This document shows positions 1 to 64,000 of a stretch of 64,000 nucleotides of DNA, one piece after another. The stretch covers positions 343-64,342 of the forward strand of contig JAFLCT010000001.1 of assembly GCA_017302335.1 (NCBI GenBank), written 5' to 3'. Under the pieces are notes generated by a model that searched no databases, had not been told where the DNA came from, and worked only from the letters and a program-made list of their open reading frames with translations. Each line of letters starts with the position of its first letter. Position 1 is the stretch's first letter. Made by a program: the position numbers and the translations under genes. This DNA is from Caulobacterales bacterium. GTDB lineage: Bacteria > Pseudomonadota > Alphaproteobacteria > Caulobacterales > Caulobacteraceae.

Positions 1-37
1 AGGTCGTCGCTCTGGTCAAGGCGACGGCGACGGCGCG

Positions 38-1228
38 CTACGCCTGAACACGCGGACGCGGCAAGGCCAGCATCGGGCCATAGACCACGGCGAAGGTCAG
101 GAACGCCGAACACCACAGCCCCGCCGAAATGATCAGCAGCGGCTGATACAGCGTCGGGGTCAGCCCGCCAGCGACCCGCGTCAACGCCGCCGCGTTGATC
201 AGGATGTAGATCAGCGATCCGGTCCAGCCCGCCGTCAGCGGCCGGCCCGTGTGGCCCCTCCCCGCCCGCGTCATGACCGCCAGGGTCATCACCCCGATGG
301 CGCCCGCCGTCAGGGCGTGGATACCCGCCGAGGGCGAGACGGCGCTCGGCCAGAGCACCGAGGCGCCGATCAGACCCAGCCCGACCGCCAGCCATAGGTA
401 GCCGAGGTGCAGGATCAGCACGAGCGGTTCGGCGCCCGTGGCCTCGCCCCGCCAGCGCGCCAGCCGGACCAGATTTAAGGTCCCCGCCGCCGCCATGGCC
501 CAACCGACCAGGGCCTGGTTCGGCGCCGCCGCCCAACCGGCTAGGGCCAGGCCGGTCACCGCCAGGGTCAGGGCGTCGAACCGCCCCGTCGTTGCGGGCA
601 GCGGTCCCTGGCGCTTCAATTGCCAGTTGCGGGTGAAGCTGGGCGTGATCCGCCCGCCGATCAGGGCGATCAGCATCGCGATCAGGGCCAGGGCCGCGCG
701 CGTGGCGACCGGCGCAAGACCGCCCGACAGATGCGCCTCGACGTGGAAGCCGACGTTGGACAGGGCCAACAGGCTGACCATCACGGCGACCGGCAGGTTG
801 CGCCAGTTCCTGCCCGCCAGAATTTCACGCCAGATCAGTCCGGCCATGGCCAGCAGGAACAGGCTGTCGATCACCGATGGCCAGATCGCCGTCGCCAGCT
901 CCGGGCTGAACGCCGTCGCCAGCATCGCCGCCCGACCGGCCAGCCACAGCCCGACCATCGCCATAAGGGGTCCCCCGACCACCGGCATCCGACCGGTCCA
1001 GTTCGGCACGGCGGTCATCAGGAAACCGACGATGACACCGCCCGCATAGCCGAACAGCATTTCATGGACGTGCCAGGTCAGACCCACCGGGCCGCCCGCC
1101 GCGAAGGCGTGGACCCACAGGGGAACCGCCACGGCGGCCCAGATCGCCGAAAACAGGAAGAAGGGTCTCAGGCCGATGCTGAACAAGGCGGGTCCCTGAT
1201 AGGCCCGCATCGCGGCGGCGGTGTTCAT
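38..1228 (-). CDS. nnrS: NnrS family haem/copper membrane protein (NO-stress associated)
   Basis: ORF 38..1549 trimmed to the ATG at 1228 (MNTAAAMRAYQGPALFSIGLRPFFLF...). The product is polytopic and hydrophobic throughout. The 107 codons upstream are Arg/Pro-rich and overlap the nrdJ 3' end. Confidence 0.8.
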   Translation of the reverse strand: MNTAAAMRAYQGPALFSIGLRPFFLFSAIWAAVAVPLWVHAFAAGGPVGLTWHVHEMLFGYAGGVIVGFLMTAVPNWTGRMPVVGGPLMAMVGLWLAGRAAMLATAFSPELATAIWPSVIDSLFLLAMAGLIWREILAGRNWRNLPVAVMVSLLALSNVGFHVEAHLSGGLAPVATRAALALIAMLIALIGGRITPSFTRNWQLKRQGPLPATTGRFDALTLAVTGLALAGWAAAPNQALVGWAMAAAGTLNLVRLARWRGEATGAEPLVLILHLGYLWLAVGLGLIGASVLWPSAVSPSAGIHALTAGAIGVMTLAVMTRAGRGHTGRPLTAGWTGSLIYILINAAALTRVAGGLTPTLYQPLLIISAGLWCSAFLTFAVVYGPMLALPRPRVQA

Positions 1229-1306
1229 GAGCGGCGTCCCTTCATGGCGGCTCCTCAGCCTAGAGGATGGGGTCGCAATCGTACTTGACCCGCGCGAACC
1301 GGTTCC

Positions 1307-1320
1307 TTGTCGTCGATCAA
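1307..1320. promoter_or_regulatory. FNR/Dnr/NnrR-type box TTGTCGTCGATCAA (TTG-N8-CAA)
   Basis: Near-palindrome 79-92 nt upstream of the nnrS ATG. It matches TTGAT-N4-ATCAA at 8 of 10 half-site positions. Confidence 0.4.
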
Positions 1321-1343
1321 GACTGGTCGTTTCCCGCCGCCGA

Positions 1344-3563
1344 CTATCCGCAGCGGGAATAGCCGCACGACAGGCAGGTATCGCACCCCTCCTTGCGCAA
1401 CAGGCCGGGCGCGCCGCAGTGCGGACAGGCGAGGCGCGATGTCGTCGACGGCGTCTCGGCGGCGGCGGGCGGCGCCTCGGCGGTCTGATCGTCGATACCC
1501 ATGTGACGCGCGATGACGTCGCCGATGGCCGCCGGGATCGACGGAACATAGGCGCCCTCCATCCAGGCCCCGCCGGCGGGGTCGAACACGGCCTTCAACT
1601 CCTCGGCCACGAAGCCGACATCGCCGCCGCGCCGGAACACCGCCGAGATCATCCGCGTCAGGGCCACGGTCCAGGCGTAGTGGGCCATGTTCTTGGAGTT
1701 GACGAAGATTTCAAACGGGCGCGGCCCGTTCCGGTCGTCCTGAATGTCGTTGATGGTGACATAGACGGCGTGCGCATCCAGCGGCCAACGCACCTTGTAG
1801 GTCGATCCGGTCAGGCGTCGCGGACGCGGCTCCAACGGCGGGGGTTCCACGGCGGCGGCGGCGGCCGGTTCGGCGACGCTGAGCACCGAGCCGGTGATGG
1901 CGTTGGGCCGATAGGTCGTCAGGCCCTTGCAGCCCATGGTGAAGCCCTGGACATAGACATCGCCGAAGGCTTCGAAACTGATGTCCTCGGGGCAGTTGAT
2001 GGTCTTGGAGATCGAACTGTCGACCAGGCCCTGGGCGGCGGCCTGCATCCGCAGATGGTCCATGGGCGTCAGGGTCTGGGCGCTGACAAAGGCGGGATCC
2101 AGCGGCGCCGCATCGCCCTTCAGCCGTTTCCAGACCGACAGCGCGTAGTCCTGAACCGCCTCTTCGCGCCGCGAACCGTCGGGTTGCAGCACCTTGCGCA
2201 CATAGTCGAAGGCGAACACCGGCTCGATGCCGGACGAGACGTTGCCGGCCAGCAGTGACGTGGTTCCCGTCGGGGCGATCGAGGTCAGGCAGCCGTTCCT
2301 GAGACCGTTGCGACGGATCAGTTCGCGGGTCTCCTCGTCCAGCCGGGCCAGGTTGGGCTGGTCCAGCATCACCGGATCATAATCGGGAAAGACCCCCTTC
2401 TCGCCCGCCAGTTCGGCCGAGGCGCGATAGGCTTCGCGCTGGATCACGCCCAGCCAGCGTTCGGTCAGGGCGACCGCCGCATCCGACCCGTAGCGCGCGC
2501 CGCAGAAGATCAGCGCATCCGCCAGGCCGGTGACGCCCAGTCCGATCCGCCGCTTGGCCTTGGCTTCCGCCTCCTGGGCCGGCAGCGGAAAACGGGAGAC
2601 GTCGATGACGTCGTCCAGCATCCGCACCGCCGTGCAGGTCAGATCGGCCAATGCGGTCTCGTCCAGCGCGGCCCCTTCCTCGAACGGCGACGGGACCAGA
2701 CGCGCCAGATTGATCGAACCCAACAGACAGGCGCCGTAGGGCGGCAGCATCTGTTCGCCGCAGGGGTTGGAGGCCGCGATCGTTTCGCAGTGCGCCAGGT
2801 TGTTGGCGGCGTTGACCCGGTCGATGAAGATCACCCCCGGTTCGGCCGCATCATAGGTGGCGCGCATCAACCGCGCCCACAGATCGGCGGCGCGCACGGT
2901 GCGGAAGACCTGCCCCTTGAAGGTCAACGGCCAATCGGCGTCCGCCGCCAAAGCCGCCATGAAGGCGTCCGTGACCAGAACCGAGACGTTGAAATTGCGC
3001 AGCCGCGCCGGATCGCGCTTGGCGTCGATGAAGGCTTCGATGTCGGGGTGGTCGATGCGCAGACAACCCATCATGGCCCCGCGCCGCTGGCCCGCAGACA
3101 TGATGGTGCGGCACATCGAATCCCACACGTCCATGAAGCTGAGCGGACCGGACGCCTCGGCCCCGACGCCCTTCACCGCCGCGCCCGCAGGCCGCACGGT
3201 CGAGAAGTCCATGCCGACCCCGCCGCCCTGCTGCATGGTGACGGCGGCTTCGCGCAGATGTTCGAAGATGCCGTTCAGGTCGTCGGGCACGGTCCCCATG
3301 ACGAAACAGTTGAACAGGGTGACGGACCGCCCCGTTCCCGCCCCGGCGATGATCCGCCCGGCCGGCAGGAAGCGATAGCCTTCCAGCGCCTCGCGGAACC
3401 GCGCCCGCCAACGCGCCCGCGTCTTGGTCGGCTCGGCCTCGGCCAGGGCTGCGGCGATACGGTCCCAGGTCGCCGAGACTGTGTCGTCCCCACCGCCTTC
3501 ACGCGGATTGAAACGGTATTTCCCGTTCCAGATTTCACCGGCCAAGGGGTTGTCGAACGCCAT
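1344..3563 (-). CDS. nrdJ: Adenosylcobalamin-dependent (class II) ribonucleotide reductase
   Basis: NPCGEQMLPPYGACLLGSINL active-site loop and a C-terminal Cys-rich zinc ribbon (CPHCG...CDTCLSCG). Start trimmed to the ATG at 3563 (MAFDNPLAGEIWNGKYRF). Confidence 0.9.
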   Translation of the reverse strand: MAFDNPLAGEIWNGKYRFNPREGGGDDTVSATWDRIAAALAEAEPTKTRARWRARFREALEGYRFLPAGRIIAGAGTGRSVTLFNCFVMGTVPDDLNGIFEHLREAAVTMQQGGGVGMDFSTVRPAGAAVKGVGAEASGPLSFMDVWDSMCRTIMSAGQRRGAMMGCLRIDHPDIEAFIDAKRDPARLRNFNVSVLVTDAFMAALAADADWPLTFKGQVFRTVRAADLWARLMRATYDAAEPGVIFIDRVNAANNLAHCETIAASNPCGEQMLPPYGACLLGSINLARLVPSPFEEGAALDETALADLTCTAVRMLDDVIDVSRFPLPAQEAEAKAKRRIGLGVTGLADALIFCGARYGSDAAVALTERWLGVIQREAYRASAELAGEKGVFPDYDPVMLDQPNLARLDEETRELIRRNGLRNGCLTSIAPTGTTSLLAGNVSSGIEPVFAFDYVRKVLQPDGSRREEAVQDYALSVWKRLKGDAAPLDPAFVSAQTLTPMDHLRMQAAAQGLVDSSISKTINCPEDISFEAFGDVYVQGFTMGCKGLTTYRPNAITGSVLSVAEPAAAAAVEPPPLEPRPRRLTGSTYKVRWPLDAHAVYVTINDIQDDRNGPRPFEIFVNSKNMAHYAWTVALTRMISAVFRRGGDVGFVAEELKAVFDPAGGAWMEGAYVPSIPAAIGDVIARHMGIDDQTAEAPPAAAETPSTTSRLACPHCGAPGLLRKEGCDTCLSCGYSRCG

Positions 3564-3663
3564 GTCTCGCTCCCGTCGAAAGAGATCGAAGGCTTTCTGA
3601 TTCTCTGCGGCGCCGTGAAGATGCGCACCACGGGTGAGACCCCGACGTCGGTCAAGACGAGGC

Positions 3664-3677
3664 TTGATCCACCTCAA
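3664..3677. promoter_or_regulatory. FNR/Dnr/NnrR-type box TTGATCCACCTCAA
   Basis: Lies in the divergent nrdJ/hemerythrin intergenic region, 49 nt upstream of the hemerythrin ATG. One mismatch to TTGAT-N4-ATCAA. Confidence 0.45.
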
Positions 3678-3725
3678 TCCAGATCGCGCGTTTCGGGCCT
3701 ATCTGGGTGCGAAAGGAGCCGCTCG

Positions 3726-4223
3726 ATGGCCTTCCTGGTCCCGATCCAGACTGAAATTCCGCCGCCGACCGAGGACCTGATCGCGGACATCCTGGTGCGG
3801 CGTCACGCCGCCAATCGGCGGCTTCTGGCCAAGGCGATCCGACTGGCGACGCGGGTGGAGCGCGCCCATGGCGTCCACGACGCCTGCCCGCATGGTCTGG
3901 TCGACCTGTTGCTGCTGATTAGCGACGATCTGGAGGATCATCAGCAGAAAGAAGAAGCCGTGCTGTTCCCGCTGATGCTGTCGAACACGGCGCGATCGCT
4001 GGCCGGGCCGCTGTCGCGGATGCGCCGGGATCACGATGGTCTGGTCAGCCTGGTAGAGGGGTTGAGCGCCCTGACCGACGGCTTCAGCCCGCCCCCCGAC
4101 GCCTGCGCGACCTGGCGCGCCCTCTACGCCGCCTGCGCCCAGCTCGATATCGGTCTGAACGCCGACATCGCCCTGGAGAACGACGTGCTGTTTCCACGTT
4201 TCAGCCGACGGCCGTCGGTCTAG
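3726..4223 (+). CDS. Hemerythrin-domain protein (ScdA/YtfE/DnrN-like di-iron protein)
   Basis: This is the C-terminal 165 codons of ORF 2790..4223, starting at the ATG at 3726. It has the H...HxxxE pattern (LEDHQQKEEAVLFPLM, RRDHDGL, ENDVLFPRF). Its context with nnrS supports the call. Confidence 0.7.
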   Translation: MAFLVPIQTEIPPPTEDLIADILVRRHAANRRLLAKAIRLATRVERAHGVHDACPHGLVDLLLLISDDLEDHQQKEEAVLFPLMLSNTARSLAGPLSRMRRDHDGLVSLVEGLSALTDGFSPPPDACATWRALYAACAQLDIGLNADIALENDVLFPRFSRRPSV

Positions 4224-5407
4224 AAATCCAGCACCGAGACGATCTCGCCGACCTCGGCGGCCGGCGAGGACGGATAGCGGCGGATCAGCACGTCGGCTGC
4301 CGCCAGGGCGCGTTGGGCGCCGGAATCCTGATCGCTCAGCGCCTGGACACGCCCGTTCAGAATGCGGCCGCGCTCCAGGGTCTCGCGATCCCCGGCGGGC
4401 TTCAGCGGCGCGCCCAGGACCGCTTCGCGCCAGGCCAGGGCCTCGACAGGATCGCGCCCCGAAAGACCGGCCAGCAGCGGCGCCAGGAACAGGCGCCCCG
4501 TGACCATGGCCGAGGTCGGATTGCCCGGCAGGCCCAGCACCAGCCGGGCGCCCGCGCGGGCGAACCAGACCGGCTTGCCCGGCTTGATCGCCACCTTGGC
4601 GAAGATCAGGTCCAACGCGCCGTCTGGGAACATGGATTTGGCGAAGTCGCGCTCGCCGACCGAAGCCCCGCCGGTGACCACCACCACATCGGCGTCGTCC
4701 AGAGCCTGGCGCGCCGCGACCTCTAGGGCCGCGGGTTCATCGGGTAGTCGACGACGGCCGATCACCTGGCCGCCCCAGGCCCAAGCCAGGCCCATGACGC
4801 CGAACGAGACGCTCTCGGGAATGGCGCCGGGCGTCTCCAAGGCCCGCCCCGGCTCGGCCAGTTCGTCGCCGGTGCCCAGGATGACGACCCGCGGCCGACG
4901 ATACACCGACAGGTGATCCCGATCGGCGGCGGCGGCGGCGACCAGCGCCCGTGCGTCCAGCCGCCGTCCCGGCTCCAAGAGAACATCGCCGACCTTGAAG
5001 TCCGATCCGGCCGCACGGATGTGCCGCGCCGCGCCGGGCGCCGCCTCGAACACGGCCGCGTCGCCGTCCGGCCGGACCTGTTCCTGGATCACCACCCGAT
5101 CCGCACCCGGCGGGACCGGGGCGCCGGTGAAGATGCGCGCGCAGGTTCCAGGCTCCAGCGGAGCCGGATCGGCCGCCCCGGCGAAAATCCGCGCGGCGAT
5201 CGGCAGGCGCGCGGGCGTCGTCGCCAGGTCCGCGTCGAACACGGCATAGCCGTCCATCGCCGACACCGCCGCCTGCGGCGCATCGCCGCGCGCCGAAAGC
5301 GGCGCGGCCAGCACGCGACCGTAGGCGGCTTCCAGCCCAACAGGCTCATCGCCCAGCGGACGAGCCTGCGCCAGCAGCCGCGACAACCCTTCGTCCAGAG
5401 AGATCAT
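4220..5407 (-). CDS. moeA: Molybdopterin molybdotransferase
   Basis: MISLDEGLSRLL...SAMDGYAV...GGASVGERDF...PGNPTSA, the typical MoeA architecture. Start trimmed to the ATG at 5407. Confidence 0.9.
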   Translation of the reverse strand: MISLDEGLSRLLAQARPLGDEPVGLEAAYGRVLAAPLSARGDAPQAAVSAMDGYAVFDADLATTPARLPIAARIFAGAADPAPLEPGTCARIFTGAPVPPGADRVVIQEQVRPDGDAAVFEAAPGAARHIRAAGSDFKVGDVLLEPGRRLDARALVAAAAADRDHLSVYRRPRVVILGTGDELAEPGRALETPGAIPESVSFGVMGLAWAWGGQVIGRRRLPDEPAALEVAARQALDDADVVVVTGGASVGERDFAKSMFPDGALDLIFAKVAIKPGKPVWFARAGARLVLGLPGNPTSAMVTGRLFLAPLLAGLSGRDPVEALAWREAVLGAPLKPAGDRETLERGRILNGRVQALSDQDSGAQRALAAADVLIRRYPSSPAAEVGEIVSVLDF

Positions 5408-5720
5408 ATGTCGTCCTTCGGAAATGTGCGCCGCAGAGGTCCCCGGGACGCCTCGGCGCTTGTCTTCAGTCAAGCGGGGATCACACCTTCATCACGGCGC
5501 TGTCCGGCCGCGACGGCTAATGTTTGTCCATCGTCGAGCGCTCGATTCCATCCCCGGTCCGAGCCTGGACGACCGGTTGGGTCGGGTCCTGCTCCCGCGC
5601 CAGCCACGGTGGGGCGGTGATGACGGTAGTTTGAGTTCCTTGTCGCCGCCTCATTCCCATTCTCCTGATCCCCTCGCCCAGGTCGCGTCGTCAGCCACGC
5701 CGCCCTGACGCGCCGAAGGT

Positions 5721-6197
5721 CTAGATCAGCGCGGTCCAGTCGCCAGACTTGCCGCCGGTTTTGGAGATCAGGCGAATGTCGCGGATGACCATGCCCTTAT
5801 CCGCCGCCTTGAGCATATCGTAGAGCGTCAGACAGGCGACCGAAACGGCGGTCAGGGCCTCCATCTCCACGCCGGTGACGCCGGTCAAGCGCACCTCGGC
5901 GCGGACCCGAAAGCCGGGCGGCTCGGCCACTGGCGTGACCGCGACCGTCGCCTTCTCAAGCATCAGGGGATGACACAGCGGAATCAGGTCCGACGTCCGT
6001 TTAGCGGCCATGACGCCTGCGATCTCGGCGGCGGCGATCACCGCGCCCTTGGGCGCCGCGTCGTCGATGACCAGGGTCAGGGTTTCGGGCGCGCATTCGA
6101 CCCGCCCTTCGGCCACGGCGATGCGGCGGGTGGCGGCCTTGGCGCCGACATCGACCATGCGCACGCGACCGTCCTTATCCAGATGGGTCAGACTCAT
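5721..6197 (-). CDS. moaC: Cyclic pyranopterin monophosphate synthase
   Basis: 158 aa with MVDVGAK...IPLCHPL...[10 protein letters not shown]...LYDM motifs. ATGA overlap with the moaB stop. Confidence 0.92.
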
Positions 6198-6730
6198 GGG
6201 CAGATGCCTCGATAGCGCGGGATCTGGCCGACCAAGGAACAGGGCCTGAAGCGGCTGTCCAGCTCCTCAACCAACACCATGTCCCAGGCGTCGCGACAGG
6301 CCCCCGTCGATCCCGGCACGCAAAACACGAAGGTGTCCTCGGCCTGGCCGGCGAAGGCGCGCGACTGCAAGGTCGCGACCCCGACCGTCTTCAGGCTGGC
6401 CATGTGGAAGACCACCGCGAACCCGTCCAGCTCGCGCCGGAACAGGGGTTTGAGCGCCTCGGGCGTGACATCGCGCGGCGAAAAGCCGGTGCCGCCGGTG
6501 GTGATCACCACATCCACCCGCTCATCCTCGACCCACAGCCTGACCTGATCGCGGATCGCCTCGACCTCGTCCTTGACGATGACCTTGCCCGCCAGGACAT
6601 GACCAGCGCTCTGAAGCCGTTCGGCCAGCAGGGCGCCGGAGGTGTCGGTGATTTCGTCGCGCGTGTCCGACACCGTCAGCACCGCGATGTTCAGGGGGTA
6701 GAAGGGCAGGTCCGCCTGTATTCCAGCCAT
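6194..6730 (-). CDS. moaB: Molybdenum cofactor biosynthesis protein B (MoaB/Mog family)
   Basis: VLTVSDTR...[19 protein letters not shown] motif. The ATG at 6730 overlaps the moaE stop (ATGA). Confidence 0.85.
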
Positions 6731-7191
6731 CAGTCGCTCCAACGCGCCCGGTCGGCGCGATCCCGTTCGGTGGGTTCGATCCAGCGGCCGCCGTCGGGAC
6801 CGCTCTCATGTTTCCAGAACATGGCCTCGGTCTTCAACCGATCCATCAGATAATCCGCCGCGAAAAAGGCCTGGCGCCGATGCGGCGAGGCGACGGCCAC
6901 GAAGACGATGGTCTCGCCCGGCGCGATCTCGCCGCCGCGATGCACGACCAGGACGTCGCTGACGTCGAAACGCGCCGCCGTCGCCTCGGCCAGGACCGAC
7001 AACGACCGCGCGGTCATCACCGGATGCCAGTCCAGCCGCAACCGCTCCACCGCCGCGCCGTCCGCGCCCCGGCCCCGCGCCAGGCCGGTGAAGGACACCA
7101 CCGCGCCGTCGGCGTCTCGCCCCGACAGGAACGCCGCCAGTTCCGCGCCCGCGTCCAGTCCGCCCGTCTCCAGACGCGCTTCGACCGCCAC
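6730..7191 (-). CDS. moaE: Molybdopterin synthase catalytic subunit
   Basis: 153 aa with VSFTGLAR...VHRGGEIAPGETIVFVAVASPHRRQAF...LKTEAMFWKHE. GTG start. Confidence 0.88.
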   Translation of the reverse strand: MAVEARLETGGLDAGAELAAFLSGRDADGAVVSFTGLARGRGADGAAVERLRLDWHPVMTARSLSVLAEATAARFDVSDVLVVHRGGEIAPGETIVFVAVASPHRRQAFFAADYLMDRLKTEAMFWKHESGPDGGRWIEPTERDRADRARWSD

Positions 7192-7194
7192 CGA

Positions 7195-7446
7195 TCAGCC
7201 CCCCGACACGATCGAGAAGAAGACGACGTCCTGGCCCGATCTGACGCCCGCGTCGTCGTCGACGACGACAGCATCCACCGCCGCCCGGATCTGGGGGTTG
7301 AGCAGGATCGTCGCGGCCTCGTCCTGACGGGCCAGTTCGGCGCGGATCTCGCCCACGGTGACGTCATCAACAGCGAAGACCATGGCCCGTTCGCGTCCCA
7401 GTCGGTCGGCGATCTCGCCATAGAAGGAAACCGAGAGCCGGATCAT
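7195..7446 (-). CDS. moaD: Molybdopterin synthase sulfur-carrier subunit
   Basis: 83 aa, ubiquitin-like size, C-terminal GG. Sits immediately upstream of moaE. Confidence 0.85.
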   Translation of the reverse strand: MIRLSVSFYGEIADRLGRERAMVFAVDDVTVGEIRAELARQDEAATILLNPQIRAAVDAVVVDDDAGVRSGQDVVFFSIVSGG

Positions 7447-7451
7447 CTTGA

Positions 7452-9239
7452 TCAGTCCTTCACCGATGCGGTCTCGACCGCTTGCAGGGCCGAAGCCATT
7501 TCCGCGACGAACAGCGTCGCCATTTCATCGCGCATCACAGGATCGCACCAGTAGGGACTCATCACCACCAGGCGGATGACCGACAACTCCTCGCTGTCGT
7601 CGACGCCGTCGTAACCAGCCAGATGGGCGGTCTTCAATGCGGCGCAGTCGCGGCCCAGGGTGGTGCGCGACACGGCGAAGGCCGGAGATTCCTGGAAATA
7701 GGCGAAGACCGCCCCGGTTCGGGCGTTCGAAACGCTGAGCCGCTCGCCGTCTTCGGCCAGGGTGAAACAGGCGATGTTGGCGTCGGCGGGCAGGAATCGC
7801 GCCTGGGGCACGGCCCGCATCACCGCTTCCTCCAGCGCGCGGCGCGCCTCGATCGTGCCGGCCAGGACCGCGCCCAGGCCATCGGGTCCCAGCCCCAGGG
7901 TCTCAGCCGTCAGCCAGGTCGCCGCCGCGCCCGCCGCCGAACGCGACCCCTCCAGCGTCGAGGCCCACTTTCCCGCGCCCAATTCGGGTCGATGCAGATA
8001 GGGCGCATCGAAGGCCGAGACGGCGTAGCTCTGGGCGTCTGACGTCAGGAACGCGCCGCAGGCATAGGGGATGTAGCCCAGCTTGTGCGGGTCGATAGTG
8101 ATGGAATCGGCGCGCGGCAGCGCCCGCAGGGCGGTGCTTACATCAGGTCTCAACGCCGTCTCGGAGGCGCCGTCCAGCAGGGCGCGGAAAAACCCGCCAT
8201 AGGCGGCGTCCGCGTGCCGCCAGATGCGCCAGCCGTGCTGCCGCTCCCATTCGTCCAGGCGATCGAACAGGCCGTCGATCGGATCGACCGCCGACATCTC
8301 GGTCGTGCCCGCGACGCCGACCGTCATCAGCACCGGACGGCCCTGGTCGCGCGCCTGAAACACCAGACGCTCGAAATCCTCCAGATCCATTCGGCCGCGC
8401 GCATCCAGCCGCACGCTCCAAAGGGCCTCGGCGCCCAGGCCGAACAGATTGACCCCCTTGTTCCAGGAATAGTGGCGGTTGCCCGGCGCGATCACCACCG
8501 GTCCCAGATAGTCGATCCCCGAAGCCCGACTGATGCGGCGGCCGACATCCAGCGGATTGCTCGCCATGGCGCTGGCCTGTTTCAGCGCGGTCTCGGTGAC
8601 GCCGTGCGCTCGCCAGAGGTCGCGGAACCGGTCCCAGCCCATGTGCGCGGCCGCGAACGGATCGAGCCGTTCGCCGCGCGTCTCGCTGAGGTGCAGCGCC
8701 ATCGCCAGCCAGTGGTCCAGTCGATAGCGTGCGCGCCACATGGCCTCGAAATTGGCCACCGTACCGCCCGAGGTGAAATGCCCCTGGGCCTGGCCGGGGT
8801 CATAGCCCAGCATCGTCGCCAGATGGGCGACGGCCTCGGTCTCGATCACGCTGCCGACCCGGCTGGCCTCGCGCGAGGTGTTGTTGGGATTGTGCAGCAT
8901 GGCCGCGAACCAGCCCAGGATGGCCGGCAGCGACAGGTCCGACTTCATGTGGGCGATGTAGCGCGGCGTGAAGGTCGGGGTCTCTTCGGTCAAGGCCTCG
9001 CGCAGGACCGCCAGACGTTCAGAGAGACGCTCATGCCCGTCCCCCGTCGCAACCGAACCGACGGCGTCGCCCGGCGACTGGAACCGACATCTTCGCCAGT
9101 CGAACCAGTGATCCAACATCGCCAGCATCTCGTCGCGCAGCCACGGCGCGTGCTCGGAGCGCGCACCGGGAAAATGCTGCTGGGCGAAGGCCGTCGCGAT
9201 CTCAGGGGCGGCCGTCGGGTTCATCGTCGAAGACATCAT
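7452..9239 (-). CDS. PLP-dependent group II decarboxylase family protein (substrate unknown)
   Basis: HFTSGGTVANFEA and the PLP-lysine motif SITIDPHKLGYIPYACG. The start is uncertain: ATG-ATG at 9239 or TTG at 9287. The stop lies 5 nt from the moaD start. Confidence 0.75.
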   Translation of the reverse strand: MMSSTMNPTAAPEIATAFAQQHFPGARSEHAPWLRDEMLAMLDHWFDWRRCRFQSPGDAVGSVATGDGHERLSERLAVLREALTEETPTFTPRYIAHMKSDLSLPAILGWFAAMLHNPNNTSREASRVGSVIETEAVAHLATMLGYDPGQAQGHFTSGGTVANFEAMWRARYRLDHWLAMALHLSETRGERLDPFAAAHMGWDRFRDLWRAHGVTETALKQASAMASNPLDVGRRISRASGIDYLGPVVIAPGNRHYSWNKGVNLFGLGAEALWSVRLDARGRMDLEDFERLVFQARDQGRPVLMTVGVAGTTEMSAVDPIDGLFDRLDEWERQHGWRIWRHADAAYGGFFRALLDGASETALRPDVSTALRALPRADSITIDPHKLGYIPYACGAFLTSDAQSYAVSAFDAPYLHRPELGAGKWASTLEGSRSAAGAAATWLTAETLGLGPDGLGAVLAGTIEARRALEEAVMRAVPQARFLPADANIACFTLAEDGERLSVSNARTGAVFAYFQESPAFAVSRTTLGRDCAALKTAHLAGYDGVDDSEELSVIRLVVMSPYWCDPVMRDEMATLFVAEMASALQAVETASVKD

Positions 9240-9373
9240 GGCCCGCCCATAGCGGGTCGGGACGGGATCACCCTTGTCATGTGTCAAACCCGGCCTTCAC
9301 CGCCGTCAATGCGACCACGCCTGAGGTCGGCGAGGCGTCAAGACCGGTTTCCGCCTTCGGCGCGAGGCTGCGC

Positions 9374-10549
9374 CTAGTCCCGCAGACCGCCGATGACGCC
9401 CTTTTCCAAGATCACCAGCAGGCCGTCGCTTAAGCGGCCCAGGCCCGCGCGTTCCAGCTTGGGATTGCGGCTGCCGTCGGCCTGGAAGTGGAAGGCGCGC
9501 CGCGCATCCTCGGGCATGGAGCGTTCGGCGTCGTACATACTGGAAAAATTCGAGGCCAGTTCCGGTCCCGGAACGATGGCGAAGTCGTCGCCGCCCAGCG
9601 GCAGAGCGATCAGCATGGCGCTGGAGGCGTCCTCGACCAGGCGATTGTCCGCGACATAGCGCGCCTCACGCTCCTCGGCGAAACGGACCAGGCTCTTACG
9701 CGACCGCACCGCGGCGGCGTAATGCGGCATCAGCGCCTGCAACGCCCCGGCGTGTTGTGACGGCGCGCTGGAGGCGAAGATGTCGGGCGCATCGTCATGG
9801 ACACGGATGCGGCGCGGTTGAATGACGGGTTCGCTCGGCGCGTCCCGTTCCGCTCGCGACAGGGCGCCGCCGAATGTGCGATCCCCGCGCGCCTCATCGT
9901 AGAAGGCGTCGGACCTCTGGGCGGGGGCCGCGCCGCCGTCGGGCGCGCCGCCCTTCAACTGGCGGACTTCCGACTTCAGCTCTTCCACCTGGCGATAGAG
10001 CGCGACCAGGACATCGACCAGGGTCGTGGCCGATCCCCGCGAAAGAGCCTGGGTCTGGTTGATGAAGCCCGCGCGCTGCTGCGCCAGCATTTCGGTATGT
10101 CGACCGTCGGCGAACGCTTCGATCAGGGTCTGCGGGGATCCGACCATGGCCAGCCTTCGTCTCTGCGAGAACATCAGGAAGATCACAACGGCCTGGAGCA
10201 GCAGGATGAGGGCGCCCAGAAGATAGAAAGCCCAGTCAGCGCCTAGCCAAGCCACGATCGGAGACTGGACCTCGACCGTTTCGGATGGGTTAATCTCTTG
10301 ATTGCTTTGCCTAACAATCAAAACCTCAGGTGGAATTCGTCGGTCGACCGAACCCGCCCTCGGCGCCTCTGGTACGGCCGCAGCGCTCAGTTCCGAAGAC
10401 GGGGCCTTGTCCGGCGTGGACGCGACGGCGGGCGGACGCGGCGCGGTGCGGGTCGCCGCCGCGGTCTCCGCTTCCATGAACGAGGCCGCCTGGGCGTGGG
10501 TGGCGACGATGCTCAGCACCACCCAGGCGGCAAGGCCCGCGCCCTTCAT
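9374..10549 (-). CDS. Bitopic membrane protein, function unknown (last gene of the candidate system)
   Basis: Signal peptide (MKGAGLAAWVVLSIVATHAQA/AS), one TM helix (WAFYLLGALILLLQAVVIFLMF), then a coiled-coil-like segment and a roughly 200-aa C-terminal domain. Its ATG overlaps the stop of the 1219-aa gene (ATGA at 10546-10549). Confidence 0.7.
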   Translation of the reverse strand: MKGAGLAAWVVLSIVATHAQAASFMEAETAAATRTAPRPPAVASTPDKAPSSELSAAAVPEAPRAGSVDRRIPPEVLIVRQSNQEINPSETVEVQSPIVAWLGADWAFYLLGALILLLQAVVIFLMFSQRRRLAMVGSPQTLIEAFADGRHTEMLAQQRAGFINQTQALSRGSATTLVDVLVALYRQVEELKSEVRQLKGGAPDGGAAPAQRSDAFYDEARGDRTFGGALSRAERDAPSEPVIQPRRIRVHDDAPDIFASSAPSQHAGALQALMPHYAAAVRSRKSLVRFAEEREARYVADNRLVEDASSAMLIALPLGGDDFAIVPGPELASNFSSMYDAERSMPEDARRAFHFQADGSRNPKLERAGLGRLSDGLLVILEKGVIGGLRD

Positions 10550-13500
10550 TGGGTGGCGCCTTGCGTTCGACGCTCTCGCCGACTGAGACCCGAACTGGGC
10601 GCGCCGACGGACAGGCGGTTGTTGTAGCCCGGCGTCGTCAGGTCGCCGAGCAGATGCCGCAGGGCGCTGACGAACAGGGGTTCCAACGGGACCTCGCCAC
10701 GGGCCTGCGCCTTCTGCACCGAGGCCAAAAGCTTGTTGCGGATATTGGCCGCCGCGCTCTGATCGCCCCGGCCCTGGATATCCAGAGCAAAGGTGCTGTG
10801 TTCGGCCAGGGCCTTCAGGAAGGTGTCGAACTCCGCCAGATCCGGGCGGGACACCGAACCCTGATGCGGGAAATCGATGATGTCCGTCTCGGTCCCCATG
10901 ACGACCGAGCCGATCTGCACCGCCAGGCCCGAGGGTTCGAAATCCTGAGCCGCGCGTTCATTGTCCTCCAGCACGATGGCGGCGTCCCGGATCACCATGC
11001 CGTTCGCCACCTCCAGCTTCGGGATCGGCGACATGAAGACGGACGGACGCCGGGATTGGCCGTCCGCCGCCAGGCTGAACAGCGTCAGAAGGCGGCTGAC
11101 CGGCGTGTCCGCGCGCGCATCGGTGTGATCGCCGTGCATCCGTTTGAACAGGCCCGCGCCGCGACCGCACAGGGCGAAGCCGCACGAGGTCAGCAATTCC
11201 GGCCGCAGATCGCCCTGGGCGATCAGGCCGCGCGCGACCAGGCCCAGATACCAGGCGACCCCGCCCAGGAAGGTGAAGGCCGACCGGGTCAGCGCCTGGC
11301 ATTCCTCGGTGCCCGAATTGTGCAGCCAATGATCGTCCAGCGCCCTTTCCAGCACCGGGCCGCTGAACAGCAGTTCGCCGACATGGGGCAGGCGATCTCG
11401 GCCGATGCCCTCGGACTCGTCGCCCGCCAGGATCTTGGCCCAGGCCCCCAGGTTGAGGCGGTCGCGCAGCAGGGCCGGGTTCTTGATGACGTGGGCGGTG
11501 AAGAAGTCCTGGCCCGCGAGACGCAGCGAACCGCGCCACAGCGGCCGATTGTCGGCCCAGATCGCCACGTCCGTCGTGCCGCCGCCAATGTCCAGGACGA
11601 TGTTCAGATCGCTGGCGACGAAGCTGTGATCGCCCAGACCTCCGCTAAGCACATAGTTGGCCGCCGCCCGGCCTTCGGAGTACAGGCCGCGGATCGGCTG
11701 GGTTTTGAGTTCGGCCATGCGAGCCTCGGCGGCGGGTCGAATAACCCGCAACTCGCGCCTCAACAGCTCCAGGAACTCGCCGCCGTCGGTCCTTTGCGCA
11801 TCGGGCCGCGAGAAGCGCCACTCCAGCAGATCGGGGTCCTTGTTGCGGGCCAGGGCCTCCACCCCGATCATCATCATCATCTGGCGAAGGAAACGACCCG
11901 CCAGGATGCGAGACCGCGGCGACGGGTCCGCCTTCAGACCAAAGTCCGCAGTCGATCCGGTCTCGGAACCATGGTGCCATTTCAGATTGAAGCTGGCGCG
12001 GGTCAGGACGCCCCGGAACTTCTTCTCGTCGTCGTTGTCTTCCTTCAGTTCGAGATCGGGTTGGAAATAGATCAGCGACGAGAACAGGGTGCGGTGGTCA
12101 TCCTCGCTGACGCCCGCGCGCTGGACCACGACGGTCGGCGTCGGCGTGCGTTTTTCCACCAGCGGAAAGAAGATCTCGGCGAACGGCCATCGCAAGCCCC
12201 GCTCCGCCGCCGCATTCCGTGCCGGTTCGCTGGACGTGATTGCTTCCAGCGTGCGCTTTCCGAACACCACTGGCAGCCCGTCCTCGAAACAGGCGACGGT
12301 GTTGGTCGTGCCGAAGTCGACGGCCGCAATGCCCACTTCGTTCGCCGTCTCGATGACCGTGGGCCGCAACAGGGTCATGCCCGCCGGTTCCGCCGACGCG
12401 CCCTGACTTTCCGCATAGGCGAAGAAGATGGCTTCAAAGGCGAAGGGCGAGGATTGAAGCTCCTCGACCACCGCATCGTTGTCGGGACGCACCCGGTTGT
12501 TCCAGGCGGAGGCGAAGCCCTTGCCCGCATAGGGTTCGGCCTCGCTGACGATGTCGTCGTCGGCGCATAGGGGGCGGAAGGCCGCCTCTTTCTGGAGCGG
12601 CGCCAGCGGTTTCAGCATTTCCGCGAACGCCCGCCCCGAGACGGCGAAACGCGCGCGAATGTTGTTCTCCATCTTGGTGGAGTAGTTGAGGCGCGCGAAA
12701 TACCAGTTCCATTTGGAGCTGGCGATGTCGGGCCACACCGCGGCCCCGCCATAGTTCCATTCCGCCTCGTCGACGCGCTCGCCCTGGCCCGGCTCGGGTT
12801 GGTCGGCGTAGACGCGCCGCATGGTGAACTCGGCGGGCTTGACCACCCATCCGTCCGCATGGCCCGGCGCCTGGGAGCGGTGGCCTTCCAGCTTCAGCTT
12901 CAACGAGACCGACTCGCCGGACCCGCCCTCGGATCGGACCTCTATCGCCTCGGCCAGTTCGGTCGGTTTCATCAAGAGCAGGGCGAGCGGGGTGAGCGGC
13001 AACAGGGCGTCGCGCAAACCGGCGGGGTGCCCCGGAACGACGGCCTTCAAGGCCAGCCGAAGGAATTTGCGGGTGAACAGGGCCGACGGACGCGCGACCA
13101 GATAGTTGGCCTCGGCCGCCGCCGTCTGGACCTTCAGCAGCGCGGCCTCGCTGTCCAGCACCTCGGCTAAGGTGGTGGCGCCCCAGACCACGACATCGCG
13201 CGCGGGCTTGCCGCGCGCCTCGGCGATGGCGGGATCGACCAGGATGACGCCCTTGAACGGCGCCGTCTCCGCGTCGAAATCGGCGCGCAGGGCCACACGG
13301 CATTCGGACAGTTCGGCCGGGGCGCCCAGGTCGTCCTGCTCACCCAGTTCGACGCTGGTGCGAACCAGTTCATAAAGGGTCGGCGCCCCGTCGCGCGGCC
13401 CCGCACGCACTTTCAGCCTGTAAGGCGTGTCCGCCTCGCCGCAGGCGTCGGCGAAATCGGTGACCCGATCCCGCAGACTGACATAGACGGGATCGTTGTA

Positions 13501-14205
13501 ATCCGTGGTCAGGGTCTCCAGACCGGCCGCCAGATTGTCGAGATAGGTCTGCAAGGCGCGCCTCTGCACTGCCGACAAGGCGCGATCGCCTTTCAGCTTC
13601 AGCGGGTCGATCCAGTGCGAACCCGCCATCCAGGGCACGACGGGGATCGGCGTCCGATCGCAAGCCCGCCCCGGCGACACCAGGCTGGCGGGACTGAGCG
13701 CGCCGATCAGCCGGGGCCGGTCATAGTTGCGACGATCCTGGCTGTTGCGACCCTTCACTGTCTCGATGTGGATCAGCCAGGGGGTCCGCCAGTCGGCCTG
13801 GGCGGCCGCCGCCTCCTGGGGCAGCGTCTGGGTGGGCAGAAGCGCCAGCAGAATCCGATCCAGACGCGGCCCGTCCGCCTTCAGCCGAACCGGCCGCGCC
13901 GACAGCTTGTAGAAGTCGGCCATCAGGTGTTCGAGCGCGAACAACGCCAACAGGGCGCGCCACTTCTCGACCGTGTCCGTCTCCAGCGGATGGTCGGCGG
14001 TGATCAGGGCGTCGGCGAAGGTTCGCGGCTGCGCCCAGGCGTCCGGCACGGACTTGACGTCCTGAACGCCGCCGCCCGTCTTGACGTCCAGTCGCGCCCC
14101 CATCTCGGCCAGGGTGCCCGGAGACGGCATCCATTCGCCAGCGCGGTCGGGATCGGGAAACGATCCTCGGGCCTTCAACGGAGGGAGGTTGTAGGTCCGG
14201 CTCAT
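10546..14205 (-). CDS. 1219-aa protein with actin/Hsp70-fold ATPase core and a ~620-aa N-terminal region of unknown function
   Basis: Hsp70-type phosphate-1 motif IAAVDFGTTNT (nt 12298-12327) and phosphate-2 motif LDIGGGTTDV (nt 11566-11595). A possible adenosine motif follows (FALCGRGAG). Overlaps both neighbours by ATGA. Confidence 0.75.
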   Translation of the reverse strand: MSRTYNLPPLKARGSFPDPDRAGEWMPSPGTLAEMGARLDVKTGGGVQDVKSVPDAWAQPRTFADALITADHPLETDTVEKWRALLALFALEHLMADFYKLSARPVRLKADGPRLDRILLALLPTQTLPQEAAAAQADWRTPWLIHIETVKGRNSQDRRNYDRPRLIGALSPASLVSPGRACDRTPIPVVPWMAGSHWIDPLKLKGDRALSAVQRRALQTYLDNLAAGLETLTTDYNDPVYVSLRDRVTDFADACGEADTPYRLKVRAGPRDGAPTLYELVRTSVELGEQDDLGAPAELSECRVALRADFDAETAPFKGVILVDPAIAEARGKPARDVVVWGATTLAEVLDSEAALLKVQTAAAEANYLVARPSALFTRKFLRLALKAVVPGHPAGLRDALLPLTPLALLLMKPTELAEAIEVRSEGGSGESVSLKLKLEGHRSQAPGHADGWVVKPAEFTMRRVYADQPEPGQGERVDEAEWNYGGAAVWPDIASSKWNWYFARLNYSTKMENNIRARFAVSGRAFAEMLKPLAPLQKEAAFRPLCADDDIVSEAEPYAGKGFASAWNNRVRPDNDAVVEELQSSPFAFEAIFFAYAESQGASAEPAGMTLLRPTVIETANEVGIAAVDFGTTNTVACFEDGLPVVFGKRTLEAITSSEPARNAAAERGLRWPFAEIFFPLVEKRTPTPTVVVQRAGVSEDDHRTLFSSLIYFQPDLELKEDNDDEKKFRGVLTRASFNLKWHHGSETGSTADFGLKADPSPRSRILAGRFLRQMMMMIGVEALARNKDPDLLEWRFSRPDAQRTDGGEFLELLRRELRVIRPAAEARMAELKTQPIRGLYSEGRAAANYVLSGGLGDHSFVASDLNIVLDIGGGTTDVAIWADNRPLWRGSLRLAGQDFFTAHVIKNPALLRDRLNLGAWAKILAGDESEGIGRDRLPHVGELLFSGPVLERALDDHWLHNSGTEECQALTRSAFTFLGGVAWYLGLVARGLIAQGDLRPELLTSCGFALCGRGAGLFKRMHGDHTDARADTPVSRLLTLFSLAADGQSRRPSVFMSPIPKLEVANGMVIRDAAIVLEDNERAAQDFEPSGLAVQIGSVVMGTETDIIDFPHQGSVSRPDLAEFDTFLKALAEHSTFALDIQGRGDQSAAANIRNKLLASVQKAQARGEVPLEPLFVSALRHLLGDLTTPGYNNRLSVGAPSSGLSRRERRTQGATQ

Positions 14206-15785
14206 TCGGCCCTCTCCTTGGTCGGCACGCGCGCGGCGTGATGCACCATGGCGGCGAGCCGACCAAAGCCCCTGTGCCCGGCGGCGGCATGGGTGTCGCG
14301 CAGGGCGCGGCTGGTCAGCTCGTCATGCAGGGCGGCGGCGCTGCGCGGGGGTTCATTGTGGTCCAGGGGCGACAGCGCGGCGTTGTAGGCCTCGTTCGCA
14401 CGTTGATCCGTCAGGCCGTCGGCGATCTTGATGGGGCGCCTGGGTTGGCGGACATCGGCCTGTTCCTGAACGGCCTCGGTGTTCCAGAGCTGGAATTTCA
14501 GACCTGAATCCTCGGCGTACAGGCGCATCGCGCCGCACCACATCAACAGGCTGTCGAACAGCAGGATCAGGCGTTTCCTCGCGTCATCGGTTTCCGTGAC
14601 CTGGAAGTCGACGTCGCGGGTCAGATCCTGAAGCCAGCCCGCCTTCAGCCGGCCCAGGAGATTGCGGCGACCCAGTTCCGGCTCGACCTGGAACCGCCAC
14701 CACACCGCCGTGCGCAACAACTGGCCCAACCGATCATAGGTGTCCTGATGCCGTGCATGAGCCGCGCCCGGCAGGTCGCCCCAGCCCACGACCCCCGGCT
14801 TGGCGCGGGCGCAGACCTTCACGGCGGTTCCGACCTCTTCGGCGGCTTCAATCGCGGGGGCGTTGAAGAAGTCGATGGCCGCCTGGGCGCCCAGAAGCTC
14901 TGACGGCAGGGGCGGATTGATCTGGTCGTTGTCGCCGGGCGAGTGGTGCGGAAGCTTGAATATCTTGTCGCTGCCCGCGAGGTAGATGTGGTCGAAGACC
15001 GGCTCGCTCTTGAACAACTGGTTGTAGTACTGGAGCGCGGCCTGCGCCTGGGGCATCAGATTGGCGGCCAGCACGACGTTGTCGGTTTCGTCTTCGGGGT
15101 CCGCGAAGCTGAAATAGGGCAGCATCAGCGCCCCGCCCAGCTTCACCTTGTCGCTGTTGCGGGCCTCCTTGCGCAGTGCGTTGATCCGCCGCGCCAGGAT
15201 CGGGAAACCGGCGGCGCCGGTGCCCCCGAAGGCCGAGCCGACCAGGAAGATGCGCACATCGCCGTCGATGGTGGCGTTCTTCATCAGCTCGATCATGCGC
15301 TTCTTGAACTGGCCGTCGCCCAGTTCGAGGCTGGCCAGCATGGCTGCGGCGCCGACGTGGGCGCGGCCGCGGTAGCCCTGGCCCAGCCCCATGTCCTGCT
15401 CCTCCTGGCCCTCCAGGAACAGCAGATCCATCAAGGCTTGCCGGTCGGCGTCCAGACCGCCGCGGTCCAGAATCTGCGCCAGACTGCCCTGCCCGTCGGC
15501 CGAGGGCCGCCAATAGGGATCGTCGCCGAACAACGGCTCGATCTGCACGCGGCCGAGCGTGGTGCGGGTCCAGTCCAACCGGTTATCGGCGCTGAAATCC
15601 CTCCTGAATTTCACCAGATCGTAGAGCAGTTCGCGCGTGCGCGTCAGATTGCCGTTCGCCTTGTCCTGGTCGACCAGGCCGACGACGACCTTGCTGGGTC
15701 CCAGTCCCGCGAAAAAGAGATAGAGCGCGGCCTCGACGACCTTGGCGCCGGTTCCTCCGACGCCGATGAGGACGTTGGTGGTCAT
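14202..15785 (-). CDS. Divergent FtsZ/tubulin-like GTPase (527 aa)
   Basis: ORF 14202..16313 trimmed to the ATG at 15785, which overlaps the stop of the upstream 4-TM gene. The N-terminal IGVGGTGAK (15741-15767) resembles the FtsZ T1 loop. GSAFGGTGAAG (15207-15239) resembles the tubulin/FtsZ GGGTGSG signature. Confidence 0.7.
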   Translation of the reverse strand: MTTNVLIGVGGTGAKVVEAALYLFFAGLGPSKVVVGLVDQDKANGNLTRTRELLYDLVKFRRDFSADNRLDWTRTTLGRVQIEPLFGDDPYWRPSADGQGSLAQILDRGGLDADRQALMDLLFLEGQEEQDMGLGQGYRGRAHVGAAAMLASLELGDGQFKKRMIELMKNATIDGDVRIFLVGSAFGGTGAAGFPILARRINALRKEARNSDKVKLGGALMLPYFSFADPEDETDNVVLAANLMPQAQAALQYYNQLFKSEPVFDHIYLAGSDKIFKLPHHSPGDNDQINPPLPSELLGAQAAIDFFNAPAIEAAEEVGTAVKVCARAKPGVVGWGDLPGAAHARHQDTYDRLGQLLRTAVWWRFQVEPELGRRNLLGRLKAGWLQDLTRDVDFQVTETDDARKRLILLFDSLLMWCGAMRLYAEDSGLKFQLWNTEAVQEQADVRQPRRPIKIADGLTDQRANEAYNAALSPLDHNEPPRSAAALHDELTSRALRDTHAAAGHRGFGRLAAMVHHAARVPTKERAE

Positions 15786-16306
15786 CAGCGCCTCCCCAGG
15801 CGATGCAGCACGGCCGCGCCGGGCACGGCCGCCGCCATGGCCGGGCGGGTCGAAAAGACCGTGCCCAGATAATAGGCCAGGACGACCCCGGCCATCGTCA
15901 GGCCGACCGACAGGGCCAGGGTCGCAGGGTTCTGAAGCGCGGCCTGAAGCGGGCGGCTCCAGAGCATGAACCAGGCCTCGCCGCCCACGGCTGCAAGCAC
16001 CGTGACGAACAGACCGGCCCAGGCGCCGCGATAGGCCTCGGCCTGGCGATCGTTGATCGGATCGGCCCGTACGGTGATCCACACCCAGACCAGGGACATC
16101 AACGCACTGAGCGCGAAGGCGATTGACGCCAGGGGCAGCAGCAGTTGTCGCAGATCCCCGAGCGCCAGTTCGATCTGCAATCGACTGGACGCTGTCTCCA
16201 TGAAGCCCGAGTTCAGCGACTCTTCCCGGCCGCCGATCAGCCACAGACCGATCGCCACGACGCCCCAGAACAGAAGATGCACCAGCACTGTTCGCAAGAA
16301 ACGCAT
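15785..16306 (-). CDS. Four-TM membrane protein, function unknown
   Basis: 173 aa with four hydrophobic helices. Its frame differs from the spurious N-terminal extension of the 703-aa track ORF. Stop/start overlap with the tubulin-like gene. Confidence 0.65.
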   Translation of the reverse strand: MRFLRTVLVHLLFWGVVAIGLWLIGGREESLNSGFMETASSRLQIELALGDLRQLLLPLASIAFALSALMSLVWVWITVRADPINDRQAEAYRGAWAGLFVTVLAAVGGEAWFMLWSRPLQAALQNPATLALSVGLTMAGVVLAYYLGTVFSTRPAMAAAVPGAAVLHRLGRR

Positions 16307-16348
16307 ACGCCATCCCCTCTCAAAATGATCAAACCCCGGCCGCCGCCC

Positions 16349-17809
16349 CTAGCCTTGCGTGCGTACGATGAAGGCGAAGCCCGCCCCCGCGCCTGGCTCA
16401 CCGCGCGCGGACAAGGCCCGGGCGTGGGCGCTTTCCAGGGCCTCGGCGAAGCGGGCCAACCCCAGGGTCGGCGCCAGGCCGTCGTCGCGATCCAGGGCGG
16501 CGCGTTCGGACTCGACCGACCAGTCGAAGGTCCAGTCGGCGCTCCGCATCCAGGCCGCGGCAGAACCCGCGCCTCGGCCCGGCGCCAGCGGAACCTCGCC
16601 CACGATCAGCAGCGGCTCACTCGGCAGCCCGCGGGACTCCGCCCTTGGATCGAAGCGGAAGACCACGTCGCCCGCCTCATCCTGGCTCCAGTCGCCGTTC
16701 AGCCGACCGAGCAGGCGCCAGGCGCCCGGCGCACAGGCCCGCCCCCCGGTCTTGACCCAGACCGAAGCCGTCGCAGCGCCCACATCCAGCGGCCGCGCGA
16801 TCTCGACGTCTCTGCCCTTCTCGCGCCAAATCAGGCGAAGGGCGGGGGCGCTGGCGCCCGAGCCGCCATCACGTTTCAACGTGTATTGCGCGATCGGCCC
16901 GACATCGACGCGCGGCAGGATCGCGGCCTCTTCCATGCCGACGCGGAACAGCGGGCCTTCCAGCTTCGCCGGTCGAGGCGTGACCGCCTGCTTCGGATCG
17001 AGGTTGAACAGGGTGCGGCGTACGCGGCCCTCGTTGAAGGCGGTTTTCAGATAGTTGGCCGCCCTCAGTTCGCGATCCAGCGCGGCGAGGCGATCGGGCG
17101 GCCCGGCGGCGACGAGATAGAGCGGTCGACGCCGCGCCTCCACATTCCTGCGACCGCTGGGAAGGCTGTCCAGGATTCGCCCCTGATAGGGCAGGTTGAA
17201 ACCATAGACGGCGACGCCACGGCCAGAGGCCATGATCCGGCGCAACGGCTCGCCCAGGGCGGCGGCGTCGCTGACGGCCTTCTGCCGATTGTCCATCCAC
17301 AGGTCGCTGATCAGGATGGTCAGCCGGTTCGGCGCCTCGTCCGCCATGCCTTCCAGCGCCGCGTCGATGTGGCTGGCCTTGGCGTCATAGGCCTGCGCCC
17401 TCATGAGGCGATCCAGATCGGCGGCGGGCGCCTCGGTCATCGCCTCGCCCTCGCCGAACAGCTTGTATCCGGTCTGGTCCGCGCCCCACGGCGGGTATCT
17501 CAGCAGGTCGGGTATGAAGCTTTCCCGCGCCCCGCCCGCACGCAGATAGCCCTGCATACTGGCCGACCGATCGAGATAGACGACCGCCCCGCTCCCGCCC
17601 GCCGCGACGACGTCGGCGTGCACGTCGACTGGTATCCAGGGTCTGGCCGCAGCGGGAAAACACCCCCGGGCGCCCTGAACGCCGTCCGCGACCGACGGCG
17701 GGCCGCCATCAGTCTTCGCCGGGGTCCAGCGGTCGCATCCGACGACCCCTTGAGCGGCGCCGAGACAGACGGCTCCCACGACCAGTTTCTTCAATAGGCC
17801 TGCCCCCAT
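16349..17809 (-). CDS. vWA-domain lipoprotein
   Basis: Lipobox LGAAQGVVGC and MIDAS-type DxSxS (VVYLDRSASM, nt 17558-17572), followed by TILISDLW. An alternative TTG start at 17794 (MKKLVVGAV...) is preceded by GGGGCAGG. Confidence 0.7.
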   Translation of the reverse strand: MGAGLLKKLVVGAVCLGAAQGVVGCDRWTPAKTDGGPPSVADGVQGARGCFPAAARPWIPVDVHADVVAAGGSGAVVYLDRSASMQGYLRAGGARESFIPDLLRYPPWGADQTGYKLFGEGEAMTEAPAADLDRLMRAQAYDAKASHIDAALEGMADEAPNRLTILISDLWMDNRQKAVSDAAALGEPLRRIMASGRGVAVYGFNLPYQGRILDSLPSGRRNVEARRRPLYLVAAGPPDRLAALDRELRAANYLKTAFNEGRVRRTLFNLDPKQAVTPRPAKLEGPLFRVGMEEAAILPRVDVGPIAQYTLKRDGGSGASAPALRLIWREKGRDVEIARPLDVGAATASVWVKTGGRACAPGAWRLLGRLNGDWSQDEAGDVVFRFDPRAESRGLPSEPLLIVGEVPLAPGRGAGSAAAWMRSADWTFDWSVESERAALDRDDGLAPTLGLARFAEALESAHARALSARGEPGAGAGFAFIVRTQG

Positions 17810-17839
17810 AGGTTGAACTATGGAACATCGTTCAACCTA
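17809..17839. promoter_or_regulatory. Perfect 10-bp inverted repeat TAGGTTGAAC-N11-GTTCAACCTA
   Basis: Read directly from the sequence. It lies in the AT-richer 64-bp divergent intergenic region and abuts the annotated ATG of the vWA gene. Confidence 0.5.
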
Positions 17840-17873
17840 ATGTAAAGGTGAAGACCGAGTTAATTCAGTCGGC

Positions 17874-18458
17874 TTGGGGGACTGGGGTTTGGCGGCGTTC
17901 GAGACCATCATGTTTGATGACGGCGGGACCGTGGTCGAACTCCAGACCGCTCGCTCGGTGCGGCGCGCGGTGGAGAACGGCGTCCTCAAGATCGACACCC
18001 TGGTCACGCTGATCGCCCTAGACGGATCGACCCGCCGACTACGCGCCGCCGAGATCGAGGCGCTTCGTCCATTGTTCGGCCAGGCCGAAGTCGTGGACGA
18101 AAAGGTCTCGCCCGTCGTCGATCCGCCGATCATCGAGGCCGCCAGTGATGAAATCTCGGCCGAGACCGACCCTGTCGTCGCGCCCCGGGCGACGCAGATC
18201 ACGGCCGTGCAGGCCGCCTTCTCATCGGCGACGACCGGGACGAGCGCCCCCCCGTCCATCCCCCCAGCGTATCGAACCGCGGCCTCGGCGAAACCGGGAG
18301 GCTGTGGGCTGGTCGCCTGGGGTTGGACCCTTCTGATCGGCGGGCTTCTTCTCAGCGGCGCCTACCCGCCCGCGAGTCTGGCCTTCGTCATCGGCCTGGC
18401 GCTTCTGCTGTTCACCGTCGTGCGGGGCATGGCCCGCCGCATAGGCGGAGGCGCGTGA
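17874..18458 (+). CDS. Membrane protein with N-terminal GYF_2-like domain (paralogue 1)
   Basis: The N-terminal ~60 aa align with the next gene (ARSVRRAVENGVLKIDTLVTLI... versus ARSLRRAIENGLLTRETLVTLI...). Two C-terminal TM helices. TTG start, so the start is uncertain. Confidence 0.55.
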   Translation: MGDWGLAAFETIMFDDGGTVVELQTARSVRRAVENGVLKIDTLVTLIALDGSTRRLRAAEIEALRPLFGQAEVVDEKVSPVVDPPIIEAASDEISAETDPVVAPRATQITAVQAAFSSATTGTSAPPSIPPAYRTAASAKPGGCGLVAWGWTLLIGGLLLSGAYPPASLAFVIGLALLLFTVVRGMARRIGGGA

Positions 18459-18463
18459 CGGCG

Positions 18464-19897
18464 ATGAGCGGTCTCGATTTCAGCCTGCTGTTCTCCGAGG
18501 GCGGCGGCGCCCATCAGTTGAGTTCCGCCCGGTCGCTTCGCCGCGCCATCGAGAACGGACTGTTGACCCGCGAAACACTGGTCACCCTGATCCGGGACGA
18601 AGAAAGCCGAACCCTGCGCGCGGGCGCCGCGCCCGAACTCGCCCCCCTGTTCGATGAGATCATCGGCGCCCTGTCGGTCCGAGAGTCTGAGACGGAGACG
18701 CAGACACAGGCCGCGGACGCCGAAATCTCCGAGGCGTCGCACGCTGAAACCGCCGCCGCCGAAAGCCCCTCCGACACCGCGAGTGCGCTTGAACCTGAGG
18801 CGGTCTCGGCGACGCCCCCGCCCACCTCCAAGAGCGTGGAGGGCGACGGCCGTCTCGAACCGGAAACGGTCGATCGCGCCGCATCGAACAGGGACCCCGA
18901 GTTCTTCGACCTGGATCAACCGCCCGCCCCGGTCGTCTGGGGCGGCGTCGCGGCCATCCTGCTGGCGATCCTCGTCCTGCTTGTGAAATGCGCAGGCGTC
19001 GGACCCGCGCCCTCCCCTGTGAAACCGCCACCCCCCGTGGTCGTGACCCTCTATGTCACGCGCCAGACCAATGTCCGCCCCGATGTCCGGGCGCGCGAGA
19101 TCGGGACCGTGGAGCGTGGCGAGGTCCTGCGTGGCGTAATCCAGGGCGGCGGAGACGGCGACCGATGGCTGCGGGTGTCCGAAGGGCCGCATCAGGGCCG
19201 ATGGGTCTGGGCGGGCAATCTGTCGCCTAGTCCGCGCCCCGCATTGATCGAACGTCTCGACGGCGCCCATCAGGTCCTGAGACCTGGCGTGCTGCGGCGG
19301 GAAGGTCAGGACGGGCGGTTCGTCGAGCACGGCGTTCAGATCGGCGACCGGCTGACCCTGCTGGCCTATGTCGCCGACGATCAGGTCGAGGTTCAGATGG
19401 AAGGCGGCGGCGTCGGCTATCTTCCGGCCCAGGTCTTCCGCCCCGACGAACAGGCCGAGGCCCAGCGCCAGGCCGAACGGGAGGCGGCCCGCCAGGCCCG
19501 AGACGCCGCCAGGGTTGCGGCGGAGGAAAACCGCCGCCGCGCCAACGAAGCCGCCAATGCGGCGGCGGATGCGGCGGCGATGGATGTTCCGCGCACGATC
19601 TCCCAGGCCGACGCCAACTGGCGGCTGCGGATCACCCCGCGGTTGCCCAGCCGTTTGAACCTGTCCGACGGCTCCACGCTGCGCGCGAGCGTCGCCTGCA
19701 TCGTCAGAGACGACGGCGCCATGAGCGATTGCCGCCTGGTGTCGGAACAGCCGCGCAACTCGGGCTACGGCGCCGCCGCTCTGGAGGCGGCCCGTTCCAG
19801 CCGCCACTACCCCGAGGATCGAAGCCGCCGTCCCGTCGGAGGCCGCCAAGTCACCCTGAATTACGAAGCCGACGTCGGCGGGCTGATCAGCCCCTGA
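18464..19897 (+). CDS. Membrane protein: GYF_2-like N-domain, TM helix, SH3-like domain, coiled coil, TonB-C-like domain (paralogue 2)
   Basis: Start trimmed to the ATG at 18464 (MSGLDFSLLF). TM helix VVWGGVAAILLAILVLLV. The C-terminus (ASVACIVRDDGAMSDCRLVSEQPRNSGYGAAALEAA) resembles a TonB C-terminal domain. Confidence 0.6.
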   Translation: MSGLDFSLLFSEGGGAHQLSSARSLRRAIENGLLTRETLVTLIRDEESRTLRAGAAPELAPLFDEIIGALSVRESETETQTQAADAEISEASHAETAAAESPSDTASALEPEAVSATPPPTSKSVEGDGRLEPETVDRAASNRDPEFFDLDQPPAPVVWGGVAAILLAILVLLVKCAGVGPAPSPVKPPPPVVVTLYVTRQTNVRPDVRAREIGTVERGEVLRGVIQGGGDGDRWLRVSEGPHQGRWVWAGNLSPSPRPALIERLDGAHQVLRPGVLRREGQDGRFVEHGVQIGDRLTLLAYVADDQVEVQMEGGGVGYLPAQVFRPDEQAEAQRQAEREAARQARDAARVAAEENRRRANEAANAAADAAAMDVPRTISQADANWRLRITPRLPSRLNLSDGSTLRASVACIVRDDGAMSDCRLVSEQPRNSGYGAAALEAARSSRHYPEDRSRRPVGGRQVTLNYEADVGGLISP

Positions 19898-19900
19898 ATG

Positions 19901-19916
19901 CTGTCGGCCCCGACAG
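19901..19916 (+). terminator. Short GC hairpin after the stop codon (CTGTCG-GCCC-CGACAG)
   Basis: Lies 4 nt after the TGA at 19895-19897. There is no clear U-run. Confidence 0.3.
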
Positions 19917-19970
19917 TCACCCACTCAGTATACATTTGTTTTGCAATGGTTATCTGAAAGGAAAAAGGAA

Positions 19971-20480
19971 ATGACGAAGACGGTGGGCCTAGTCCTGGCG
20001 ATGACCGGGGCATTGGCGATGTCGGCGTGCGCGACCACGGGTCAGGGCGGCGGCGGCGGCAGTTCGCTGGATCGCGCCGTGGCCCGATGCGCCGGCACGG
20101 TGCTGTTGACCGCCGCCCTCGGCGCCGTCATCGGCAACAATACGGGCAGCGGCGGCGCTGGCAGGGGCGCGGCCATCGGCGCCGCGGGCGGCGTCGCCCT
20201 GTGCGCCATCCTGCAACAGGCCCAGCGCGACCAGGCCGTCATCCTGGAAAGCGAACAGATCGCCGCGACGCGGGGCGAGAACCTGGAAAGCAAGGTGCGG
20301 GGCGAAAGCGGCAAGGAGGCCACGCTCAGACACGTCGTCGAAACCGCCCCGGAACAGACCGCGCAGCGACGCTGTCGCTATGTCTCCACCGTGGTGTCGT
20401 ACGGCCAGGGCGAAGCCCCCACCGGCAAACAGCTCTATTGCGAAAGCCTTACAGGCGCCTGGGAACGCATCGACGCCTAG
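19971..20480 (+). CDS. Glycine-zipper lipoprotein
   Basis: The ATG at 19971 is preceded by AAAGGAAAAAGGAA. Lipobox LAMSAC. Gly-rich zipper segment (GAVIGNNTGSGGAGRGAAIGAAGG). Confidence 0.7.
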   Translation: MTKTVGLVLAMTGALAMSACATTGQGGGGGSSLDRAVARCAGTVLLTAALGAVIGNNTGSGGAGRGAAIGAAGGVALCAILQQAQRDQAVILESEQIAATRGENLESKVRGESGKEATLRHVVETAPEQTAQRRCRYVSTVVSYGQGEAPTGKQLYCESLTGAWERIDA

Positions 20481-20485
20481 CGGCT

Positions 20486-20509
20486 CAAAGGGCGCCACGA
20501 CCCTTTGAC
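20486..20509 (+). terminator. Hairpin TCAAAGGG-N8-CCCTTTGA
   Basis: Lies 6 nt after the stop of the glycine-zipper gene. No U-run. Confidence 0.3.
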
Positions 20510-20633
20510 GAGGGGGCGGGCCAAGCTCACCAACACCTGCCGTCGCGATCGAGGGTTGCGACAGGAAAAGTGACGCCCCAATGGAACATAATTCCGTTCT
20601 ACGAAATACGCTGTCATCACGACGGGGGCATTC

Positions 20634-22097
20634 ATGACAACGCATCTGACTAGGGCCGCTGCGGCATGGGTCGTCGCGCTTTTCGGCTTCATCGGTCTTC
20701 AGGGCTGCGCCACGGTTCGGTCGGCGCCCGATCATCGGTTCGACACCCAACCGACGGGGATCGCCTATTTCCTGCCGATGCGGCTGGCGCGGCTGACGAT
20801 CACCCAGACCCCCGTCAGCCTGGCGGACTTGATCACCGATCGGGACGACAAGATCGTGGCCCGCGCTGCGGCGCGGGCGGCCGCTGCGGCCGCGACAGCC
20901 AAGCGCGAACAGGCGCAGACCGCGCTCAACGCCGCCACGGCCGCCAACCGCGCGGACCTGACCAGGGCGCTCGAAACGGCGACGGCGGATGAGAACAAGG
21001 CCAAGACCGCCGCGACGGCCGCCAATGCGGCGGTCGAAGCCGTCACGCGCGACATCTACGCGGCCAGCGTGAACGGACAATCCTGCACCTTTGTCCCGAC
21101 CATCGACCTGCTGCCGGTGCAGGCGGATCGACGCCGCCGCTTCGCGCTTCAGCCCGTTCACAACGAACTGCGTGACGACACGCTGAAGATTGGCCTGACG
21201 CCGACCAGCCTGCTGACGACCGGCGATGTCACCGCCGTAGACCAGACAGGCCAGATCCTCGTCGACCTCGCCGGCGTGGCCGGCGCCGCGGCGGGCGTCG
21301 GCCGGGATGGTGGCGGCGCCGATGACGACGGTTGTCCGGGTCCGGCGGTCTGGGCCACGATCTTCGACCCCGCCGAGGCCGCCGCCATCGACCAGGTCAA
21401 TCTCCAGCTCACCAGCAATGACCTGCCCTTCTTTCTGACAGCCCAGATCGATGGACCGGCGATCTCACGAGATCGGACGACCGACGCGGCCCTGCCCGCG
21501 GCCCAGGTGGCGGAAGGCGTATTCTACCGGTCGGCCGCGCCGCTCCTGCTGATCCTGAACCGCACCTTCAGAACAGGCGCAGGTGCGGAAAATGCAGGTG
21601 GAGACGCCGGCGGCGCCCAGATCGTCTCTGGACCGGTTCAGATCCCGCGGGTCGCCGCGCCGCCGGTTCGGGTTGATCCCGCACCTCAGGTGGAGGGGGT
21701 TCCGGCCCTGGCCGCCGTGCTCATCCTGCCCCAGGCGGGACCGGTGTCGCGCCTGTCGCTCCCGGCTTCACCGTTCGTGCGCACCCATCACGCCTATGAA
21801 TTCGCGGACGGGGCCTTGATCTCGGTCTCCAGCGAGCGCCCCGGCGCCGTTCCTTCCGCCGTCAAGGTGCCTCTGCTCGCGCTCAACGCCTTCGCCGACG
21901 CCTTCGCCAAGGCCGTGGCGGTTCGCGTCGATATCCGCTCCACGCGCATCAATGACGACACGGCGGCCATCGACGCCGTCATCCAGGATCGGCTCAACGT
22001 CGCCCTGATGTCCTGTCTGGACGCCGCAGGCGCCGACACGACGGCGATCCGCGCCTGCGCGAGCGCGTACCGAGGCGCCGGGGCGCCCGCGCCGTGA
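20634..22097 (+). CDS. Lipoprotein with Ala-rich coiled coil, function unknown
   Basis: Lipobox FIGLQGC and an Ala/Thr-rich helical stretch. Its stop overlaps the caspase-like gene start (GTGA). Confidence 0.6.
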   Translation: MTTHLTRAAAAWVVALFGFIGLQGCATVRSAPDHRFDTQPTGIAYFLPMRLARLTITQTPVSLADLITDRDDKIVARAAARAAAAAATAKREQAQTALNAATAANRADLTRALETATADENKAKTAATAANAAVEAVTRDIYAASVNGQSCTFVPTIDLLPVQADRRRRFALQPVHNELRDDTLKIGLTPTSLLTTGDVTAVDQTGQILVDLAGVAGAAAGVGRDGGGADDDGCPGPAVWATIFDPAEAAAIDQVNLQLTSNDLPFFLTAQIDGPAISRDRTTDAALPAAQVAEGVFYRSAAPLLLILNRTFRTGAGAENAGGDAGGAQIVSGPVQIPRVAAPPVRVDPAPQVEGVPALAAVLILPQAGPVSRLSLPASPFVRTHHAYEFADGALISVSSERPGAVPSAVKVPLLALNAFADAFAKAVAVRVDIRSTRINDDTAAIDAVIQDRLNVALMSCLDAAGADTTAIRACASAYRGAGAPAP

Positions 22098-23830
22098 CGC
22101 GGCGGCGTGTCCGATCCTGGACCTGCCGGATCATCGGCACCGCCTTTTGCGGTTTTCTGGGAGCCACGGCGGCGTCCGCCCAGACCCTCGCCGACCTGCC
22201 GACGTGGGCGCAGGAACGTCAGGCGCCGTCCAGACGCGCCCTGGTCATCGGCGTGCAGGACTACGCCAGGGTCGCGTCGCTCATCACGCCCAGGGCCGAT
22301 CGCGATCTCATGGCCCGCCGTCTGCGCGACCTGAACTTCATGGTCACCGCGCCCGAGCCGCTGAACCTCGACCGACGCCAGATGCTCGACCAGATCGACG
22401 CCTTCCTGACCTCCCTGAGACCCGGCGATGTCGCTGTGCTCTATTTCAGCGGCCATGGGATCGAGCGTGGCGGCGCCCTCTATCTCGCCCCCAGCGACGC
22501 CGGGCCGCCCGCGCCCGAACGAGAAGGGCTGGAGCTGATCAGTCTGGACTTCCTCCTCGACGAGATGCGGAACGCAGGCGTGGGCCTGGCCGTGGTCTTG
22601 CTGGACGCTTGCCGAACCGACCCGTTCTCCGGCGCGCCCGTCGCCGACGTCGTGCTCGCCGCCCCTGCCAGCGAGGTCTCGGCAGACCTGGCGGCGACGC
22701 CGCCTCTGGACCCTTCGCCCAGCCTACGGTCAGAGCCGGTCGATCTGGCCAAGGTCGATACGCCATACAGCGTTCTCGTCGGCTACGCCGCCCGCTCCGG
22801 CCAGCCCGCCTACAGCCTTCAGGGCGCGCATGACACGGCCGAGCGCGGCAGCCTCTACACCCGGGTCATGGCCGCCACCCTGGGTCGGCCCGGCGCCGAT
22901 CTGTACGAAGACCTGCGCGACGCCAACCAGACCGTCGCCATCCGCACGGGCAACCGTCAGACGCCATGGATCGGCGCGGGCGCCCCGCCCGACTTTGAAC
23001 TCCGTCCGTCCGAAGCGTTCCGCCGGCGCGAGGAAGAGGTCTGGGTCATGGCCGCCTCCCTGCTCACGCCGCTTCGAGAGGCCGGAGAACTGGCCGACTA
23101 TCTGGCCTATTTCCCCGCCTCCGAATTCTCCTTTGCCGCGCGGCGACGGTTGTTCGTCCTCCAACAAAGGGATGCGAGATTGGGGAGGACATGGCAGGCC
23201 CTGCCATCGGACGCCTCGCCCGACAGCCTCCAAAGGCTGGCCGGGGCCTTGATCAGCCGCAGCCTAAATCGCCCCGACCAGGGTCTGATCGGCGTCGCGG
23301 CCAACGATCTGACCGTCTATGACGCTCCCGCCGGTTTCCTGCGCCGTCGCGAGGCTCTGGCGCGGCTCGCCGAAGGCGCCCAGGTGGAGATCCTGGACGC
23401 GAACCTGTCGAACAGGGCTTCCAGCGTGCGGGTCGCCCTGGACGACGGGAGGGTCGGTTACATCGACCGCGTCCGCAGCGAGACCGTGGCGGTTCAAGCC
23501 ACCGCCACCGCCGTCTTCGCGGCGGCTTCGCCCAGCGAGGAGGCAAACTACGCGCCGACCGTCGACTTCACGGCCGCGACGCTAGCCCTGTTGCGTTCAA
23601 GCCGCGCGCGAATCGAGGTCGATATCGCCCCGCCCGTCCCGACCGACGGCGCTGATCCCATGGCTACGGTGGAGGCCCGACGACTGGCCTATGTCCGAGG
23701 ATTGGCCCTGCGACGGCGACTCATCGACCTGGGCGCATCCAGCACGGACGTTATCGTCAACATCTCCGAGCCGGGTCGAAACATCGACGCCGCGACCATT
23801 CGGATCGGCGAACTGGGAGGACCCCGATGA
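22094..23830 (+). CDS. Exported caspase-family (peptidase C14) protein with C-terminal extension
   Basis: Signal peptide ending AASAQ. RALVIGVQDY, the YFSGHG catalytic His (22454-22456) and the VLLDACR catalytic Cys (22610-22612). An SH3-like segment lies downstream. Confidence 0.8.
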   Translation: MTRRRVRSWTCRIIGTAFCGFLGATAASAQTLADLPTWAQERQAPSRRALVIGVQDYARVASLITPRADRDLMARRLRDLNFMVTAPEPLNLDRRQMLDQIDAFLTSLRPGDVAVLYFSGHGIERGGALYLAPSDAGPPAPEREGLELISLDFLLDEMRNAGVGLAVVLLDACRTDPFSGAPVADVVLAAPASEVSADLAATPPLDPSPSLRSEPVDLAKVDTPYSVLVGYAARSGQPAYSLQGAHDTAERGSLYTRVMAATLGRPGADLYEDLRDANQTVAIRTGNRQTPWIGAGAPPDFELRPSEAFRRREEEVWVMAASLLTPLREAGELADYLAYFPASEFSFAARRRLFVLQQRDARLGRTWQALPSDASPDSLQRLAGALISRSLNRPDQGLIGVAANDLTVYDAPAGFLRRREALARLAEGAQVEILDANLSNRASSVRVALDDGRVGYIDRVRSETVAVQATATAVFAAASPSEEANYAPTVDFTAATLALLRSSRARIEVDIAPPVPTDGADPMATVEARRLAYVRGLALRRRLIDLGASSTDVIVNISEPGRNIDAATIRIGELGGPR

Positions 23831-24792
23831 GGCGCATCCCCCATCGCCTGCGGCCCACGCTGCTGGGTCTCGCCTTCATCCTGATCGGGTCGCCGTCGGG
23901 CGCCCAGGTCGCACCGCCGCCTTTGCGTGCGTCCGATTACGGCGCGGCCGTTTCCGATCGTATCCGCGAGACCCTGCTCGCGGCCGAGACCGGGGATGTG
24001 ATGCTCGGCGCCAAGATTATGGGCGGGTCCGAGGCCGTCCCAGGCGACGATCCTTGGCAAGCAGGTCTGATCATCGGTCGCACGCCGGACGAGGTCCGGG
24101 CGCCGTTCTGCGGCGGCGCCGTCATCGCCCCGCAGTGGGTGGTGACCGCGGCCCACTGCGTCGACAACGGCACCAGCCCGCAGGTCGTCGACGTGGTGAC
24201 CGGTTCGGTCGATCTCGCGACCGGACGGCGCAGTCACGTTGATCTCATCGTCATCCATCACGGTTGGACGCCTGGGCCGCGCGGCGCGCCCACGTTCCGC
24301 AACGACGTGGCGCTGCTACATCTGTCCGAGTCCGTCGCAGCGACGCCGATCGCGCTCGCCACCACCGCCGACGCCCCCGACCTGGAGCGGGCCGGAGCCT
24401 TGGGCCGCGTCACGGGGTGGGGCAAGACCTCGGAACTCGGCGCCTTGCAGAACCGTCTTCGCACCCTGACGATCCCCGTGGTCGCCGCCGCCGATTGCAA
24501 TGACCGGGTGGCCTACGGCGACCGCGATCCGACCACGCCGCCGCTGATGCCGGAGATCATGCTGTGCGCAGGTCGGGCCGACGGCGGGCAAGACGCCTGT
24601 CAGGGCGACAGCGGCGGCCCCTTGACCGGGTCCACGGCCGACGGACGTATTCTGGTCGGCGTCGTCAGTTGGGGCAAAGGGTGCGGGCGGCGCAACAAAT
24701 ACGGCGTCTACACTCGCCTGTCGGCCTTTTCGGACTGGATCACGGCCTGCATCAACGGCGGTGACTGCCCCCGCCGACAGCCCGGCTCCTAA
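23827..24792 (+). CDS. Exported trypsin-like serine protease (S1 family), zymogen-type
   Basis: Signal peptide; K/IMGGSEA activation-type N-terminus (I64 at 24016-24018); VTAAHC, NDVALLHL and CQGDSGGPL triad motifs. ATGA overlap with the caspase-like gene. Confidence 0.88.
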   Translation: MRRIPHRLRPTLLGLAFILIGSPSGAQVAPPPLRASDYGAAVSDRIRETLLAAETGDVMLGAKIMGGSEAVPGDDPWQAGLIIGRTPDEVRAPFCGGAVIAPQWVVTAAHCVDNGTSPQVVDVVTGSVDLATGRRSHVDLIVIHHGWTPGPRGAPTFRNDVALLHLSESVAATPIALATTADAPDLERAGALGRVTGWGKTSELGALQNRLRTLTIPVVAAADCNDRVAYGDRDPTTPPLMPEIMLCAGRADGGQDACQGDSGGPLTGSTADGRILVGVVSWGKGCGRRNKYGVYTRLSAFSDWITACINGGDCPRRQPGS

Positions 24793-24878
24793 GGGTGTGC
24801 GCTGCCTGCCCTCAAAACAGCAGGTGAGAGCGCCGCCCGGCGTGTGATCGCGCAAGGTCGCCGATGTGCGCTCAGAAC

Positions 24879-25604
24879 CTAGGTCGTCTCGCGTCGGCTC
24901 AGGCTGATCAGCATCAGCATCAACACCAGCAGCCCCCCGCCACACCCCAGGGCCAGGGCCGTCTGCCAACGCCAAGCTTCGGTCGCCAGCATATTCACCG
25001 GCATCTGCCAGGGCAGGAAGACGCCCTTTTTGGCCGAGGTCGCCACAACGGCGAAGAAGGTCCCGCCGATCCCCGTCGCCAAGGCGGGAACGAAGCTGGA
25101 GAACCGCAAGGCGACCCACAACTGGATCGCGATCAGCAGCAGGGCCGCCAGATACATCCGACCCAGCAGCGCGGCTACCTCGGCCCAGTCGATCATCCCG
25201 GTCGGCCCTGCCGCGGGCTTGATCACCGTCGCCGCCTCCAGAACCGCCCAGATCAGGGTCGGCACCGCCGCCGACATGATGGCGACCAACCCCAGCACAC
25301 AGAACGCCTTGGCCGCATATATCCGCCAACGCGGCACCGGCAGGGCGCGCAGATGGTCCCAGCTCTTCGGCCCGTGCTCCATATGCGCGATCAGGGCCGT
25401 CAAGGCCGTCACGCTCATCGGCAGCATGAAGAAGGCCCATACGCCCGCGCCCTGCATCATCCACATCTCCCACGGCAGCGCCTGGCGCATCCGCAGGGCG
25501 TTGAAGAAGACGAAGACCGCGATCAGGCCCGGCGCCAGCCCGGCCAGGGCCAGGGCCAGGGATCGGTTCAACTTGGCGATCTCGACATAGAGCGGGGCGA
25601 ACAT
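24879..25604 (-). CDS. ABC-2 type transporter permease
   Basis: 241 aa, six hydrophobic helices. ATGA overlap with the upstream ATPase gene. Confidence 0.7.
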   Translation of the reverse strand: MFAPLYVEIAKLNRSLALALAGLAPGLIAVFVFFNALRMRQALPWEMWMMQGAGVWAFFMLPMSVTALTALIAHMEHGPKSWDHLRALPVPRWRIYAAKAFCVLGLVAIMSAAVPTLIWAVLEAATVIKPAAGPTGMIDWAEVAALLGRMYLAALLLIAIQLWVALRFSSFVPALATGIGGTFFAVVATSAKKGVFLPWQMPVNMLATEAWRWQTALALGCGGGLLVLMLMLISLSRRETT

Positions 25605-26536
25605 CAGGCGGCCTCCTTCTGGGCTTCCACGGCCGTGACCTGGCGGTACAGACCCTCTAGGCTGCGGGCGCGCGGGCCGATGGCGATCACGTCCACCCCC
25701 GCCTGGATCAGAGCACGGTTCAAATCGACCGATGCGCGCTCCACCGCCTCGCCCGGCGCCAACGCGACCACCACCTCGCCGTGCTCGACCGCGGCCTGCA
25801 ACCCCTTCGAGCGCGCCAAGGCCAGGGCCGCCTTCGCGTCCGTCGCGCGCACCGCGATCCGCGCCGCCACCCCCGCGCGCAGGGCCGTCAATTCGCCCTC
25901 CAGCACCAACCGCCCGGCGTGTATCACGCCGACATGGCTGGCCGTCTGTTCTATCTCGCCCAACAGGTGGCTGGACAACAGCACGGTCGCGCCGGTTCGT
26001 CCGGGAAGATCGCGCAGGAAATGGCGCATATCGGCGATGCCGTCCGGGTCCAGACCGTTGGTCGGTTCGTCCAGGATCAACACCGGCGGCGCCCCCAGCA
26101 TGGCCCGCGCCAGGCCCAATCGCTGACGCATACCCAGCGAATAGCCGCCGACCCTGCGACCCGCGTCGCCCGTCATCTCGACCACCGCCAGCACCCGGTC
26201 GATCTCGCTCGCCGGCAGGCCCAGCAACCGTCGCGTCAGGTCCAGGTTCTCGCGCCCCGAAAGATTGGCGTAGAAGCCGTGCGCTTCCAGTAGGGCGCCC
26301 ACCTTCCGCGCCGCCGCGATCCGGTCGGCCGCCACGTCGATCCCGCCGACCACCGCCCGCCCCGCGCTGGGCTTCAGCAGGCCTAGCAGCATCTTCAGCG
26401 TCGTCGTCTTGCCCGCGCCGTTACGGCCCAGAAAGCCGTACACCGCCTGTTCCGGCACGGTCATGGACACGCCGTCGACAGCCAGCATTCGTCCGAAACG
26501 GCGCGTCAGAACATGAGTCTCGATTGCAGGGGACAT
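25604..26536 (-). CDS. ABC transporter ATP-binding protein
   Basis: Walker A GRNGAGKTTT, signature YSLGMRQRL, Walker B LILDEPTNGLD. Confidence 0.9.
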   Translation of the reverse strand: MSPAIETHVLTRRFGRMLAVDGVSMTVPEQAVYGFLGRNGAGKTTTLKMLLGLLKPSAGRAVVGGIDVAADRIAAARKVGALLEAHGFYANLSGRENLDLTRRLLGLPASEIDRVLAVVEMTGDAGRRVGGYSLGMRQRLGLARAMLGAPPVLILDEPTNGLDPDGIADMRHFLRDLPGRTGATVLLSSHLLGEIEQTASHVGVIHAGRLVLEGELTALRAGVAARIAVRATDAKAALALARSKGLQAAVEHGEVVVALAPGEAVERASVDLNRALIQAGVDVIAIGPRARSLEGLYRQVTAVEAQKEAA

Positions 26537-26557
26537 GGGGCGACGGCGCTCCAGATA

Positions 26558-26609
26558 TTTAAGTCAGAGATAAAGTTGCGCATATCGTTTTTTTAAGTCA
26601 AAATTAAAG
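26558..26609. promoter_or_regulatory. Two copies of an 18-nt direct repeat TTTAAGTCArArwTAAAG. The second contains TTAA-N7-TTAA.
   Basis: Copies at 26558-26575 and 26592-26609 (15 of 18 identical, 34-bp offset) in the AT-rich divergent promoter between the ABC ATPase gene and the DUF2975 gene. Sub-boxes: TTAAGTCAGAGATAA (26559-26573) and TTAAGTCAAAATTAA (26593-26607). Confidence 0.5.
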
Positions 26610-26640
26610 AACCGTCATCCAAGCCAGCCCGCTGAAGCTC

Positions 26641-27135
26641 ATGATCCAGAACGATCTCACCGCCTTTCGCTTGCGCTGCCGTCAGTTTCACTGGTTGGCG
26701 GTCTTCATGGTCGTCAGCGTCGGCGGTCTGCTGGCGTTGATGCATCTGATCGCGCCGCTGACGCAGGCTGCGCGGGGAGACCGGCCGATCGACGACGGCT
26801 TCTGGCGGCAGTTGATCATGGCGTCGCCGACAGTATGTTACCTTTATGGCGTCTGGGCGATCGGCGCGGCGATGAAGCGGATCGGCGCCGGCGCCCTGCT
26901 CCAACCCGCCGTCGCCGACGCCCTGCGCCGCGTCGGCCTGGCTCTGGGGATCGGCGGCGTCATCAGCGTCTTCGTGGCGATCAACCTGCTGCGGCTGATG
27001 GGCATGGCCAACGGATACGCCTATTTCGACGTGCCGGGCATGACGCTGGGCATGATCGGCGGGGCGCTGTTCCTGCTGAGCCGGGTCATGAGCCAGGCTG
27101 CGGCGGCGCAGGCCGAGCTGGACGAGATGATCTGA
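26641..27135 (+). CDS. DUF2975-like membrane protein
   Basis: 164 aa, four TM helices. Sits directly upstream of, and overlaps by 1 nt, a small HTH gene. This is the usual DUF2975 / YozG-type pair. Confidence 0.65.
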   Translation: MIQNDLTAFRLRCRQFHWLAVFMVVSVGGLLALMHLIAPLTQAARGDRPIDDGFWRQLIMASPTVCYLYGVWAIGAAMKRIGAGALLQPAVADALRRVGLALGIGGVISVFVAINLLRLMGMANGYAYFDVPGMTLGMIGGALFLLSRVMSQAAAAQAELDEMI

Positions 27136-27377
27136 TGCCGATCCGCGTCACCCTCGACGAACTGATCGTCAAAAAGGGTATCAAGGCCCGCGATCTGGCG
27201 GCCCAGGTGGGTCTCAGCGAGACCCAGCTCTCCCTGTTCCGTTCCGGCAAGGTGAAGGGCATCCGTTTTCGCACCCTGGCCCGGTTGTGCGCCGCCCTGG
27301 ACTGCCGTCCGCGCGACTTGCTGGACTATGACTTCGATCCCGTCGACCGCGAACCGCCGAGCGAGCCGCAAGACTGA
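27135..27377 (+). CDS. XRE-family HTH transcriptional regulator (YozG-like)
   Basis: 80 aa: MPIRVTLDELIVKKGIKARDLAAQVGLSETQLSLFRSGKVKGIRFRTLARLCAALDCRPRDLLDY. Confidence 0.85.
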   Translation: MPIRVTLDELIVKKGIKARDLAAQVGLSETQLSLFRSGKVKGIRFRTLARLCAALDCRPRDLLDYDFDPVDREPPSEPQD

Positions 27378-27498
27378 TCGTCCAGACGCCGCCCGAGTCG
27401 TCGGCCCGCAAATGACGCTGGACAGGCGCCCGTTCCGGGTGTGTCCTGAACGGTCCGGCGCAAATCACAAGAACAGCCGGGCTTGAGGCAGGAAACGT

Positions 27499-28755
27499 AT
27501 GTCGTCCAACCGTCCCAGCCACATCCGGCTGAACTCTCACCCTGGCGCGGGGGCCGCGTCGCGCTTCCCGATCCGCTGGGGCGCCCCGACCGCACGTGAG
27601 CGGGGACCCATCGTCGGCTCGTCCACCTCGGGCGGCGACCGCAACGCCATCGGCGCCCATGGCGGCGCCTATTCGCTGTATCGCGCGCTGGCCGTGGCCT
27701 CGGGCGCCATGAGCGCGAACAATCGTCCCGACCTGACCAACACCGCCCCCACCAATCCCATGGGACCGTTCCCGCAATGGACCGATCCGGCCAAGATCGT
27801 CTCGCTGGACCCCTGGGGCGCGCGCGTGGCCGAGGACTTCGCGCCGGAACTGGCCGAGGGCGTCGACATCCGCCCGACCATCGCCGTCACCAAGGCCCGC
27901 CTGACCCTGCCCGAGATCGCCGAGGCCATCGCCGCCGGTCGGCTGAAGATCGACGGGACCGTGGTGCATGAGACCGGCGACGTCTCGGTCACCAAGGCGG
28001 CCATCGATCCGGTCTGGCACCTGCCCGGCATCGCCGAACGCTTCGGCGTCACCGAGACGGCGCTGCGTCGCACCCTGTTCGAACAGACCGGCGGCATGTA
28101 CGCCGACCTCGTCACCCGGCCCGACATCAAGGTCTTCCTGCCCCCCATCGGCGGCATCACCCTGTATGCGTTTGGCGATGTGGATGCGATCGCCGATCCG
28201 AAACGCCGCCTGACCTGCCGGGTGCATGACGAGTGCAACGGCTCGGACGTGTTCGGCTCGGACATCTGCACCTGCCGCCCCTATCTGACCCACGGCATCG
28301 AGGAGTGCGTCAAGGAGGCCCAGGACGGCGGCGCCGGGCTGATCGTCTATAACCGCAAGGAAGGTCGGGCGCTGGGCGAGGTGACCAAATTCCTGGTCTA
28401 CAACGCCAGGAAGCGTCAGCCGGGCGGCGACCAGGCGGCCACCTATTTCGAGCGCACCGAATGCGTCGCCGGGGTCCAGGACGCCCGCTTTCAGCAGTTG
28501 ATGCCCGACGTTCTGCACTGGCTGGGCATCACCCGCATCGACCGCTTCGTCTCCATGTCGAACATGAAGCACGACGCCCTGACCGGTTCGGGGATCGAGA
28601 TCGTCGAGCGCGTGCCGATCCCGGACTATCTGATCCCGCCGGACGCCTCCGTCGAGATGGAGGCCAAGAAGGCGGCCGGTTATTTCGCCCCCGAAGGCGC
28701 CGCATCGGCCGAGGAACTGACCCGCGTGGTGGGCCGCGACCTTGGCAAGTTCTGA
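27499..28755 (+). CDS. GTP cyclohydrolase II family protein, URC1-like
   Basis: The Cys cluster CRVHDECNGSDVFGSDICTCRPYL and YNRKEGRALGEV are typical of the RibA fold. The long N-terminal extension matches the URC1-type subgroup. Confidence 0.75.
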   Translation: MSSNRPSHIRLNSHPGAGAASRFPIRWGAPTARERGPIVGSSTSGGDRNAIGAHGGAYSLYRALAVASGAMSANNRPDLTNTAPTNPMGPFPQWTDPAKIVSLDPWGARVAEDFAPELAEGVDIRPTIAVTKARLTLPEIAEAIAAGRLKIDGTVVHETGDVSVTKAAIDPVWHLPGIAERFGVTETALRRTLFEQTGGMYADLVTRPDIKVFLPPIGGITLYAFGDVDAIADPKRRLTCRVHDECNGSDVFGSDICTCRPYLTHGIEECVKEAQDGGAGLIVYNRKEGRALGEVTKFLVYNARKRQPGGDQAATYFERTECVAGVQDARFQQLMPDVLHWLGITRIDRFVSMSNMKHDALTGSGIEIVERVPIPDYLIPPDASVEMEAKKAAGYFAPEGAASAEELTRVVGRDLGKF

Positions 28756-29998
28756 GACCGAGCAGGCCCAAAGCCTGCAAGCCGAGAGCCTGCTGACCCC
28801 CGCCGCCGTCCGAACGCGCGCGCAAGAGATGTTGCGCATCGGCGTCGAGGGCGGGCTGACGCACTGGCGCGTCGACCTGGACCGCCTGCCTGAGGTCGCC
28901 CGCTATGTCGCCGAACTGACACGCGAACGCTATCCAACTCTGGATGTGCCTTTCCACGCCCGCTGGCGGCATTTCGAACTGGATGGCGTCGACCTGTGGG
29001 GTCCCGACGCGGACGCCGAGGACTGGCCGGATGCGGCCACGCGCGCGCGCGCCGAATTCGATCTGGCCGTCGTTTCCGTGCTGCTTGACGCCGGGGCCGG
29101 ACCGGATTGGTCCTATGCCGACGCCGCCACCGGCCGCACCTACACCCGCTCCGAAGGGTTGGCCGTCGCCTCGTTGCGGATGTTCCAGTCCGGCGCCTTC
29201 TCAGCCGATCCCGACGATCCGTGGCGCGCCGACGCCGTCAGCCTGACCCTGCTGTCCGCCGACGACCTGGCCAAGGGGTTTCAGGTCACCGCCGACAATC
29301 CTTTAGTGGGGCTGGAGGGCCGTGCCGCCCTGCTGCGCCGCCTCGGTCGTCAGTGCCTGAGCCGCCCCGATCTGTTCGAGCTGGAGGACGGCCCGCGCCC
29401 CGGCGGCCTGGCCGACGTGCTGTTCGCGCGCGCCGACGCCGAGGACCGCCTGCCCGCCAGCGCCATTCTCGAACTGCTGCTCGAAGCCTTCGGTCCCATC
29501 TGGCAGGACCGGCTGACCCTGGGCGGCGTCGATCTGGGCGACTGCTGGCGCCACCCGGCGATGAGGCGCGACGACGCCACCGACGGCCTGGTCCCGATCC
29601 ACAAACTGTCGCAATGGCTCAGCTATTCCCTGGTCGAGCCGCTGCAACGCGCGTGCGTGACCGTGACCGACCTCGACGGCCTGACGGGCTTGGCGGAATA
29701 CCGCAACGGCGGCCTGTTCATGGACATGGGCGTGCTGACGCTGAAGGACCCGACCGACATCGACAAGGCCTGGCCGGTCTCCGATCCTCTGGTCGTCGGT
29801 TGGCGATCCATGACGGTGGCTCTGCTGGACCGGATCGCGCCATTGGTGCGCGCCGAGCTGTGCGTCGACGCCGACCGCCTGCCGCTGGCCAGCGTGCTGG
29901 AGGCCGGAACCTGGGCCGCCGGACGCCGCATCGCCGCCGAACGCCGGGCCGGAGGCGGCCCGCCCCTCACCATTCTTTCGGACGGAACCGTATTCTGA
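28742..29998 (+). CDS. DUF1688-like protein, URC4-like
   Basis: About 410 aa. Conserved context between the URC1-like gene and upp. The start is uncertain (TTG at 28742 overlaps the previous gene by 14 nt). Confidence 0.6.
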
Positions 29999-30642
29999 TG
30001 GACAGGACGATCCTGGACGGCGTGACCGTCATCGACCACCCGCTGGTTCGCCACAAGCTGACGATCATGCGCAAGAAGGAGACCTCGACGGCCCAGTTCC
30101 GCCGCCTCCTGCGCGAGATCTCGACCCTGCTCTGCTACGAGGTCACGCGCGATCTTCCGCTGGCGTCCGTGCCCATAGAAACCCCGGTCGGGCCGATGCA
30201 GGGCCAGGCCATCGAGGGCAAGAAGCTGGTCTTCGTGCCCATCCTGCGCGCCGGGCTGGGCCTGGTCGAGGGTATGCTGGACCTGGTTCCGTCCGCCCGC
30301 GTCGGCCATGTGGGTCTGTATCGCGACCCCGAAACGCTTCAGGCGTTCGAATACTATTTCCGCGCGCCCGAGGACGTGGCCGATCGTCTGTGCGTGGTCA
30401 TCGACCCCATGCTGGCCACCGCCAACACCGCCGTCGCCGCGCTGGACCGGCTCAAGGAGCGGGGCGTGGACCGCCTGCGGTTCGTCTGTCTGGTCGCCTC
30501 GCCAGAGGGGATCGAACGATTGCGCGCCTTCCACCCGGACGTGCCGATCTGGACGGCGGCGATCGACGACGGCCTGAACGACCACGGCTATATCGTGCCG
30601 GGCCTGGGCGACGCGGGCGATCGACTGTTCGGAACGCGCTAG
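29998..30642 (+). CDS. upp: Uracil phosphoribosyltransferase
   Basis: [25 protein letters not shown]...[12 protein letters not shown]...[16 protein letters not shown]. The ATG overlaps the preceding TGA by 1 nt. Confidence 0.92.
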
Positions 30643-30644
30643 GC

Positions 30645-30675
30645 GGCCCTTCTCCCGTGAAGGGGGGGAAGGGCC
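30645..30675. terminator. GC-rich hairpin between convergent genes (GGCCCTTC...GAAGGGCC); member of a CTTCTCCCG repeat family
   Basis: 8-bp outer stem read directly. It lies between the upp stop (30642) and the stop of the permease-M1 gene (30683). Confidence 0.45.
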
Positions 30676-30682
30676 TTCGACC

Positions 30683-33600
30683 TCACTGCACCGCCGCGAT
30701 GTTGTCGTCCGAGTCCCGATCAATCCAGCGATTGTACGGATCGGCCCCGGCGAAGGTCGGCTTGCGCGCCGTGATGAAGCGGAAGGTCTGGACCCCGCTG
30801 CGCAGCGGCCGCCGCTCCATCAACACCACATTCTTCTGGTCGAAGCCCTTGTCGCCCGGCTTGGCGGTGAACAGGCCAATGTCGAAGGTCTCCTCCAGCG
30901 GAGCCTCGGTCTCGACGCCCTGGCCGTTCGCATACAGTTTGCGGGCGCTGACGGTGACCGTCACGTCCCAACGGCCGTCGCTGCGGCGGCGCGCGATCGC
31001 GCCCGTCGTCTCGACGTCGTACAGGGTGATCTTCCCGAACAGATCGGTGATCAGGTCCTGCTTGTCCGCCGGGGCCTCGGCCCGGATGGCCTGAACCAGG
31101 TCGATCGAGCGCGCATAGGGCGCCGACTTGAAGGCGTATTGCGCCAGGACCCGGCGCAAGGCGCGGTTCACGGCCTGCTCGCCGATCTGATCGCGCAGCA
31201 GATACAGCACCAGGCCGCCCTTTTGGTAATGGATGTACTGCTGGTTCTCGACCCGCATCAGGGGCAGTTCCTCCAGTCGTTCCGAGCCGCGCGCGCGCAG
31301 ATAGCCGTCCAGTTCCTGCTTCAGGAAGCGGCGGATCTGGTCACGGCCGTATTTGCGCTCCATCACCATCAGGGCCGTGTACTGGGCCAGGGATTCCGAC
31401 AGCAGGGTCGACCCCTGCTGGTCGGAGCCGACCACCTGATGCGCCCACCACTGGTGCGCGAACTCATGGGCGGCGATGTAGGTGACGAAGTCGATCTTGT
31501 CCGGCTTGGACAGGTCGGTGATGAAGCCCAGCCCCTCGGACCAGGCGAAGGTGTTCGGCATCGACTGGGCGTAACCGGCATAGGCCGGGAACTCCACGAT
31601 CCGGGCCTGACGGAACTGATAGGGGCTGAACTCGGTCCCGGCGTAGTCCAGGGTCGCCGCCAGGGCGTCCAGCATGGTCGGCACGTTCCGCTCGTGGCCG
31701 GGGTGATGATAGACCACCATCTCGACCCCGTCGTGCATACGCCGCGCCTCGACATAACGGCCCGACTGCATCGACAGGAAGTTCAGCACGGGGCTTTCGG
31801 TCACGAACCGCACCGTGCGGCGGCCGTTCCGCGTGACATCCGAGACCTTGTAGCCCGGTGCGACCGGCGTCTGATCGGCGTCAGTGGTCACGGTGATGTC
31901 GGCCGTCACCCAGTCGGCGCCGACATAGTTCTTGCCGCGCGCGCTCTCGTCTTCCAGCTTGGCCATGCGCAACTCGGCAGGCAGACCCGCCTTGCGGCGC
32001 TTGGTGCGGTCGCCCAGCAGGCCGTCGCGGTTCATGCCGATCATCGGCGCGAACTCGGCGTTGCTGACGAAGGTTCCGTTATCGACCAGCCGCGTGGTGT
32101 TGCCGCTGTTCCTGAAGCCGCGTTGTTCGCGGTACGAGGCGAAGCGCACCGTGCGCCGCTCGCCCGGCTGCATCGGCGTGTCGAAGCGGTAGATGCGATA
32201 TTCGAATTCGGGCCATTCCCTCACGATGCGTGCGTCCTGAACTGACAGTTCGCGCATCTGGAGATCGTGATCCCAGCGCAGGTGGATTTCGTTCAAGGGC
32301 GCGGCCGTCTTGTTCTCGACGACGATCTCGCCCTCGGTCTTCAGGCTGGGCGTATGCGGATGCAGGTCCAGGTTCACCTTGACGCTGACCGCCGACGGCT
32401 GCGGCGTGTTCTCATAGCGCAGCAACGTCTTCTCATAACGGGCCTGCAAGGCCTCGCGGTCGTTGCGGCTGACGTATTCGTTCCAGATGTTGGTGTTCAC
32501 ATAGACAAAGACGCCCAGACCCACGAAGGCCGCCAAGGCTCCAAAGCCGATGACCCCCGCCAGGCCCCGCATCCGCCGCGGAAACCGGCGCAACCGCGGC
32601 ATGAGGCGCGTCTCGGTCCCACGCCGCCACAGGCCGTAGGCGATGACCAGCAACATCAAGGCGAAGGCGCTCCAATAGGCGTTCAGCCACGCCTGGAAGG
32701 TGGCGAAGTCGCCACGCGCGTTCATGTCCGACAACGGTACGTCGGGGGTCGCGGCATAGTGGTACAGTAGGTGGTCGAAGCCCAGATTGCTCAGCACCAG
32801 GGTCGAGATCAGGTACAGCACCATGATCGCCCAGCCGACGAATTTGTTCGGCGACAGCGCCTGGACGAAGATCGCCAGCACGGCCATCAGGATGAAGGTG
32901 ATCGACTGCGGCGCCAGGTACCAGGCCAGGTATTTCCCGAATTCGAAGTCGGTCACGCCCTTGAGCGCCTGCACCAGAATCCCGGCGCCGATCGACACGA
33001 ACAGAGTCGAGATCAGCACCAGCGACAAGGCCAGGGTCTTGGGAACCAGGAAGGTCCAGTCCGGCGTGGCGGTGGCGTCGACGATCTCGTGCATCCGCCG
33101 CTCGCGGTCGCGCCAGACCAGTTCGCCCGAATAATAGATGGCGATGATCATCGAGATCAGGCCGAAACCGCCGATCAGACCCTCGATGATCACCCGCGTG
33201 ACCATGATGATCGGCGTCTGATAGATTTCGCCCGAGAACCAGAGCGTCATCACCGCGAAACCGAAGCCCAGCAGCAGCAGCACCGCATAGGCCGGACTGC
33301 GGAAGATCATTCCCATCTCGAACCGGGTGCGCGACAACAGTTGCGTCACGCCCGACGCCCAACCGTAGCGCGGCGCGGGCAATACGCCGACCGGCCGCGT
33401 TGGTGCGGCTTCTTGTTCGCTCAGGGCGCGCAGCTTCTCCTGCTTCTTCAACTTGGCCCCGCGCGCGGCCGGGCGGTGCAACACATAGGCCAGCGCCAGG
33501 AAACCTAGGCTGACGCCGATCCACAGCAGCCGGTTGTACAACAACACCCCCGCTAGGTCGGGCAGGCGCGTGTTGCGCTCCGAGGGGGTCCAGTATTCCG

Positions 33601-34261
33601 TGATCAACGAAAAGGCGGCCATGCCGAACGGATCGGCCCAGGCCATCGGGGTCTCGAACTCCGGCTTGTCGCCCAGCGCCGAGGTGGCCGTCAGATAGAT
33701 CATGAACATGGCGACGACGCCGACATAGGTCGCCATCATCGACCGCGTCACGGTCGCCAGGGTGAAGAAGATCGCCGAACTGACCAGAAGGCCCGTCAAG
33801 CCGAAGACGGCGTAGGCGTACAGATAGTCCAGCGGCCGGAACGCCCCCAGGGTCTCGGAATCGACCCACGGCATCAGCGTGCCGACGATCATGCCGATGG
33901 CGATGCTCAGAAAACTGATGGCGACCGCGCCGAACGCCCCCAGGAAGCGGCCGTAGAGATAGTCGAATTTGCCGATCCGTGTGGCCTGGATCATCGGCCC
34001 GAAGCCCGACTGGACGTCGCGCACGACGACATTGGCGACGATGGCCGTCGTCGCCAGCATATAGAAGACGGCGAACAGGGCGTGCGCCACCACCACGTTG
34101 AACGGCGAGTTGACGTGAACCGCCGCGCCGCCCGAGATGCTGATGTTCTCGCTGGCCGCCACCAGGGCGAAACTCAGCAAAGCGAACAGAATGGAGATGA
34201 CCCAAAAGGCCGGCTGCTTGATTTGATAGCGGAACTCAAAGCCCGCGACATTCCAGAACAT
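30683..34261 (-). CDS. ABC-2 type permease fused to an M1-family zinc aminopeptidase domain
   Basis: The N-terminal ~560 aa are polytopic. The C-terminal half carries the gluzincin motif HEFAHQWWAH...E (HEFAH at nt 31454-31468). Its start lies 7 nt downstream of the ATPase gene's stop. Confidence 0.8.
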   Translation of the reverse strand: MFWNVAGFEFRYQIKQPAFWVISILFALLSFALVAASENISISGGAAVHVNSPFNVVVAHALFAVFYMLATTAIVANVVVRDVQSGFGPMIQATRIGKFDYLYGRFLGAFGAVAISFLSIAIGMIVGTLMPWVDSETLGAFRPLDYLYAYAVFGLTGLLVSSAIFFTLATVTRSMMATYVGVVAMFMIYLTATSALGDKPEFETPMAWADPFGMAAFSLITEYWTPSERNTRLPDLAGVLLYNRLLWIGVSLGFLALAYVLHRPAARGAKLKKQEKLRALSEQEAAPTRPVGVLPAPRYGWASGVTQLLSRTRFEMGMIFRSPAYAVLLLLGFGFAVMTLWFSGEIYQTPIIMVTRVIIEGLIGGFGLISMIIAIYYSGELVWRDRERRMHEIVDATATPDWTFLVPKTLALSLVLISTLFVSIGAGILVQALKGVTDFEFGKYLAWYLAPQSITFILMAVLAIFVQALSPNKFVGWAIMVLYLISTLVLSNLGFDHLLYHYAATPDVPLSDMNARGDFATFQAWLNAYWSAFALMLLVIAYGLWRRGTETRLMPRLRRFPRRMRGLAGVIGFGALAAFVGLGVFVYVNTNIWNEYVSRNDREALQARYEKTLLRYENTPQPSAVSVKVNLDLHPHTPSLKTEGEIVVENKTAAPLNEIHLRWDHDLQMRELSVQDARIVREWPEFEYRIYRFDTPMQPGERRTVRFASYREQRGFRNSGNTTRLVDNGTFVSNAEFAPMIGMNRDGLLGDRTKRRKAGLPAELRMAKLEDESARGKNYVGADWVTADITVTTDADQTPVAPGYKVSDVTRNGRRTVRFVTESPVLNFLSMQSGRYVEARRMHDGVEMVVYHHPGHERNVPTMLDALAATLDYAGTEFSPYQFRQARIVEFPAYAGYAQSMPNTFAWSEGLGFITDLSKPDKIDFVTYIAAHEFAHQWWAHQVVGSDQQGSTLLSESLAQYTALMVMERKYGRDQIRRFLKQELDGYLRARGSERLEELPLMRVENQQYIHYQKGGLVLYLLRDQIGEQAVNRALRRVLAQYAFKSAPYARSIDLVQAIRAEAPADKQDLITDLFGKITLYDVETTGAIARRRSDGRWDVTVTVSARKLYANGQGVETEAPLEETFDIGLFTAKPGDKGFDQKNVVLMERRPLRSGVQTFRFITARKPTFAGADPYNRWIDRDSDDNIAAVQ

Positions 34262-34268
34262 GGCGGCC

Positions 34269-35144
34269 TCAGGCGGCTTTCTTCGACGCGGCCAGCGTCG
34301 AGAAATAGACGTCTTCCAGTCCGCCCGGCGCCGGATCGAAACCCTCCGGGTGCTGATCCGCCAGCACGTGGATCACGGTGCGGCCGGCGAACAGGCGCGT
34401 CGAAATGACCTGATGTTTGGCCTCGTACTCGGGCAGTTCCTCCTTGCCGATGGTCTTTTGCCAGACCCGGCCCTTCATCTGGTCCATCAGGTCGCCCGGC
34501 GCGCCTTCCAGGCGGATCTTGCCGTCGGCCAGCACCGCCATGCGGGGGCACAGATCGGCCACGTCCTCGACGATGTGGGTCGACAGGATGACCACCACGT
34601 TCTCGCCGATCTCGGCCAGCAGATTCAGGAACCGATTGCGCTCCTGCGGGTCCAGACCCGCGGTCGGTTCATCGACGATGATCAGTCGGGGATTGCCGAT
34701 CAGGGCCTGGGCGATGCCGAACCGTTGCCGCATACCACCCGAAAATCCCGCCAGGGCCTTCTTGCGCACGCTCCACAGATTGACCTGGTGCAGCAGGTTC
34801 TCGACCGTCTCCTTGCGTTCCTTGCCGCCGGCGATCCCTTTCAGCACCGCCATATGGTCCAGCATATCGTAGGCCGAGACGCGCGGATAAACCCCGAAGT
34901 CTTGGGGCAGGTAGCCTAGGGTGCGGCGCAGGGCTTCCGGGTCCTTGATCACGTCGATCTCGCCGAACTGGATCGAACCCGAGGTCGGGGTCTGAAGCGT
35001 GGCGATCGAACGCATCAGCGTGGACTTGCCCGCCCCGTTGGGTCCCAACAGGCCGAACATCCCGGTCGGCGCCTCCAGGTTCACATCGTCCAGGGCGCGC
35101 GTGCCGTTCGGATAGACGTGGATGAGGTTCTTGATCGAAAGCAT
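34269..35144 (-). CDS. ABC transporter ATP-binding protein
   Basis: Walker A GPNGAGKST, signature FSGGMRQRF, Walker B IIVDEPTAGLD. Confidence 0.9.
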   Translation of the reverse strand: MLSIKNLIHVYPNGTRALDDVNLEAPTGMFGLLGPNGAGKSTLMRSIATLQTPTSGSIQFGEIDVIKDPEALRRTLGYLPQDFGVYPRVSAYDMLDHMAVLKGIAGGKERKETVENLLHQVNLWSVRKKALAGFSGGMRQRFGIAQALIGNPRLIIVDEPTAGLDPQERNRFLNLLAEIGENVVVILSTHIVEDVADLCPRMAVLADGKIRLEGAPGDLMDQMKGRVWQKTIGKEELPEYEAKHQVISTRLFAGRTVIHVLADQHPEGFDPAPGGLEDVYFSTLAASKKAA

Positions 35145-35248
35145 ACGGAATCCCCCTAGGCGCAGTCACGCCAGACTGGCCGTCCGCTCGATCCGTATCA
35201 AGTTACCCTTCGGTCAGAATAACGCTCAGCTTGCCAGAGGGGGCGGCG

Positions 35249-35641
35249 TCACGCCTCCGGCGCGCGCGTCAGCCTGACGCCCTCGCCTGTCAGGACGTCG
35301 GGTCCTTGATGTCGGACCCGCGCCAGAACTCGGCCGCGCTCATCGACGATCTCGATCACGCCTGAGACCACGCGCCAACGCCGGGCGCTCTCCAGCCGCT
35401 GCCCGTGGCAACCTTCCGACAGCGCCATCCGGGCGCCCGGTCCCGCCGACGTCTTGGACAGCGAGATCAGGCACCGGCCCGGCGCGCCCTCGACCCGCCA
35501 CAGGCCGAACCCGATCTCTCCAATGTCCTCTTGCGCGGCGTCGCCGGTTGAATTCTGGGTCATGACGGCGTCTCCGGCGCGGCAAGCGCCGCTCAGACTC
35601 AAGGACAGAAGGGCGGCGGCGATCAGGGCGGCTTTGGTCAT
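35249..35641 (-). CDS. Inh/AprI-like metalloprotease inhibitor lipoprotein
   Basis: 130 aa. Lipobox LSLSGAC. The W...C...C...W spacing and size resemble AprI/Inh. Divergent from a PrtD/AprD-type type I secretion ABC gene. Confidence 0.55.
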   Translation of the reverse strand: MTKAALIAAALLSLSLSGACRAGDAVMTQNSTGDAAQEDIGEIGFGLWRVEGAPGRCLISLSKTSAGPGARMALSEGCHGQRLESARRWRVVSGVIEIVDERGRVLARVRHQGPDVLTGEGVRLTRAPEA

Positions 35642-35729
35642 GCGGACGTCCTCAGGCTTGCCTTGGTCCCTTATCAGGCCGGGTCGACCCTGAACGCAAC
35701 CTGTACGGCCCCCAGGCTTTGGGTGCGCC

Positions 35730-37544
35730 GTGCGAACCGACGACTATCTCAAGCGCGACCGCCGCTGTAGTCTGTCCGGCCGCAATCCTGCGGCGCCGAC
35801 CGGTTCGCCTTTGTTTAAGTCGTTGATCCCGACCCAGCCCGGAACCGAGCCTCTGGCCGAGGCCTTCCGCGCCTGCCGGACGCATTTCGTCTGGGCCATG
35901 GTGTTCAGCGCCCTGGTCAATCTGCTGTATCTGACGCCGACCCTCTACATGATGCAGGTCTATGACCGCGTCGTGCCGACCGGCGGGATCACCACCCTGA
36001 TCGCCGTCAGCGCCGTCGCCGTCTTCGCCCTGGCCAGCCTGGCCTTGCTGGACTGGGTGCGTGCGCGCCTGTTGCTGCGCGCCGGCCTGCGCCTGGACCG
36101 TCTGCTGGCGGGCCGTGTGCTGGGCCGGGTCATGGACATCCAGGCCAAGGCCCCCAACACCCAGGCGCTGCGCGAGTTCGACAACGTCCGCACCGCTGTC
36201 TCCGGCTCGGGCGCCCTGGCCCTGTTCGACGCGCCGTGGACGCCGATCTATCTGGCCTTCTGCTTCCTGCTGCACCCGTTGATCGGGGTGTTGACCATCG
36301 TCGGCGGCTTGATCCTGTTCACCCTGGCCTTGCTGAACGAACGTGACAGTCGCCAACGGCTGAAACGCTCCATCGACGCCTCCAACGCCGCCTATGCCGC
36401 CCAGGAGCAGGTCGCCGGCCAGGCCGAAGTCATCCGCGCCCTGGGTATGCGCCGGGCCAGCGTCGCCAAGCAACTGACCCAACGCCGCGCCGCCACCGCG
36501 CAACAGGCCGACGCCCAACTGACCGGCGGCAAATACACCGGCGCGATCAAATTCGTACGCATGACCCTGCAATCGGCGGCCTTGGGTCTGGCCGCCTGGC
36601 TGGCGGTCAAGGGCCAGATCTCGCCGGGCGCCATCATCGCCTCCTCGGTGCTGCTCAGCCGCGCCGTCGCCCCGATCGAGCTGCTGGTCGGGGCCTGGCC
36701 CAGCCTGGTCCAGGGCCGCACCAGTTGGCGCGCCCTGATCGACCTGTTCGCCTCCACCGCCGGGAACGAGCGCCCCCGCACCCAACTGCCCGACCCCGCC
36801 GGGCGGCTGAAGGTCGAAACCGTCACCGTCCGCTATCCCGACACCGAGACGGCCCAGTTGCGCGGCGTCGCCTTCGCGTTGGAGCCGGGCCAGACCCTGG
36901 GCGTCATCGGAACCTCGGGTTCGGGCAAGACCACCCTGGCCAAGGTGCTGGCCGGCGCCCTGAAGCCGACCCTGGGCGTGGCCCGCCTGGACGGAGCCGA
37001 TTACGACGCGCGCGAGGGCGACGATCTGGCCCGGCACATCGGTTACCTGCCCCAGAACCCCAGCCTGTTCGCCGGTTCGATCAAGGACAACATCGCCCGT
37101 TTCGCCTCGGCCCTGGGCGTCGAGGCCGCCGAGATCGACCGCGGCGCGGTCAAGGCCGCCCAGGCGGCCGGGGCGCATGAGATGATCCTGCGACTGCCGC
37201 ACGGCTACGACACCGTTCTGGGACCCTATGGCTCGGGCGTCTCGGCCGGTCAGGCCCAGCGCATCGCCCTGGCCCGCGCCCTGTATGGCGATCCGGCCCT
37301 GCTGGTGCTGGATGAACCCAACTCCAACCTCGACCAGGAGGGCGAAAGCGCCCTGATGGCCGCCGTCATCGCCGCCACCCAGCGGGGCGCCGCCGTGGTC
37401 ATCGTCGCCCACCGCGCCGGGGTTCTGGCCCGCGTCGACCGTCTGCTGATGCTCAGAGACGGCGTGGTCCAGATCGAAGGGCCGCGAGAGGACGTGCTGG
37501 CGAAACTGCGCGAGGCGCAGCCGGAAGGCGCGAGCGTCCGATGA
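35730..37544 (+). CDS. Type I secretion system ABC ATPase/permease (PrtD/AprD family)
   Basis: N-terminal six-TM domain without a C39 peptidase. Walker A GTSGSGKTT, signature VSAGQAQRI, Walker B LVLDEPNSNLD. GTG start. Confidence 0.85.
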   Translation: MRTDDYLKRDRRCSLSGRNPAAPTGSPLFKSLIPTQPGTEPLAEAFRACRTHFVWAMVFSALVNLLYLTPTLYMMQVYDRVVPTGGITTLIAVSAVAVFALASLALLDWVRARLLLRAGLRLDRLLAGRVLGRVMDIQAKAPNTQALREFDNVRTAVSGSGALALFDAPWTPIYLAFCFLLHPLIGVLTIVGGLILFTLALLNERDSRQRLKRSIDASNAAYAAQEQVAGQAEVIRALGMRRASVAKQLTQRRAATAQQADAQLTGGKYTGAIKFVRMTLQSAALGLAAWLAVKGQISPGAIIASSVLLSRAVAPIELLVGAWPSLVQGRTSWRALIDLFASTAGNERPRTQLPDPAGRLKVETVTVRYPDTETAQLRGVAFALEPGQTLGVIGTSGSGKTTLAKVLAGALKPTLGVARLDGADYDAREGDDLARHIGYLPQNPSLFAGSIKDNIARFASALGVEAAEIDRGAVKAAQAAGAHEMILRLPHGYDTVLGPYGSGVSAGQAQRIALARALYGDPALLVLDEPNSNLDQEGESALMAAVIAATQRGAAVVIVAHRAGVLARVDRLLMLRDGVVQIEGPREDVLAKLREAQPEGASVR

Positions 37545-38872
37545 CGGCCGTCCCTTCTCCCGCCCCGGCCGAGACCACCGATTCCCCGCGTCGCGAACTG
37601 GCCGTCGGCGCCGTGGTCGCGGGCCTGTTCTTCATCCTGTTCCTGGGTTTCGCCGCCTTCTACCGAATGGACGCCGCCGCCTTCGCCCCGGGCCAGGTGA
37701 TGGTCTCGGGCAACCGTCAGGCGGTCCAGCACCGCGAGGGCGGCACGGTCAGCGCCATGCACGTGGCCGAGGGCGACCGCGTCACGCGCGGCCAGATCCT
37801 GATCGAACTGGCCTCGGGCGAGCTGCAAGCCGAAGAGCGCGGCCTTACCGGCCAGGTGTACGCCCTGCTGGCCCAACGCAGCCGCATGATCGCCGAACGC
37901 GACCGTCTGGGCGCCGTGCCGACCCCGCCCGAGTTCGCCTCCCTGACCGGTCCCGACCTGGCCCTGGCGAACGAGGCCCTGCGTCTGCAACGGCTGCAAT
38001 ACGCCGCTCGCCGCACCGGCCGCTCGACCGAACAGGGCGTGCTGGGCCAGCGTGTCCAGCAGCTTCAGCAGCAGAAAGAGGGTCTGGCTCGCCAGATCGA
38101 GGCCAATCTCGAACAGCGTCGCCTGATCATCGAGGAGTTGGACGGCATTCGCTCCCTGGCCGAAAAGGGCTACGCCCCCCTGACCCGCGTCCGCGCCCTG
38201 GAGCGCGAGGCCGCGCGCATCGACGGCGAACTGGGGTCTCTGCGCGCCCAGTCGGCCCGCACCGACGAACAGATCGGCGAGACCCGGCTGCAATCCTCGG
38301 GCGTCGTCACCAAGCTCAACGAGGACGTGGCCGAGCAACTGCGTCTGGTCGAGGTGCAGTTGAACGAACTGCGGCCCCGCCTGGCCGAGGCGCGCGCCCA
38401 GTTGGCCCGCACGCGCATCGCCGCCCCAGCCACCGGCCAGGTCGTCGGCTTGACCGTCTTCAGCCCCGGCGCCGTGGTTCAGCCCGGCCAACTGTTGATG
38501 GAGGTCGTGCCGACCGACGCCAGCCAGGTCATCGTCGCCCGCATCAATCCCGCCGACGTCGACAACGTGCGCGTCGGCATGGCGTCAGAGGTCAAATTCC
38601 CCGGTCTGCGCGAACGCGCGCCGCCGATCCTGCACGGCCGCGTCACCCGCGTCTCGGCCGACGCCTTCACCGACGAACGCACCGGCGCCAGCCACTATCG
38701 CGCCGAGGTGGTGGTGCCGGAAGCCGAGCTGGCCCGCCTGGGCGCCGCCTCACGCGACATCCGCCCCGGAATGCCGGTCGAGGTCCAGGTGCAACTGCGC
38801 AAACGCACCGCCCTGTCCTATCTGTTCGAACCGCTGGGCCAGAGCCTGTGGCGGTCGGGCGGAGAGCAGTAA
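37541..38872 (+). CDS. HlyD-family type I secretion periplasmic adaptor
   Basis: Single N-terminal TM helix, a long coiled coil, and the C-terminal motif RAEVVVPE...IRPGMPVEVQV. ATGA overlap with the ABC gene. Confidence 0.85.
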   Translation: MTAVPSPAPAETTDSPRRELAVGAVVAGLFFILFLGFAAFYRMDAAAFAPGQVMVSGNRQAVQHREGGTVSAMHVAEGDRVTRGQILIELASGELQAEERGLTGQVYALLAQRSRMIAERDRLGAVPTPPEFASLTGPDLALANEALRLQRLQYAARRTGRSTEQGVLGQRVQQLQQQKEGLARQIEANLEQRRLIIEELDGIRSLAEKGYAPLTRVRALEREAARIDGELGSLRAQSARTDEQIGETRLQSSGVVTKLNEDVAEQLRLVEVQLNELRPRLAEARAQLARTRIAAPATGQVVGLTVFSPGAVVQPGQLLMEVVPTDASQVIVARINPADVDNVRVGMASEVKFPGLRERAPPILHGRVTRVSADAFTDERTGASHYRAEVVVPEAELARLGAASRDIRPGMPVEVQVQLRKRTALSYLFEPLGQSLWRSGGEQ

Positions 38873-38889
38873 GAATACCGCTTATCCCG

Positions 38890-40992
38890 TTATTGGGACT
38901 TCGCCCTTCGCCTGAACGTATGCAGCAGCGGCTCGGTATAGCCGTTCTGCTGGTCCGCGCCGTCGAACACCAACGCCCGCGCCGCCTGAAAGGCCAGGCC
39001 GTCGAAGCCGGGCGCCATCGGGCGATAGGCCGGGTCATCCGCGTTCTGGGCGTCGACCTTGATCGCCATCCGCCGCAGCGCCGCCTCGACCTGATCGGGC
39101 GTGCACACCCCGTGCATCAGCCAGTTGGCCATGTGTTGCGAGCTGATCCTCAGCGTCGCCCGATCCTCCATCAGCCCGATGTCGTGAATGTCAGGCACCT
39201 TGGAGCACCCGACCCCCTGGTCGATCCAGCGCACGACATAGCCCAGCAAGCCTTGGGCGTTATTGTCCAGTTCGGTCTCGATCTCGGCCGCGCTCCAGGT
39301 CCGCCCGGTCGCCAGCGGCGGCGTCAGCAACGGCTCCAACCCCGGCGTCTCGATCTTCACGATTTCGGCTTGACGCGCGAAGACGTCGACTGCGTGATAA
39401 TGCAGCGCGTGCAGGGTCGCCGCCGTCGGGCTGGGCACCCAGGCGGTGTTCGCCCCGGTCATCGGATGGGCGATCTTCTGCCCCAGCATCTCGGCCATGC
39501 GGTCGGGCGCCGCCCACATCCCCTTGCCGATCTGCGCCCGCCCCGACAGGCCGCAGTTCAGACCGATGGCGACGTTGCGCGCCTCATAGGCGGCGATCCA
39601 GTCAGTGGACTTGATCTCGGCCTTCCGCACCACCGGCCCGGCCTTCATGGCCGTGTGAATCTCGTCGCCGGTGCGGTCCAGAAAGCCGGTGTTGATGAAG
39701 ACGATCCGGTCCTTTACCGACCGGATGCAGGCCTCCAGATTGGCGCTGGTGCGCCGTTCCTCGTCCATCACCCCGACCTTGATCGTGTGACGCGGCAGGT
39801 CCAGCAGGTCCTCGACGACGTCGAACAGCCGGTCGGTGAAGGCGCACTCCTCCGGCCCGTGCATCTTGGGTTTGACGATATAGATCGAACCCGCCGCGCT
39901 GTTCCCGAACCGACCCAGGCCGCGCAGATCGTATAGGCCGATCAGACTGGTGACGATCGCGTCCAGCACCCCTTCGGGCGCCTCGGACCCGTCCGCCAGC
40001 AGAACCGCGGGCGTGGTCATCAGATGGCCGACGTTCCTGACGAACAGCAGGCTGCGCCCCTTCAGAACCCTTTCGGTCCCGTCCGGGACCATGACCCGCC
40101 GGTCGTCGGCCAGGGTCCGCGTCATCGCCCGGCCGCCCTTGACGAAGGTCTCGCTGAGGTCGCCGCGCATCAGGCCCAGCCAGTTGCGCCATCCCGCCGC
40201 CTTGTCTTCAGCGTCCACGGCCGCGACCGAGTCTTCCAGATCGACGATGGTCGACAGGGCCGCTTCCAGCACCACATCGGAAATCCCCGCCGGATCGGTC
40301 GTTCCGATCGGATGGTCCGGGTCGAACACCACCTCGATGTGCAGGCCGTGATGGCGGAACACCCGCCCCTTGTCGGTCGCGCCGACATACTGGGCCGGTT
40401 CCTTCAGGGCGATGCCGTTCAGATGCGGGTCCCTCAGGTCCGCCCACGATCCGTCCGCCAACGGCGCGGCCTGGTCCAGAAACGCCTTGGCCCGCGCCAC
40501 CACCCGCGCCCCGCGCGCGGCGTCATAGGGTCCTGGCGGCGGCGGCTCACCCAAGGCGTCGGTCCCGTACAGGGCGTCGTACAGGCTGCCCCAGCGCGCA
40601 TTGGCGGCGTTCAGCACGAACCGGGCGTTCAGCGCCGGAACCACCAGTTGCGGTCCCGCCATGCGCGCCACCTCGTCATCGACATTTTCCGTGGCGATGG
40701 TGAAGGGTTGGGGCGTCTCGATCAGATAGCCGATCTCTCTCAGGAAACGCTCGGTCGCCGCCGCATCGTGCGGCAGACCCTGGCGCGCTTCATGCCAGGC
40801 GTCGATCCGCGCCTGCATCTGATCGCGCACGGCCAGTAGCCGCCGGTTCTCGGGCGCGAACCGCGCCAGGATCTCGGCCACGCCGCGCCAGAAAGGCGCG
40901 GCCTCCAGGTTCAGACCCGGCAACACTTCGCCTTCGATCAGGTCGATCACCGGCCGGGCTACGCTCAATCCGGCGCGGGCTTGATAGGTCAT
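38890..40992 (-). CDS. glcB: Malate synthase G
   Basis: 700 aa. The N-terminus (MTYQARAGLSVARPVIDLIEGEVLPG) and overall length are typical of GlcB. Confidence 0.9.
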   Translation of the reverse strand: MTYQARAGLSVARPVIDLIEGEVLPGLNLEAAPFWRGVAEILARFAPENRRLLAVRDQMQARIDAWHEARQGLPHDAAATERFLREIGYLIETPQPFTIATENVDDEVARMAGPQLVVPALNARFVLNAANARWGSLYDALYGTDALGEPPPPGPYDAARGARVVARAKAFLDQAAPLADGSWADLRDPHLNGIALKEPAQYVGATDKGRVFRHHGLHIEVVFDPDHPIGTTDPAGISDVVLEAALSTIVDLEDSVAAVDAEDKAAGWRNWLGLMRGDLSETFVKGGRAMTRTLADDRRVMVPDGTERVLKGRSLLFVRNVGHLMTTPAVLLADGSEAPEGVLDAIVTSLIGLYDLRGLGRFGNSAAGSIYIVKPKMHGPEECAFTDRLFDVVEDLLDLPRHTIKVGVMDEERRTSANLEACIRSVKDRIVFINTGFLDRTGDEIHTAMKAGPVVRKAEIKSTDWIAAYEARNVAIGLNCGLSGRAQIGKGMWAAPDRMAEMLGQKIAHPMTGANTAWVPSPTAATLHALHYHAVDVFARQAEIVKIETPGLEPLLTPPLATGRTWSAAEIETELDNNAQGLLGYVVRWIDQGVGCSKVPDIHDIGLMEDRATLRISSQHMANWLMHGVCTPDQVEAALRRMAIKVDAQNADDPAYRPMAPGFDGLAFQAARALVFDGADQQNGYTEPLLHTFRRRAKSQ

Positions 40993-41089
40993 GGCGACTC
41001 CCCGGCGCGCGGCTGGGGAGGGCGCGCCTGTAACATTGCGTGATCACAACACCACCGCAAGGCAAGGGCTGCAAGGGCGCTTACGCAAT

Positions 41090-41113
41090 CCTTCTCCCGC
41101 TTGCGGGGGGGAG
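41090..41113. repeat. REP-like hairpin CCTTCTCCCGCTTGCGGGGGGGAG
   Basis: Shares CCTTCTCCCG with the element at 30648-30657. Related hairpins lie at 41221-41236 and 42844-42865. Confidence 0.4.
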
Positions 41114-41220
41114 TGTCGTGTCGCCGAGCACAGCGAGACGCATGACGATGGAGGAATTCTTCTGACGACAGAAGACTCCCCCCGCCGATCCCAGGTCGCT
41201 GCGCGACTGACGGGCCGCCT

Positions 41221-41236
41221 CTCCCGCAAACGGGAG
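41221..41236. repeat. REP-like hairpin CTCCCG-CAAA-CGGGAG
   Basis: Perfect 6-bp stem of the same sequence family. Confidence 0.4.
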
Positions 41237-41255
41237 CGGGCTTTGCCTCCGCCCA

Positions 41256-41269
41256 TGACACCGGTGACA
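41256..41269. promoter_or_regulatory. LacI-type operator TGACACCGGTGACA (13 of 14 match to the locus palindrome)
   Basis: Lies 21 nt upstream of the esterase ATG. Confidence 0.6.
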
Positions 41270-41289
41270 GGGCCGGATAGGTTGGCGTC

Positions 41290-42840
41290 ATGGACCGCCG
41301 CTCGCTGCTGATCGCCGCCCCCGCCCTGGCCCTGACGCCGCGTTCGGCGGCGGCCGGCGACCATCCCGTCGCGTCCACCGTCAACGGACCCGTGCGCGGC
41401 GTGCGGGACGGCGGCGTGATCACCTTCAAGGGCATTCGCTACGGCGCCGACACCGGGCCGCGTCGATTCCAGCCGCCGAGCCGCCCCGCGCCGTGGACCC
41501 GGCCGGTCGACGCCTTCGCCCACGGTTGCGCCAGCCCCCAACGGGGCGACGAGCCGAACCAGGGCGAGGACTGTCTGTTCCTGAACGTCTGGACGCCCGG
41601 CTTGGACGCCGCCCGACGGCCGGTCATGGTCTATATCCACGGCGGCGCCTATTCGACCGGCTCCGGCTCCAGCCCGCTCACCGACGGCGCGCGCCTGGCC
41701 CGTCGTCGCGACGTGGTGATGGTGACCCTGAACCACCGGCTGAACCTGTTCGGCTACGCCTCGCTCGGCCGGTTCGGCGTCTTTCCCGACAGCGGCAACG
41801 CCGGACAGTTGGACCTGATCCTGGCGCTGGAATGGGTCCGCGACAGCATCGCGGCCTTCGGCGGCGATCCCGACCGCGTCATGGTCTTCGGCCAATCGGG
41901 CGGCGGCGCCAAGATCGCCACCCTGATGGCCGTCCCCGCCGCCCAAGGTCTGTTCCATCGCGCCGCGACCATGAGCGGCCAGCAGGTCACCGCCTCCGGC
42001 CCGATGAACGCCGCGATCCGCGCCCGCGCCTGGCTAGACGCCCTGAACCTGCCGCCTGAGCGTGCGCACGAAGCCGCCAGCCTGCCCGTCGAGACCCTGC
42101 TGAAAGCCGCCGAGATCCGCGATCCGGTCCTGCCCTACGGCGGTCTCTATTTCGGGCCGGTGCTGGACGACCGGACCCTAGTCCGCCACCCCTTCTATCC
42201 CGACGCCCCGGCGCAGTCGGCGGCCGTGCCGATGATGATCGGCAACACCCGCGACGAGACCCTGGCCTTTCTGGGCAACGACCCGGCCAATTTCGCCCTG
42301 AACTGGGACGACCTTCCAGCCCGGCTGACCCCGGTCAATCTGCGCGTCGACATCGCGCCCGAGACCGTCGTCGCCGAGTATCGCCGTCTCCATTCCGACT
42401 GGTCGCCCAGCCGGGTCTTCTTCGCGGCCACCACCGCCGCCCGATCCTGGCGCGCCGCAGTCATCGAGGCGGAGCTGCGCGCCCAGCAGGGGTCGCCCGC
42501 CTTCGTCTATCAGTTGGACTGGCCCTCGACCCTGGCGAACGGCTATCGCGGCGCCCCGCATATGTCGGACATCCCCCTGGCCTTCGACACGGTTCAGGCG
42601 CCCGGCTCCCTCGCCATCGGCCCGACGGCGCAAACCATGGCCGATCGGGTCAGCACAGCCTTCGCCGCCTTCGCCGCCACCGGCGACCCGAACCACTCCG
42701 GCCTGCCCGCGTGGGAGCCTTACGCCCTGCCCCGCCGTCAGACGATGATCCTGGACGACGTCTGTCGGATGGAAGACGATCCGCGCGGCGGAGAACGGCG
42801 GCTCTTCGCCAGGGTCCCCTATGTGCAGCCAGGCACGTGA
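41290..42840 (+). CDS. Type-B carboxylesterase (exported, Tat-like signal)
   Basis: MDRRSLLIAAPALALTPRSAAA; the oxyanion region VYIHGGAYSTGSG; the nucleophile elbow FGQSGGG. Confidence 0.85.
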   Translation: MDRRSLLIAAPALALTPRSAAAGDHPVASTVNGPVRGVRDGGVITFKGIRYGADTGPRRFQPPSRPAPWTRPVDAFAHGCASPQRGDEPNQGEDCLFLNVWTPGLDAARRPVMVYIHGGAYSTGSGSSPLTDGARLARRRDVVMVTLNHRLNLFGYASLGRFGVFPDSGNAGQLDLILALEWVRDSIAAFGGDPDRVMVFGQSGGGAKIATLMAVPAAQGLFHRAATMSGQQVTASGPMNAAIRARAWLDALNLPPERAHEAASLPVETLLKAAEIRDPVLPYGGLYFGPVLDDRTLVRHPFYPDAPAQSAAVPMMIGNTRDETLAFLGNDPANFALNWDDLPARLTPVNLRVDIAPETVVAEYRRLHSDWSPSRVFFAATTAARSWRAAVIEAELRAQQGSPAFVYQLDWPSTLANGYRGAPHMSDIPLAFDTVQAPGSLAIGPTAQTMADRVSTAFAAFAATGDPNHSGLPAWEPYALPRRQTMILDDVCRMEDDPRGGERRLFARVPYVQPGT

Positions 42841-42843
42841 TTT

Positions 42844-42865
42844 CCTTCCCCCTTGCGGGAGAAGG
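42844..42865. terminator. Hairpin CCTTCCCCC-TTGC-GGGAGAAGG between convergent genes
   Basis: 9-bp stem with one mismatch. It lies between the esterase stop (42840) and the kdgK stop (42868). Confidence 0.45.
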
Positions 42866-42867
42866 TC

Positions 42868-43968
42868 TCATCGCACCGTCCGCGCCCCGGCCCCGGCCAA
42901 CAGCGCCTCGACCTCGGTCTTCGAGACCATGGAGCCGTCCCCCGGCGTGGTCATCGCCAGGGCGCCGTGCGCGGCGCCCCAGTCGACCGCCGACTGAAGA
43001 TCGCGCCCGTCCATCAGCGCCCAGGCCAGACCCGAGACGAAACCGTCCCCGCCGCCGACCCGGTCGAGGATTTCGAGATCGCGCCGCACCTCGGCCTGAA
43101 CCACCTGACCGTCGGCCCAGGCCGCGGCGCCCCAGTCGTTGCGTCCCGCCGTCGTCGGCTCGCGCAGGGTGGCGGCGATGATCCTCACGTTCGGGAACGC
43201 CTTGGCGAAGGCCGGGGCCGCCGCCCGGAACGGCCCGGCGTCCAGGCCCGATGTTCGCGACCCGACGTCGAGGTCCAGCCCCAGACAGGTCTGGAACCCG
43301 TGCTCGTCGCCGATCATCACATCGACGCTCTCCGCGATGGTGCGGTTCACCCGCCGGGCCGCATCGGGGTCGGGGTGGGCGTTCCACAGGCTGGCGCGAT
43401 AGTTCAGGTCATAGGACACGATCACGCCGTGACGTCGGGCCGCCTGGACGGCCTCGATCGCCGTCTCGGCCGTCGAGGTCGACAGGGCCGCGAAGATGCC
43501 GCCTGTGTGCAGCCAGCGCACCCCCTCCTGGCCGAACAACCGGTCCCAGTCGATCTCGCCCGGCCGCATCTGGCTGGCCGCCGAATTGGCGCGATCCGAC
43601 ACCCCCAGGGCGGGTCTCAAACCGAAGCCCCGCTCGGTGAAGTTCAGGCCCAGGCGGGTGTTGCGCCCGATCCCGTCATAGTCCCGCCAGATGACGTGTT
43701 CCCGGCTCACGCCCCCCTGGGCGATCAGGTCGTCGCACAGCAGGCCCAGGTCGTTCTTCGGCAGGGCCGTCGCCGCCGCCGCGCGCATTCCGAACCCCTT
43801 GGCCAGGGCGCGGGCCACATTGTATTCGCCGCCGCCCTCCCAGACATCGAACGACCGCGCATTGCGCACCCGCCGCTCGCCCGGATCGAAACGCAGCATC
43901 ACCTCGCCCAGGGCGACGATGTCCCAACGGCGGCCTTCGGCGGACGGAATGGTCAGCGGTCGGGTCAT
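42868..43968 (-). CDS. kdgK: PfkB-family sugar kinase, 2-dehydro-3-deoxygluconokinase-like
   Basis: DIVALGEVMLRFDP...GGGEYNVA at the N-terminus and the C-terminal GGGDGF...AHGALAMTTPGD motif. The uronate context supports the call. Confidence 0.75.
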   Translation of the reverse strand: MTRPLTIPSAEGRRWDIVALGEVMLRFDPGERRVRNARSFDVWEGGGEYNVARALAKGFGMRAAAATALPKNDLGLLCDDLIAQGGVSREHVIWRDYDGIGRNTRLGLNFTERGFGLRPALGVSDRANSAASQMRPGEIDWDRLFGQEGVRWLHTGGIFAALSTSTAETAIEAVQAARRHGVIVSYDLNYRASLWNAHPDPDAARRVNRTIAESVDVMIGDEHGFQTCLGLDLDVGSRTSGLDAGPFRAAAPAFAKAFPNVRIIAATLREPTTAGRNDWGAAAWADGQVVQAEVRRDLEILDRVGGGDGFVSGLAWALMDGRDLQSAVDWGAAHGALAMTTPGDGSMVSKTEVEALLAGAGARTVR

Positions 43969-43992
43969 GCGGAAGTCTTGCGGCCTCGCGTC

Positions 43993-44031
43993 ATCAAAGA
44001 AAAGAGGCCGGAGCGGCTTGCCGCTCCGGCC
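43993..44031 (-). terminator. Intrinsic-terminator-like hairpin (12-bp stem GGCCGGAGCGGC) followed by CUCUUUUCUUUG
   Basis: Read on the minus strand. It lies only ~40 nt upstream of the kdgK start. Confidence 0.5.
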
Positions 44032-44095
44032 GCGAGCCTGATCGGGTGAGCAGGAAACGCTTCGCGTTTCCGCCGAGGTCGTGAATCAGGCTCTC

Positions 44096-44158
44096 GAATA
44101 AAAGTGGGGCGAAATCTGAGTCCTCACGGGTTGCGTCCGTTCGAACCGATTTCGCCCC
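44096..44158 (-). terminator. Long-stem hairpin GGGGCGAAATC-N31-GATTTCGCCCC followed by ACUUUUAUUC
   Basis: 11-bp perfect arms at 44106-44116 and 44148-44158, just downstream of the receptor gene stop (44186). Confidence 0.45.
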
Positions 44159-44185
44159 AGTCGGCGTTCAGGAGAGAACGTTCCG

Positions 44186-47164
44186 TCAGAACTTGTAGCG
44201 GGCGCCGAAATAGAACTGGCGACCGGTGTGGTGATAGACTGAGGTCGACTGACGGGTGTCGTCGCCGACCCACTGATGGTTCTCCTCGTCGGTCAGGTTC
44301 AGGCCCTCGAACGTCAGGGTGACCTCGTCGGTCAGCTTGAAGGTCGCCGAGGCGTCGATGTTCATCGTGTCCATCTTGCCCTCGACCAGGTTGTTGTTCC
44401 GGCCGGGGACGTTTTGCAGATACTCCTCGCGGAAGGCGGCCGAGACGCGGGCCGAGAACCGGTCATCCTCATAGTACAGGGTGCCGTTGTACGAGGTCGG
44501 CGACAAGTTGATCAGGTCGTTGGTCACATAGGTCGCGCACAGGGCGTCGTTGCAGTAGTCGATCTCGGACTCGACCTTCGTATAGTTGGCCTGGATGCCG
44601 AAATTGCTCAGGAAGCCCGGCAGGAAGGTGAAGGGCTGCTGATAGCCGATCTCGAACCCTTTCAGAGGCCCGCCCTCGGTGTTCACCGCGCTGGTCAACT
44701 GGAAGATGGTGGTCGAGGAGCAGACCCCGGTGCAATAGCTGGCCGCGAAGGCCGAGGGGTTCAGCGCCGTCAGTTGCTGATACTCCAGATCCTGGCGGAT
44801 GATCTGAATGTAGGTGTCGATGTCCTTGTAGAAATAGGCGAAGGACAACAGGCCGCCGTCACCGAAATACCATTCCACGCCCAGGTCGTAGGTAGTGGCG
44901 CGGAACGGCTCCAGATTCACATTGCCGATGCTGGCGGTGAAGTTCGGTCCCGTCGTCGACAGCGAGGTCGTCGGCACCAGATAGTTGGTGCCCGCCAGGG
45001 TGTTGCCGATCTGCGGACGCGCCATCACCTTGGCCACGCCGAAGCGCACGATGACATCCTCCATCGGCTCGATGGCGACGTTCAACGACGGCAGGGTGTC
45101 GTCATATTCATTTTCGCCGAACACCAGGGTGCCGCCGCCGGTCGAGCTGTAGCCCTCGGCGTACAGGCGGGTGTTCACCTGGCGCACGCCCAGATTGCCG
45201 CGCACCGGCATTCCGCCCAACACCAGATCGAAATCGGCCTGGAGGTAATAGGCCAGGTCAGTCTCTTCGATGGTGCGGTTGCCGCCGCGGGCGTTGCCGT
45301 TGGTGATGCTGGTCAGGGAGAAGTCCCCGCCCGCCACGCCGGTGTTGCAGTTGCAGTAGATGTTGAACAGGTTGGCGATGGCGCCCAGGTTGGGCCGCAC
45401 CCAACCCGTGTCGCCGCCATAGCTCAGACCCGAGCCGAAACCGGTCAGAAGGTTCGAGATGTCCGCCACCGTCATGCCGCCCGGCAGGGTCGGAACCACC
45501 GTCTCGTCGGTGCGGCGGAACTCGTAGGATTCGGACAGATAGGTCTTGTAGTTGATCCCGCCCTTCAGGGTCCAACCCTCGGCCAGGTCGAACTCCAGAT
45601 CACCTTGCAGGCCGGTGAATTTGGTGTCCACGCCATTGGGGCGGATGCGGATCTCCGAACGCGGCACCGAGGTGATGCCGGTGCCCAGGCTGGCGTCGCG
45701 CCAGGCCCAGTTGGCCGGATTGGCCACATCGAAGCCATAGTTGATGACCGGGGTGTTGCCATTGCCCCGGAAGTCGAACGAGTACCCCTGCACGTTCTGA
45801 CGATCCAGGGTGACCGTCGTCTGGACCGGGTTGCTGTAGTCCGACGTAGCCTGGCCCGCATAGAAGCGGCCGCGCAGGCGATCCGTGAACTGATGATCGG
45901 CGCTCAGGCTGACCTGGGTGAATTTGGTGCTCAACTGGTCGAAGCGGCTCTCGGAACGCACATCGACGTTGTTGAACAGGCCGTACACCAACATATTGTT
46001 GTCGACGGCGGCGTCCAGCACATGAATCTGGGTCTGCCCGCCGGCGGCCGCGTTGCGGCTGAACGACAGGGCTTCCAGGAAGTCTTCCTGACGGGTCGAG
46101 TTCAGCTTGGAGTACAGCACGTCCAGGCTGATGGTCGTGGCGTCCGACGGGCGGAACTGGAAGGCGCCGGTGACGCCCGTGCGCTCCTGATGATGGGTCA
46201 AACGGCCGTAGCGCGGCAAACGCGGGATATAGACGTTGGCCTGGTTGGCGATGTTGTAGGCGTTGACGTTTGAGGCCGTATTGGCCGGGCGCGCCACGCC
46301 AGTGGCGCAGTTGGTCGCCGACGAACCGGTCGAGGAGCTGTTCGACGGGTTCTGGGGCGCCACGCCCAAGGGGCTGCAAAAGCCGCCCGAGCCGCCCGTC
46401 CCCATGGCGTTTACCCAACGCACCGACGAGAAGCCCTCTTCGATCAGATCGCGCTCGCTATAGGCGATCGACATCAAGGCGCCGAACATACCGTCATTGA
46501 AGGTGTTGGAGATCAGCAAGGCGCCGCGCGGGTTCCACTGCTCGGACAGGTCGTTGTAGCCGCCCTGGATCGAGGCGGCGGCGGCGAAGCCGCGATAGTC
46601 GAACGGGCGCGCCGCTTGCAGATCGACGGTGGCGCCCAGCGACCCCTCTTCCGTCTCGGCCGCGGCCGTCTTGCGCACCTTGATCGAGTTGAACAGCTCC
46701 GAAGCGAAGACGTTGAAGTCAAAGCCCCGGCCGCGGTTGGCGCCGCCCGAGCTGTCGGTCGCGCCCGTGGTGGCCTGGGCCTCCATGCCGTTGATGCGGG
46801 TGCGGGTGAAATCCGACGACAGGCCGCGCACCGTAATCGAACGACCTTCGCCGGCGTCGCGGTCGATGGCCACGCCCGGCACGCGCTGGATGGCCTCGGC
46901 CAGGTTCAGATCGGGGAAGTCGGCGATGTCCTCGGCCACGATGGCGTCGACGAAGCCGGTCTCATTGCGCTTGATGTCCAGCGCGGCGTTCAGGCTGGCC
47001 CGGAAGCCGGTGACCACGACCTCGTCGACCGTGGTCGAGGGTTCCTGCGGCGCCGTCTGCGCGGACGCGGCGGCGGCCCCGACCGACAGGGCGATGGCGA
47101 GACCCGAGGTCCCGACAATCAGCGAGCGGCGCAACGCGCGGCTCCGCGAGCGAGTGACGTTCAT
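44186..47164 (-). CDS. TonB-dependent outer-membrane receptor
   Basis: Start trimmed to the ATG at 47164 (MNVTRSRSRALRRSLIVGTSGLAIALSVGAAAASA). Plug motifs (VDEVVVTGFR, RVPGV) and the C-terminal FYFGARYKF. Confidence 0.9.
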   Translation of the reverse strand: MNVTRSRSRALRRSLIVGTSGLAIALSVGAAAASAQTAPQEPSTTVDEVVVTGFRASLNAALDIKRNETGFVDAIVAEDIADFPDLNLAEAIQRVPGVAIDRDAGEGRSITVRGLSSDFTRTRINGMEAQATTGATDSSGGANRGRGFDFNVFASELFNSIKVRKTAAAETEEGSLGATVDLQAARPFDYRGFAAAASIQGGYNDLSEQWNPRGALLISNTFNDGMFGALMSIAYSERDLIEEGFSSVRWVNAMGTGGSGGFCSPLGVAPQNPSNSSSTGSSATNCATGVARPANTASNVNAYNIANQANVYIPRLPRYGRLTHHQERTGVTGAFQFRPSDATTISLDVLYSKLNSTRQEDFLEALSFSRNAAAGGQTQIHVLDAAVDNNMLVYGLFNNVDVRSESRFDQLSTKFTQVSLSADHQFTDRLRGRFYAGQATSDYSNPVQTTVTLDRQNVQGYSFDFRGNGNTPVINYGFDVANPANWAWRDASLGTGITSVPRSEIRIRPNGVDTKFTGLQGDLEFDLAEGWTLKGGINYKTYLSESYEFRRTDETVVPTLPGGMTVADISNLLTGFGSGLSYGGDTGWVRPNLGAIANLFNIYCNCNTGVAGGDFSLTSITNGNARGGNRTIEETDLAYYLQADFDLVLGGMPVRGNLGVRQVNTRLYAEGYSSTGGGTLVFGENEYDDTLPSLNVAIEPMEDVIVRFGVAKVMARPQIGNTLAGTNYLVPTTSLSTTGPNFTASIGNVNLEPFRATTYDLGVEWYFGDGGLLSFAYFYKDIDTYIQIIRQDLEYQQLTALNPSAFAASYCTGVCSSTTIFQLTSAVNTEGGPLKGFEIGYQQPFTFLPGFLSNFGIQANYTKVESEIDYCNDALCATYVTNDLINLSPTSYNGTLYYEDDRFSARVSAAFREEYLQNVPGRNNNLVEGKMDTMNIDASATFKLTDEVTLTFEGLNLTDEENHQWVGDDTRQSTSVYHHTGRQFYFGARYKF

Positions 47165-47254
47165 CAATGCCTCCTCCCATAGGGCACAGGACGCCGGGAT
47201 TCGCCCCGGTCTGTCATTTTTTGGAAGCGCCCCCCCTTGGCGGCCGCCCCGACT

Positions 47255-47268
47255 TGACACCGGTGTCA
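47255..47268. promoter_or_regulatory. LacI-type operator, perfect palindrome TGACACCGGTGTCA
   Basis: Lies in the divergent promoter between the TonB-dependent receptor gene and the pectate lyase gene. Confidence 0.7.
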
Positions 47269-47288
47269 TCATCGAGCGGAATGCTTTC

Positions 47289-47302
47289 TGACACCGGTAT
47301 CA
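47289..47302. promoter_or_regulatory. LacI-type operator TGACACCGGTATCA (13 of 14)
   Basis: Second copy, 34 bp from the first, in the same intergenic region. Confidence 0.65.
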
Positions 47303-47319
47303 ATCGAGAGCCTAACCCG

Positions 47320-48675
47320 ATGACAGCCGATCTGGCAACCCTCGCTATCCGAGGCCTCGCCGCGAGCCTCGCGACCTTGTCGCTCGCGGCCGCAGCTCCA
47401 TCGGCCCAGGCCGCGCAGTCGCTGGCCTTTCCGGGCGCCGAGGGTGCGGGGCGGTTCGCGCTCGGCGGGCGCGGCGGCGCCGTGTTGCGGGTGACCAACC
47501 TCAATGATTCCGGTCCCGGCAGTCTGCGGGCCGCCGTCGAATCGCGCGGTCCCCGGACGATCGTCTTCGATATCGGCGGAACCCTGACGCTCCAGTCGCC
47601 CCTGACCATTCGCCAGGGGCGCGTCACCCTGGCGGGCCAGACGGCGCCGGGCGGCGGGATCACCCTGCGCGGCCAGCCGTTGGTCGTGGCCGCCGACGAT
47701 GTGATCGTGCGTCATCTGCGCGTCCGCCTGGGCGACGAGACGGGGGTTCAGGAAGACGCCGTCTCCATCACGCGCGGGAACCGCATCATCCTGGACCACA
47801 TCTCGGCCTCATGGTCGGTGGACGAGACCCTGTCGGCCGGAAGCCGCTACGACCCGCCCGAGCGCGGCATCTACGACGTCACCGTTCAGTGGAGCCTGAT
47901 CGCCGAGTCCCTGAACGCCTCCAACCACGCCAAGGGCGAACACGGCTATGGCTCTCTGGTGCGTGGCGGCCACGGCGCGCGCATGACCTTCCACCACAAC
48001 CTCTGGGCCAGCCACCACGCGCGGATGCCGCGCCCCGGCAACTACAATCCGCCCGCCATCGATCCCCAGGGACCGCGCTTCGAGTTCCGCAACAACCTGT
48101 TCTACGACTGGGGCGGCTCCCACTCCGGCTACAACGCCGACACCGACAGCCTGTCGACCTATGCCTTCATCGCCAATGCCTACGTCCCCGGCCCGGATTC
48201 GACCGGCCGCTGGGCCTTCGAGGAATCGGACCCCCTGGCCCGCGCCTGGTTCGAGGTCAACAGCATGGACGGCGTCGTGCCCGCCGATCCGTGGAGCCTG
48301 GTCAAGGACGGTGATCGGCCCGGCTATCGCCTGCCCGCGCGCCCCGACTGGGCCGACCCCGCTACCGAGACGGCTGCCGAAGCCGAAGCCTCGGTCCTGT
48401 CCGGCGTCGGCGCCCGGAACCGCGACAGCGTCGATCAACGCATTCTGGACGGCGTCCGCGCCCGCTCGGGCCGCATCATCGACAGTCAGACCGACGTCGG
48501 CGGCTGGCCCGACCTGGCCCCCGGCCGGCCCTGGGTCGACGCCGACCGCGACGGAATGCCCGACGCCTGGGAGAGCGCCCATGGCCTGAACCCCGCCGAC
48601 CCTGTCGACGGCCCTGCGGACCCCGACGGCGACGGTTTCACCAACCTCGAAGACTGGTTGAACAGTCTCGCATAG
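47320..48675 (+). CDS. Pectate lyase (PL1-like), exported
   Basis: Signal peptide; FPGAEGAGRFALGGRGG...VTNLNDSGPGSLR...RIILDHISASWSVDE. The C-terminus carries calcium-binding-type repeats (DADRDGMPD, DPDGDGFTN). Confidence 0.8.
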   Translation: MTADLATLAIRGLAASLATLSLAAAAPSAQAAQSLAFPGAEGAGRFALGGRGGAVLRVTNLNDSGPGSLRAAVESRGPRTIVFDIGGTLTLQSPLTIRQGRVTLAGQTAPGGGITLRGQPLVVAADDVIVRHLRVRLGDETGVQEDAVSITRGNRIILDHISASWSVDETLSAGSRYDPPERGIYDVTVQWSLIAESLNASNHAKGEHGYGSLVRGGHGARMTFHHNLWASHHARMPRPGNYNPPAIDPQGPRFEFRNNLFYDWGGSHSGYNADTDSLSTYAFIANAYVPGPDSTGRWAFEESDPLARAWFEVNSMDGVVPADPWSLVKDGDRPGYRLPARPDWADPATETAAEAEASVLSGVGARNRDSVDQRILDGVRARSGRIIDSQTDVGGWPDLAPGRPWVDADRDGMPDAWESAHGLNPADPVDGPADPDGDGFTNLEDWLNSLA

Positions 48676-48702
48676 CCGCCCCTGGGGTGAGGGATCGTGA
48701 AC

Positions 48703-49449
48703 TCACCGCGCCAGCCAGCCCCCATCCACCGGCAGGATGGTCCCGTGCACATAGGCCGCCGCATCACTGGCCAGGAACACCGCCGCCCCCGCCAGATCCG
48801 ACGGATCGCCCCATCGTCCGGCCGGGATTCGGGCCAGGATGTCGCGGTTGCGGGTCTCGTCGGCGCGCAGGGCCTCGGTGTTGTTGGTGGCGAAATAGCC
48901 GGGCGCAATGCCGTTGACGTTGATCCCCCTGGCCGCCCACTCGCAGGCCAGAAGGCGCGTGATCCCCGCCAGGCCGCTTTTCGACGCCGTATAGGACGGC
49001 ACCCGTATGCCGCCCTGGAAGGACAGCATCGAGCAGATATTGATGATCTTGCCGCCACGCCCGGCCGCGACCCAGGTCCGCGCCACGGCTTGCGACAGGA
49101 AGAAGGCCGACTTCAGATTGGTGTCGATCACCGCGTCCCAGTCGGCCTCGGAAAAATCCAGGCTGTCGGCGCGGCGGATGATGCCGGCGTTGTTGATCAG
49201 CACATCGACCAGCCCGGCCTGGGCCACGATCTCGGCGATCGGCGCGATCGACGACAGGTCGGCGCTGATGGCCTTAAAGCCCCGACCCAGCGCTTTCACT
49301 GCGGTCTCGGTCTCGGTCGGGACCGAGCGGCCCACGGCCACGATGTCGGCCCCGGCCCCGGCCAACCCCACGGCGATCGCCTGGCCCAGCCCGGTGTTGG
49401 CGCCGGTCACAAGGGCCGTCCGGCCCGTCAGGTCGAAAGAGATGCTCAT
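48703..49449 (-). CDS. kduD: 2-dehydro-3-deoxy-D-gluconate 5-dehydrogenase (SDR)
   Basis: Start trimmed to the ATG at 49449 (MSISFDLTGRTALVTGANTGLGQAI). YTASK catalytic motif. C-terminal GTILPVDGGWLAR. Confidence 0.85.
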   Translation of the reverse strand: MSISFDLTGRTALVTGANTGLGQAIAVGLAGAGADIVAVGRSVPTETETAVKALGRGFKAISADLSSIAPIAEIVAQAGLVDVLINNAGIIRRADSLDFSEADWDAVIDTNLKSAFFLSQAVARTWVAAGRGGKIINICSMLSFQGGIRVPSYTASKSGLAGITRLLACEWAARGINVNGIAPGYFATNNTEALRADETRNRDILARIPAGRWGDPSDLAGAAVFLASDAAAYVHGTILPVDGGWLAR

Positions 49450-49487
49450 ATCGGGGCCGTCCGGGTCCGCTGCGAATTGCGCCCATA

Positions 49488-49501
49488 GGTAACCGGTGTC
49501 A
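49488..49501. promoter_or_regulatory. LacI-type operator, degenerate copy GGTAACCGGTGTCA (11 of 14)
   Basis: Lies in the divergent promoter between kduD and the RpiB-family gene. Confidence 0.45.
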
Positions 49502-49557
49502 TATACCCATGCAAACGAGGAGCGGCCCGCCCCCTCGATCCGCTCCGAGACATCGCC

Positions 49558-50202
49558 ATGAAAATCGCCCTCATCACCGAAAACAGCCAGGCCGCCAAGA
49601 ACGGGATCATCCACGACGCCCTGACGGCGGTCGCCGAGCCGCTCGGCCATCAGGTCTTCAACTACGGTATGTACACGCCCGAGGACAAAGCCTCGCTGAC
49701 CTATGTCATGAACGGCCTGCTGGCGGGCATCCTGATCAATTCCAGGGCGGCCGATTTCGTGGTCACCGGCTGCGGCACCGGCATGGGGTCCATGCTGGCC
49801 TGCAACGCCATGCCGGGCGTCTTCTGCGGCCTGATCATCGACCCCACCGACGCCTTCCTGTTCGGCCAGATCAATGACGGCAACGCCATCTCCATGCCCT
49901 ACGCCAAGGGGTTCGGCTGGGCCGCCGAACTGAACCTTCAGGACGTCTATCGGAAGCTGTTCGAGGGCGAGCGCGGCCTGGGCTATCCCAAGGAGCGGGC
50001 CGAGATCATGGCGCGCAACCGGGGCATCCTGAAATCGCTGAAGGCCGTGACCTGCTACGATATGCTGACGGTGCTGAAGTCGGTCGATCAGGACCTGCTG
50101 AAGGCCGCCGTGGCTGGCGAACGCTTTGCCGAATACTTCTTCGCCAACGCTCAGGACGAGGCCATCCGCGCCTATATCGAGGGCGTGGTCGCCGCCGCCT
50201 AG
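49558..50202 (+). CDS. RpiB/LacA/LacB-family sugar isomerase (possible KduI substitute)
   Basis: MKIALITENSQ...VVTGCGTGMGSMLACN, the typical RpiB-fold core. Divergent from kduD. Confidence 0.7.
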   Translation: MKIALITENSQAAKNGIIHDALTAVAEPLGHQVFNYGMYTPEDKASLTYVMNGLLAGILINSRAADFVVTGCGTGMGSMLACNAMPGVFCGLIIDPTDAFLFGQINDGNAISMPYAKGFGWAAELNLQDVYRKLFEGERGLGYPKERAEIMARNRGILKSLKAVTCYDMLTVLKSVDQDLLKAAVAGERFAEYFFANAQDEAIRAYIEGVVAAA

Positions 50203-50229
50203 ATCGCCGGAAACCGGCGGCGGCGCCTG

Positions 50230-51270
50230 TCACGCCCGTGGCGGCGCCGCCGAATCCCGCACCACCAGCGACGGCATGATCTCCGGCTGATCCAGGGTCG
50301 CCGGGTCCAGGCCCCGACTGCGGGCTGTCAGCTTCTCGGCCGCCATCCGTCCCATGTCGCGCACCGGCAGGCGCACCGTGGTCAGATTGGGCCACACCCG
50401 CGACGCCATCGGCAGGTCGTCGAAGCCGACGATCGACAGGTCGAACGGCACGTCCAGGCCCCGGTCGCGCGCCGCCTTCATCACCCCGATGGCCATCTCG
50501 TCATTGCCGGCGAAGATAGCGGTCGGCGGGTTCGGCGCCGACAACAGGTCCGCCGCCGCCTCGACCCCGGATTTGAAGGTATAGGCCCCGCGCCGCACAC
50601 AGGCCGGGTCCAGCGTAAGCCCATGCTCGGCCAGCCCGGCCTCGAAGCCCCTGCCCCGCTCGTGCGACGAACGGAAGCTGTCGGGACCCGAGATGAAGGC
50701 CACCCGCGTGTGGCCCAGTTCGGCCAGATGCCGCGCGGCCTCGGCGGCGCCGCGACTGTCGTTGGTGACCACCATGCGCGCCGGTTCGTCCAGCGACACC
50801 GAGGCGATCCGCACATAGGGACAGTCGGCCGCGCGCAGCAGGGCCACCACCCGCTCGTCCTCGGACACCGAGGGCGGCATGACCACGCCGAACAGCTTCT
50901 GGCGCACCACGAAACCCTCGACATCGGCCAGGAAATTCTCCGAGGCCCGGTTGCACGGGTGCACCACCAGCTCCAGTCCCGAGCCTCGCACCGCGTCCAG
51001 CACCCCCTGCTGCATATTCACGACATAGTTCGGGCTGGGGTTGTCGTAGATCATCCCGACCAGGAACGACCGACGGAAGGCCAGGCCCCGCGCCTGGGGA
51101 TCGGGGGTGAAGCCCGCCTCGGCGATCACCGCCTCGACCTTGGCGCGGGTCTCCTCGCGCACGAAGGGCGAGTTGTTGATGACCCGGCTGACCGTCTTCT
51201 TGGACACGCCCGCCAGGCGCGCCACGTCGTTGATGGTCGCGGGCTTGCCGCTGCGTTTCGGGTCGCTCAA
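50230..51270 (-). CDS. LacI-family transcriptional regulator
   Basis: N-terminal HTH ATINDVARLAGVSKKTVSRVINN plus a periplasmic-binding-protein-like core. TTG start. Confidence 0.9.
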   Translation of the reverse strand: MSDPKRSGKPATINDVARLAGVSKKTVSRVINNSPFVREETRAKVEAVIAEAGFTPDPQARGLAFRRSFLVGMIYDNPSPNYVVNMQQGVLDAVRGSGLELVVHPCNRASENFLADVEGFVVRQKLFGVVMPPSVSEDERVVALLRAADCPYVRIASVSLDEPARMVVTNDSRGAAEAARHLAELGHTRVAFISGPDSFRSSHERGRGFEAGLAEHGLTLDPACVRRGAYTFKSGVEAAADLLSAPNPPTAIFAGNDEMAIGVMKAARDRGLDVPFDLSIVGFDDLPMASRVWPNLTTVRLPVRDMGRMAAEKLTARSRGLDPATLDQPEIMPSLVVRDSAAPPRA

Positions 51271-51321
51271 GCCGTCCGCCCTCTCGTCGAACGTCCTGTC
51301 TAGCCTCGCCGTTGAGTCGTG

Positions 51322-52698
51322 TCAGGTCCCCCGCCGCTGGGCTGGACGATCCAGCACCGCGTCGCGCAGCGGCGTCATGAAACGCAGGTCCCAGTCCTCG
51401 GGATTGAAGGGTTTGCGCGTCGGCTCCGCGACTGCCGGATAGCCGCCGACCTCGCGCTCATTGTCGATGATCTCGCCGCGCCCCTCGGCCACCTCGGCGA
51501 TCAGCAGCACGTCGCGCATATCGCGATCCCAGGGCCGCGCGCCGGCCTGGCTCAGCACAGAGACCTGCACCTGTTGCGCGGGCATGGGGTTCAGTCCGTC
51601 CCACCACACCGGCGGCCGCCGCGTCTCGATGATCCGCGCGCCCGTGGTCGTATAGCTGCCCAGCATCCGCAGCGGCTCGCCCACGGCGTCCACGGCGATG
51701 TTGTCGCGGCCATAGTATTCCAGATCCCCGGCCCCGCCGATCATCAGGAAGGCGACGCGGTCCAACGGCGTCGACGGCCCGGCGCGCAGCACATTGCCGA
51801 CCGCCGTCATCTTGCCGACCTCATAGGGGTGGGCCAGCCACTCCTCGGGCGCCAGGTTGTAGTGAATGGCGCGCGGGCCGGGATCATAGATCAGGTTGTT
51901 GACGATCACCCCATGCACCCCGCCCTTGAACAGCGGGTTCCGCTCGTAGTTGTGGGCGTACAAATTGCCCACGATTAGCAGGCCGCTGACGTTGTCGTGG
52001 ATCAGCGATCCCTTGGAATGCTCGCCCTTGGAATGGGTCGCATAGGCCAGGCTCTCGCCGATCAGATTGTTCGAGAAGGTGATGTTGTGGCTGGTGCCCT
52101 GACGCCATTCCTCGGGCGTCGCGCCAGTGAAGCGCGGGCCGGACGCCGACAGGTTCTCGTCGGTCGCCCAGGTCAGGCTGCAATGATCGATGATGACGTC
52201 GTGGGCCGCCACGGTCGAGATGCCGTCCTCGTCCCAGCCGCTCATCCATTCGCCGCCCGCCGAACCGGGGCGGATGCGGATGTGCTGCACGATCACGTCG
52301 TGGCCGGCGATGTCCATGCCGCCCCGGATCAGGGTGATCCCCGGCGAAGGCGCCGTCTGTCCGGCGATGGTGATGTAGGGGTTTTGCAGTTTCAGCGTCT
52401 TCTTGCCCAGGTCGATGACCCCGCCGACTTCGAACACGACAATGCGCGGCCCCTCGGCCTCGATGGCGGCGCGCAGACTGCCTTCGCCCTCGCTGTTCAG
52501 ATTGGTGACGCGAATGATGCGCCCGCCGCGCCCGCCCGGCGTCCGCGCCGCCCAGCCCAGGGCGCCGGGAAAGGCCGGCAGGGCCGCCTCGGCCGCAGGC
52601 GTCGCATCCTGAGCCTCGGCGCGGTCCATGGAGACCAGGCTCAGCCCGAAGACGGCGGCGGCGGTCGCCACGGCGGCGAGAAGACGGGATCGAGTCAT
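51322..52698 (-). CDS. Pectate lyase (PL1-like), exported, paralogue of 47320-48675
   Basis: Start trimmed to the ATG at 52698 (MTRSRLLAAVATAAAVFG). RVTNLNSEGEGSLR...DVIIDHCSLTWATDENLS. Confidence 0.8.
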   Translation of the reverse strand: MTRSRLLAAVATAAAVFGLSLVSMDRAEAQDATPAAEAALPAFPGALGWAARTPGGRGGRIIRVTNLNSEGEGSLRAAIEAEGPRIVVFEVGGVIDLGKKTLKLQNPYITIAGQTAPSPGITLIRGGMDIAGHDVIVQHIRIRPGSAGGEWMSGWDEDGISTVAAHDVIIDHCSLTWATDENLSASGPRFTGATPEEWRQGTSHNITFSNNLIGESLAYATHSKGEHSKGSLIHDNVSGLLIVGNLYAHNYERNPLFKGGVHGVIVNNLIYDPGPRAIHYNLAPEEWLAHPYEVGKMTAVGNVLRAGPSTPLDRVAFLMIGGAGDLEYYGRDNIAVDAVGEPLRMLGSYTTTGARIIETRRPPVWWDGLNPMPAQQVQVSVLSQAGARPWDRDMRDVLLIAEVAEGRGEIIDNEREVGGYPAVAEPTRKPFNPEDWDLRFMTPLRDAVLDRPAQRRGT

Positions 52699-52780
52699 GG
52701 CGTCCTTCCTATCGCACCGTCGCCGTTCACCGCGACGTCTGCCTGTTTGTCGATGGATCATGCCTCGACGGAAATGAAAT

Positions 52781-52794
52781 TGACACCGGTTTCC
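52781..52794. promoter_or_regulatory. LacI-type operator TGACACCGGTTTCC (12 of 14)
   Basis: Lies in the divergent promoter between pectate lyase 2 and the hydratase-TRAP operon. Confidence 0.55.
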
Positions 52795-52887
52795 TTCCTG
52801 CGCAATCTCCCCGCCAACGGGAGGAAGCGTGAAACACGCCATCGTCAGAATTCAGGCGTCGGCTTCGGCCGGGCAAGACGTGTCGGC

Positions 52888-53703
52888 ATGAGCCTGACCG
52901 TCGCCGATCCCCGCGCGTCCGCCGCCCAGATCGCCGCCGCCCTGGTGGCCGCACGACGCGGCGCCTGGGCCATCGAACCCTATCCCGGCGTCATGCCCGC
53001 CGACCTGGTCTCGGCCTATGCCGTGCAGGACGAGGCCATCGCCGCCTGGCCGGATCGCGTCTCCGGCTGGAAGCTGGGCCGCATCCCGCCGCCGCACGAC
53101 GCCGCCTTCGGAGCGGGGCGTCTGGCCGGGCCGATCTTCGCCCGCAACATCTGGCGCGCGGGTCCCCTCCCGACATCCTTCGGCGTGATCGAAAACGGCT
53201 TCGCGGCGGTCGAGGCGGAATATGTCTTCGAGATCGGCGAGACCGCGCCCGACCGTGACGGCTGGACGGTCGACGCGGCCCGGTCCCTGGTCGCCCGTGT
53301 CCTGACGGGGGTCGAGATCGCCGGCAGCCCCTTCGCCGGCATCAACGACAACGGCCCGGCGGTCACCGCCTCGGACTTCGGCAACAACGCCGGTCTGATC
53401 CTGGGCGAAACGATCCCGGACGGGCTGGATCGATTGATGGATCTGCGTTGCCGGATGCGTGTCGACGGCCGCGTCGTCGGCGTGGGCGGGGCCGAGGTCA
53501 TCCCCGGCGGCCCGCTCGATTCCCTGGCTTTCCTGCTGAACCTGTTGCACACGCGCGGACGGCGGCTGGAGGCGGGCCAACTGGTGTCCACCGGCGCGGC
53601 CACCGGCGTGCATCGCATCCACGCCGGCCAGTCGGCCGAGGCGGACTTCGGACCTGATGGAACCATCACCTGCCTGGCCGTCAGGGCGGAGCCTGTGACA
53701 TGA
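52888..53703 (+). CDS. 2-keto-4-pentenoate hydratase / FAH-family protein (MhpD-like)
   Basis: This is the C-terminal 271 codons of ORF 51997..53703, starting at the ATG at 52888. Motifs SAYAVQDEA...GWKLG...VEAEYVFEIG. Confidence 0.7.
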   Translation: MSLTVADPRASAAQIAAALVAARRGAWAIEPYPGVMPADLVSAYAVQDEAIAAWPDRVSGWKLGRIPPPHDAAFGAGRLAGPIFARNIWRAGPLPTSFGVIENGFAAVEAEYVFEIGETAPDRDGWTVDAARSLVARVLTGVEIAGSPFAGINDNGPAVTASDFGNNAGLILGETIPDGLDRLMDLRCRMRVDGRVVGVGGAEVIPGGPLDSLAFLLNLLHTRGRRLEAGQLVSTGAATGVHRIHAGQSAEADFGPDGTITCLAVRAEPVT

Positions 53704-54698
53704 CGCTGAACCGTCGTCTTCTCACCCTGGGCGGCCTGGGCGGCCTGTCGCTGTTAAGCGGCTGCGCCCCGCGCCCCGCGTCCAGCGACGGAAAGACCGT
53801 CTTCAACGCCGTCGACGTCCACCCCGCCGACTATCCGACCGTCAAGGCGGTCAAATGGATGGGCGAGGAGCTGGGCCGCCTGACCGATGGCCGCCTGGGT
53901 ATGCGCCAGTTCCCGGCCGGGCAGTTGGGCAACGAGGACGACTCGATCGGCTTGACCCGGTTTCGCGCCGTGGACATCTGCCGCGTCGCCGTCGCCGCTC
54001 TGAACAACGCCTTTCCCGAGACGCAGCTTCTGGCCCTGCCTTACGTCTTCCGCTCGGTCGACCATGTGCGCGCGGTCGTGGACGGCGCGATCGGGACCGA
54101 ACTGCTGAACATCTTCGAACACCGCGGCTTGGTCGGCCTGGCCTATTACGACGCCGCGCCGCGCTGCATCTACAACGTCCGCCATCCGGTGACCGAGCCG
54201 GGTCAGTTGCGCGGGCTGAAGCTGCGGGCGCCGATGTCCGATATCTTCATCGACACATTGACGGCCATGGGGGCCAACGCCACGCCTCTGACCTTCGGCG
54301 CGGTCTTTTCGTCCTTGCAGACCCATCTGATCGACGGGGCCGAGAACAACTGGCCCAGCTATCAGTCCAGCCGCCAGTTCGAGGTCGCCCGCTACTGGAG
54401 CCAGACCGAACACTCCTTCGCGCCGGACGCGCTTTTGATGTCCAAGGCCAGTTTCGACGCCTTGACCCCCGCCGACCGCGACATGGTGCGCGACGTCGCC
54501 CGTCGCTCGGTCCAGGTGATGCGCGCCGACTGGGACCGGCGCGAAGCCGACGCCCGCGCGACTGTGCTGGCCGCCGGAACCCAGGTGGCCCAGGTCGACA
54601 AGGCCGCCTTCGCCGCAACGGTGAAGCCGGTGCTGGACAAATATCTGAAACCGCCCCGCCTGAGGGCCTTGTACGAACGCATCGTGGCGGTGGCGTGA
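53700..54698 (+). CDS. dctP: TRAP transporter substrate-binding protein
   Basis: Lipoprotein-like signal (LLSGC) and a DctP-family fold (QTHLIDGAENNWPSY). ATGA overlap with the upstream gene. Confidence 0.85.
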   Translation: MTLNRRLLTLGGLGGLSLLSGCAPRPASSDGKTVFNAVDVHPADYPTVKAVKWMGEELGRLTDGRLGMRQFPAGQLGNEDDSIGLTRFRAVDICRVAVAALNNAFPETQLLALPYVFRSVDHVRAVVDGAIGTELLNIFEHRGLVGLAYYDAAPRCIYNVRHPVTEPGQLRGLKLRAPMSDIFIDTLTAMGANATPLTFGAVFSSLQTHLIDGAENNWPSYQSSRQFEVARYWSQTEHSFAPDALLMSKASFDALTPADRDMVRDVARRSVQVMRADWDRREADARATVLAAGTQVAQVDKAAFAATVKPVLDKYLKPPRLRALYERIVAVA

Positions 54699-54732
54699 TG
54701 CCCCGCGCGGTCCCTGTAGGGAGGGCGAAGAC

Positions 54733-55245
54733 ATGACCGACGCACTCGCCGCTCCGACGGCGCGCACCCGGCGTCCGCTCGACGGCCTGGCGACGCTGGT
54801 CCTGGGCCTGGCGGGCCTGGCCCTGGTGGCGATGGCCCTGATCCAGGCCTGGCAGGTCTTCGCCCGCTATGTGCTGAACGCCAGCCCCGGCTGGACCGAA
54901 CCGGTGGCCCTGGTGCTGATGAGTTTCGCCGTCATGTTCGGCGCCGCGATCGGCGTGCGGCGCGAAACCCATTTCGCCTTCCTGAACCTGCGCGAGGCCC
55001 TGCCCGGCCCGATGCAGACGCTATTGAAGACGATCAGCCGCCTGATCGCCGCCGCCGCCGGCCTGGGCCTGATGATGATGGGCGGCCTGTTGATGATCGA
55101 CGACTGGCCCGTGCCCATGGCGGGGGCGCCCGCGCCGTCGGGTCTGCGCTTCGCGGCCCTGGCGGTGGGCGGCCTGCTGATCCTGATCTTCGCGCTGGAG
55201 CGGCTGTTCACTGGCGATACGCCGCCCGAGCCGAAAGAGGGCTGA
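54733..55245 (+). CDS. dctQ: TRAP transporter small permease
   Basis: 170 aa, four TM helices, located between dctP and dctM. Confidence 0.8.
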   Translation: MTDALAAPTARTRRPLDGLATLVLGLAGLALVAMALIQAWQVFARYVLNASPGWTEPVALVLMSFAVMFGAAIGVRRETHFAFLNLREALPGPMQTLLKTISRLIAAAAGLGLMMMGGLLMIDDWPVPMAGAPAPSGLRFAALAVGGLLILIFALERLFTGDTPPEPKEG

Positions 55246-55247
55246 AG

Positions 55248-56528
55248 ATGGAATATGTCGTTCTCTTCGGGCTTCTGGCCGCGCTTCTGGCCATCGGCGT
55301 GCCGGTGGCCTTCTCGCTGCTGGCCGCGACCATGGCCACGGTGCTGTACCTGTCCATTCCGCCGATCGTGGTGTTCCAGCAGATGGGTTCGGACATCACC
55401 TCGGTCGCCCTGTTGGCCATCCCCCTGTTCATCTTCACCGGCGAGCTGATGATGAAGGGCGGGCTGTCGGATCGCATGATCGCCCTGGCCTCATCTATGG
55501 TCGGCCATGTGCGAGGCGGCCTGGGCCAGGTGACGGTGGTCGGCTCGACCCTGTTCGGCGGCGTGTCCGGCTCGGCCATCGCCGACGTCTCGGCCATCGG
55601 CGGCACCATGATCCCGCAGATGCAGAAGCGCGGCTATGACAGCGACTATGCGGTCAACGTCACCATTTCTGCGGCGCTGGTGGCGCTGCTGGTGCCGCCG
55701 TCGCACAACATGATCCTGTACTCGGCCTCGGCCGGGGGCGGGGTGTCGATCTCGGACCTGTTCGCCGCCGGGGTGGTTCCAGCGGGCATCCTGGCCCTGG
55801 CCCTGATGGTCACGGCCTATGTGGTGGCGCGCAAGCGCGGCTACGCCTCGGACCCCTTCCCCGGTTTCGGCGCGGTGGCGACGCGGCTGGTCGCGGCCAT
55901 CCCCGGCCTGCTGCTGGTCGGAATCATCTTCGGCGGCATCCGCGCCGGCGTCTTCACCGCCGTCGAAAGCGCCTCGATCGCCGTGGTCTATGCGACCGTC
56001 ATCACCGGCCTGGTCTATCGCCACCTGAGCTGGAGCGCCTTCAAGGCCGCCTGCACTGGTGCGGCGCGCACGGCCGGGGCCGTATTGTTCATCATCGGCT
56101 GCGCCGGGGCCTTCGGCTGGCTGATGGCCTATCTGCAAATCCCGTCAGCCATGGTCGGCCTGTTGCAGACCCTGACGGACAATCCGATCCTGGTGCTGCT
56201 GCTGATCAACCTGATCCTGCTGGTCCTGGGCACCTTCATGGACATGGCGCCGCTGATCATCATCTGCACGCCGATCTTCCTGCCGGTGGCCAAGGCCTTC
56301 GGCGTGGACCCGGTGCAGTTCGGGGTCATCCTGCTGCTGAACTGCGGCATCGGCCTGATCACGCCGCCGGTCGGCTCGGTCTTGTTCATCGGCTCGGGCA
56401 TCGCCCGCATTCCGATGACCGCCGCGCTGAAGAGCATCTGGCCCTTCTACATCGCCTGCGTGGCGGTGCTGATGCTGGTGACCTTCGTGCCCCAGTTGTC
56501 GCTGTGGCTGCCCAACCTGCTCAAATAG
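55248..56528 (+). CDS. dctM: TRAP transporter large permease
   Basis: 426 aa, polytopic, with typical DctM motifs (FTGELMMKGGLSDR, GGVSGSAIAD). Confidence 0.9.
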   Translation: MEYVVLFGLLAALLAIGVPVAFSLLAATMATVLYLSIPPIVVFQQMGSDITSVALLAIPLFIFTGELMMKGGLSDRMIALASSMVGHVRGGLGQVTVVGSTLFGGVSGSAIADVSAIGGTMIPQMQKRGYDSDYAVNVTISAALVALLVPPSHNMILYSASAGGGVSISDLFAAGVVPAGILALALMVTAYVVARKRGYASDPFPGFGAVATRLVAAIPGLLLVGIIFGGIRAGVFTAVESASIAVVYATVITGLVYRHLSWSAFKAACTGAARTAGAVLFIIGCAGAFGWLMAYLQIPSAMVGLLQTLTDNPILVLLLINLILLVLGTFMDMAPLIIICTPIFLPVAKAFGVDPVQFGVILLLNCGIGLITPPVGSVLFIGSGIARIPMTAALKSIWPFYIACVAVLMLVTFVPQLSLWLPNLLK

Positions 56529-58116
56529 GCCGGGCCGCGACGGCGGCGTAGGCCCCCAGGCCGGTGTCGCCGCCATTGACCGCCTCGACGGCGCGCCAGT
56601 CGCCCGGCAGGCACCAGTCCGCCGCCGCGCCCGTCGGGTTGAACACGCACAGCAACACGTCGTTCCCCTCGCCCCGTTCGAAGGCGATCAGCGGTTCCGG
56701 CGCCTCGACCGGCCGATAGGCGCCGGTCTTCAACGCCTCATGCGCCTTGCGCAAGGCGATCAGTCGCCGGGTCAGGTTCAGCAGCGACGCTGGGTCCCCG
56801 CCCTGCGCCTCCACGCTCAACGGCGGATGGCGCGGGTCGACCGGCAACCACGGCTCCACGGTCGAGAACCCCGCCCACGGACGCTGCGGGGTCCAGGGCA
56901 TCGGCGTGCGCGCGCCGTCCCGGCCCAGGGTTCGGGGCCAGTTGGCCAGGGCTTCGGGATCGACCAGGCGATCGAACGGCACTTCGCCCTGGGGCAGGCC
57001 CAGCTCCTCGCCCTGATACAGAAAGACCACGCCGCGCAGACACATCAGCAGCAGCGTCAACATCCGTTGCGCGGCCTCGCGGTCCGCCTCGGGCGCCCAG
57101 CGCGACACCGCGCGCGGCGCATCATGGTTGGAAAAGGCCCAGGCCGGCCAGCCCTCGCCCTTCGCGCCTGGCCATTCCGCCATCGCCGCATGAACCCGCG
57201 CCGCTGTCAGCTCCGGCGCATACAGGAAGTCGAAACCGTAGGCCGTGCTCAGCCGTCCAGGCGCCGTATAGGCCCGTCGCTCGGCGCCGGAATCCTCGCC
57301 CGGCACCTCGGACACGGTGAACCGCCCGCCATAGTCGTCGGTCAGGGCGCGCAACCGCTCCAGAAAGGCCAGGATGCCAGGCTGGGACTGATTGTGGAGG
57401 TGTCGCTGGAAATCGAACGGCCGCGTCCTGGGCCAAACCCCCCGTCCCTCCGGCTCGGGCGGATTGTCGGTCAGGGCCGGGTCGTGCATGGCGAAATTCA
57501 GCGCATCCAGCCGAAAACCGTCGACGCCCCGTTCCAGCCAGAACCGCGCCGCATCGAGCAGCGCCTCCTGAACCGGCGGATGGTGCAGGTTCAACTGCGG
57601 CTGTTCTTTCAGGAAATTGTGCATGAAATACTGGCCGCGCCGCGCATCCCAGGTCCAGGCCGGGCCGCCGAACACAGACTGCCAGTTGGACGGCGGCGAT
57701 CCGTCCGGTTTCGCATCGGCCCAGACGTACCAGTCGGCGTGTTCGCCGGTCCGGCTCTCGCGGGCGGCCTGGAACCACGGATGCCGGTCCGAGGTGTGGC
57801 AATAGACCTGATCGATGACGACCTTCAGCCCCAGGCCGTGCGCCCGTTCGACCAGTCGGTCGAAATCCTCCAGCGTCCCGAACAGGGGATCGACGCCGCG
57901 ATAATCGGCCACGTCATAGCCGAAGTCGGCCATCGGCGACGGAAAGAAGGGCGACAGCCAGATCCCGTCCACGCCCAAGGAGGCGACATGATCCAGCCGC
58001 CGCGTGATCCCCTCCAGATCGCCGACGCCGTCGGCGCCGAGGCCGCTTCCTGTATCCTGATAGCTGCGCGGATAGATCTGATACAGAACCCAGCCGCGCC
58101 AGTCGTCGCTCGCCAT
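56521..58116 (-). CDS. GH13 alpha-glucosidase / oligo-1,6-glucosidase-like
   Basis: Start trimmed to the ATG at 58116 (MASDDWRGWVLYQIYPRSYQD). GVDGFRLDA catalytic region; FSNHD. Confidence 0.85.
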   Translation of the reverse strand: MASDDWRGWVLYQIYPRSYQDTGSGLGADGVGDLEGITRRLDHVASLGVDGIWLSPFFPSPMADFGYDVADYRGVDPLFGTLEDFDRLVERAHGLGLKVVIDQVYCHTSDRHPWFQAARESRTGEHADWYVWADAKPDGSPPSNWQSVFGGPAWTWDARRGQYFMHNFLKEQPQLNLHHPPVQEALLDAARFWLERGVDGFRLDALNFAMHDPALTDNPPEPEGRGVWPRTRPFDFQRHLHNQSQPGILAFLERLRALTDDYGGRFTVSEVPGEDSGAERRAYTAPGRLSTAYGFDFLYAPELTAARVHAAMAEWPGAKGEGWPAWAFSNHDAPRAVSRWAPEADREAAQRMLTLLLMCLRGVVFLYQGEELGLPQGEVPFDRLVDPEALANWPRTLGRDGARTPMPWTPQRPWAGFSTVEPWLPVDPRHPPLSVEAQGGDPASLLNLTRRLIALRKAHEALKTGAYRPVEAPEPLIAFERGEGNDVLLCVFNPTGAAADWCLPGDWRAVEAVNGGDTGLGAYAAVAARPI

Positions 58117-58305
58117 CCGTCGTCTCCCCCATGCGGACACTGGACCGCGTCGCGGGCTTTCGCCAGTCACATCCCTTCGGCTTGATGAACGGCCCGGCGA
58201 CACGGTGAAAAAGGCTTAACCGCGTTCGTGAACGGGACTGCAAGCGCGGCGGGTCTAGGGTCTGATCACGGACGAAGAAACGTCCGCGCAAGTCGGGTCC
58301 GCTTC

Positions 58306-58686
58306 ATGCTGTTTCTTCTCAATGACGTCGTGTTCGATCTGGACGAGGCCTGCCCGGTCACGCCCGCCGACGCGCGCCGGTTCGAGAAGCTGGGCTTTGA
58401 CTATGTGCTGGAACTAGGCTGCGAACTGTTCGCCGAAGATCCCATGCTGCACGTCAACGATCCCGGCCGCGCCCGCCGCCTGGCCTGGCTGATCGCCGAC
58501 CGGGCGCCCGAGATCAACGCCGCCCTGTTCGCCGCCGATGCGCCGGGCTGCGCCCCCGAACTGGTCGAGCCGCGCTTCTGCGCCCTGCCCGAGGGCGTCA
58601 TCCGCCAACTGTCGACCAAGGCCCGTCGCGGCAAGCTCGACGCCGTCGCCGCCGACAAGGCCGTCTGGAACCGCCTGGCCGCCTGA
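58306..58686 (+). CDS. Hypothetical protein
   Basis: 126 aa from the ATG at 58306 (MLFLLNDVVFDL...). The composition looks coding, but I recognise no domain. Confidence 0.4.
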   Translation: MLFLLNDVVFDLDEACPVTPADARRFEKLGFDYVLELGCELFAEDPMLHVNDPGRARRLAWLIADRAPEINAALFAADAPGCAPELVEPRFCALPEGVIRQLSTKARRGKLDAVAADKAVWNRLAA

Positions 58687-58764
58687 TCGGCTCAAGCCGA
58701 GCTTGTCTTGGGCCGCCGCCTCCCGTTAACCTGGCGCGAGACCAGCGAGGGATCGGGGTTCATC

Positions 58765-60345
58765 GTGTTCAAGCGTTCACAAGGCGTCGCCGCCGTCGCG
58801 GCTGCGGCCGCAATCAGTCTGGCGGCCTGGGCTGCGCCCGCCCATGCCGAATGGAAGCGTGCGGAAAGCCCGAATTTCGTCGTCTATTATCAAGGGTCCG
58901 AAAGCGCCCTGCGGCGCTATGTGCGTAACCTGGAAGTCTATGATTTCGTGTTGCGGCGGCGGATGGGATTGCCGGTGGGCCGTCCCGCCGCGCGCAAGCT
59001 GCCGATCTATCTGGTGAGCAATGGCCGCGGCCTGGCCGAAATCAGTCCCGGCGTGGGCCAGGCGGTCGCCGGAGTCTATTTCCCACGCCAGGAAGGCATT
59101 TTCGCCACCGCCATCCATGACCGCGAGCAGGACTACCTGCTGCATGAATATTTCCATCACTTCAGTATGCAGATGGACGTGGTCTCGAACTATCCCGGCT
59201 GGCTCATCGAGGGGCTGGCGGAGTATTTCATGACCGCCGAGATCGGCGAGGACACGGTCGTCATCGGCCATGTCAACGAGAACCGCGCCTCTTGGATCAT
59301 GGGGTCTTCCTGGATCGACCTGCGCGACCTGCTGACCAAGAGACCTGGGGAACTGCGCGACGAGACGGATCAGGCGACCTACTATCCGATCGCCTGGCTT
59401 CTGACCCACTGGTTCATGAGCGACGAGACGCGCCGAGGCCAGTTGCTGGCCTATACCCAGGCCGTCAGTCGGGGCGAGGAGTCGGTCGCCGCCATGGAGA
59501 CCGCCACCGGCATGAGCCTGGCCGACATCCGCAAGGCCCTGCGTCGCTATACGCGCCAGAGATTGGTCGGCGCCGGCGTCCGTGGCGATCTGCCGAACCC
59601 AGAGATCACGGTCACCACCCTGCCCGCTTCAGCCGACGACCTGTTGCTGATCGGCCAGCGCCTGAAGGTCGGGGTGGCGCAGAATCGGCGGGAAGCGACG
59701 GCCGCCCGGGTCCGTCGTCTGGCCGCTCGCCACCCGAACGACCCCTTCGCCCAGCTCCAACTGGGACACGCCGAACTGCATTTCGGGGACCGCGCCGCCG
59801 GGGTCGCGATCTTGACCCGCTTGCTGGAAACGGAGCCGAACAACGTCGAGGCCCTGCAACTGCTGGCCTCCCACCACATATATATGGCTGGCGAGACCCC
59901 CGACGACGCCCCCGGTCACATCGGCGAGGCGCGACGGCTGTTGGCGCACGCCTATCAGATCGACCCCGGCCAGTATTACACCTTGCAGATGCTGGCCGAG
60001 ACCCGCGTCGGCTTCGACGGCTATCCCAACGAAAACGACCTGACGACCTGGGACCTGGCGTTCAGGGGCGCGCCGCAACTACCGGGCATCCGTCTGGGTT
60101 ACGCACGGGCCTTGATGCTGGCGGGCGAACATCAGGAAGCGGCCCTGTTGCTCGAACCCCTGGCCAATGCGCCGCACGGCGGCCAGGCCGCCCGCACCGC
60201 AGGCGTCCTGCTTGAGCGCGCCCGCACGGGCCAGCCGCCCCTAAGCGACGCCGAGATCCGCGCGGCGGCCGAAGCCGAAGAGGCCCAGCCCGATCAGCCT
60301 CCAGGCGAGGGCGAAGACGGGGACGAGGGTGAAGACGACGCCTAG
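58765..60345 (+). CDS. Exported HExxH metallopeptidase-like protein with C-terminal TPR repeats and an acidic tail
   Basis: The GTG at 58765 is preceded by GAGGGA. Signal peptide ...AWAAPAHA. LLHEYFHHF zinc-type motif. A TPR-like helical region follows, then the tail EGEDGDEGEDDA. Confidence 0.6.
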   Translation: MFKRSQGVAAVAAAAAISLAAWAAPAHAEWKRAESPNFVVYYQGSESALRRYVRNLEVYDFVLRRRMGLPVGRPAARKLPIYLVSNGRGLAEISPGVGQAVAGVYFPRQEGIFATAIHDREQDYLLHEYFHHFSMQMDVVSNYPGWLIEGLAEYFMTAEIGEDTVVIGHVNENRASWIMGSSWIDLRDLLTKRPGELRDETDQATYYPIAWLLTHWFMSDETRRGQLLAYTQAVSRGEESVAAMETATGMSLADIRKALRRYTRQRLVGAGVRGDLPNPEITVTTLPASADDLLLIGQRLKVGVAQNRREATAARVRRLAARHPNDPFAQLQLGHAELHFGDRAAGVAILTRLLETEPNNVEALQLLASHHIYMAGETPDDAPGHIGEARRLLAHAYQIDPGQYYTLQMLAETRVGFDGYPNENDLTTWDLAFRGAPQLPGIRLGYARALMLAGEHQEAALLLEPLANAPHGGQAARTAGVLLERARTGQPPLSDAEIRAAAEAEEAQPDQPPGEGEDGDEGEDDA

Positions 60346-60501
60346 GTCCCGTCCATGGCGGAAGCGCCTCAACTGACGCCACGCCGCCCCATGAGCGGAA
60401 TAATACACCCCGGCGCGGCGCGGCCGCGCGCAGGTTTCATCGTCGCCGTCCGTGACTTTCGCGCCGTCCCGCGCTAGGTCCGCGCGCCTCAAGGACGCCG
60501 C

Positions 60502-62130
60502 ATGAAACAGACCCTCGCCGAAGAAGCGCTCCGCCGCAGGACCTTCGCCATCATCGCCCACCCCGACGCGGGCAAGACCACCCTGACCGAGCACATCCTC
60601 TTGGCCGGCGGGGCCATCCGCGCCGCCGGCGCCGTGCGGGCGCGCGGCGAGAACCGGCGCACCCGGTCGGACTGGATGAAGATCGAGAAGGAGCGCGGCA
60701 TCTCGGTCAGCGCCTCGGTCATGACGTTCGAGCACGACGGCAAGATGTTCAACCTCCTGGACACGCCGGGCCACGAGGACTTTTCGGAAGACACCTATCG
60801 CACCCTGACCGCCGCCGACTGCGCCATCATGGTGCTGGACGCCGCCAAGGGCATCGAGCCGCAGACGCTGAAGCTGTTCGAGGTCTGCCGCCTGCGCGAC
60901 ATCCCGATCATCACCTTCATCAACAAGCTGGACCGCGAAGCCCAGGACCCCATGGCCCTGCTGGACGAGATCGCCAGCCGCCTGCAACTGGACCCGGCCC
61001 CGATCTGGTGGCCGGCCGAAAGCGGCAACCGTCTGCGCGGCATGGTCGAGGTCGGTACGGGAACCTTCCAGCCCTATACCCGCAAGGCCGCCGGTTCGGA
61101 TGAGGACCCAGACCACCCCGCCCCCCTGCCCCTGGCCGACGCCGGGCAATATTTCGAGGCGGGCGAACAGGCGAACCTGGCCGAGGCCCTGGAGCTGGTC
61201 GAGGCGGGCTATCCGGCCTTCAACCTGCAAGCCTTCCGCGAAGGGCATCTGACCCCTGTGCTGTGGGGTTCGGCGTTGCGCCATTTCGGCATCGAGGCCC
61301 TGCTCAAGGCCATCGGCGACTGGGCGCCGCCGCCCAAGGCCATGCCCGCCCGAAAGGAGGCCCCGCCCGAGACCCGCAACGCCCCGACGCCCGAGGCGAT
61401 CATCATCGAACCGGGCCAGGCCGAGGTCACCGGCTTCGTCTTCAAGGTCCAGGCCAATATGGACCCCAACCACCGCGACCGCATCGCCATGTTCCGCATG
61501 GCTTCGGGTCGGTTCCAGCGCGGCATGAAGCTGAAGGTTCAGAACACCGGCAAATCCCTGTCGGTGAACGCCCCCATCATGTTCTTCGCCTCGGACCGCG
61601 AACTGGCCGAGGACGCCTATGCCGGCGATGTCATCGGCATTCCCAACCACGGGGTGCTGCGCGTCGGCGACAGCCTGTCGGAGACCGGTCTGGTTCGCTT
61701 CGCCGGCCTGCCCAATTTCGCGCCGGAAATCCTGCAACGCGTGCGGGTCAAGGACCCGCTCAAGGCCAAGCACCTGAAGAAGGCGCTGGAGGGGCTGGCC
61801 GAGGAGGGCGTGACCCAGTTGTTCCGTCCCGAGCTGGGCAGTGACTTCATCGTCGGCGCCGTGGGCCAGCTTCAGTTCGAGGTCATGGCCGACCGCCTGG
61901 GCGAGGAATACGGCCTGGACGTCATCTTCGAGCACAGCCCCTACGCCGAGGCCCGCTGGATCGGCGGAGACAAGGCCGACCTCGACGACTTCGCTGGCAA
62001 ATATCGCCCTCAGATGGCCGTCGACATCGACCAGGCCCCAGTCTTCCTGGCCAAGTCGAGTTGGGAGACCGGCTACGTCATGGAACGCTTCCCGAAGATC
62101 GCCTTCACCAAGACGAAGGAACGGGGCTAG
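60502..62130 (+). CDS. prfC: Peptide chain release factor 3
   Basis: RTFAIIAHPDAGKTTLTE, DWMKIEKERGISV and LLDTPGHEDF GTPase motifs. 542 aa. Confidence 0.93.
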   Translation: MKQTLAEEALRRRTFAIIAHPDAGKTTLTEHILLAGGAIRAAGAVRARGENRRTRSDWMKIEKERGISVSASVMTFEHDGKMFNLLDTPGHEDFSEDTYRTLTAADCAIMVLDAAKGIEPQTLKLFEVCRLRDIPIITFINKLDREAQDPMALLDEIASRLQLDPAPIWWPAESGNRLRGMVEVGTGTFQPYTRKAAGSDEDPDHPAPLPLADAGQYFEAGEQANLAEALELVEAGYPAFNLQAFREGHLTPVLWGSALRHFGIEALLKAIGDWAPPPKAMPARKEAPPETRNAPTPEAIIIEPGQAEVTGFVFKVQANMDPNHRDRIAMFRMASGRFQRGMKLKVQNTGKSLSVNAPIMFFASDRELAEDAYAGDVIGIPNHGVLRVGDSLSETGLVRFAGLPNFAPEILQRVRVKDPLKAKHLKKALEGLAEEGVTQLFRPELGSDFIVGAVGQLQFEVMADRLGEEYGLDVIFEHSPYAEARWIGGDKADLDDFAGKYRPQMAVDIDQAPVFLAKSSWETGYVMERFPKIAFTKTKERG

Positions 62131-63326
62131 GCCTCCTCGCGCCGTTCCAGGCCGAGGGTGGCGGCGAACATGATCAGACAGACGACGCTGGACGCCATCA
62201 GCGCCGTTGTCGCCGACCGCTCGAGCGCCAGTCCATAGAGCGCCGGTCCGGCGGCCTGCAGGAAGCGCGCGGGCGTCAGCAGCAGGGCATGGCGCTCGGC
62301 ATAGCCGTGCCGCCCGAACAGACGCAGCGGCAGAACCCCCGAGGCCACCGACAATAGGCCGTTGCCCATGCCCTGACACAGGGTCAGAGCCGCCGCGAAC
62401 CGGGCGCCTCCGACGCCGACGATCAGGGCGCCCAGCGGATGCATCAGGGCGGCGATGCGCGCGGTCGTGATGGGCGAGGCGCCGTGCAGCAGGGTCAGGT
62501 CCAGCAACCGGACGCCGATGGCCGCCGCCGCCGTCAGCCCCGCTATGCCCGCCGCCTCCGCAGGCGATAGGCCGAGGCGCATCAGCAGCCGCGGCAAGTG
62601 GGCGCTCATCGCCGTCGACACCGCCCAGGCCCCAGCGAACAGGATCGCCAGTTGCAGCATCCGCCGGTCCCACCGCACCTCGGCTGCTGTCTGCAGCGGT
62701 TCGTCCAGATGTGGAATCCGCCGTCGCGGCGTGAGCAGCCCGGTCAGGGGCAGGCACACCAGCAGATGCGCCAGCGCCCAGCCGACACAGGCGCCGCGCC
62801 AGCCGAAGGTCTGGATCAGAACGAGGGTGATCGGCCAGCCCAATCCGCCGCCCAAGGCGCCCAGCAGCGACACCGCCGTGATCGGCCGCCGCGCGGCGTC
62901 GCCGTAGAGATCGACCAGCACCGCGAAGGCCGTTCCGTAAAGCCCGCCGCCCATGCCGAGTCCGAGGGTGAGCACGCCGACCGCCATGCCCACAGGACCC
63001 TGCGCCAGGGCCAGCAGGATCAGCCCCGTGGCGAAGACGACATTCGAGACCATCAACACTTCGCGCCCGCCGCGCCGGTCTGTCCAGCAGCCGACCGACG
63101 GTCCGACCACCGCCGAGACCAGGAAGGCGCCTGACAGAGCTGCGAAAACCCAGCCCACCGGCACGCCCAGACCCGCCGCCATCGGATCGGCCAGCACGCC
63201 CAGCAGATAGAAGCTCGACGCGAAGGCCGTAATCTGGCCCAGCCCCAGCACGGCGACGATCAGGATCAGGGGGCGGCTCGGCATTCCGCTGGATCGCCCG
63301 TCTTGCCGCCCTGGCGAAAGCGACAT
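62127..63326 (-). CDS. MFS transporter
   Basis: 399 aa, about 12 TM helices. Divergent from a LysR gene. The start is uncertain (ATG at 63326 or at 63284). Confidence 0.75.
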   Translation of the reverse strand: MSLSPGRQDGRSSGMPSRPLILIVAVLGLGQITAFASSFYLLGVLADPMAAGLGVPVGWVFAALSGAFLVSAVVGPSVGCWTDRRGGREVLMVSNVVFATGLILLALAQGPVGMAVGVLTLGLGMGGGLYGTAFAVLVDLYGDAARRPITAVSLLGALGGGLGWPITLVLIQTFGWRGACVGWALAHLLVCLPLTGLLTPRRRIPHLDEPLQTAAEVRWDRRMLQLAILFAGAWAVSTAMSAHLPRLLMRLGLSPAEAAGIAGLTAAAAIGVRLLDLTLLHGASPITTARIAALMHPLGALIVGVGGARFAAALTLCQGMGNGLLSVASGVLPLRLFGRHGYAERHALLLTPARFLQAAGPALYGLALERSATTALMASSVVCLIMFAATLGLERREEA

Positions 63327-63337
63327 ATCGGATCGGG

Positions 63338-64000
63338 GTGTTCGATAATCTCACACGTCCGGGGATCCTGCCCTCCCTCAACGCCCTGCGCGCCTTCGAG
63401 GCCATGGCCAGGACCGGCGGCGCCACCGCCGCCGCCGCGGAACTCTGTGTGACACACAGCGCAGTCAGCCGTCAGGTCAAGGCGCTGGAGGCCGCGCTGG
63501 GCGTTCGCCTCTTCGAGGGGCCGAAGCACCGGCTGGTCCTGACGAGCGCGGGCCGGACCCTGCTGCCGACCCTGACGATCGCCTTCGACGGCATCGCCGG
63601 AGGCGTCGCCGCGGCCCGGGGCGAGGGACGCGACCTGCATCTGGCCGTCCACGCCAGCCTGTCGGTCAAATGGCTGATCCCGCGCCTGCCCGCCTTCTCC
63701 GCCCAGCGGCCGGACGTGCGGCTGCATCTCGCGGAACTGCCTCCGCACGCCATGAGTCATCGCGGCGCCGACGCCCTGCTGCGGATTGTCGGCCCCGAGG
63801 CGCTCGACGACTCCCAGATGCGCCCCTTCATGCCCAACACCATCGGCCCAGTCATCGCTCCCTCCCTGCTAGCCGCATCCGAAAAGTCACCGCTGGAAAC
63901 CGTCATGACCGCGCCTCGGCTGATCACCCGGCCGCACCCTCAGGGCTGGCGCGACTGGGCGGACCTGGCGGGAGTGGACCTGCCGCGCGTCGAGGAGCGT
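63338..64000 (+). CDS. LysR-family transcriptional regulator (3' end truncated by the window edge)
   Basis: Not in the ORF track because no stop is reached. I translated it from the GTG at 63338: VFDNLTRPGILPSLNALRAFEAMARTGGATAAAAELCVTHSAVSRQVKALEAALGVRLFEG... It stays open to nt 64000. Confidence 0.8.
   Translation, partial: MFDNLTRPGILPSLNALRAFEAMARTGGATAAAAELCVTHSAVSRQVKALEAALGVRLFEGPKHRLVLTSAGRTLLPTLTIAFDGIAGGVAAARGEGRDLHLAVHASLSVKWLIPRLPAFSAQRPDVRLHLAELPPHAMSHRGADALLRIVGPEALDDSQMRPFMPNTIGPVIAPSLLAASEKSPLETVMTAPRLITRPHPQGWRDWADLAGVDLPRVEER

Follow-up and report, generated by a model that had tools for sequence, protein, structure and literature searches.

A compact variant of the FtsZ-like-1 and vWA operon class encoding a predicted tubulin-superfamily GTPase and a giant, predicted actin/Hsp70-fold ATPase

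What does a bacterium do with an operon that combines a tubulin-like GTPase, a giant actin/Hsp70-like ATPase and three membrane or periplasmic proteins, and is such a system already known? We asked this of a locus in a 64,000-nucleotide stretch of a Caulobacterales genome (hereafter the window), which a preliminary description had put forward as a candidate undescribed system. All five consecutive minus-strand ORFs of that description are present (Table 1). The first two genes are separated by a 42-nt gap containing a ribosome-binding-like stretch (GAGAGGGGA). The three remaining junctions had all been described as ATGA overlaps; this is correct for g3/g4 and g4/g5, whereas g2/g3 reads TGATG, where the two genes share 1 nt and the ATG of g3 lies at 15785-15783, from which the start codon of g3 was re-set to 15785. 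All three are nonetheless stop/start overlaps and, on the basis of these overlaps, the genes of the operon are translationally coupled. The genes are real and not artefacts of high GC content, since homologues exist for every one of them and two AF2 models are confident. The five-gene operon is genuine.

Table 1. Coordinates of the operon and of adjoining features in the window.
Feature	Positions	Strand	Length	Description
g1	16349-17809	minus	486 aa	exported lipoprotein; N-terminal vWA-like alpha/beta domain, then beta-sandwich domains
g2	15785-16306	minus	173 aa	small membrane protein; four hydrophobic segments
g3	14202-15785	minus	527 aa	predicted Tubulin_2/FtsZ-like-1 GTPase (PF13809), short form; cytoplasmic
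g4	10546-14205	minus	1219 aa	cytoplasmic; conserved N-terminal ~590 aa and predicted C-terminal actin/Hsp70 (ASKHA) ATPase domain
g5	9374-10549	minus	391 aa	bitopic membrane protein; signal peptide, one TM, coiled coil, C-terminal domain
Promoter-like site TTTACA-18-CATAGT	17809-17846	minus		lies just upstream and extends over the g1 start codon
Divergent pair of paralogous membrane proteins	~17910-18458 and 18461-19897 (17910-19897)	plus		recurs beside the block

Co-conservation of the genes was the refutation test that the preliminary description had set itself. We found g1-g2-g3-g4 to be syntenic in 20 of 20 non-redundant loci covering the block, among which g4 identity falls to 22%. These loci belong to three bacterial phyla, with copies in Alphaproteobacteria, on mobilizable cyanobacterial plasmids (Gloeothece and Picosynechococcus) and in one MAG of the Actinomycetota; across all of these the genes of the block stay together as an inherited unit. 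It is absent from the phage collections searched. The g1 family is a small one, with 140 clusters (50% identity) in a set of 1.84 billion representatives, the extracytoplasmic parts of the system evolve fast, and two Brevundimonas genomes carry versions that are only 35-43% identical. Because the distribution is sparse, some copies are plasmid-borne and a single genus can carry very different versions, we regard the system as an accessory trait. In the window and in a related Brevundimonas locus (L001), the operon lies between the same chromosomal flanks, which are of housekeeping type, and the GC content is not deviant; the housekeeping flanks and the GC content weigh against the reading favoured below.

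The assignment of g3 to the tubulin/FtsZ-like proteins is upheld by Pfam. The protein scores 30.4 bits (E 3e-7) against PF13809 (Tubulin_2, the FtsZl1 family; gathering score 27) and the same model is matched by 32/32 homologues, with a best E-value of 3e-10. Both glycine loops noted earlier, IGVGGTGAK and GGTGAAG, are present and invariant across the 32 homologues, including G8, G10, G11, T12 and G13 of the T1 loop and G187, G188, T189 and G190 of the T4 loop. The signatures compared were GxGGxG for T1 and the GGGTG[ST]G type for T4. A variable linker follows, and then a conserved C-terminal peptide (residues 501-520). We thus predict from the sequence that g3 acts in the cytoplasm as a GTPase of the tubulin superfamily, its nucleotide loops being intact. 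Membership of the FtsZ family proper was rejected: g3 has no match to the Pfam FtsZ/Tubulin families nor, by sequence, to FtsZ structures, a profile search against the PDB giving no significant FtsZ match and hhalign against E. coli FtsZ being uninformative outside the T1 loop. T6-H7 was not found in FtsZl1 by Makarova and Koonin (PMC2875224). The typical FtsZl1 architecture (~1000 aa; FtsZ-like domain, coiled coil and alpha-helical C-terminal domain) was likewise rejected for g3, which together with its homologues measures 511-547 aa and, judged from this length, is too short for the ~340-aa coiled coil.

For g4, an actin/Hsp70 call had been made for the C-terminal half, and it is upheld. The AF2 model (residues 1-1195; pLDDT 84, pTM 0.78) was compared with the PDB using Foldseek and retrieved the nucleotide-binding domain of DnaK/Hsp70, Ssb, MreB, MamK and actin/Arp at E-values from 4e-7 to 4e-5, all with probability 1.0. 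A library of viral structures returned only Hsp70 and actin relatives (viral Hsp70s, E 2e-7). A profile search against the PDB matched MreB (3e-6) and DnaK (1e-4) with phosphate-1 and phosphate-2 both aligned. The corresponding motifs, DFGTTNT (630-636) and DIGGGTTD (872-879), stand in the correct order and are conserved across 28 homologues, in which D630, G632, K742, E844, D872, G874, G875, T877 and T878 are invariant. The C-terminal half of g4 is accordingly modelled as an actin/Hsp70-fold (ASKHA) ATPase in which the phosphate-binding motifs are intact. All Pfam models stay below their gathering scores, and g4 could not be placed in a known family: PF00012 (Hsp70/DnaK) and PF07520 (SrfB) have no match at E<=1 in g4 or any of the 28 homologues, while MreB_Mbl (15.5 bits against a threshold of 27) and FtsA (14.3 against 31.8) align with the phosphate-2 segment only. 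For the ~590-aa N-terminal half no match was found.

The lipoprotein g1 carries a VVGC lipobox that is kept in most homologues, with a conserved Cys, in line with its earlier description as an exported lipoprotein. Its reported DxSxS motif is DRSAS; D80, S82 and S84, together with D169, are invariant in an alignment of 63 sequences. In the AF2 model (pLDDT 84, pTM 0.83), strand 75-80 precedes D80 and strand 163-168 precedes D169, so that sequences and model together have the layout of a vWA MIDAS, i.e., DxSxS after beta-1 and an acidic residue after beta-4. The fold itself is harder to recognise. Foldseek against the PDB gave no match at E<=0.001; the vWA-type matches listed, all at E 0.07-0.13, are Rpn10 vWA (8pfd_B; probability 0.75, TM 0.37 on the target), VWF-A1 (1oak; 0.69), the LFA-1 I domain (3f74; 0.60) and ArnAB (8s05), and Ig-like structures are also among the matches. 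Pfam VWA models match 0/13 family members at E<=1, and a profile search against PDB sequences found nothing at E<=10. Of the vWA call, then, what stands is the invariant DxSxS...D signature, correctly placed in the structure, while the fold matches are weak (E ~0.1) and have no Pfam or PDB sequence match beside them. We describe g1 as a lipoprotein that faces the periplasm and carries an invariant, putative MIDAS-type metal/ligand site in a vWA-like domain, the vWA fold being weakly supported.

The two remaining products have the topologies that had been proposed for them. Four hydrophobic segments are detected in g2 and in nearly all of its positional homologues, including those of Gloeothece (156 aa) and Picosynechococcus (170 aa). 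In g5, a signal peptide and a low-complexity periplasmic stretch are followed by one TM and RRR, then by a C-terminal part of ~270 aa; the cytoplasmic side has a coiled coil, then a linker and a conserved C-terminal domain of ~130 aa. Among 13 aligned positional homologues the N-terminus varies and the C-terminal domain is conserved. In the PDB, a profile search returned coiled-coil noise only. HMMs built from the loci detect both proteins in non-training loci (g2 in L030-L032, E 2e-14 to 1e-30; g5 in L032 at 2e-20 and L031 at 3e-8). We class g5 as a bitopic protein that has a coiled coil and, in the cytoplasm, a conserved C-terminal domain.

Is the system new? A class of operons combining FtsZ-like-1 with vWA proteins was predicted computationally by Makarova and Koonin in 2010, who proposed a role in membrane remodelling (PMC2875224). 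Our operon shares with it the g3 family, several membrane proteins and, provided that the weakly matched fold of g1 is indeed vWA, the association with a DxSxS vWA-type protein; g1 is adjacent throughout. Additional file 5 of the same study lists Magnetospirillum magneticum AMB-1 amb2957-amb2961 as vWA-FtsZl1-vWA-vWA-giant HSP70, so that the AMB-1 locus likewise ends with a giant COG0443/HSP70 protein (1626 aa), a link never discussed in the text of that study. The present operon differs from the class in several respects. To judge by its length of 527 aa, g3 does without the extended coiled coil that typical FtsZl1 proteins of ~1000 aa possess. The vWA-like protein, a lipoprotein, is too divergent for the Pfam VWA models, and OmpA-like proteins, P-loop GTPases and Ser/Thr kinases are absent from the operon. 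Moreover, g2, the N-terminal module of g4 and g5 are unlike the associated families B1-B9 (PMC2875224), to judge by the descriptions of those families. The operon belongs to the FtsZ-like-1 (Tubulin_2) and vWA class of multi-component membrane systems, as a compact variant not described before. The earlier claim of an undescribed system is thus retained in part: searches of PADLOC, NCBIfam and Pfam SrfB are negative, but the class was predicted in 2010, a locus with a giant HSP70 has already been tabulated (PMC2875224), and tubulin and HSP70 components both appear in a survey of GTPase-centric conflict systems (PMC7159879).

That survey (Kaur et al., 2020; PMC7159879) describes GAP1-N2 type, DO-GTPase-centric conflict systems, with a core of one or two TRAFAC-clade DO-GTPases and a GAP1 protein and with themes of tubulin plus vWA or HSP70 plus GrpE, for which NTP-dependent assemblies were proposed. 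The two themes do not overlap and are confined to Firmicutes and Actinobacteria. The likeness lies in tubulin- and HSP70-superfamily NTPases, vWA proteins (some of them extracellular) and membrane components. In our operon, by contrast, both NTPases occur together, the taxa are mainly alphaproteobacterial and cyanobacterial, and DO-GTPase, GAP1 and FNIII-repeat components are missing, GAP1 being judged from operon gene content. Neither the five products (Pfam, NCBIfam) nor the conserved neighbours contain a P-loop GTPase domain, and on this ground we rejected the assignment to a DO-GTPase/GAP1 system.

What the system may be for is suggested mainly by its surroundings. The divergent pair of membrane proteins beside g1 (Table 1) shares an N-terminal domain and has one TM in each member. 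Relatives adjoin the block in L001, L002, L008/9, L013, L021, L030, L031 and L032, with a partial relative in L012; the window copies have no Pfam match at E<=0.01, and the relative in L031 shows Pfam matches to TonB_C and, faintly, to SH3_3. The pair is a probable accessory component. Its position is taken instead by a 415-453-aa TerD-domain protein in L004, L006/7, L010 and L011, TerD-domain genes directly adjoin g1 divergently in 5 loci, and in Sphingomonas a full TerD/TerC/PRTase cluster lies beside the block. Ter clusters are known to include a vWA protein, TerY; g1-g5, however, include no Ter family member, and TerD is missing from the window locus. Other recurrent neighbours are sll0997_C, RHS toxins, a transposase, a serine recombinase and a vWA-PP2C-HATPase set, and the window has, at a distance of 2.7 kb, an operon for a caspase and a trypsin. 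These associations recur but not in every locus. Taken with the sparse horizontal distribution, the Ter, RHS, recombinase and caspase/trypsin neighbourhoods argue for an accessory stress or conflict role and against cell division. We therefore favour, with modest confidence, the view that this variant operon encodes an accessory, envelope-spanning NTPase machine for envelope stress or inter-organismal conflict.

A narrower reading overlaps with this one and differs only by committing to immunity: a dedicated anti-phage or anti-competitor system of the abortive-infection type, in which the vWA lipoprotein would sense envelope attack and the NTPases would assemble and arrest or kill the cell, or contain the invader. 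The context just described (TerD/Ter clusters, RHS toxins, transposases, serine recombinase and the vWA-PP2C-kinase-like triad) suits it, as do the caspase and trypsin operon, whose caspase matches the PADLOC caspase model at 1e-8, the mobilizable plasmid copies and the sparse, fast-evolving extracytoplasmic parts. There is also a conceptual precedent in the proposal that tubulin and HSP70 components are assembly-forming parts of conflict systems (PMC7159879). Yet none of the five proteins matches any family of PADLOC-DB v2 at E<=0.1, no recognisable effector (nuclease, toxin or pore) is found among them, and DO-GTPase, GAP1, FNIII or MoxR partners are missing. An extracytoplasmic sensor would be atypical for known phage defence, and one side of the window locus carries housekeeping genes. 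We consider dedicated immunity rather unlikely. Since no effector is recognised and PADLOC gives no match, the conflict role within the favoured reading is itself contextual.

The variable linker and conserved C-terminal tail of FtsZ (CTL/CTC), the latter docking onto FtsA, offer a second comparison. By analogy, g3 and g4 could form a tubulin-fold/actin-fold pair at the inner membrane, g3 having a similar linker and terminal peptide. From this likeness one may draw a constitutive machine for envelope biogenesis or membrane remodelling (vesicle formation, local shaping of the membrane or the placing of an envelope complex), a membrane-bound cytoskeleton like FtsZ-FtsA. It would agree with the original genomic inference of Makarova and Koonin (PMC2875224), with the 3/5 products that are membrane or periplasmic, and with the stability of the operon between the same flanks in the window and L001. 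However, g3 and g4 lie outside the FtsZ and FtsA families, the 1219-aa g4 being subthreshold for both FtsA and MreB, and the operon encodes no lipid- or peptidoglycan-acting enzyme. The system is also accessory, plasmid-borne in cyanobacteria and equipped with periplasmic partners; its sparseness, visible in the small g1 family, and its divergent versions within one genus better suit such a trait. A constitutive envelope role is in our judgement improbable.

In type IV pili and type II secretion systems, alignment subcomplexes combine an actin-like PilM, bitopic coiled-coil PilN/O and a lipoprotein PilP, with GspL/M as equivalents. An ASKHA-fold cytoplasmic protein, a bitopic coiled-coil protein and a periplasmic lipoprotein resemble this architecture by analogy, and the TonB_C/SH3 partner hints at a link to the outer membrane or peptidoglycan; the operon might then specify an inner-membrane platform, part of an apparatus that crosses the envelope for secretion or for a surface fibre, with NTPases energising export. 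Against this, the operon has no sequence or Pfam relationship to PilM, PilN, PilO or GspL families, the tubulin-like GTPase is without counterpart there, and the neighbourhoods contain no conserved secretin, pilin, hexameric secretion ATPase or cargo gene. The system is, in addition, present in an Actinomycetota MAG. We hold a secretion platform to be very unlikely.

For the favoured envelope-stress or conflict machine, the parts suggest how it might operate. The five products would form one envelope-spanning complex, in which the g1 lipoprotein would bind an extracytoplasmic ligand via its MIDAS site. g2 and g5 would relay the signal across the inner membrane, often aided by the adjacent SH3/TonB_C-type or TerD protein, and the signal would control nucleotide-dependent assembly, at the membrane, of the g3 GTPase with the giant g4 ATPase. 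Through its conserved C-terminal peptide, g3 may dock onto g4 or g5, much as FtsZ docks onto FtsA by its tail. A bolder version, to which we give little credence at present, makes this a new type of prokaryotic outside-in receptor-to-cytoskeleton machine: from the periplasm, an integrin-like vWA/MIDAS receptor would control the joint assembly of g3 and g4 as an obligate pair on the other side of the inner membrane, and the N-terminal module of g4 would be a new coupling fold. If true, the FtsZ-like-1 branch of the tubulin superfamily would thereby gain a function and a mechanism, the first to be defined for it.

The promoter-like site listed in Table 1 is the sole sigma-70-like match within 9000-18500. 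An inverted repeat with 14-nt arms (17809-17822 and 17826-17839; 93% complementary) overlaps it. The intergenic region upstream of g1 is 94% identical to that of the related Brevundimonas locus L001.

The five genes g1 to g5, numbered in transcription order, form a translationally coupled and co-inherited set. It encodes a periplasm-facing MIDAS-type lipoprotein, two proteins of the inner membrane and, in the cytoplasm, one NTPase each of the tubulin and actin/Hsp70 superfamilies. All five consecutive minus-strand open reading frames (ORFs) claimed in the preliminary description were found in the window (table below), and reading the junctions base by base bore out the 42-nt gap between g1 and g2, inside which lies a purine-rich, ribosome-binding-like stretch. 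Three ATGA junctions had also been claimed: this holds for g3/g4 and g4/g5, whereas g2/g3 reads TGATG with a one-base overlap and the start of g3 is therefore moved. Stop and start overlap at all three junctions alike. The sole sigma-70-like match within 9000-18500 is located just upstream of g1 (17846-17817). An inverted repeat with near-perfect 14-nt arms (TAGGTTGAACTATG / CATCGTTCAACCTA) and a 3-nt spacer (17809-17839) overlaps both this promoter-like site and the g1 start codon (feature span 17809-17846), and could act as an operator or as an RNA hairpin occluding the start codon. The repeat is kept in locus L001 of a Brevundimonas metagenome-assembled genome (MAG), whose intergenic region upstream of g1 is 94% identical to ours; L001 is also 95% identical in g3 and g4, and the window is Brevundimonas-like. 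Two minus-strand ORFs upstream of g1 (17837-18259, 140 aa; 18362-19924, 520 aa) were rejected as sixth and seventh operon genes: they are high-GC shadow ORFs of genuine plus-strand genes.

Positions in the window of the five-gene block and of the plus-strand genes beside it
Feature	Position	Strand	Remarks
g1, predicted vWA-like lipoprotein	16349-17809	minus	486 aa
g2, four-hydrophobic-segment protein	15785-16306	minus	173 aa
g3, Tubulin_2 GTPase	14202-15785	minus	527 aa; start corrected to 15785
g4, giant actin/Hsp70-fold ATPase (predicted)	10546-14205	minus	1219 aa
g5, bitopic protein	9374-10549	minus	391 aa
Paralogous membrane-protein gene pair	about 17910-18458 and 18461-19897	plus	tandem, divergent from g1
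Four-gene apparent operon	20634-26126	plus	stop/start overlaps
487-aa protein, unknown family	within 20634-26126	plus	
Caspase-domain protein	22094-23830	plus	Peptidase_C14 E 4e-26; weak PADLOC caspase match
Trypsin-like protease	23827-24792	plus	E 4e-54
420-aa protein, unknown family	within 20634-26126	plus	

Contigs, metagenome loci and plasmids carrying homologues of g3 and g4 were located, and a presence matrix was built with hidden Markov models (HMMs). Training sequences of the g1 model were independent of the loci, and the g2 and g5 models also pick up members in loci outside their own training sets. The scan of genome contigs with a single-protein query gave at least three loci. The order g1-g2-g3-g4 is the same in 20 of the 20 non-redundant loci covering these positions, with g4 identity going down to about 22%, and in every contig that extends past g4 the next gene is of the bitopic g5 type. 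Co-conservation of the block across phyla is robust. The system is present in Brevundimonas, Sphingomonas and Novosphingobium, with a g3 homologue alone in Hyphomonadaceae. It is colinear on Picosynechococcus plasmids, and a mobilizable plasmid of Gloeothece PCC 7822 matches g1 (E 1e-19), g3 (3e-63) and g4 (1e-84, over both halves) and also encodes a 156-aa four-hydrophobic-segment protein and two bitopic coiled-coil proteins. A further g3 match is on a plasmid of Synechococcus sp. NIES-970. An Actinomycetota MAG carries g1, g2 and g3 together with the beginning of a g4-like ORF that has the SIPSPWAS motif. The versions in two Brevundimonas genomes are merely 35-43% identical, which indicates horizontal spread or rapid divergence of the system. 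A phage or prophage origin was rejected, the system being absent from GenBank phages and from IMG/VR. Loci L024-L027 were discarded: they encode ordinary MreB-size proteins matched at the phosphate-2 motif only. On a Picosynechococcus plasmid (L033, 7214-8443) the annotated g1 homologue begins within the DxSxS region, its product starting MVGFVSRSGTLY; the open frame reaches upstream to 6965, so a mis-called RefSeq start or an N-terminal truncation of the gene is the probable explanation.

The tubulin/FtsZ-like domain proposed for g3 was confirmed by a match to Pfam Tubulin_2 (PF13809) at 30.4 bits, above the gathering score of 27, and the same match is found in all 32 aligned homologues. The T1 (GxGGTG) and T4 (GGTGAG) loops are invariant in the alignment and the nucleotide motifs are intact. 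A profile of g3 searched against PDB sequences gave E 0.39 for its best FtsZ match, and hhalign against E. coli FtsZ aligned the T1 loop alone. This Pfam family is equivalent to the FtsZ-like 1 (FtsZl1) family described by Makarova and Koonin (PMC2875224; PMC9871819), of which g3 is a short form: typical members run to about 1000 aa and include an extended coiled coil. Near its end, g3 carries a conserved peptide (G.G...AA...A, residues 501-520, window about 14226-14285) preceded by a poorly conserved linker of about 60 residues, a layout that by analogy recalls the C-terminal linker and FtsA/ZipA-binding peptide of FtsZ.

An actin/Hsp70 domain had been assigned to the C-terminal half of g4, and both structure and motifs agree. 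The AF2 model (residues 1-1195, input alignment of 28 homologues) is confident (pLDDT 84, pTM 0.78), and Foldseek matches it in the PDB to DnaK/Hsp70 nucleotide-binding domains, MreB, MamK, actin and Arp2/3 (E 4e-7 to 4e-5) and in a viral library (BFVD) to Hsp70 and actin relatives and nothing else. In a profile search against PDB sequences, phosphate-1 (DFGTTNT) and phosphate-2 (DIGGGTTD) align to MreB and DnaK; as in g3, the nucleotide motifs are intact. Catalytic-type residues D630, K742, E844 and D872 are invariant, so g4 is likely an active ATPase. All matches belong to the actin/Hsp70/sugar-kinase superfamily (ASKHA) and to the C-terminal half; the N-terminal half matches nothing in the PDB profile search, in Pfam or in Foldseek against PDB and BFVD. 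Its first 590 residues or so are well folded in the model and carry the invariant motifs PDxWAQ and WR..LAL. No Pfam family attains threshold for g4, SrfB and HSP70 being without any match, and membership of the SrfB, HSP70, FtsA or MreB families was rejected for lack of a match at threshold.

The g1 family is small (140 clusters in 1.84 billion representatives searched) and most homologues keep the lipobox cysteine. Residues D80, S82, S84 and D169 are invariant in a 63-sequence alignment. In a confident AF2 model (pLDDT 84, pTM 0.83), D80 directly follows strand 75-80 and D169 directly follows strand 163-168, which are the vWA MIDAS positions. Pfam searches with 13 members and a PDB profile search were both negative for vWA, and Foldseek of the model gave no match at E<=0.001; weak matches include the Rpn10 vWA (prob 0.75), VWF-A1 (0.69), the LFA-1 I domain (0.60) and ArnAB, with Ig-like sandwiches for the C-terminal part. 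Based on the invariant residues at MIDAS positions and these weak vWA matches, g1 is probably vWA-like with a MIDAS-type site. The earlier vWA call is plausible but weak.

Four hydrophobic segments are found in g2 and likewise in nearly all its positional homologues. In g5, a signal peptide leads into a low-complexity periplasmic stretch and one transmembrane (TM) segment with RRR after it. A coiled coil and a linker then connect to a C-terminal domain of some 130 aa, the only part conserved across the family; the g5 profile returned coiled-coil noise and nothing else from the PDB. A rival explanation of the block would be a platform for secretion or fibres, by analogy with PilMNOP.

Comparison with the literature places the locus in a class already predicted. 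Makarova and Koonin (2010) (PMC2875224) predicted membrane-remodelling systems centred on FtsZl1, with vWA proteins bearing intact MIDAS motifs, P-loop GTPases, OmpA-like proteins and kinases; a constitutive membrane-remodelling cytoskeleton is accordingly a second rival. Their Additional file 5 lists, uncommented, a Magnetospirillum locus (vWA-FtsZl1-vWA-vWA-1626-aa COG0443/HSP70), which gives the vWA-like, tubulin-like and actin/Hsp70-fold trio of the window a precedent. The DO-GTPase/GAP1 conflict systems of Firmicutes and Actinobacteria (Kaur et al., 2020; PMC7159879) have tubulin + vWA or HSP70 + GrpE themes; our locus is without their defining DO-GTPase and GAP1, and unites both NTPases where they have either the tubulin or the HSP70 theme. 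PADLOC and NCBIfam searches with all five proteins returned nothing relevant. Because the literature searched contains neither a description of this five-gene architecture nor experimental work on FtsZl1 proteins 15 years after their prediction, we place the locus as an undescribed variant of the computationally predicted FtsZl1 class. The claim of an undescribed system thus holds for the architecture but not for the class, and the locus is not categorically new.

The two proteins of the divergent plus-strand pair have in common a GYF-like N-terminal domain and a TM segment after it, and the larger paralogue adds SH3-like and TonB_C-like periplasmic regions. In about ten loci a relative of the larger paralogue adjoins the block, and one such relative has Pfam matches to TonB_C and, faintly, to SH3_3. 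Five other loci have a 415-453-aa TerD-domain protein in this position, once beside a full TerD/TerC cluster, and the two types are apparently mutually exclusive. Other recurrent neighbours are sll0997_C proteins, DUF805, RHS toxins, a transposase, a serine recombinase and a vWA-PP2C-HATPase set. The sll0997_C domain (PF27178) occurs no more than a few kb from the system in L004 (16341-17552), L010 (1-819), L014 (5461-6849) and L031 (2454-3959). In Sphingomonas colocasiae (L032), a vWA (faint)-PP2C-unknown-HATPase set upstream (610-3261) and a serine recombinase with DUF2924/DUF3489 downstream (16095-19095) suggest a mobile or defence-island setting there. The caspase-domain and trypsin operon of the window lies 2.7 kb beyond the divergent pair; with its overlapping stops and starts and its paired proteases, it resembles the conflict systems with peptidase cascades in Kaur et al. 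(2020). Housekeeping genes (PLP decarboxylase, MoeA, ribonucleotide reductase) make up the opposite flank, and GC content is not deviant.

The patchy distribution of the system, its presence on plasmids and its neighbours lead us to favour an accessory envelope-stress or conflict role rather than cell division. The operon holds no recognizable effector and matches no known defence model in PADLOC. A dedicated abortive-infection-type immune system is a further rival. We propose that the five products would form one envelope-spanning complex, in which ligand binding at the g1 MIDAS site may be relayed by g2, g5 and the accessory SH3/TonB_C or TerD protein, and the relayed signal would control how g3 and g4 assemble at the membrane in a nucleotide-dependent manner.

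FtsZl1/Tubulin_2 is the most divergent branch of the tubulin superfamily, and the locus is a compact, sharply delimited five-gene version with culturable hosts (Brevundimonas, Sphingomonas, Novosphingobium, Picosynechococcus, Gloeothece) in which a tubulin-fold GTPase is firmly coupled, at gene level, to an actin/Hsp70-fold ATPase and to periplasmic and membrane partners. It offers a tractable entry to possible cooperation between bacterial tubulin and actin homologues outside division, to the ligands of the vWA/MIDAS proteins in FtsZl1-type systems, and to a possible part of such machines in defending the envelope. Should it be an immune or stress system, a cytoskeleton-based mechanism would be added to bacterial defence.

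Some minor features were also observed. Between g5 and the PLP-decarboxylase gene, L001 carries an insert of about 3 kb (16424-19540, versus window 9287-9374) with ORFs of 232, 152 and 502 aa that are absent from the window. A 1192-aa minus-strand protein (window 30683-34261) has a C-terminal Peptidase_M1 (residues 865-1061) as its only Pfam match, with none over the first 860 residues or so. At a TonB-dependent receptor gene (44186-47272), GC content dips to 0.618 over 44001-46000, against about 0.68-0.70, with positive GC skew.

Follow-up and report, generated by a model that had tools for sequence, protein, structure and literature searches.

A giant ASKHA-fold protein encoded beside a tubulin-like GTPase in a candidate envelope-associated gene cassette

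The window, the whole 64,000-nucleotide stretch analyzed from a Caulobacterales bacterium, contains a cassette of five translationally coupled genes. From first to last, they encode a lipoprotein, a 4-TM protein, a tubulin-like GTPase, a giant ATPase, and a membrane protein (Table 1). The giant protein is read from an ORF of 1219 codons with an ATG start and a stop codon at 10546-10548. A first-pass annotation had found this ORF without giving its strand, which is minus. The GC3 of the ORF is 84%, compared with 68% overall, and the neighboring genes are alike. Because homologues share the N-terminal NLPP..G.W residues, translation is taken to start at this ATG, which overlaps the stop codon of the tubulin-like gene (ATGA). 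The ORF's own stop codon overlaps the following start codon in the same way (ATGA).

Table 1 Features of the cassette, the giant protein and the adjacent region, in window coordinates
Feature	Position	Strand	Basis or remark
Membrane protein, 391 aa, last cassette gene	9374..10549	-	Hydropathy: signal/anchor, TM at 98-131; ~260-aa region probably cytoplasmic
Target gene, 1219-aa giant ASKHA-fold protein	10546..14205	-	ORF and translation; full-length homologues 1100-1250 aa
Family-specific alpha/beta C-terminal region, aa 1076-1219	10549..10980	-	Mostly pLDDT 80-97 (AF2)
ATPase core, actin/Hsp70 fold, aa 613-1075	10981..12369	-	AF2 and Foldseek
Connect-2 motif PKLEVANGM, aa 1062-1070	10996..11022	-	K1063, E1065, G1069 100% conserved
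Adenosine motif FALCGRGAG, aa 1010-1018	11152..11178	-	Strand 1008-1013, Gly loop, helix (AF2)
Phosphate-2 motif NIVLDIGGGTTDVAIW, aa 868-883	11557..11604	-	Hairpin 867-873 / 878-884 (AF2), pLDDT >90; aligns to MreB phosphate-2 region
Connect-1 motif YSEGRAAANYVL, aa 842-853	11647..11682	-	Strand, then helix 844-853 (AF2)
Phosphate-1 motif IAAVDFGTTNTVACF, aa 626-640	12286..12330	-	Strand 625-631, loop, strand 635-640 (AF2); pLDDT >90
N-terminal module of unrecognized fold, aa 56-612	12370..14040	-	Alpha/beta part, then beta-rich part; PD.WAQ and W82-R83 motifs
N-terminal tail, aa 1-55	14041..14205	-	Predicted disordered, pLDDT mostly <55; short motifs NLPP, G23.W25
Tubulin-like GTPase, FtsZl1 / Pfam Tubulin_2, 527 aa	14202..15785	-	Tubulin_2 30.4 bits vs cutoff 27
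Hydrophobic protein, 173 aa, ~4 predicted TM by eye	15785..16306	-	GC3 frame analysis; stop overlaps tubulin-like start (TGATG)
Predicted lipoprotein, 486 aa, first cassette gene	16349..17809	-	Signal peptide ending in Cys; DxSxS...TD motifs
Promoter-like site TTTACA-18-CATAGT	17817..17846	-	8 nt upstream of first cassette gene; weak evidence
Divergent membrane protein, TM and SH3-like, TolA/TonB-like C-terminal region	18461..19897	+	Recurrent cassette neighbor

The tubulin-like gene was delimited within a 703-aa upstream ORF, which is really two genes. Its true start is M177, because the first 176 codons are non-coding in that frame by GC3 frame analysis and homology begins there. The motifs GVGGTGAK and FGGTGAAG are kept in 12 orthologues. 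Where the sequence upstream of the giant gene reached 2 kb or more, a tubulin-like gene scoring above or near the Pfam Tubulin_2 cutoff was its direct upstream neighbor in 18 of 18 loci, always in the same order. These loci span Alphaproteobacteria, Clostridiales, Flavobacteriaceae, and a Gloeothece (cyanobacterial) plasmid. In addition, one 1683-aa protein (P0158) is a fusion of the two, as its first 455 aa align at 33% identity with the window tubulin-like protein (E 2e-57); this fusion might, however, stem from an error of assembly or a frameshift where stop and start overlap. Adjacency and the single fusion point, indirectly, to the giant protein being very probably an obligate partner of the FtsZl1 tubulin-like GTPase.

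The partner proteins in the cassette show a lipoprotein signal, TM segments by hydropathy, and conserved Cys residues. Membrane association of the accessory proteins, as in FtsZl1-centered operons, is predicted by hydropathy, and by inspection for the 173-aa protein. The lipoprotein carries D80-x-S-x-S and the invariant D169 of 'SDLW', and in nine orthologues DxSxS and the invariant D of 'TDLW' lie at the right vWA spacing. Its homologues are found upstream of the tubulin-like gene in nine loci. A vWA fold was not matched in Pfam, in a PDB profile search or in a homologue search, where no annotated relatives appeared, so we call the lipoprotein vWA-like by motif only, and predict a periplasmic location. 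The 173-aa protein has positional homologues in L002, L003, L004, and L007, and genes of 173-191 aa occupy its position in L019, L020, and L021, where a gene of 267-633 aa occupies that of the 391-aa protein. In L001, L005, and L007, the last ~70 aa of the 391-aa protein are also conserved, encoded after the giant gene.

The giant protein belongs to a large family. An exhaustive profile search yielded 3043 clusters at E ≤ 1e-3 and 907 at E ≤ 1e-30, nearly all of the best 150 being full length, and the relatives carry only the source label 'hypothetical protein'. Conservation was measured over 162 full-length relatives that are 22-51% identical to the window protein. D630, G632, D872, G874, G875, G1014, K1063, E1065, and G1069 are 100% conserved, E844 and K742 99%, and R1015 93%.

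Most of these residues map to motifs, some of which had been noticed in the first pass. The phosphate-2 loop is where it had been placed, and the phosphate-1 loop is present one residue further on than the aa 625-639 first given. The gap between them, put at about 230 aa, is 227 residues, and the Gly-rich FALCGRGAG lies downstream as reported. Compared by eye with known ASKHA motifs, YSEGRAAANYVL is a putative counterpart of the Hsp70/MreB E-P-x-A-A-A, and PKLEVANGM that of the Hsp70 P-D-E-A-V-A-x-G.

The AF2 model of aa 596-1219 (pLDDT 83, pTM 0.88), together with Foldseek, has two RNase-H-like lobes that each open with a beta-hairpin. Phosphate-1 (DxGxxx) and phosphate-2 (DxGGGT) are on the first hairpin of each lobe, and these motifs and the adenosine motif occupy canonical strand-loop-strand or strand-loop-helix elements. 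Connect-1 and Connect-2 helices accompany the adenosine motif, their equivalence being judged by eye. Foldseek with the core model against the PDB returned 379 chains at E ≤ 1e-3. The top matches, at probability 1.00, were DnaK, MreB, actin, Arp2/3, and MamK, and all 50 listed of the 379 have the actin/Hsp70 fold. Thus, the proposal of an Hsp70/actin-like ATPase core holds, since the confident model puts the motifs on an actin-like fold. The TM-scores by target (0.45-0.57, RMSD 8-12 Å) are moderate because of large insertions in the core; therefore, the model settles the superfamily, not the closest family.

At the sequence level, hhalign of the giant-protein profile against bona fide MreB gives 95.7% probability, with similarity limited to ~50 residues. 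DFGTTNT and DIGGGTTD are close to the phosphate-1 and phosphate-2 motifs of MreB/Mbl, with sequence-level matches in both PDB and Pfam. However, the window protein scores 15.5 bits against the Pfam MreB cutoff of 27, over profile positions 146-180 only, and 15.8 bits against the NCBIfam MreB cutoff of 293. The best Pfam MreB match among 28 family members (E 1.5e-5) also scores below the cutoff, and at 1219 aa the protein is much longer than MreB (~340 aa). Membership of the MreB/Mbl family was rejected on these scores and the partial domain. Pfam FtsA gives weak matches in 16 of the 28.

Such sub-threshold MreB scores would fit motifs that are chance matches, or relics in a protein no longer binding nucleotide. 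We give this next to no weight, because the nucleotide-contacting residues are 99-100% conserved at 22-51% identity, the hairpins carrying the motifs are modeled with pLDDT >90, and Foldseek and hhalign agree. It is nearly certain that the giant protein has the ASKHA fold and is a member of a large unnamed bacterial family.

The MreB-like phosphate motifs and the structural matches to MreB, MamK, and actin also allow the giant protein to be a self-polymerizing filament former of the ParM/MreB/MamK type, which with a TubZ-like partner would serve in the positioning or segregation of DNA or of some cell structure. One plasmid-borne cassette would suit such a role, but most copies were found on large contigs of at least 100 kb, not plasmids, and no centromere-binding adaptor gene was recognized in the cassette, where the other genes encode envelope proteins. 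Moreover, ~1200 aa, with an N-terminal module of ~600 aa and large core insertions, is unlike known filament-forming actin homologues. A filament former is thus very unlikely.

A further comparison is with the Hsp70/DnaK nucleotide-binding domain. It shares the fold and all five ASKHA motifs, and the best Foldseek matches are DnaK/Hsp70 nucleotide-binding domains (E 6e-8 to 1e-6). The phosphate-2-to-adenosine spacing (~142 aa) is also like that of Hsp70, whereas the spacing of 242 aa between the Asp residues of phosphate-1 and phosphate-2 is longer, and the core is found in the C-terminal half, preceded by a 600-aa module. The protein could accordingly be pictured as a non-polymerizing Hsp70-type chaperone or remodeller, whose N-terminal module replaces the substrate-binding domain as a clamp and which acts on a client, for example the tubulin-like protein or the lipoprotein, by unfolding, disassembling or translocating it. 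DFGTTNT, which resembles the phosphate-1 signature of Hsp70 as well as that of MreB, and the near-invariant K742, which could act as the catalytic Lys of Hsp70, would suit this picture. So would the tables of Makarova and Koonin, where FtsZl1 of M. magneticum is listed, not discussed, with vWA genes and a large neighbor, a 1626-aa 'COG0443 DnaK' gene (PMC2875224, supplement 5).

On the other hand, MreB, actin, and MamK score almost equally in Foldseek, and the sequence-level matches are to MreB and FtsA, not to Hsp70: Pfam HSP70 has no match at E ≤ 1, either in the window protein or among 28 relatives. The first-pass annotation had already seen neither a substrate-binding domain, nor an EEVD tail, nor a DnaJ/GrpE partner. 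Indeed, the C-terminal ~145 aa form a small alpha/beta region, the C-terminus reads ...RRERRTQGATQ, and the operon genes and those adjacent ORFs that were scanned gave no J-domain or GrpE match. Hsp70/DnaK family membership was rejected on these grounds, and an Hsp70-type remodeller is improbable.

The ends of the protein are peculiar to the family. In the N-terminal tail, N6, L7, P8, G23, and W25 vary little or not at all among 28 relatives, and over the 162 relatives G23 and W25 are 90% and 93% conserved. The following module contains most of P54, W57, W82, R83, P172, P201, P403, W491, and P492, all at least 97% conserved in the 162. The model of aa 1-615 is confident (pLDDT 85.6, pTM 0.81), yet no Pfam family was matched and Foldseek gave nothing at E ≤ 1e-3 in PDB or BFVD, in keeping with the unrecognized ~620-aa N-terminal region first described. 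A profile of aa 1076-1219 recovers the C-terminal region in alphaproteobacterial relatives, and matches no Pfam family. A resemblance to SrfB, suggested in the first pass, was also followed up. SrfB of the SrfABC operon is likewise a large (~1000 aa), poorly understood protein from a small operon, but 0 of 28 family members match Pfam SrfB (PF07520) at E ≤ 1, and the neighbors are tubulin-like and membrane genes, not SrfA or SrfC. SrfABC has been described as a tripartite toxin; nothing in the cassette suggests a toxin. The SrfB identity was therefore rejected.

What informs most about the giant protein is its tubulin-like FtsZl1 neighbor. Cells have two main cytoskeletal engines, the actin-fold and the tubulin-fold NTPases, and in bacteria their cooperation is known mainly from the division pair FtsA-FtsZ, in which FtsA, an actin-fold ATPase, tethers and regulates the tubulin-fold FtsZ at the membrane. 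The cassette resembles this pair in that ASKHA-fold and tubulin-superfamily genes lie side by side, membrane proteins are encoded by other genes of the cassette, and the giant protein has an MreB/FtsA-type phosphate-2 motif. It differs in several respects. The order is reversed, with the tubulin-like gene first, and the ASKHA protein is larger by a factor of three and includes an N-terminal module of unrecognized fold. No obvious membrane-targeting or amphipathic membrane helix was seen in the giant protein. The cassette is accessory and patchy, with no cell-division genes inside or around it, and the functional analogy is a putative one. Finally, FtsZl1 lacks the T6-H7 elements used in FtsZ filament contacts (Makarova and Koonin 2010, PMC2875224). 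It may therefore not polymerize at all, which weakens the analogy. That the giant protein acts as an FtsA-like tether or regulator of the tubulin-like protein is a tentative suggestion.

We favor, with a probability of roughly 0.55, the explanation that the giant protein is a cytoplasmic ASKHA ATPase and the obligate partner of FtsZl1 in an envelope-anchored two-NTPase cassette; for the cassette working as an envelope-associated two-NTPase machine, we would put the odds at about even. The giant protein, predicted to be cytoplasmic and catalytically competent, would form with the tubulin-like protein a complex at the inner membrane, where the two membrane proteins would anchor it and the lipoprotein would connect to it from the periplasm. 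As ATP drives the two ASKHA lobes open and shut, the movement might be relayed through the N-terminal module and so control how the tubulin-like protein assembles or attaches to the membrane, much as FtsA acts on FtsZ.

The cassette could then be a compact form of the 'membrane remodelling' operons, built around FtsZl1, that Makarova and Koonin (2010) predicted. As in those operons (PMC2875224), the tubulin-like gene passes the Tubulin_2 threshold, the partners are membrane-associated by prediction, and the lipoprotein has vWA-like MIDAS motifs, its fold being unconfirmed by the Pfam, PDB profile and homologue searches. The tabulated M. magneticum operon, in which FtsZl1 is joined by vWA genes and the giant 'DnaK' gene, is a precedent for the pairing. 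A typical FtsZl1, however, has ~1000-1100 aa, including coiled-coil and helical parts toward its C-terminus, whereas the protein here has 527 aa. The P-loop GTPase, OmpA-like and kinase partners that recur in those operons are absent from the cassette, and an actin-fold partner is neither recognized nor discussed in that text (PMC2875224).

The same cassette can be looked at as an anti-phage or conflict system, in which the giant and tubulin-like proteins would be an NTP-dependent sensor or switch and the envelope proteins the effector or trigger. It is self-contained, lies at unrelated genomic positions with a patchy distribution, and was found once on a mobilizable 47.5-kb plasmid; in spread, location and plasmid carriage it is as compatible with a conflict system as with a housekeeping machine. 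Combinations of vWA and NTPase are common in predicted conflict systems. Furthermore, the window has a caspase-trypsin operon ~4 kb past the first gene of the cassette, and L021 has an RHS/YD-shell gene close to its cassette. However, the caspase and trypsin genes are not kept beside other cassettes, no nuclease, toxin or other recognizable effector domain is found in the cassette, and no PADLOC-DB 2.0 model matches at E ≤ 0.01 among the cassette ORFs other than the 173-aa gene. Among 141 flanking genes from 16 loci, which are mostly housekeeping and heterogeneous, PADLOC matches are few, one gene per family and none recurrent. The family was not found in phage genomes or viral contigs. We consider a conflict system unlikely; if true, it would be a new type built on cytoskeletal folds.

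Under the favored explanation, a two-NTPase cassette anchored at the envelope, this would be a second actin-fold/tubulin-fold pairing, evolutionarily independent and strictly conserved. The tubulin superfamily's most divergent branch, FtsZl1, now has a concrete candidate partner, drawn from an actin-fold family that numbers about 3000 clusters and has no name in any database. With its compact set of five genes, the cassette suits genetics and structural work, and its ~560-residue module is a confidently modeled structure with no structural relative in PDB or BFVD. Speculatively, several phyla may carry an unrecognized envelope-spanning, dual-nucleotide cytomotive or membrane-remodelling device, in which an obligately coupled and occasionally fused tubulin-fold GTPase and actin-fold ATPase are wired via inner-membrane proteins to a periplasmic lipoprotein, the ~560-aa module being a new coupling fold.

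Two minor features lie beyond the first cassette gene. The promoter-like site alone is not significant because it is the sole match in 9.6 kb, where 0.7 would be expected by chance. The divergent membrane protein probably starts at M47. Outside the cassette nothing is common to the window and the other loci; homologues of the divergent membrane protein adjoin the cassette in L005, L007, L010, L020, and L021, which adds to the signs of an envelope link. The window's copy has a weak TolA match only, the L007 homologue matches Pfam SH3_3, and the L021 homologue matches both SH3_3 and TonB_C.

The giant protein combines an ATPase core with N- and C-terminal regions of its own. Its ORF has an ATG start and 1219 codons, and the start is backed by homologues with the same first residues (consensus M...NLPPF.....FP.P...G.W). 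Third-position G+C is 84%, similar to that of the adjoining genes, in a window of 68% G+C. The three motifs on which the first-pass annotation built an Hsp70/actin-like reading of the core, IAAVDFGTTNTVACF, NIVLDIGGGTTDVAIW and FALCGRGAG, are all found in the translation, the first of them with its numbering shifted by one residue from the earlier one. In addition, we infer from resemblance that YSEGRAAANYVL and PKLEVANGM are equivalents of Connect-1 and Connect-2, respectively.

Features of the cassette, of the giant protein (aa numbering) and of a neighbouring gene group in the window
Feature	Position	Strand	Description
Gene 1	16349-17809	(-)	486-aa predicted lipoprotein
Gene 2	15785-16306	(-)	173-aa hydrophobic predicted membrane protein
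Gene 3	14202-15785	(-)	527-aa tubulin-like GTPase
Gene 4	10546-14205	(-)	1219-aa giant protein
Gene 5	9374-10549	(-)	391-aa predicted membrane protein
Disordered tail	aa 1-55		in model, with conserved short motifs
N-terminal half after tail			alpha/beta region in model
Beta-rich region	aa ~421-522 and 570-612		in model
IAAVDFGTTNTVACF	aa 626-640		phosphate-1 motif; strand 625-631, loop, strand 635-640 (model)
YSEGRAAANYVL	aa 842-853		strand-to-helix element, like Connect-1 'EPxAAA' of Hsp70 and MreB
NIVLDIGGGTTDVAIW	aa 868-883		phosphate-2 motif; strand 867-873, loop, strand 878-884 (model)
FALCGRGAG	aa 1010-1018		canonical adenosine motif; strand, Gly loop, helix (model)
PKLEVANGM	aa 1062-1070		resembles Connect-2 'PDEAVAxG'
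C-terminal region	last ~145 residues		family-specific alpha/beta region (model, profile of relatives)
487-aa protein	within 20634-24792	(+)	function not assigned
578-aa caspase-domain protein	within 20634-24792	(+)	Peptidase_C14, 3.7e-26
321-aa trypsin-like protease	within 20634-24792	(+)	4.4e-54

When aa 596-1219 were modelled from a 28-sequence family alignment (pLDDT 83.1, pTM 0.88), both phosphate motifs fell on hairpins of an actin-like fold. Foldseek gave 379 PDB matches to this model at E<=1e-3; the best 50 of them comprise only Hsp70/DnaK nucleotide-binding domains, MreB, actin, Arp2/3 and MamK, each at probability 1.00 and at TM-scores (normalised by target) of 0.45-0.57. As modelled, the core is thus an ATPase of the actin/Hsp70/sugar-kinase (ASKHA) fold. 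Among 162 full-length relatives with 22-51% identity to the window protein, D630, G632, D872, G874, G875, G1014, K1063, E1065 and G1069 are conserved in 100%, and E844 and K742 in 99%. Judged by this conservation, the active site is under strong selection and the protein is a conserved, probably active ASKHA ATPase; motifs arising by chance or left as a relic are excluded by it. Taken together, the model, the Foldseek matches and the conservation therefore uphold the earlier reading of the core.

The structural matches do not choose between Hsp70 and MreB/actin as the nearer kin of the modelled core. At the sequence level, the nearest motifs are of the MreB/FtsA type, and alignment of the family profile to a bona fide MreB (Pfam MreB_Mbl 1e-139) gave 95.7% probability. 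An Hsp70-like remodeller would account for the top structural matches, but the protein has no HSP70 profile match, and neither the model nor the sequence contains an Hsp70 substrate-binding domain or EEVD tail. Co-chaperones are missing too, as domain scans found no J or GrpE domain in the cassette proteins; the first-pass annotation had already remarked on these absences.

The N-terminal region (aa 1-615) was modelled with similar confidence (pLDDT 85.6, pTM 0.81). Foldseek with this model returned no match at E<=1e-3 from PDB (best 0.036, probability <0.2) or BFVD, the hits in both being noise, Ig-like and OB-fold fragments with probability <=0.35, and the N-terminal half has no Pfam match even at E<=10. 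The 162 relatives conserve many of its Trp, Pro and Arg positions to 95% or more, including P54, W57, W82, R83, P172, P201, P403, W491, P492 and W499. With no structural relative in PDB or BFVD, the module appears to be new.

Pfam, NCBIfam and PADLOC scans of the giant protein gave sub-threshold MreB/FtsA matches at most; its MreB match, located over the second motif, scores 15.5 bits versus a cutoff of 27. A PDB sequence search gave weak phosphate-2 matches to MreB and an exopolyphosphatase. With nothing above threshold in the profile scans, assignment to the Hsp70, MreB or SrfB family was rejected. None of the giant-family members scanned matches Pfam SrfB or HSP70, and the likeness to SrfB, suggested with reservation in the first-pass annotation, is dropped.

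A word-index homologue search found 29 clusters from Sphingomonas, Novosphingobium and metagenomes, called 'hypothetical protein' wherever named. The idea of a rare family was revised by an exhaustive profile search, which found 3043 representative clusters (50% identity) at E<=1e-3, 1984 at E<=1e-10 and 907 at E<=1e-30; the best 150 matches are almost all full length (1100-1250 aa). In genome loci, members occur in Caulobacter, Brevundimonas, Novosphingobium, other Sphingomonadaceae, Azospirillaceae and Pelagibacteraceae, and more distant ones in Sericytochromatia, Clostridiales and Flavobacteriaceae. One member, with the RefSeq name 'hypothetical protein', resides on the mobilizable plasmid Cy782204 of Gloeothece verrucosa PCC 7822. 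No relative was found in the phage genomes or IMG/VR contigs searched, and no description of the family, or of a tubulin-like/ASKHA pairing, was found in the literature. The giant family, at about 3000 clusters and with no Pfam, NCBIfam or PADLOC model, is a new ASKHA family.

Upstream of the giant gene, a 703-aa ORF (14202-16313, -) was rejected in favour of two genes by third-position G+C, homology start and gene overlap. Its first 176 codons are Arg/Gly-rich and, by third-position G+C, non-coding in that frame; homology to relatives starts at M177 (15785), which is the start of the tubulin-like gene; and the 173-aa gene lies in another frame with its stop overlapping that start (TGATG). The 703-aa ORF is an artefact of high G+C content, and its resolution into two genes makes the minus-strand cassette one of five genes. 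ATGA overlaps are present at the gene 3/4 and gene 4/5 junctions. A promoter/terminator scan detected one promoter-like site ahead of the first cassette gene and was otherwise uninformative.

The 527-aa protein passes the cutoff of Pfam Tubulin_2 (30.4 bits versus 27), which corresponds to the FtsZl1 family of Makarova and Koonin (PMC2875224), and its glycine motifs GVGGTGAK and FGGTGAAG are kept in 12 orthologues. In the 486-aa protein, the signal peptide ends in Cys, two Cys residues are invariant, and a DxSxS is combined with an invariant 'TDLW' Asp at vWA-like spacing. Searches for a vWA fold found nothing, whether with Pfam at E<=10 on 9 orthologues, by profile against PDB or by profile among homologues, and its vWA assignment therefore stays at the level of motifs. 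The three cassette proteins besides the two NTPases are predicted to locate to the envelope.

In all 18 loci with at least 2 kb of upstream sequence (window included), among them Clostridiales, Flavobacteriaceae and Gloeothece, the gene just upstream of the giant gene is a tubulin-like one. The pairing with FtsZl1 is thus strict across phyla, and it is accompanied by translational coupling in the cassette and one fusion. In the fused family representative, P0158 (1683 aa), residues 1-455 share 33% identity with the window tubulin-like protein (E 2e-57), and the giant family profile matches residues 530-1676. This polypeptide may stem from a true gene fusion or from a frameshift where stop and start overlap.

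Other cassette genes recur to different extents among the giant-family loci, numbered L001-L022. In nine loci, all alphaproteobacterial, the lipoprotein gene sits ahead of the tubulin-like gene, and the small membrane protein is recognised in four loci by sequence and in L019, L020, L021 and L022 by position and size. A gene of 267-633 aa comes after the giant gene in all four of L019-L022; in L001, L005 and L007, the sequence downstream of the giant gene encodes a counterpart of the C-terminal ~70 aa of the 391-aa protein. The Gloeothece plasmid locus (L022, NC_014503.1, 39251-47534) encodes proteins of 156 aa, 511 aa (tubulin-like), 1118 aa (giant), 415 aa and 528 aa, the last two in place of the 391-aa membrane protein and with weak coiled-coil-type Pfam matches alone. 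A 6.4-kb Sericytochromatia contig (L012) carries two different giant-family genes ~3 kb apart (2-2536 and 5518-6372), one represented by its C-terminal 845 aa and the other by its N-terminal 285 aa, with no tubulin-like gene detected between them; tandem paralogues and a variant cassette are both possible readings.

We propose an inner-membrane complex of the two NTPases, in which the two membrane proteins would serve as anchors and to which the lipoprotein would be coupled from the outside. By moving its lobes with ATP, the giant protein would regulate the assembly of the tubulin-like protein or its attachment to the membrane, and could thereby act on this GTPase partner much as FtsA acts on FtsZ. 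A caveat to the FtsA/FtsZ parallel is that the T6-H7 elements of FtsZ filaments are missing from FtsZl1 (PMC2875224), which may not polymerise. A ParM/MreB-like filament would agree with the motifs of the giant protein, but not with its size, its architecture and the envelope proteins that it is encoded with.

The envelope proposal fits and extends the 'membrane remodelling' predicted for FtsZl1 operons (PMC2875224). For M. magneticum, that study tabulates a 1626-aa 'COG0443 DnaK' gene next to genes for FtsZl1 and vWA proteins; Hsp70 and DnaK are not mentioned in its main text, and its list of operon components holds no actin- or Hsp70-like partner. While the fold of the core is known, the family, the N-terminal module and the obligate FtsZl1 pairing in a compact envelope cassette are new, and the cassette is an FtsZl1 operon of a new subtype. 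It is of considerable interest, as the pairing gives a concrete starting point for asking what FtsZl1 proteins do, a question of long standing.

The patchy distribution, which looks mobile, and the copy on a plasmid speak for a defence or conflict system. On the other hand, the cassette lacks an effector domain, its ORFs scanned (173-aa gene left out) have no PADLOC match, and defence neighbours do not recur, as PADLOC and Pfam matches among 141 flanking genes of 16 loci are sparse and none is repeated. These flanking genes are heterogeneous and mostly housekeeping, and nothing outside the cassette is common to the window and the other loci, the sole other recurrent neighbour being a divergent membrane protein gene with an SH3-like region (18461-19897, +), whose L021 homologue has TonB_C. 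In the window, this gene adjoins 17874-18458 (+), also divergent from the cassette; the two products each have a TM segment, and they have in common a ~60-100-aa N-terminal domain (39-48% identity). The product of 18461-19897, with a TolA/TonB-like C-terminal region as well, is encoded beside the cassette in five other loci.

Downstream of the cassette, at a distance of 87 bp and on the same strand, is the gene for a 611-aa PLP-dependent decarboxylase (7452-9287, -; tyrosine-decarboxylase-like, 1e-52). The genes moaE/moaB/moaC/moeA come after it, and in other loci neither it nor they are near the cassette. The caspase-trypsin genes are not conserved beside other cassettes, either. Being unconserved, both groups were left out of the system. 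At E<=1e-3, no Pfam family matches the predicted ORFs at 60241-63426 (-; 1061 aa) and 27214-28839 (-; 541 aa). The three overlapping genes at 20634-24792 (+), starting ~2.8 kb beyond the first cassette gene, possibly make up a proteolytic-cascade conflict module.

What the first reader, a model, noticed from the sequence alone, without database searches (positions are those of the whole stretch)
14202..15785. Highly divergent FtsZ/tubulin-superfamily GTPase outside any cell-division context
Seen in the sequence: MTTNVLIGVGGTGAKVVEAAL at the extreme N-terminus mirrors the FtsZ IGVGGGGxNAV nucleotide-binding loop. FLVGSAFGGTGAAGFPILARRI mirrors the tubulin signature GGGTG(S/T)G followed by a helix. 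The spacing between the two loops is longer than in canonical FtsZ, and the C-terminal ~300 aa have no recognisable FtsZ C-domain. This suggests a GTPase-domain-only tubulin relative carrying a novel appendage. No ftsA, ftsQ or mur genes are nearby, so this is not the division FtsZ.
Basis: partly seen in the sequence, partly recalled or inferred. Interest (0 to 1): 0.72.

Follow-up and report, generated by a model that had tools for sequence, protein, structure and literature searches.

The report
Tubulin-like GTPase paired with actin-like ATPase
The gene encodes a real but very divergent relative of tubulin/FtsZ from an already catalogued, never-tested family (Pfam Tubulin_2), and it sits in a widely conserved four-gene module with a giant actin/HSP70-like ATPase, a four-helix membrane protein and an exported lipoprotein that has apparently not been described as a unit.

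Summary
Window 14202-15785, minus strand, encodes a 527-aa protein with both quoted motifs.

**Family.** It passes Pfam Tubulin_2 (30.4 bits, cut-off 27), as do all 35 aligned homologs. A confident AlphaFold model (pLDDT 88) gives a Rossmann-type domain. Its Foldseek hits are weak and mostly tubulin, TubZ, FtsZ and PhuZ, mixed with short-chain dehydrogenases. Six conserved loops line up in order with FtsZ T1-T6. There is no H7 helix and no FtsZ or tubulin C-domain. This is the "FtsZ-like 1" lineage described by computation in 2010, so the superfamily call is right but not new.

**What is new.** This is a compact (~480-560 aa) subfamily with about 2,100 clusters at 50% identity. In all 78 genome loci where the contig allows, its gene is followed at once by a ~1,000-1,270-aa protein with an actin/HSP70-type ATPase domain. 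It is nearly always preceded by a 4-TM protein and usually by a lipoprotein with a MIDAS-like motif. A natural fusion of the tubulin-like and actin-like proteins exists. Lineage-specific extras are ZorAB-like motors, HSP70, TerD and peptidoglycan-binding proteins.

**Function.** No division genes lie in the window. The most likely role is an envelope-linked, nucleotide-driven conflict or stress system. This is inferred, not shown.

The parts
14202..15785 (-). Gene C: 527-aa tubulin/FtsZ-like NTPase (the finding). The N-terminal Rossmann-type domain (~1-280) carries these loops:
- T1: GVGGTGAK, residues 8-15
- T2-like: DQDxxNGN, 39-46
- T3-like: GYRGRAHVG, 137-145
- T4: FGGTGAAGFP, 186-195
- T5-like: LMLPYFSF, 220-227
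- S6/T6-like: YLAGSD, 268-273
- possible T7-like: QINPPLPSE, 288-296

The mostly helical C-terminal half (~310-527) has no detectable relatives.
   Evidence: Pfam Tubulin_2 30.4 bits vs cut-off 27, with 35/35 homologs matching. AF2 model pLDDT 87.9, pTM 0.92, with secondary structure S1-H1-S2-H2...S4-H4-S5-H5-S6. Foldseek hits to tubulin, TubZ, FtsZ and PhuZ. Motif conservation at 90% or more across 83 sequences.
10546..14205 (-). Gene D: 1,219-aa protein. The N-terminal ~620 aa are conserved but unassigned (motifs PDxWAQxRxFAxA and WRxLLAxxxL). The C-terminal ~600 aa form an actin/HSP70/sugar-kinase (ASKHA) ATPase domain with three motifs:
- phosphate-1: VDFGTTNT, ~629-636
- phosphate-2: LDIGGGTTD, ~871-879
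- adenosine-type: CGRGAG, ~1013-1018

Its start overlaps the stop of C (ATGA).
   Evidence: The motifs are invariant in 5 orthologs. The profile hits MreB (7bvy, E 1.8e-4), exopolyphosphatase, DnaK, FtsA and Hsc70 among PDB sequences. Orthologs from other phyla hit MreB_Mbl (one at 31.9 bits, above the cut-off of 27), FtsA, Ppx-GppA, EutA and DDR. D follows C directly in 78/80 loci, and the other two are cut by contig ends. A natural C+D fusion, P0222, exists. Junction sequence.
15785..16306 (-). Gene B: 173-aa integral membrane protein with about four predicted TM helices. Its stop overlaps the start of C (ATGA).
   Evidence: Translation. Hydropathy-based TM prediction. A 145-220-aa ORF with typically 3-5 predicted TM helices lies directly upstream of the tubulin-like gene in nearly all of the 80 related loci. 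HMM matches are found in alphaproteobacteria and Microcystis. No Pfam, NCBIfam or PADLOC match.
16349..17809 (-). Gene A: 486-aa predicted exported lipoprotein (signal peptide plus lipobox VVGC, residues 22-25). It is followed by an alpha/beta domain with a MIDAS-like D-x-[ST]-x-S motif (YLDRSASM, 78-85) and an invariant (S/T)DL motif (168-170). It is a probable but unproven vWA-like domain, with a beta-rich C-terminal half.
   Evidence: D80, D169 and L170 are invariant and S84 is at least 90% conserved in 16 orthologs from 6 phyla, most of which have a lipobox-like Cys. The AF2 model is poor (pLDDT 45.6; 60-79 over residues ~75-260). Foldseek gives no significant hit, but the best is the MDN1 MIDAS domain (E 0.07, prob 0.85), and VWF-A, factor B and integrin I-like domains recur in the list. 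No Pfam or PDB-sequence match. A is upstream of B-C-D in most loci.
9374..10549 (-). Gene E: 391-aa protein with an N-terminal signal-like segment, one strong TM helix (~105-128) and a C-terminal domain. It is a lineage-specific accessory gene found in Sphingomonadales and Caulobacterales. Its start overlaps the stop of D (ATGA).
   Evidence: Translation. TM prediction. HMM matches only in sphingomonad and caulobacter loci, always directly after D. Junction sequence.
17817..17846 (-). The only sigma-70-like promoter match in 9000-18600 (TTTACA-18-CATAGT). It lies just upstream of gene A, inside the ~100-bp divergent intergenic region.
   Evidence: One site was found against 0.7 expected by chance, so it is weak evidence on its own. 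Its position fits an A-B-C-D-E transcription unit.

Best explanation
**What gene C is.** It encodes a compact (~530 aa) member of the 'FtsZ-like 1' / Pfam Tubulin_2 branch of the tubulin/FtsZ superfamily. It keeps the nucleotide-binding Rossmann domain with T1-T5/6-type loops. It has an ~80-residue insertion between H2 and T3, lacks helix H7 and the FtsZ/tubulin C-domain, and ends in a family-specific helical domain.

**The module.** C is not a division protein. It is the third gene of a translationally coupled operon:
- A: an exported MIDAS/vWA-like lipoprotein
- B: a 4-TM protein
- C: the tubulin-like NTPase
- D: a ~1,200-aa protein ending in an actin/HSP70-type ATPase
- E: a bitopic membrane protein

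The A-B-C-D core is conserved across Alphaproteobacteria, Bacteroidota, Cyanobacteria, Acidobacteriota, Negativicutes/Clostridia, Poribacteria and others.

**Proposed mechanism (inferred).** A reports a periplasmic or envelope cue through the membrane subunit B (and E). C and D form a cytoplasmic complex. Nucleotide-dependent assembly or switching of this complex (GTP on C, ATP on D) builds or remodels a membrane-attached structure. The system most likely belongs to the envelope-associated, NTP-thresholded 'conflict' systems, that is, anti-phage or stress responses.

**Shown versus inferred.** Shown: family membership, motif conservation, operon structure, C-D coupling including a natural fusion, and the accessory gene sets. 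Inferred: nucleotide specificity, polymerisation, the A-to-B-to-C/D signalling order, and the biological role.
For: **Identity.**
- Pfam Tubulin_2 is above threshold and matches 35/35 homologs, with recurrent sub-threshold PF00091 hits at T4.
- The AF2 model has pLDDT 87.9.
- About two thirds of the top 50 PDB Foldseek hits are tubulin, TubZ or FtsZ with prob 0.96-1.00.
- The top viral hits are phage FtsZ, tubulin and PhuZ.
- G10-G13, D39, D41, N44-N46, E129, G137, R139, G145, S184-P195 and P223-F227 are at least 90% conserved across phyla.

**Operon.**
- ATGA overlaps at the B/C, C/D and D/E junctions.
- The order A-B-C-D is kept in 80 loci from 8 or more phyla.
- A C+D fusion protein, P0222, sits in an A-B-(CD) locus.

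**D is an ASKHA ATPase**.

**A is exported and MIDAS-like**.

**Envelope and conflict theme.**
- ZorA/ZorB-like pairs lie downstream in 9 loci (PADLOC ZorB 6e-20, ZorA 2e-7).
- OmpA, PG_binding_1/PEGA and SH3b proteins are neighbours.
- A divergent TerD gene is present in 7 sphingomonad loci.
- Other neighbours include RHS toxin, toxin-antitoxin, HEPN, methylase and integrase genes.
- A caspase + trypsin operon is divergent from A in the window.
- The distribution is patchy: 516 or more of 185,579 species genomes.

**Precedent.** FtsZl1-vWA-OmpA operons and tubulin-vWA and HSP70 themes in GTPase-centred conflict systems.
Against: **Against the identity.**
- No direct sequence-profile link to canonical FtsZ. 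hhalign aligns only T1 at prob 2-3%. The profile against PDB sequences gives FtsZ/CetZ E 0.28 only.
- Foldseek E-values are marginal (about 1e-3 to 1e-4), TM-scores are 0.2-0.34, and SDR enzymes rank first.
- There is no H7/T7, so canonical head-to-tail, polymerisation-coupled GTPase activity may not apply.

**Against the defence role.**
- There are no PADLOC hits for A-E.
- In the window and in L005 the cluster sits in ordinary chromosomal context (molybdopterin genes, malate synthase, TonB receptor) with uniform GC.
- There is no recognisable toxic effector domain in A-E.

**Against the vWA assignment of A.** It rests on motifs and a low-confidence model only.
Confidence: 0.6

Rival explanations
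1. The identity is the same (Tubulin_2/FtsZl1 tubulin-like NTPase in the A-B-C-D module), but the module is a housekeeping or accessory envelope machine and not an immune one. It would be a membrane-remodelling, vesicle-forming or force-transducing apparatus. A tubulin-like and an actin-like NTPase would build a cytoplasmic scaffold coupled to periplasmic and peptidoglycan-bound parts. This is comparable in logic to MotAB/TolQR-type motors working with MreB and a small GTPase in gliding machines.
For: Makarova & Koonin proposed membrane remodelling for FtsZl1 operons. Partners include MotA/MotB-like, OmpA, PG-binding, SH3b and TonB_C-like proteins. The window context is chromosomal and housekeeping, and a moaE neighbourhood is shared with L005. 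There is no obvious toxin or nuclease effector, and no PADLOC hit for A-E.
Against: The distribution is very patchy, at about 0.3% of species and only a few species per genus, which is unusual for a housekeeping machine. Conflict-type genes recur nearby: TerD, RHS, TA/HEPN, caspase-trypsin and integrases. The accessory sets are swapped between lineages, as is typical of defence systems.
Confidence: 0.27
2. C is not a tubulin homolog at all. It is a dinucleotide-binding Rossmann enzyme (SDR-like) or another Rossmann NTPase such as Get3/ArsA-like, and the glycine loops are convergent.
For: The best Foldseek E-values are to SDR reductases (3sx2, 1.5e-4), and TRC40/Get3 also appears. HMM and hhalign comparisons with FtsZ are not significant.
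Against: The Pfam Tubulin_2 match is above the curated threshold in the query and in 35/35 homologs, and no SDR family appears even at E<=1. There are two glycine-rich loops, one after strand 1 and one after strand 4, and the second (GGTGAAG) sits at the N-terminus of a helix exactly as tubulin T4 does. The SDR signatures TGxxxGxG, NNAG and YxxxK are absent, and there is no Walker A motif. Most of the top 50 PDB hits and the top viral hits are tubulin-family.
Confidence: 0.06
3. C is a TubZ/PhuZ-type DNA-positioning tubulin of a plasmid, prophage or integrated element.
For: TubZ and phage tubulins are among the structural matches.
Against: No tubR-like DNA-binding partner, centromere repeats, or phage or plasmid genes are nearby. 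The context is chromosomal with uniform GC and no tRNA genes. The obligate partners are membrane and periplasmic proteins plus an ASKHA giant. The TubZ-type C-terminal domain and tail are missing.
Confidence: 0.03
4. C is an auxiliary or alternative cell-division FtsZ paralog.
For: Superfamily membership only.
Against: There are no dcw genes in the window. There is no FtsZ_C domain, no C-terminal FtsA/ZipA-binding peptide and no H7/T7. The phylogenetic distribution is sporadic.
Confidence: 0.02

Closest known systems
FtsZ-like 1 (FtsZl1) family = Pfam PF13809 Tubulin_2 (Makarova & Koonin 2010, PMC2875224; Santana-Molina et al. 2023, PMC9871819)
   Same: The tubulin/FtsZ nucleotide-binding domain is divergent, with family-specific inserts between T1 and T4. 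T6-H7 is not identifiable and there is no FtsZ C-domain. Instead there is an alpha-helical C-terminal region. The gene is not in the division cluster. It lies in operons with (probable) vWA proteins and membrane proteins, and in related loci with OmpA/MotB-type proteins. The Pfam model matches above threshold.
   Different: All 2010 FtsZl1 proteins listed are ~900-1,200 aa with a long central coiled coil. This subfamily is 480-560 aa with no such region. Its constant partner is a ~1,000-1,270-aa ASKHA-domain protein, sometimes fused to it, plus a 4-TM protein. This pairing does not appear in the neighbourhood tables I searched. The nearest case there is amb2958 with a 1,626-aa DnaK-like gene three genes away. 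No sphingomonad or caulobacter members are in the 2010 lists.
GAP1-N2-type DO-GTPase 'conflict' systems with tubulin + vWA, or HSP70, components (Kaur, Burroughs, Iyer & Aravind 2020, PMC7159879)
   Same: Tubulin-domain proteins with a helical C-terminal domain occur together with extracytoplasmic vWA proteins, TM components and peptidoglycan-binding modules (SH3b, PEGA). HSP70-type ATPases appear as alternative assembly-forming components. The systems are mobile, patchily distributed and placed close to the membrane.
   Different: The two defining components are not found here. There is no TRAFAC DO-GTPase: no Walker A motif occurs in any of the 11 proteins of the two divergent operons. No GAP1 or FNIII protein is recognisable. 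In that work the tubulin theme and the HSP70 theme are described as non-overlapping and restricted mainly to Firmicutes and Actinobacteria. Here a tubulin-like and an ASKHA protein are always adjacent, mostly in Gram-negative phyla.
Canonical FtsZ / tubulin / TubZ / PhuZ
   Same: The nucleotide-binding domain is Rossmann-type, with a glycine-rich T1 after strand 1 and the signature T4 loop (GGTGAAG vs GGGTG[ST]G) at the N-terminus of H4. T2, T3 and T5-like loops follow in the same order. These proteins are weak structural matches.
   Different: There is an ~80-residue insertion before T3, no H7 core helix, no canonical T7 NxDxx[DE] loop and no C-terminal (GTPase-activating) domain. The T3 loop carries Arg residues (GYRGRxHxG). 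There is no division, plasmid or phage context.
Zorya anti-phage system motor ZorA/ZorB (MotA/MotB-like)
   Same: In 9 of 80 related loci, a MotA/ExbB-type protein with a long helical tail and a MotB/OmpA-type protein follow the module. They match PADLOC ZorA (2e-7) and ZorB (6e-20) models.
   Different: This pair is not present in the window's own operon. The ZorB match may reflect generic MotB similarity, and much of the ZorA match lies in the coiled-coil tail. ZorC/ZorD-type effectors are absent, and A-D have no PADLOC match.
FtsZ-like 2 (FtsZl2; PFL_1302 type, Proteobacteria)
   Same: Similar size: a tubulin-like N-domain plus ~300 aa of unassigned C-terminal region, found in Proteobacteria.
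   Different: FtsZl2 is reported to keep T6, H7 and T7, to have a mixed alpha/beta C-terminal region and to have no conserved gene neighbours. The present family lacks H7, has a helical C-terminal half and sits in a strictly conserved operon. It matches Tubulin_2, the FtsZl1 model.

Membership tests
Tubulin/FtsZ superfamily | Rossmann-type nucleotide-binding domain (S1-S6 with H1-H5) that superposes on tubulin/FtsZ | tested here: inconclusive
   The AF2 model is confident (pLDDT 87.9, pTM 0.92) and has the expected strand/helix order. Most top Foldseek hits are tubulin, TubZ or FtsZ (prob 0.96-1.0), and the top viral hits are phage FtsZ, tubulin and PhuZ. However, E-values are only ~1e-3, TM-scores are 0.2-0.34, and SDR Rossmann enzymes score slightly better.
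Tubulin/FtsZ superfamily | Glycine-rich T1 loop after strand S1 and signature T4 loop GGGTG(S/T)G at the N-terminus of H4 | tested here: met
   GVGGTGAK (residues 8-15) follows strand 3-9. FGGTGAAG (186-193) follows strand 177-184 and leads into helix 189-207. Both are at least 90% conserved in 83 sequences. The T4 variant is GGTGAAG.
Tubulin/FtsZ superfamily | Core helix H7 followed by a T7 'synergy' loop whose acidic residue activates GTP hydrolysis in the neighbouring subunit | tested here: inconclusive
   There is no long helix between S6 (266-270) and residue 294 in the model. A conserved G284...Q288-x-N290...E296 segment (at least 90% conserved) might be a T7 analogue.
Tubulin/FtsZ superfamily | C-terminal domain of FtsZ_C / Tubulin_C type | tested here: not met
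   No such Pfam match appears even at E<=1 in 35 homologs. The model's C-terminal half is mainly long helices.
Tubulin/FtsZ superfamily | GTP binding and hydrolysis, and nucleotide-dependent polymerisation | not testable with these tools
   Needs biochemistry and EM. Only conservation of the loop residues is shown.
Pfam PF13809 Tubulin_2 / FtsZl1 | Match to the family HMM above the curated gathering score | tested here: met
   30.4 bits against a cut-off of 27, E 3.2e-7, residues 144-237. 35/35 aligned homologs match, best E 3.2e-10. Most database homologs carry a precomputed PF13809 hit, and some are named 'tubulin-like domain-containing protein' by NCBI.
Pfam PF13809 Tubulin_2 / FtsZl1 | Typical architecture: N-terminal FtsZ-like domain, then an extended coiled coil, then an alpha-helical C-domain (~900-1,200 aa) | tested here: not met
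   The protein is 527 aa, and family members are 480-560 aa. There is no extended coiled coil, only two ~30-residue helices. The 2010 members are 900-1,200 aa.
Pfam PF13809 Tubulin_2 / FtsZl1 | Operon with a vWA-domain protein (intact MIDAS DxSxS) | tested here: inconclusive
   Gene A has a conserved D-x-[ST]-x-S and an invariant (S/T)DL motif. It has no Pfam or PDB-sequence match. The AF2 model has pLDDT 45.6, and the best Foldseek hit, the MDN1 MIDAS domain, has E 0.07.
DO-GTPase / GAP1-N2 conflict systems (Kaur et al. 2020) | One or two TRAFAC-clade DO-GTPases with Walker A/B motifs | tested here: not met
   No Walker A motif occurs in A-E or in the six divergent genes. No GTPase Pfam hit was found.
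DO-GTPase / GAP1-N2 conflict systems (Kaur et al. 2020) | GAP1 protein (GAP1-N2/M/C domains) and an FNIII-repeat protein | not testable with these tools
   No models of the GAP1 domains are in the libraries used. No FNIII Pfam hit was found in the proteins scanned. The N-terminal 620 aa of D remain unassigned.
Division FtsZ | dcw-cluster context (ftsA, ftsQ, mur genes) and a C-terminal FtsA/ZipA-binding peptide | tested here: not met
   tblastn with 15 E. coli dcw proteins found no hit in the window. The flanking genes are unrelated to division.
TubZ/PhuZ segregation tubulins | Plasmid or phage context with an adaptor (TubR) and a centromere | tested here: not met
   The context is chromosomal with uniform GC and no tRNA, phage or plasmid genes within +/-10 kb. 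The conserved partners are membrane proteins and an ASKHA protein.
ASKHA (actin/HSP70/sugar kinase) ATPases (for partner D) | Phosphate-1, phosphate-2 and adenosine motifs in order | tested here: met
   VDFGTTNT, LDIGGGTTD and CGRGAG are invariant in orthologs. The profile hits MreB, PPX, DnaK, FtsA and Hsc70. One ortholog passes the MreB_Mbl threshold. No 3-D model was made, because D is longer than 1,200 aa.

The most novel reading that the evidence does not exclude
The A-B-C-D module would be a previously unrecognised, phylum-spanning class of envelope-triggered immune or stress machine. In it, a tubulin-like GTPase and a giant actin/HSP70-like ATPase form an obligate complex, and are fused in some organisms. 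A periplasmic MIDAS/vWA lipoprotein would control the complex through a 4-TM subunit. In some lineages ZorAB-like ion-driven motors would sense for it or power it. This would be the first case of the two cytoskeletal NTPase superfamilies working as one dedicated non-division, non-segregation device in bacteria.
Probability: 0.3. Interest if true: 0.8.

Novelty: new variant of a known kind. Interest (0 to 1): 0.55.

Why it matters
The Tubulin_2/FtsZl1 branch is among the most divergent parts of the tubulin/FtsZ superfamily, and my literature searches found no experimental study of any member.

This compact subfamily gives a tractable entry point:
- The protein is small (~530 aa) and has a confident predicted structure.
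- It has a fixed partner set. The tubulin-like protein is always next to a large actin/HSP70-type ATPase and is sometimes fused to it.
- It occurs in culturable hosts such as Sphingomonas, Novosphingobium, Brevundimonas, Dyadobacter and Microcystis.

If the pair proves to be a nucleotide-gated assembly controlled from the periplasm, two things would follow. It would show how a tubulin fold can work without the H7/T7/C-domain polymerisation machinery. It would also add a new type of envelope-linked conflict or remodelling system, possibly connected mechanistically to Zorya-type motors.

If it proves ordinary, the result still refines the annotation of about 2,000 protein clusters currently labelled 'hypothetical'.

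Tried and rejected
- **Plus-strand reading of the stated coordinates.** Full of stops; the gene is on the minus strand.
- **The 703-aa ORF from the ORF listing.** Rejected as an upstream in-frame extension that overlaps gene B.
- **Direct sequence links to solved tubulins.** phmmer and a 35-sequence profile against PDB sequences gave nothing significant; FtsZ/CetZ 4b46 scored E 0.28 at T4 only.
- **hhalign against E. coli FtsZ.** Using the 35- and 83-sequence alignments, it aligned only T1 (prob 2-3%). The large insert and the single-sequence template defeat it.
- **PADLOC and NCBIfam.** No hit for any of A-E.
- **Deeper alignment for protein A.** Two of the three big homology searches returned only 5 sequences. 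The resulting shallow model is poor and its fold search is not significant.
- **D could not be modelled** because it is longer than 1,200 aa.
- **P-loop GTPase (DO-GTPase).** Searched for in both divergent operons; none found.
- **GYF_2 domain.** The N-terminal motif shared by the 182-aa and 477-aa divergent proteins was not confirmed as GYF_2 by Pfam.
- **Synteny.** Apart from the recurrent 477-aa neighbour family (below), only moaE is shared with one locus.
- **Literature searches.** Queries on tubulin + vWA + HSP70 + TerD + Zorya + anti-phage found no description of this module.

Full report
**1. The observation**

The coordinates are right, but the gene is on the minus strand. The plus-strand translation is full of stops. 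Translating 14202-15785 (-) gives a 527-aa protein that begins MTTNVLIGVGGTGAKVVEAAL and carries FLVGSAFGGTGAAGFPILARRI at residues 179-200. The ORF listing shows a 703-aa ORF only because the frame stays open upstream. The real start is the ATG at 15785. It is preceded by GGGGAGG and overlaps the stop of the upstream 173-aa gene as ATGA. The two glycine loops are 177 residues apart, about twice the distance in E. coli FtsZ. No FtsZ_C or Tubulin_C domain is detectable. tblastn with all 15 E. coli dcw-cluster proteins finds nothing in the 64-kb window. The rest of the window is ordinary chromosome: NnrS, class II ribonucleotide reductase, molybdopterin genes, malate synthase G, a TonB-dependent receptor and alpha-amylase. 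GC is uniform at ~68% and there are no tRNA genes.

**2. Is it a tubulin relative?**

*Sequence.* Pfam Tubulin_2 (PF13809) matches at 30.4 bits against a curated cut-off of 27 (E 3.2e-7), over residues 144-237. All 35 aligned homologs match this model (best E 3.2e-10). In 22 of the 35 there is also a sub-threshold match to the classical Tubulin/FtsZ GTPase model PF00091 at the T4 loop. No dehydrogenase family appears even at E<=1.

*Structure.* An AlphaFold2 model built on that alignment is confident (pLDDT 87.9, pTM 0.92). It shows strand 3-9, helix 10-25, strand 32-38, helix 45-63, an insert, helices 134-168, strand 177-184, helix 189-207, strand 214-221, helix 240-260 and strand 266-270. 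Foldseek against the PDB is weak and mixed. SDR reductases rank first (3sx2, E 1.5e-4, TM 0.19/0.32). They are followed by a long run of tubulins, B. thuringiensis TubZ (2xka) and M. tuberculosis FtsZ (1rq7) at E ~1e-3 to 8e-3, probability 0.96-1.00, TM 0.2-0.34. About two thirds of the top 50 are tubulin-family. Against predicted viral structures, the top hits are a phage FtsZ (6.3e-4), a phage tubulin (1.3e-3) and PhuZ at rank 5.

*Negative results.* Direct profile tests against canonical FtsZ fail. A profile against PDB sequences gives only FtsZ/CetZ 4b46 at E 0.28. hhalign against E. coli FtsZ aligns only the T1 loop.

*Loop correspondence.* By inspection, six conserved segments fall in the FtsZ order and in the right structural places:

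| Segment in C | Residues | FtsZ counterpart |
|---|---|---|
| GVGGTGAK | 8-15 | T1 |
| VDQDxxNGN | 38-46 | the NTD motif after S2 |
| GYRGRAHVG | 137-145 | GLGAGANPEVG, T3 |
| GSAFGGTGAAGFP | 183-195 | T4 |
| LMLPYFSF | 220-227 | VTKPFNFEG, T5 |
| YLAGSD | 268-273 | TIPNDK, T6 |

All of these except the last are at least 90% conserved in 83 sequences from many phyla; only Y268 and G271 of YLAGSD reach that level. Two glycine-rich loops, one after strand 1 and one after strand 4, are what separate tubulin/FtsZ from dinucleotide-binding Rossmann enzymes. The SDR signatures and a Walker A motif are both absent.

*Conclusion on homology.* I take tubulin-superfamily homology as likely (~0.85), but not proven by the structural test alone. 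Helix H7 and a canonical T7 loop are missing. A conserved G284...Q288-x-N290...E296 segment is the only candidate analogue. The C-terminal ~250 residues are mainly long helices with no detectable relatives.

**3. It belongs to a known, uncharacterised lineage**

Makarova & Koonin (2010, PMC2875224) defined 'FtsZ-like 1' proteins. Their features are inserts between T1 and T4, no identifiable T6-H7, no FtsZ C-domain, and operons with vWA, OmpA-type and membrane proteins. They interpreted these as a membrane-remodelling system. Santana-Molina et al. (2023, PMC9871819) equate this group with Pfam Tubulin_2. Kaur et al. (2020, PMC7159879) placed tubulin + vWA genes, and separately HSP70 genes, in DO-GTPase/GAP1-N2 'conflict' systems of Firmicutes and Actinobacteria. 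My full-text searches found no experimental work on any member and no description of the arrangement below. Some homologs are already named 'tubulin-like domain-containing protein' by NCBI.

**4. What is different here: a compact subfamily in a fixed module**

The 2010 FtsZl1 proteins are 900-1,200 aa with a long coiled coil. This protein and its relatives are 480-560 aa. An exhaustive HMM search finds 2,095 cluster representatives at E<=1e-3 and 975 at E<=1e-30, and almost all are full-length matches of that size. The 80 best loci come from:
- Sphingomonadales, Caulobacterales and Hyphomonadaceae
- Pelagibacteraceae
- Acetobacteraceae and Rhodospirillales
- Acidobacteriota
- Bacteroidota and Ignavibacteria
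- Cyanobacteria
- Negativicutes and Clostridia
- Poribacteria

I built HMMs of the five window proteins and scanned six-frame ORFs of all loci. In 78 of 80 loci the tubulin-like gene (C) is followed directly by a ~1,000-1,270-aa gene (D). The other two loci are cut by contig ends. A 145-220-aa ORF with typically 3-5 predicted TM helices (B) lies immediately upstream of C in nearly all loci. A ~420-500-aa gene (A) lies upstream of that in most. In the window, B/C, C/D and D/E overlap as ATGA. The only promoter-like match in the region sits just upstream of A (weak evidence).

**5. The partners**

*D (10546-14205, 1,219 aa).* It carries invariant phosphate-1 (VDFGTTNT), phosphate-2 (LDIGGGTTD) and adenosine-type (CGRGAG) motifs. 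Its profile hits MreB (E 1.8e-4), exopolyphosphatase, DnaK, FtsA and Hsc70 among PDB sequences. Orthologs from other phyla hit MreB_Mbl (one above threshold), FtsA, Ppx-GppA, EutA and DDR. D therefore has an actin/HSP70-type (ASKHA) ATPase domain. Its N-terminal ~620 aa are conserved but unassigned. One database protein, P0222 (1,683 aa), is a natural C+D fusion encoded in an A-B-(CD) locus. This argues that C and D act together physically.

*A (16349-17809).* It has a signal peptide with a lipobox (VVGC), as do most orthologs. It also has a conserved D-x-[ST]-x-S motif and an invariant (S/T)DL motif, as in MIDAS sites of vWA domains. It matches no Pfam family or PDB sequence. Only five database homologs could be collected. 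Its AlphaFold model is poor (pLDDT 45.6). The fold search is not significant, although the MDN1 MIDAS domain ranks first (E 0.07, prob 0.85) and VWF-A, factor B and integrin I-like domains recur. 'vWA-like' is therefore probable, not shown.

*B and E.* B has about four TM helices. E has a signal-like segment and one TM helix and is restricted to sphingomonads and caulobacters.

*No P-loop GTPase.* No Walker A motif exists in either of the two divergent operons, so the defining DO-GTPase of the Kaur et al. systems is absent.

**6. Lineage-specific accessories**

- In 9 loci (Negativicutes, Clostridia, Acidobacteriota, Poribacteria, Bacteroidaceae), a MotA/ExbB-type protein with a long helical tail and a MotB/OmpA-type protein follow the module. 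They match PADLOC ZorA (2e-7) and ZorB (6e-20) models. This is probably the same 'B7 + COG1360' pair seen next to long FtsZl1 genes in cyanobacteria in 2010.
- In 15 loci (Bacteroidota, Ignavibacteria and one Janthinobacterium MAG), a genuine HSP70 nucleotide-binding-domain protein (PF00012, E 3.5e-76) follows D directly.
- In 7 sphingomonad loci, a TerD-domain gene is divergent from A.
- Other neighbours carry PG_binding_1/PEGA, SH3b, TonB_C-like or DUF805 modules.
- Several loci lie among RHS toxin, HEPN/NTase, ParE/BrnT, methylase and integrase genes.
- In the window itself, a six-gene operon divergent from A ends in a caspase and a trypsin. Its 477-aa TM protein recurs near the module in other alphaproteobacteria.

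**7. How it most likely works**

*Shown.* C is a Tubulin_2-family protein with conserved nucleotide-loop residues. D is an ASKHA protein with conserved ATP-binding motifs. C and D are always adjacent and sometimes fused. A is predicted to be exported, B is an integral membrane protein and C and D lack predicted signal sequences. Envelope and peptidoglycan-binding accessories recur.

*Inferred.* A periplasmic lipoprotein with a metal-dependent binding site reports an envelope event through B (and E, or ZorAB-like motors elsewhere). The signal reaches a cytoplasmic C-D complex. GTP- and ATP-dependent assembly or switching of that complex produces a membrane-attached structure or threshold signal.

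*Role.* Several things favour a conflict or defence-type role (~0.45 of the total probability): the patchy distribution, the swapped accessory sets and the conflict-type neighbours. Several things keep a membrane-remodelling or mechanical role alive (~0.27): the absence of any PADLOC match or obvious toxic effector, and the housekeeping chromosomal context in the window. Non-tubulin Rossmann enzyme, TubZ-like segregation and division-paralog readings are unlikely, for the reasons given under rivals.

**8. Verdict**

The protein falls in a family known since 2010 and already modelled in Pfam. What seems not to have been described is the compact subfamily and its conserved A-B-C-D module, which couples a tubulin-like and an actin/HSP70-like NTPase. 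The natural fusion and the ZorAB-like, HSP70 and TerD accessory sets add to this. I rate it a new variant of a known kind, of moderate interest. The interest lies mainly in giving a tractable system for a never-tested branch of the tubulin superfamily.

Noticed in passing
window 17910-24792 (+): A six-gene operon is divergent from gene A. It encodes:
- a 182-aa protein (two C-terminal TM helices)
- a 477-aa single-TM protein (weak TonB_C)
- a 169-aa Gly-zipper lipoprotein-like protein
- a 487-aa lipoprotein-like protein
- a caspase (Peptidase_C14; also matches the PADLOC 'caspase' model)
- a trypsin-family protease

The 182-aa and 477-aa proteins share an N-terminal motif (ARSxRRAxENGxL...TLVTLI). 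This may be a separate protease-based conflict system or an accessory of the tubulin module.
   Followed up: partly
window 18464-19897 (+); L005 4806-6218; L015 17201-18754; L027: The 477-aa TM protein has homologs (470-518 aa) close to the tubulin module in at least 8 other alphaproteobacterial loci, in variable position and orientation. The L015 member carries bacterial SH3 domains (E 3e-13).
   Followed up: partly
P0222; locus L090 10001-15052: A natural 1,683-aa fusion of the tubulin-like and ASKHA proteins. The locus lies next to SrfB/Virul_Fac-type genes and an island with integrases, HEPN/nucleotidyltransferase, ParE and BrnT toxins and DNA methylases.
   Followed up: partly
L033 1369-14104: A Rhodospirillales MAG carries two tubulin-like + ASKHA gene pairs in tandem, as C-D-A-C-D.
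   Followed up: no
L062 15034-17579 and 8 other loci (L040, L043, L049, L069, L072, L074, L079, L083): ZorA-like (MotA/ExbB domain plus long helical tail) and ZorB-like (MotB/OmpA) genes lie 0.5-1.2 kb downstream of the module, with one unassigned 290-390-aa gene in between.
   Followed up: partly
L059 14150-15697 and 14 similar loci: A ~515-aa protein with a genuine HSP70 nucleotide-binding domain (no substrate-binding domain detected) follows gene D directly. A ~700-aa unassigned protein follows it.
   Followed up: partly
window 16349-17809 (-): Public gene calls for gene A start 62 codons downstream of the ATG at 17809, giving 424 aa instead of 486 aa. This removes the signal peptide, the lipobox and a Cys (C50) that is invariant in 16 orthologs.
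   Followed up: yes
window 7452-9287 (-) and downstream: A PLP-dependent decarboxylase (tyrosine/DABA-decarboxylase-like, far below the equivalog cut-offs) lies directly after gene E. It is followed by thiS-moaE-moaB-moaC-moeA. Only moaE is also found near the module in L005.
   Followed up: partly
window 44186-47272 (-): A local GC dip (0.62 against ~0.68) coincides with a 1,028-aa TonB-dependent receptor gene.
   Followed up: partly
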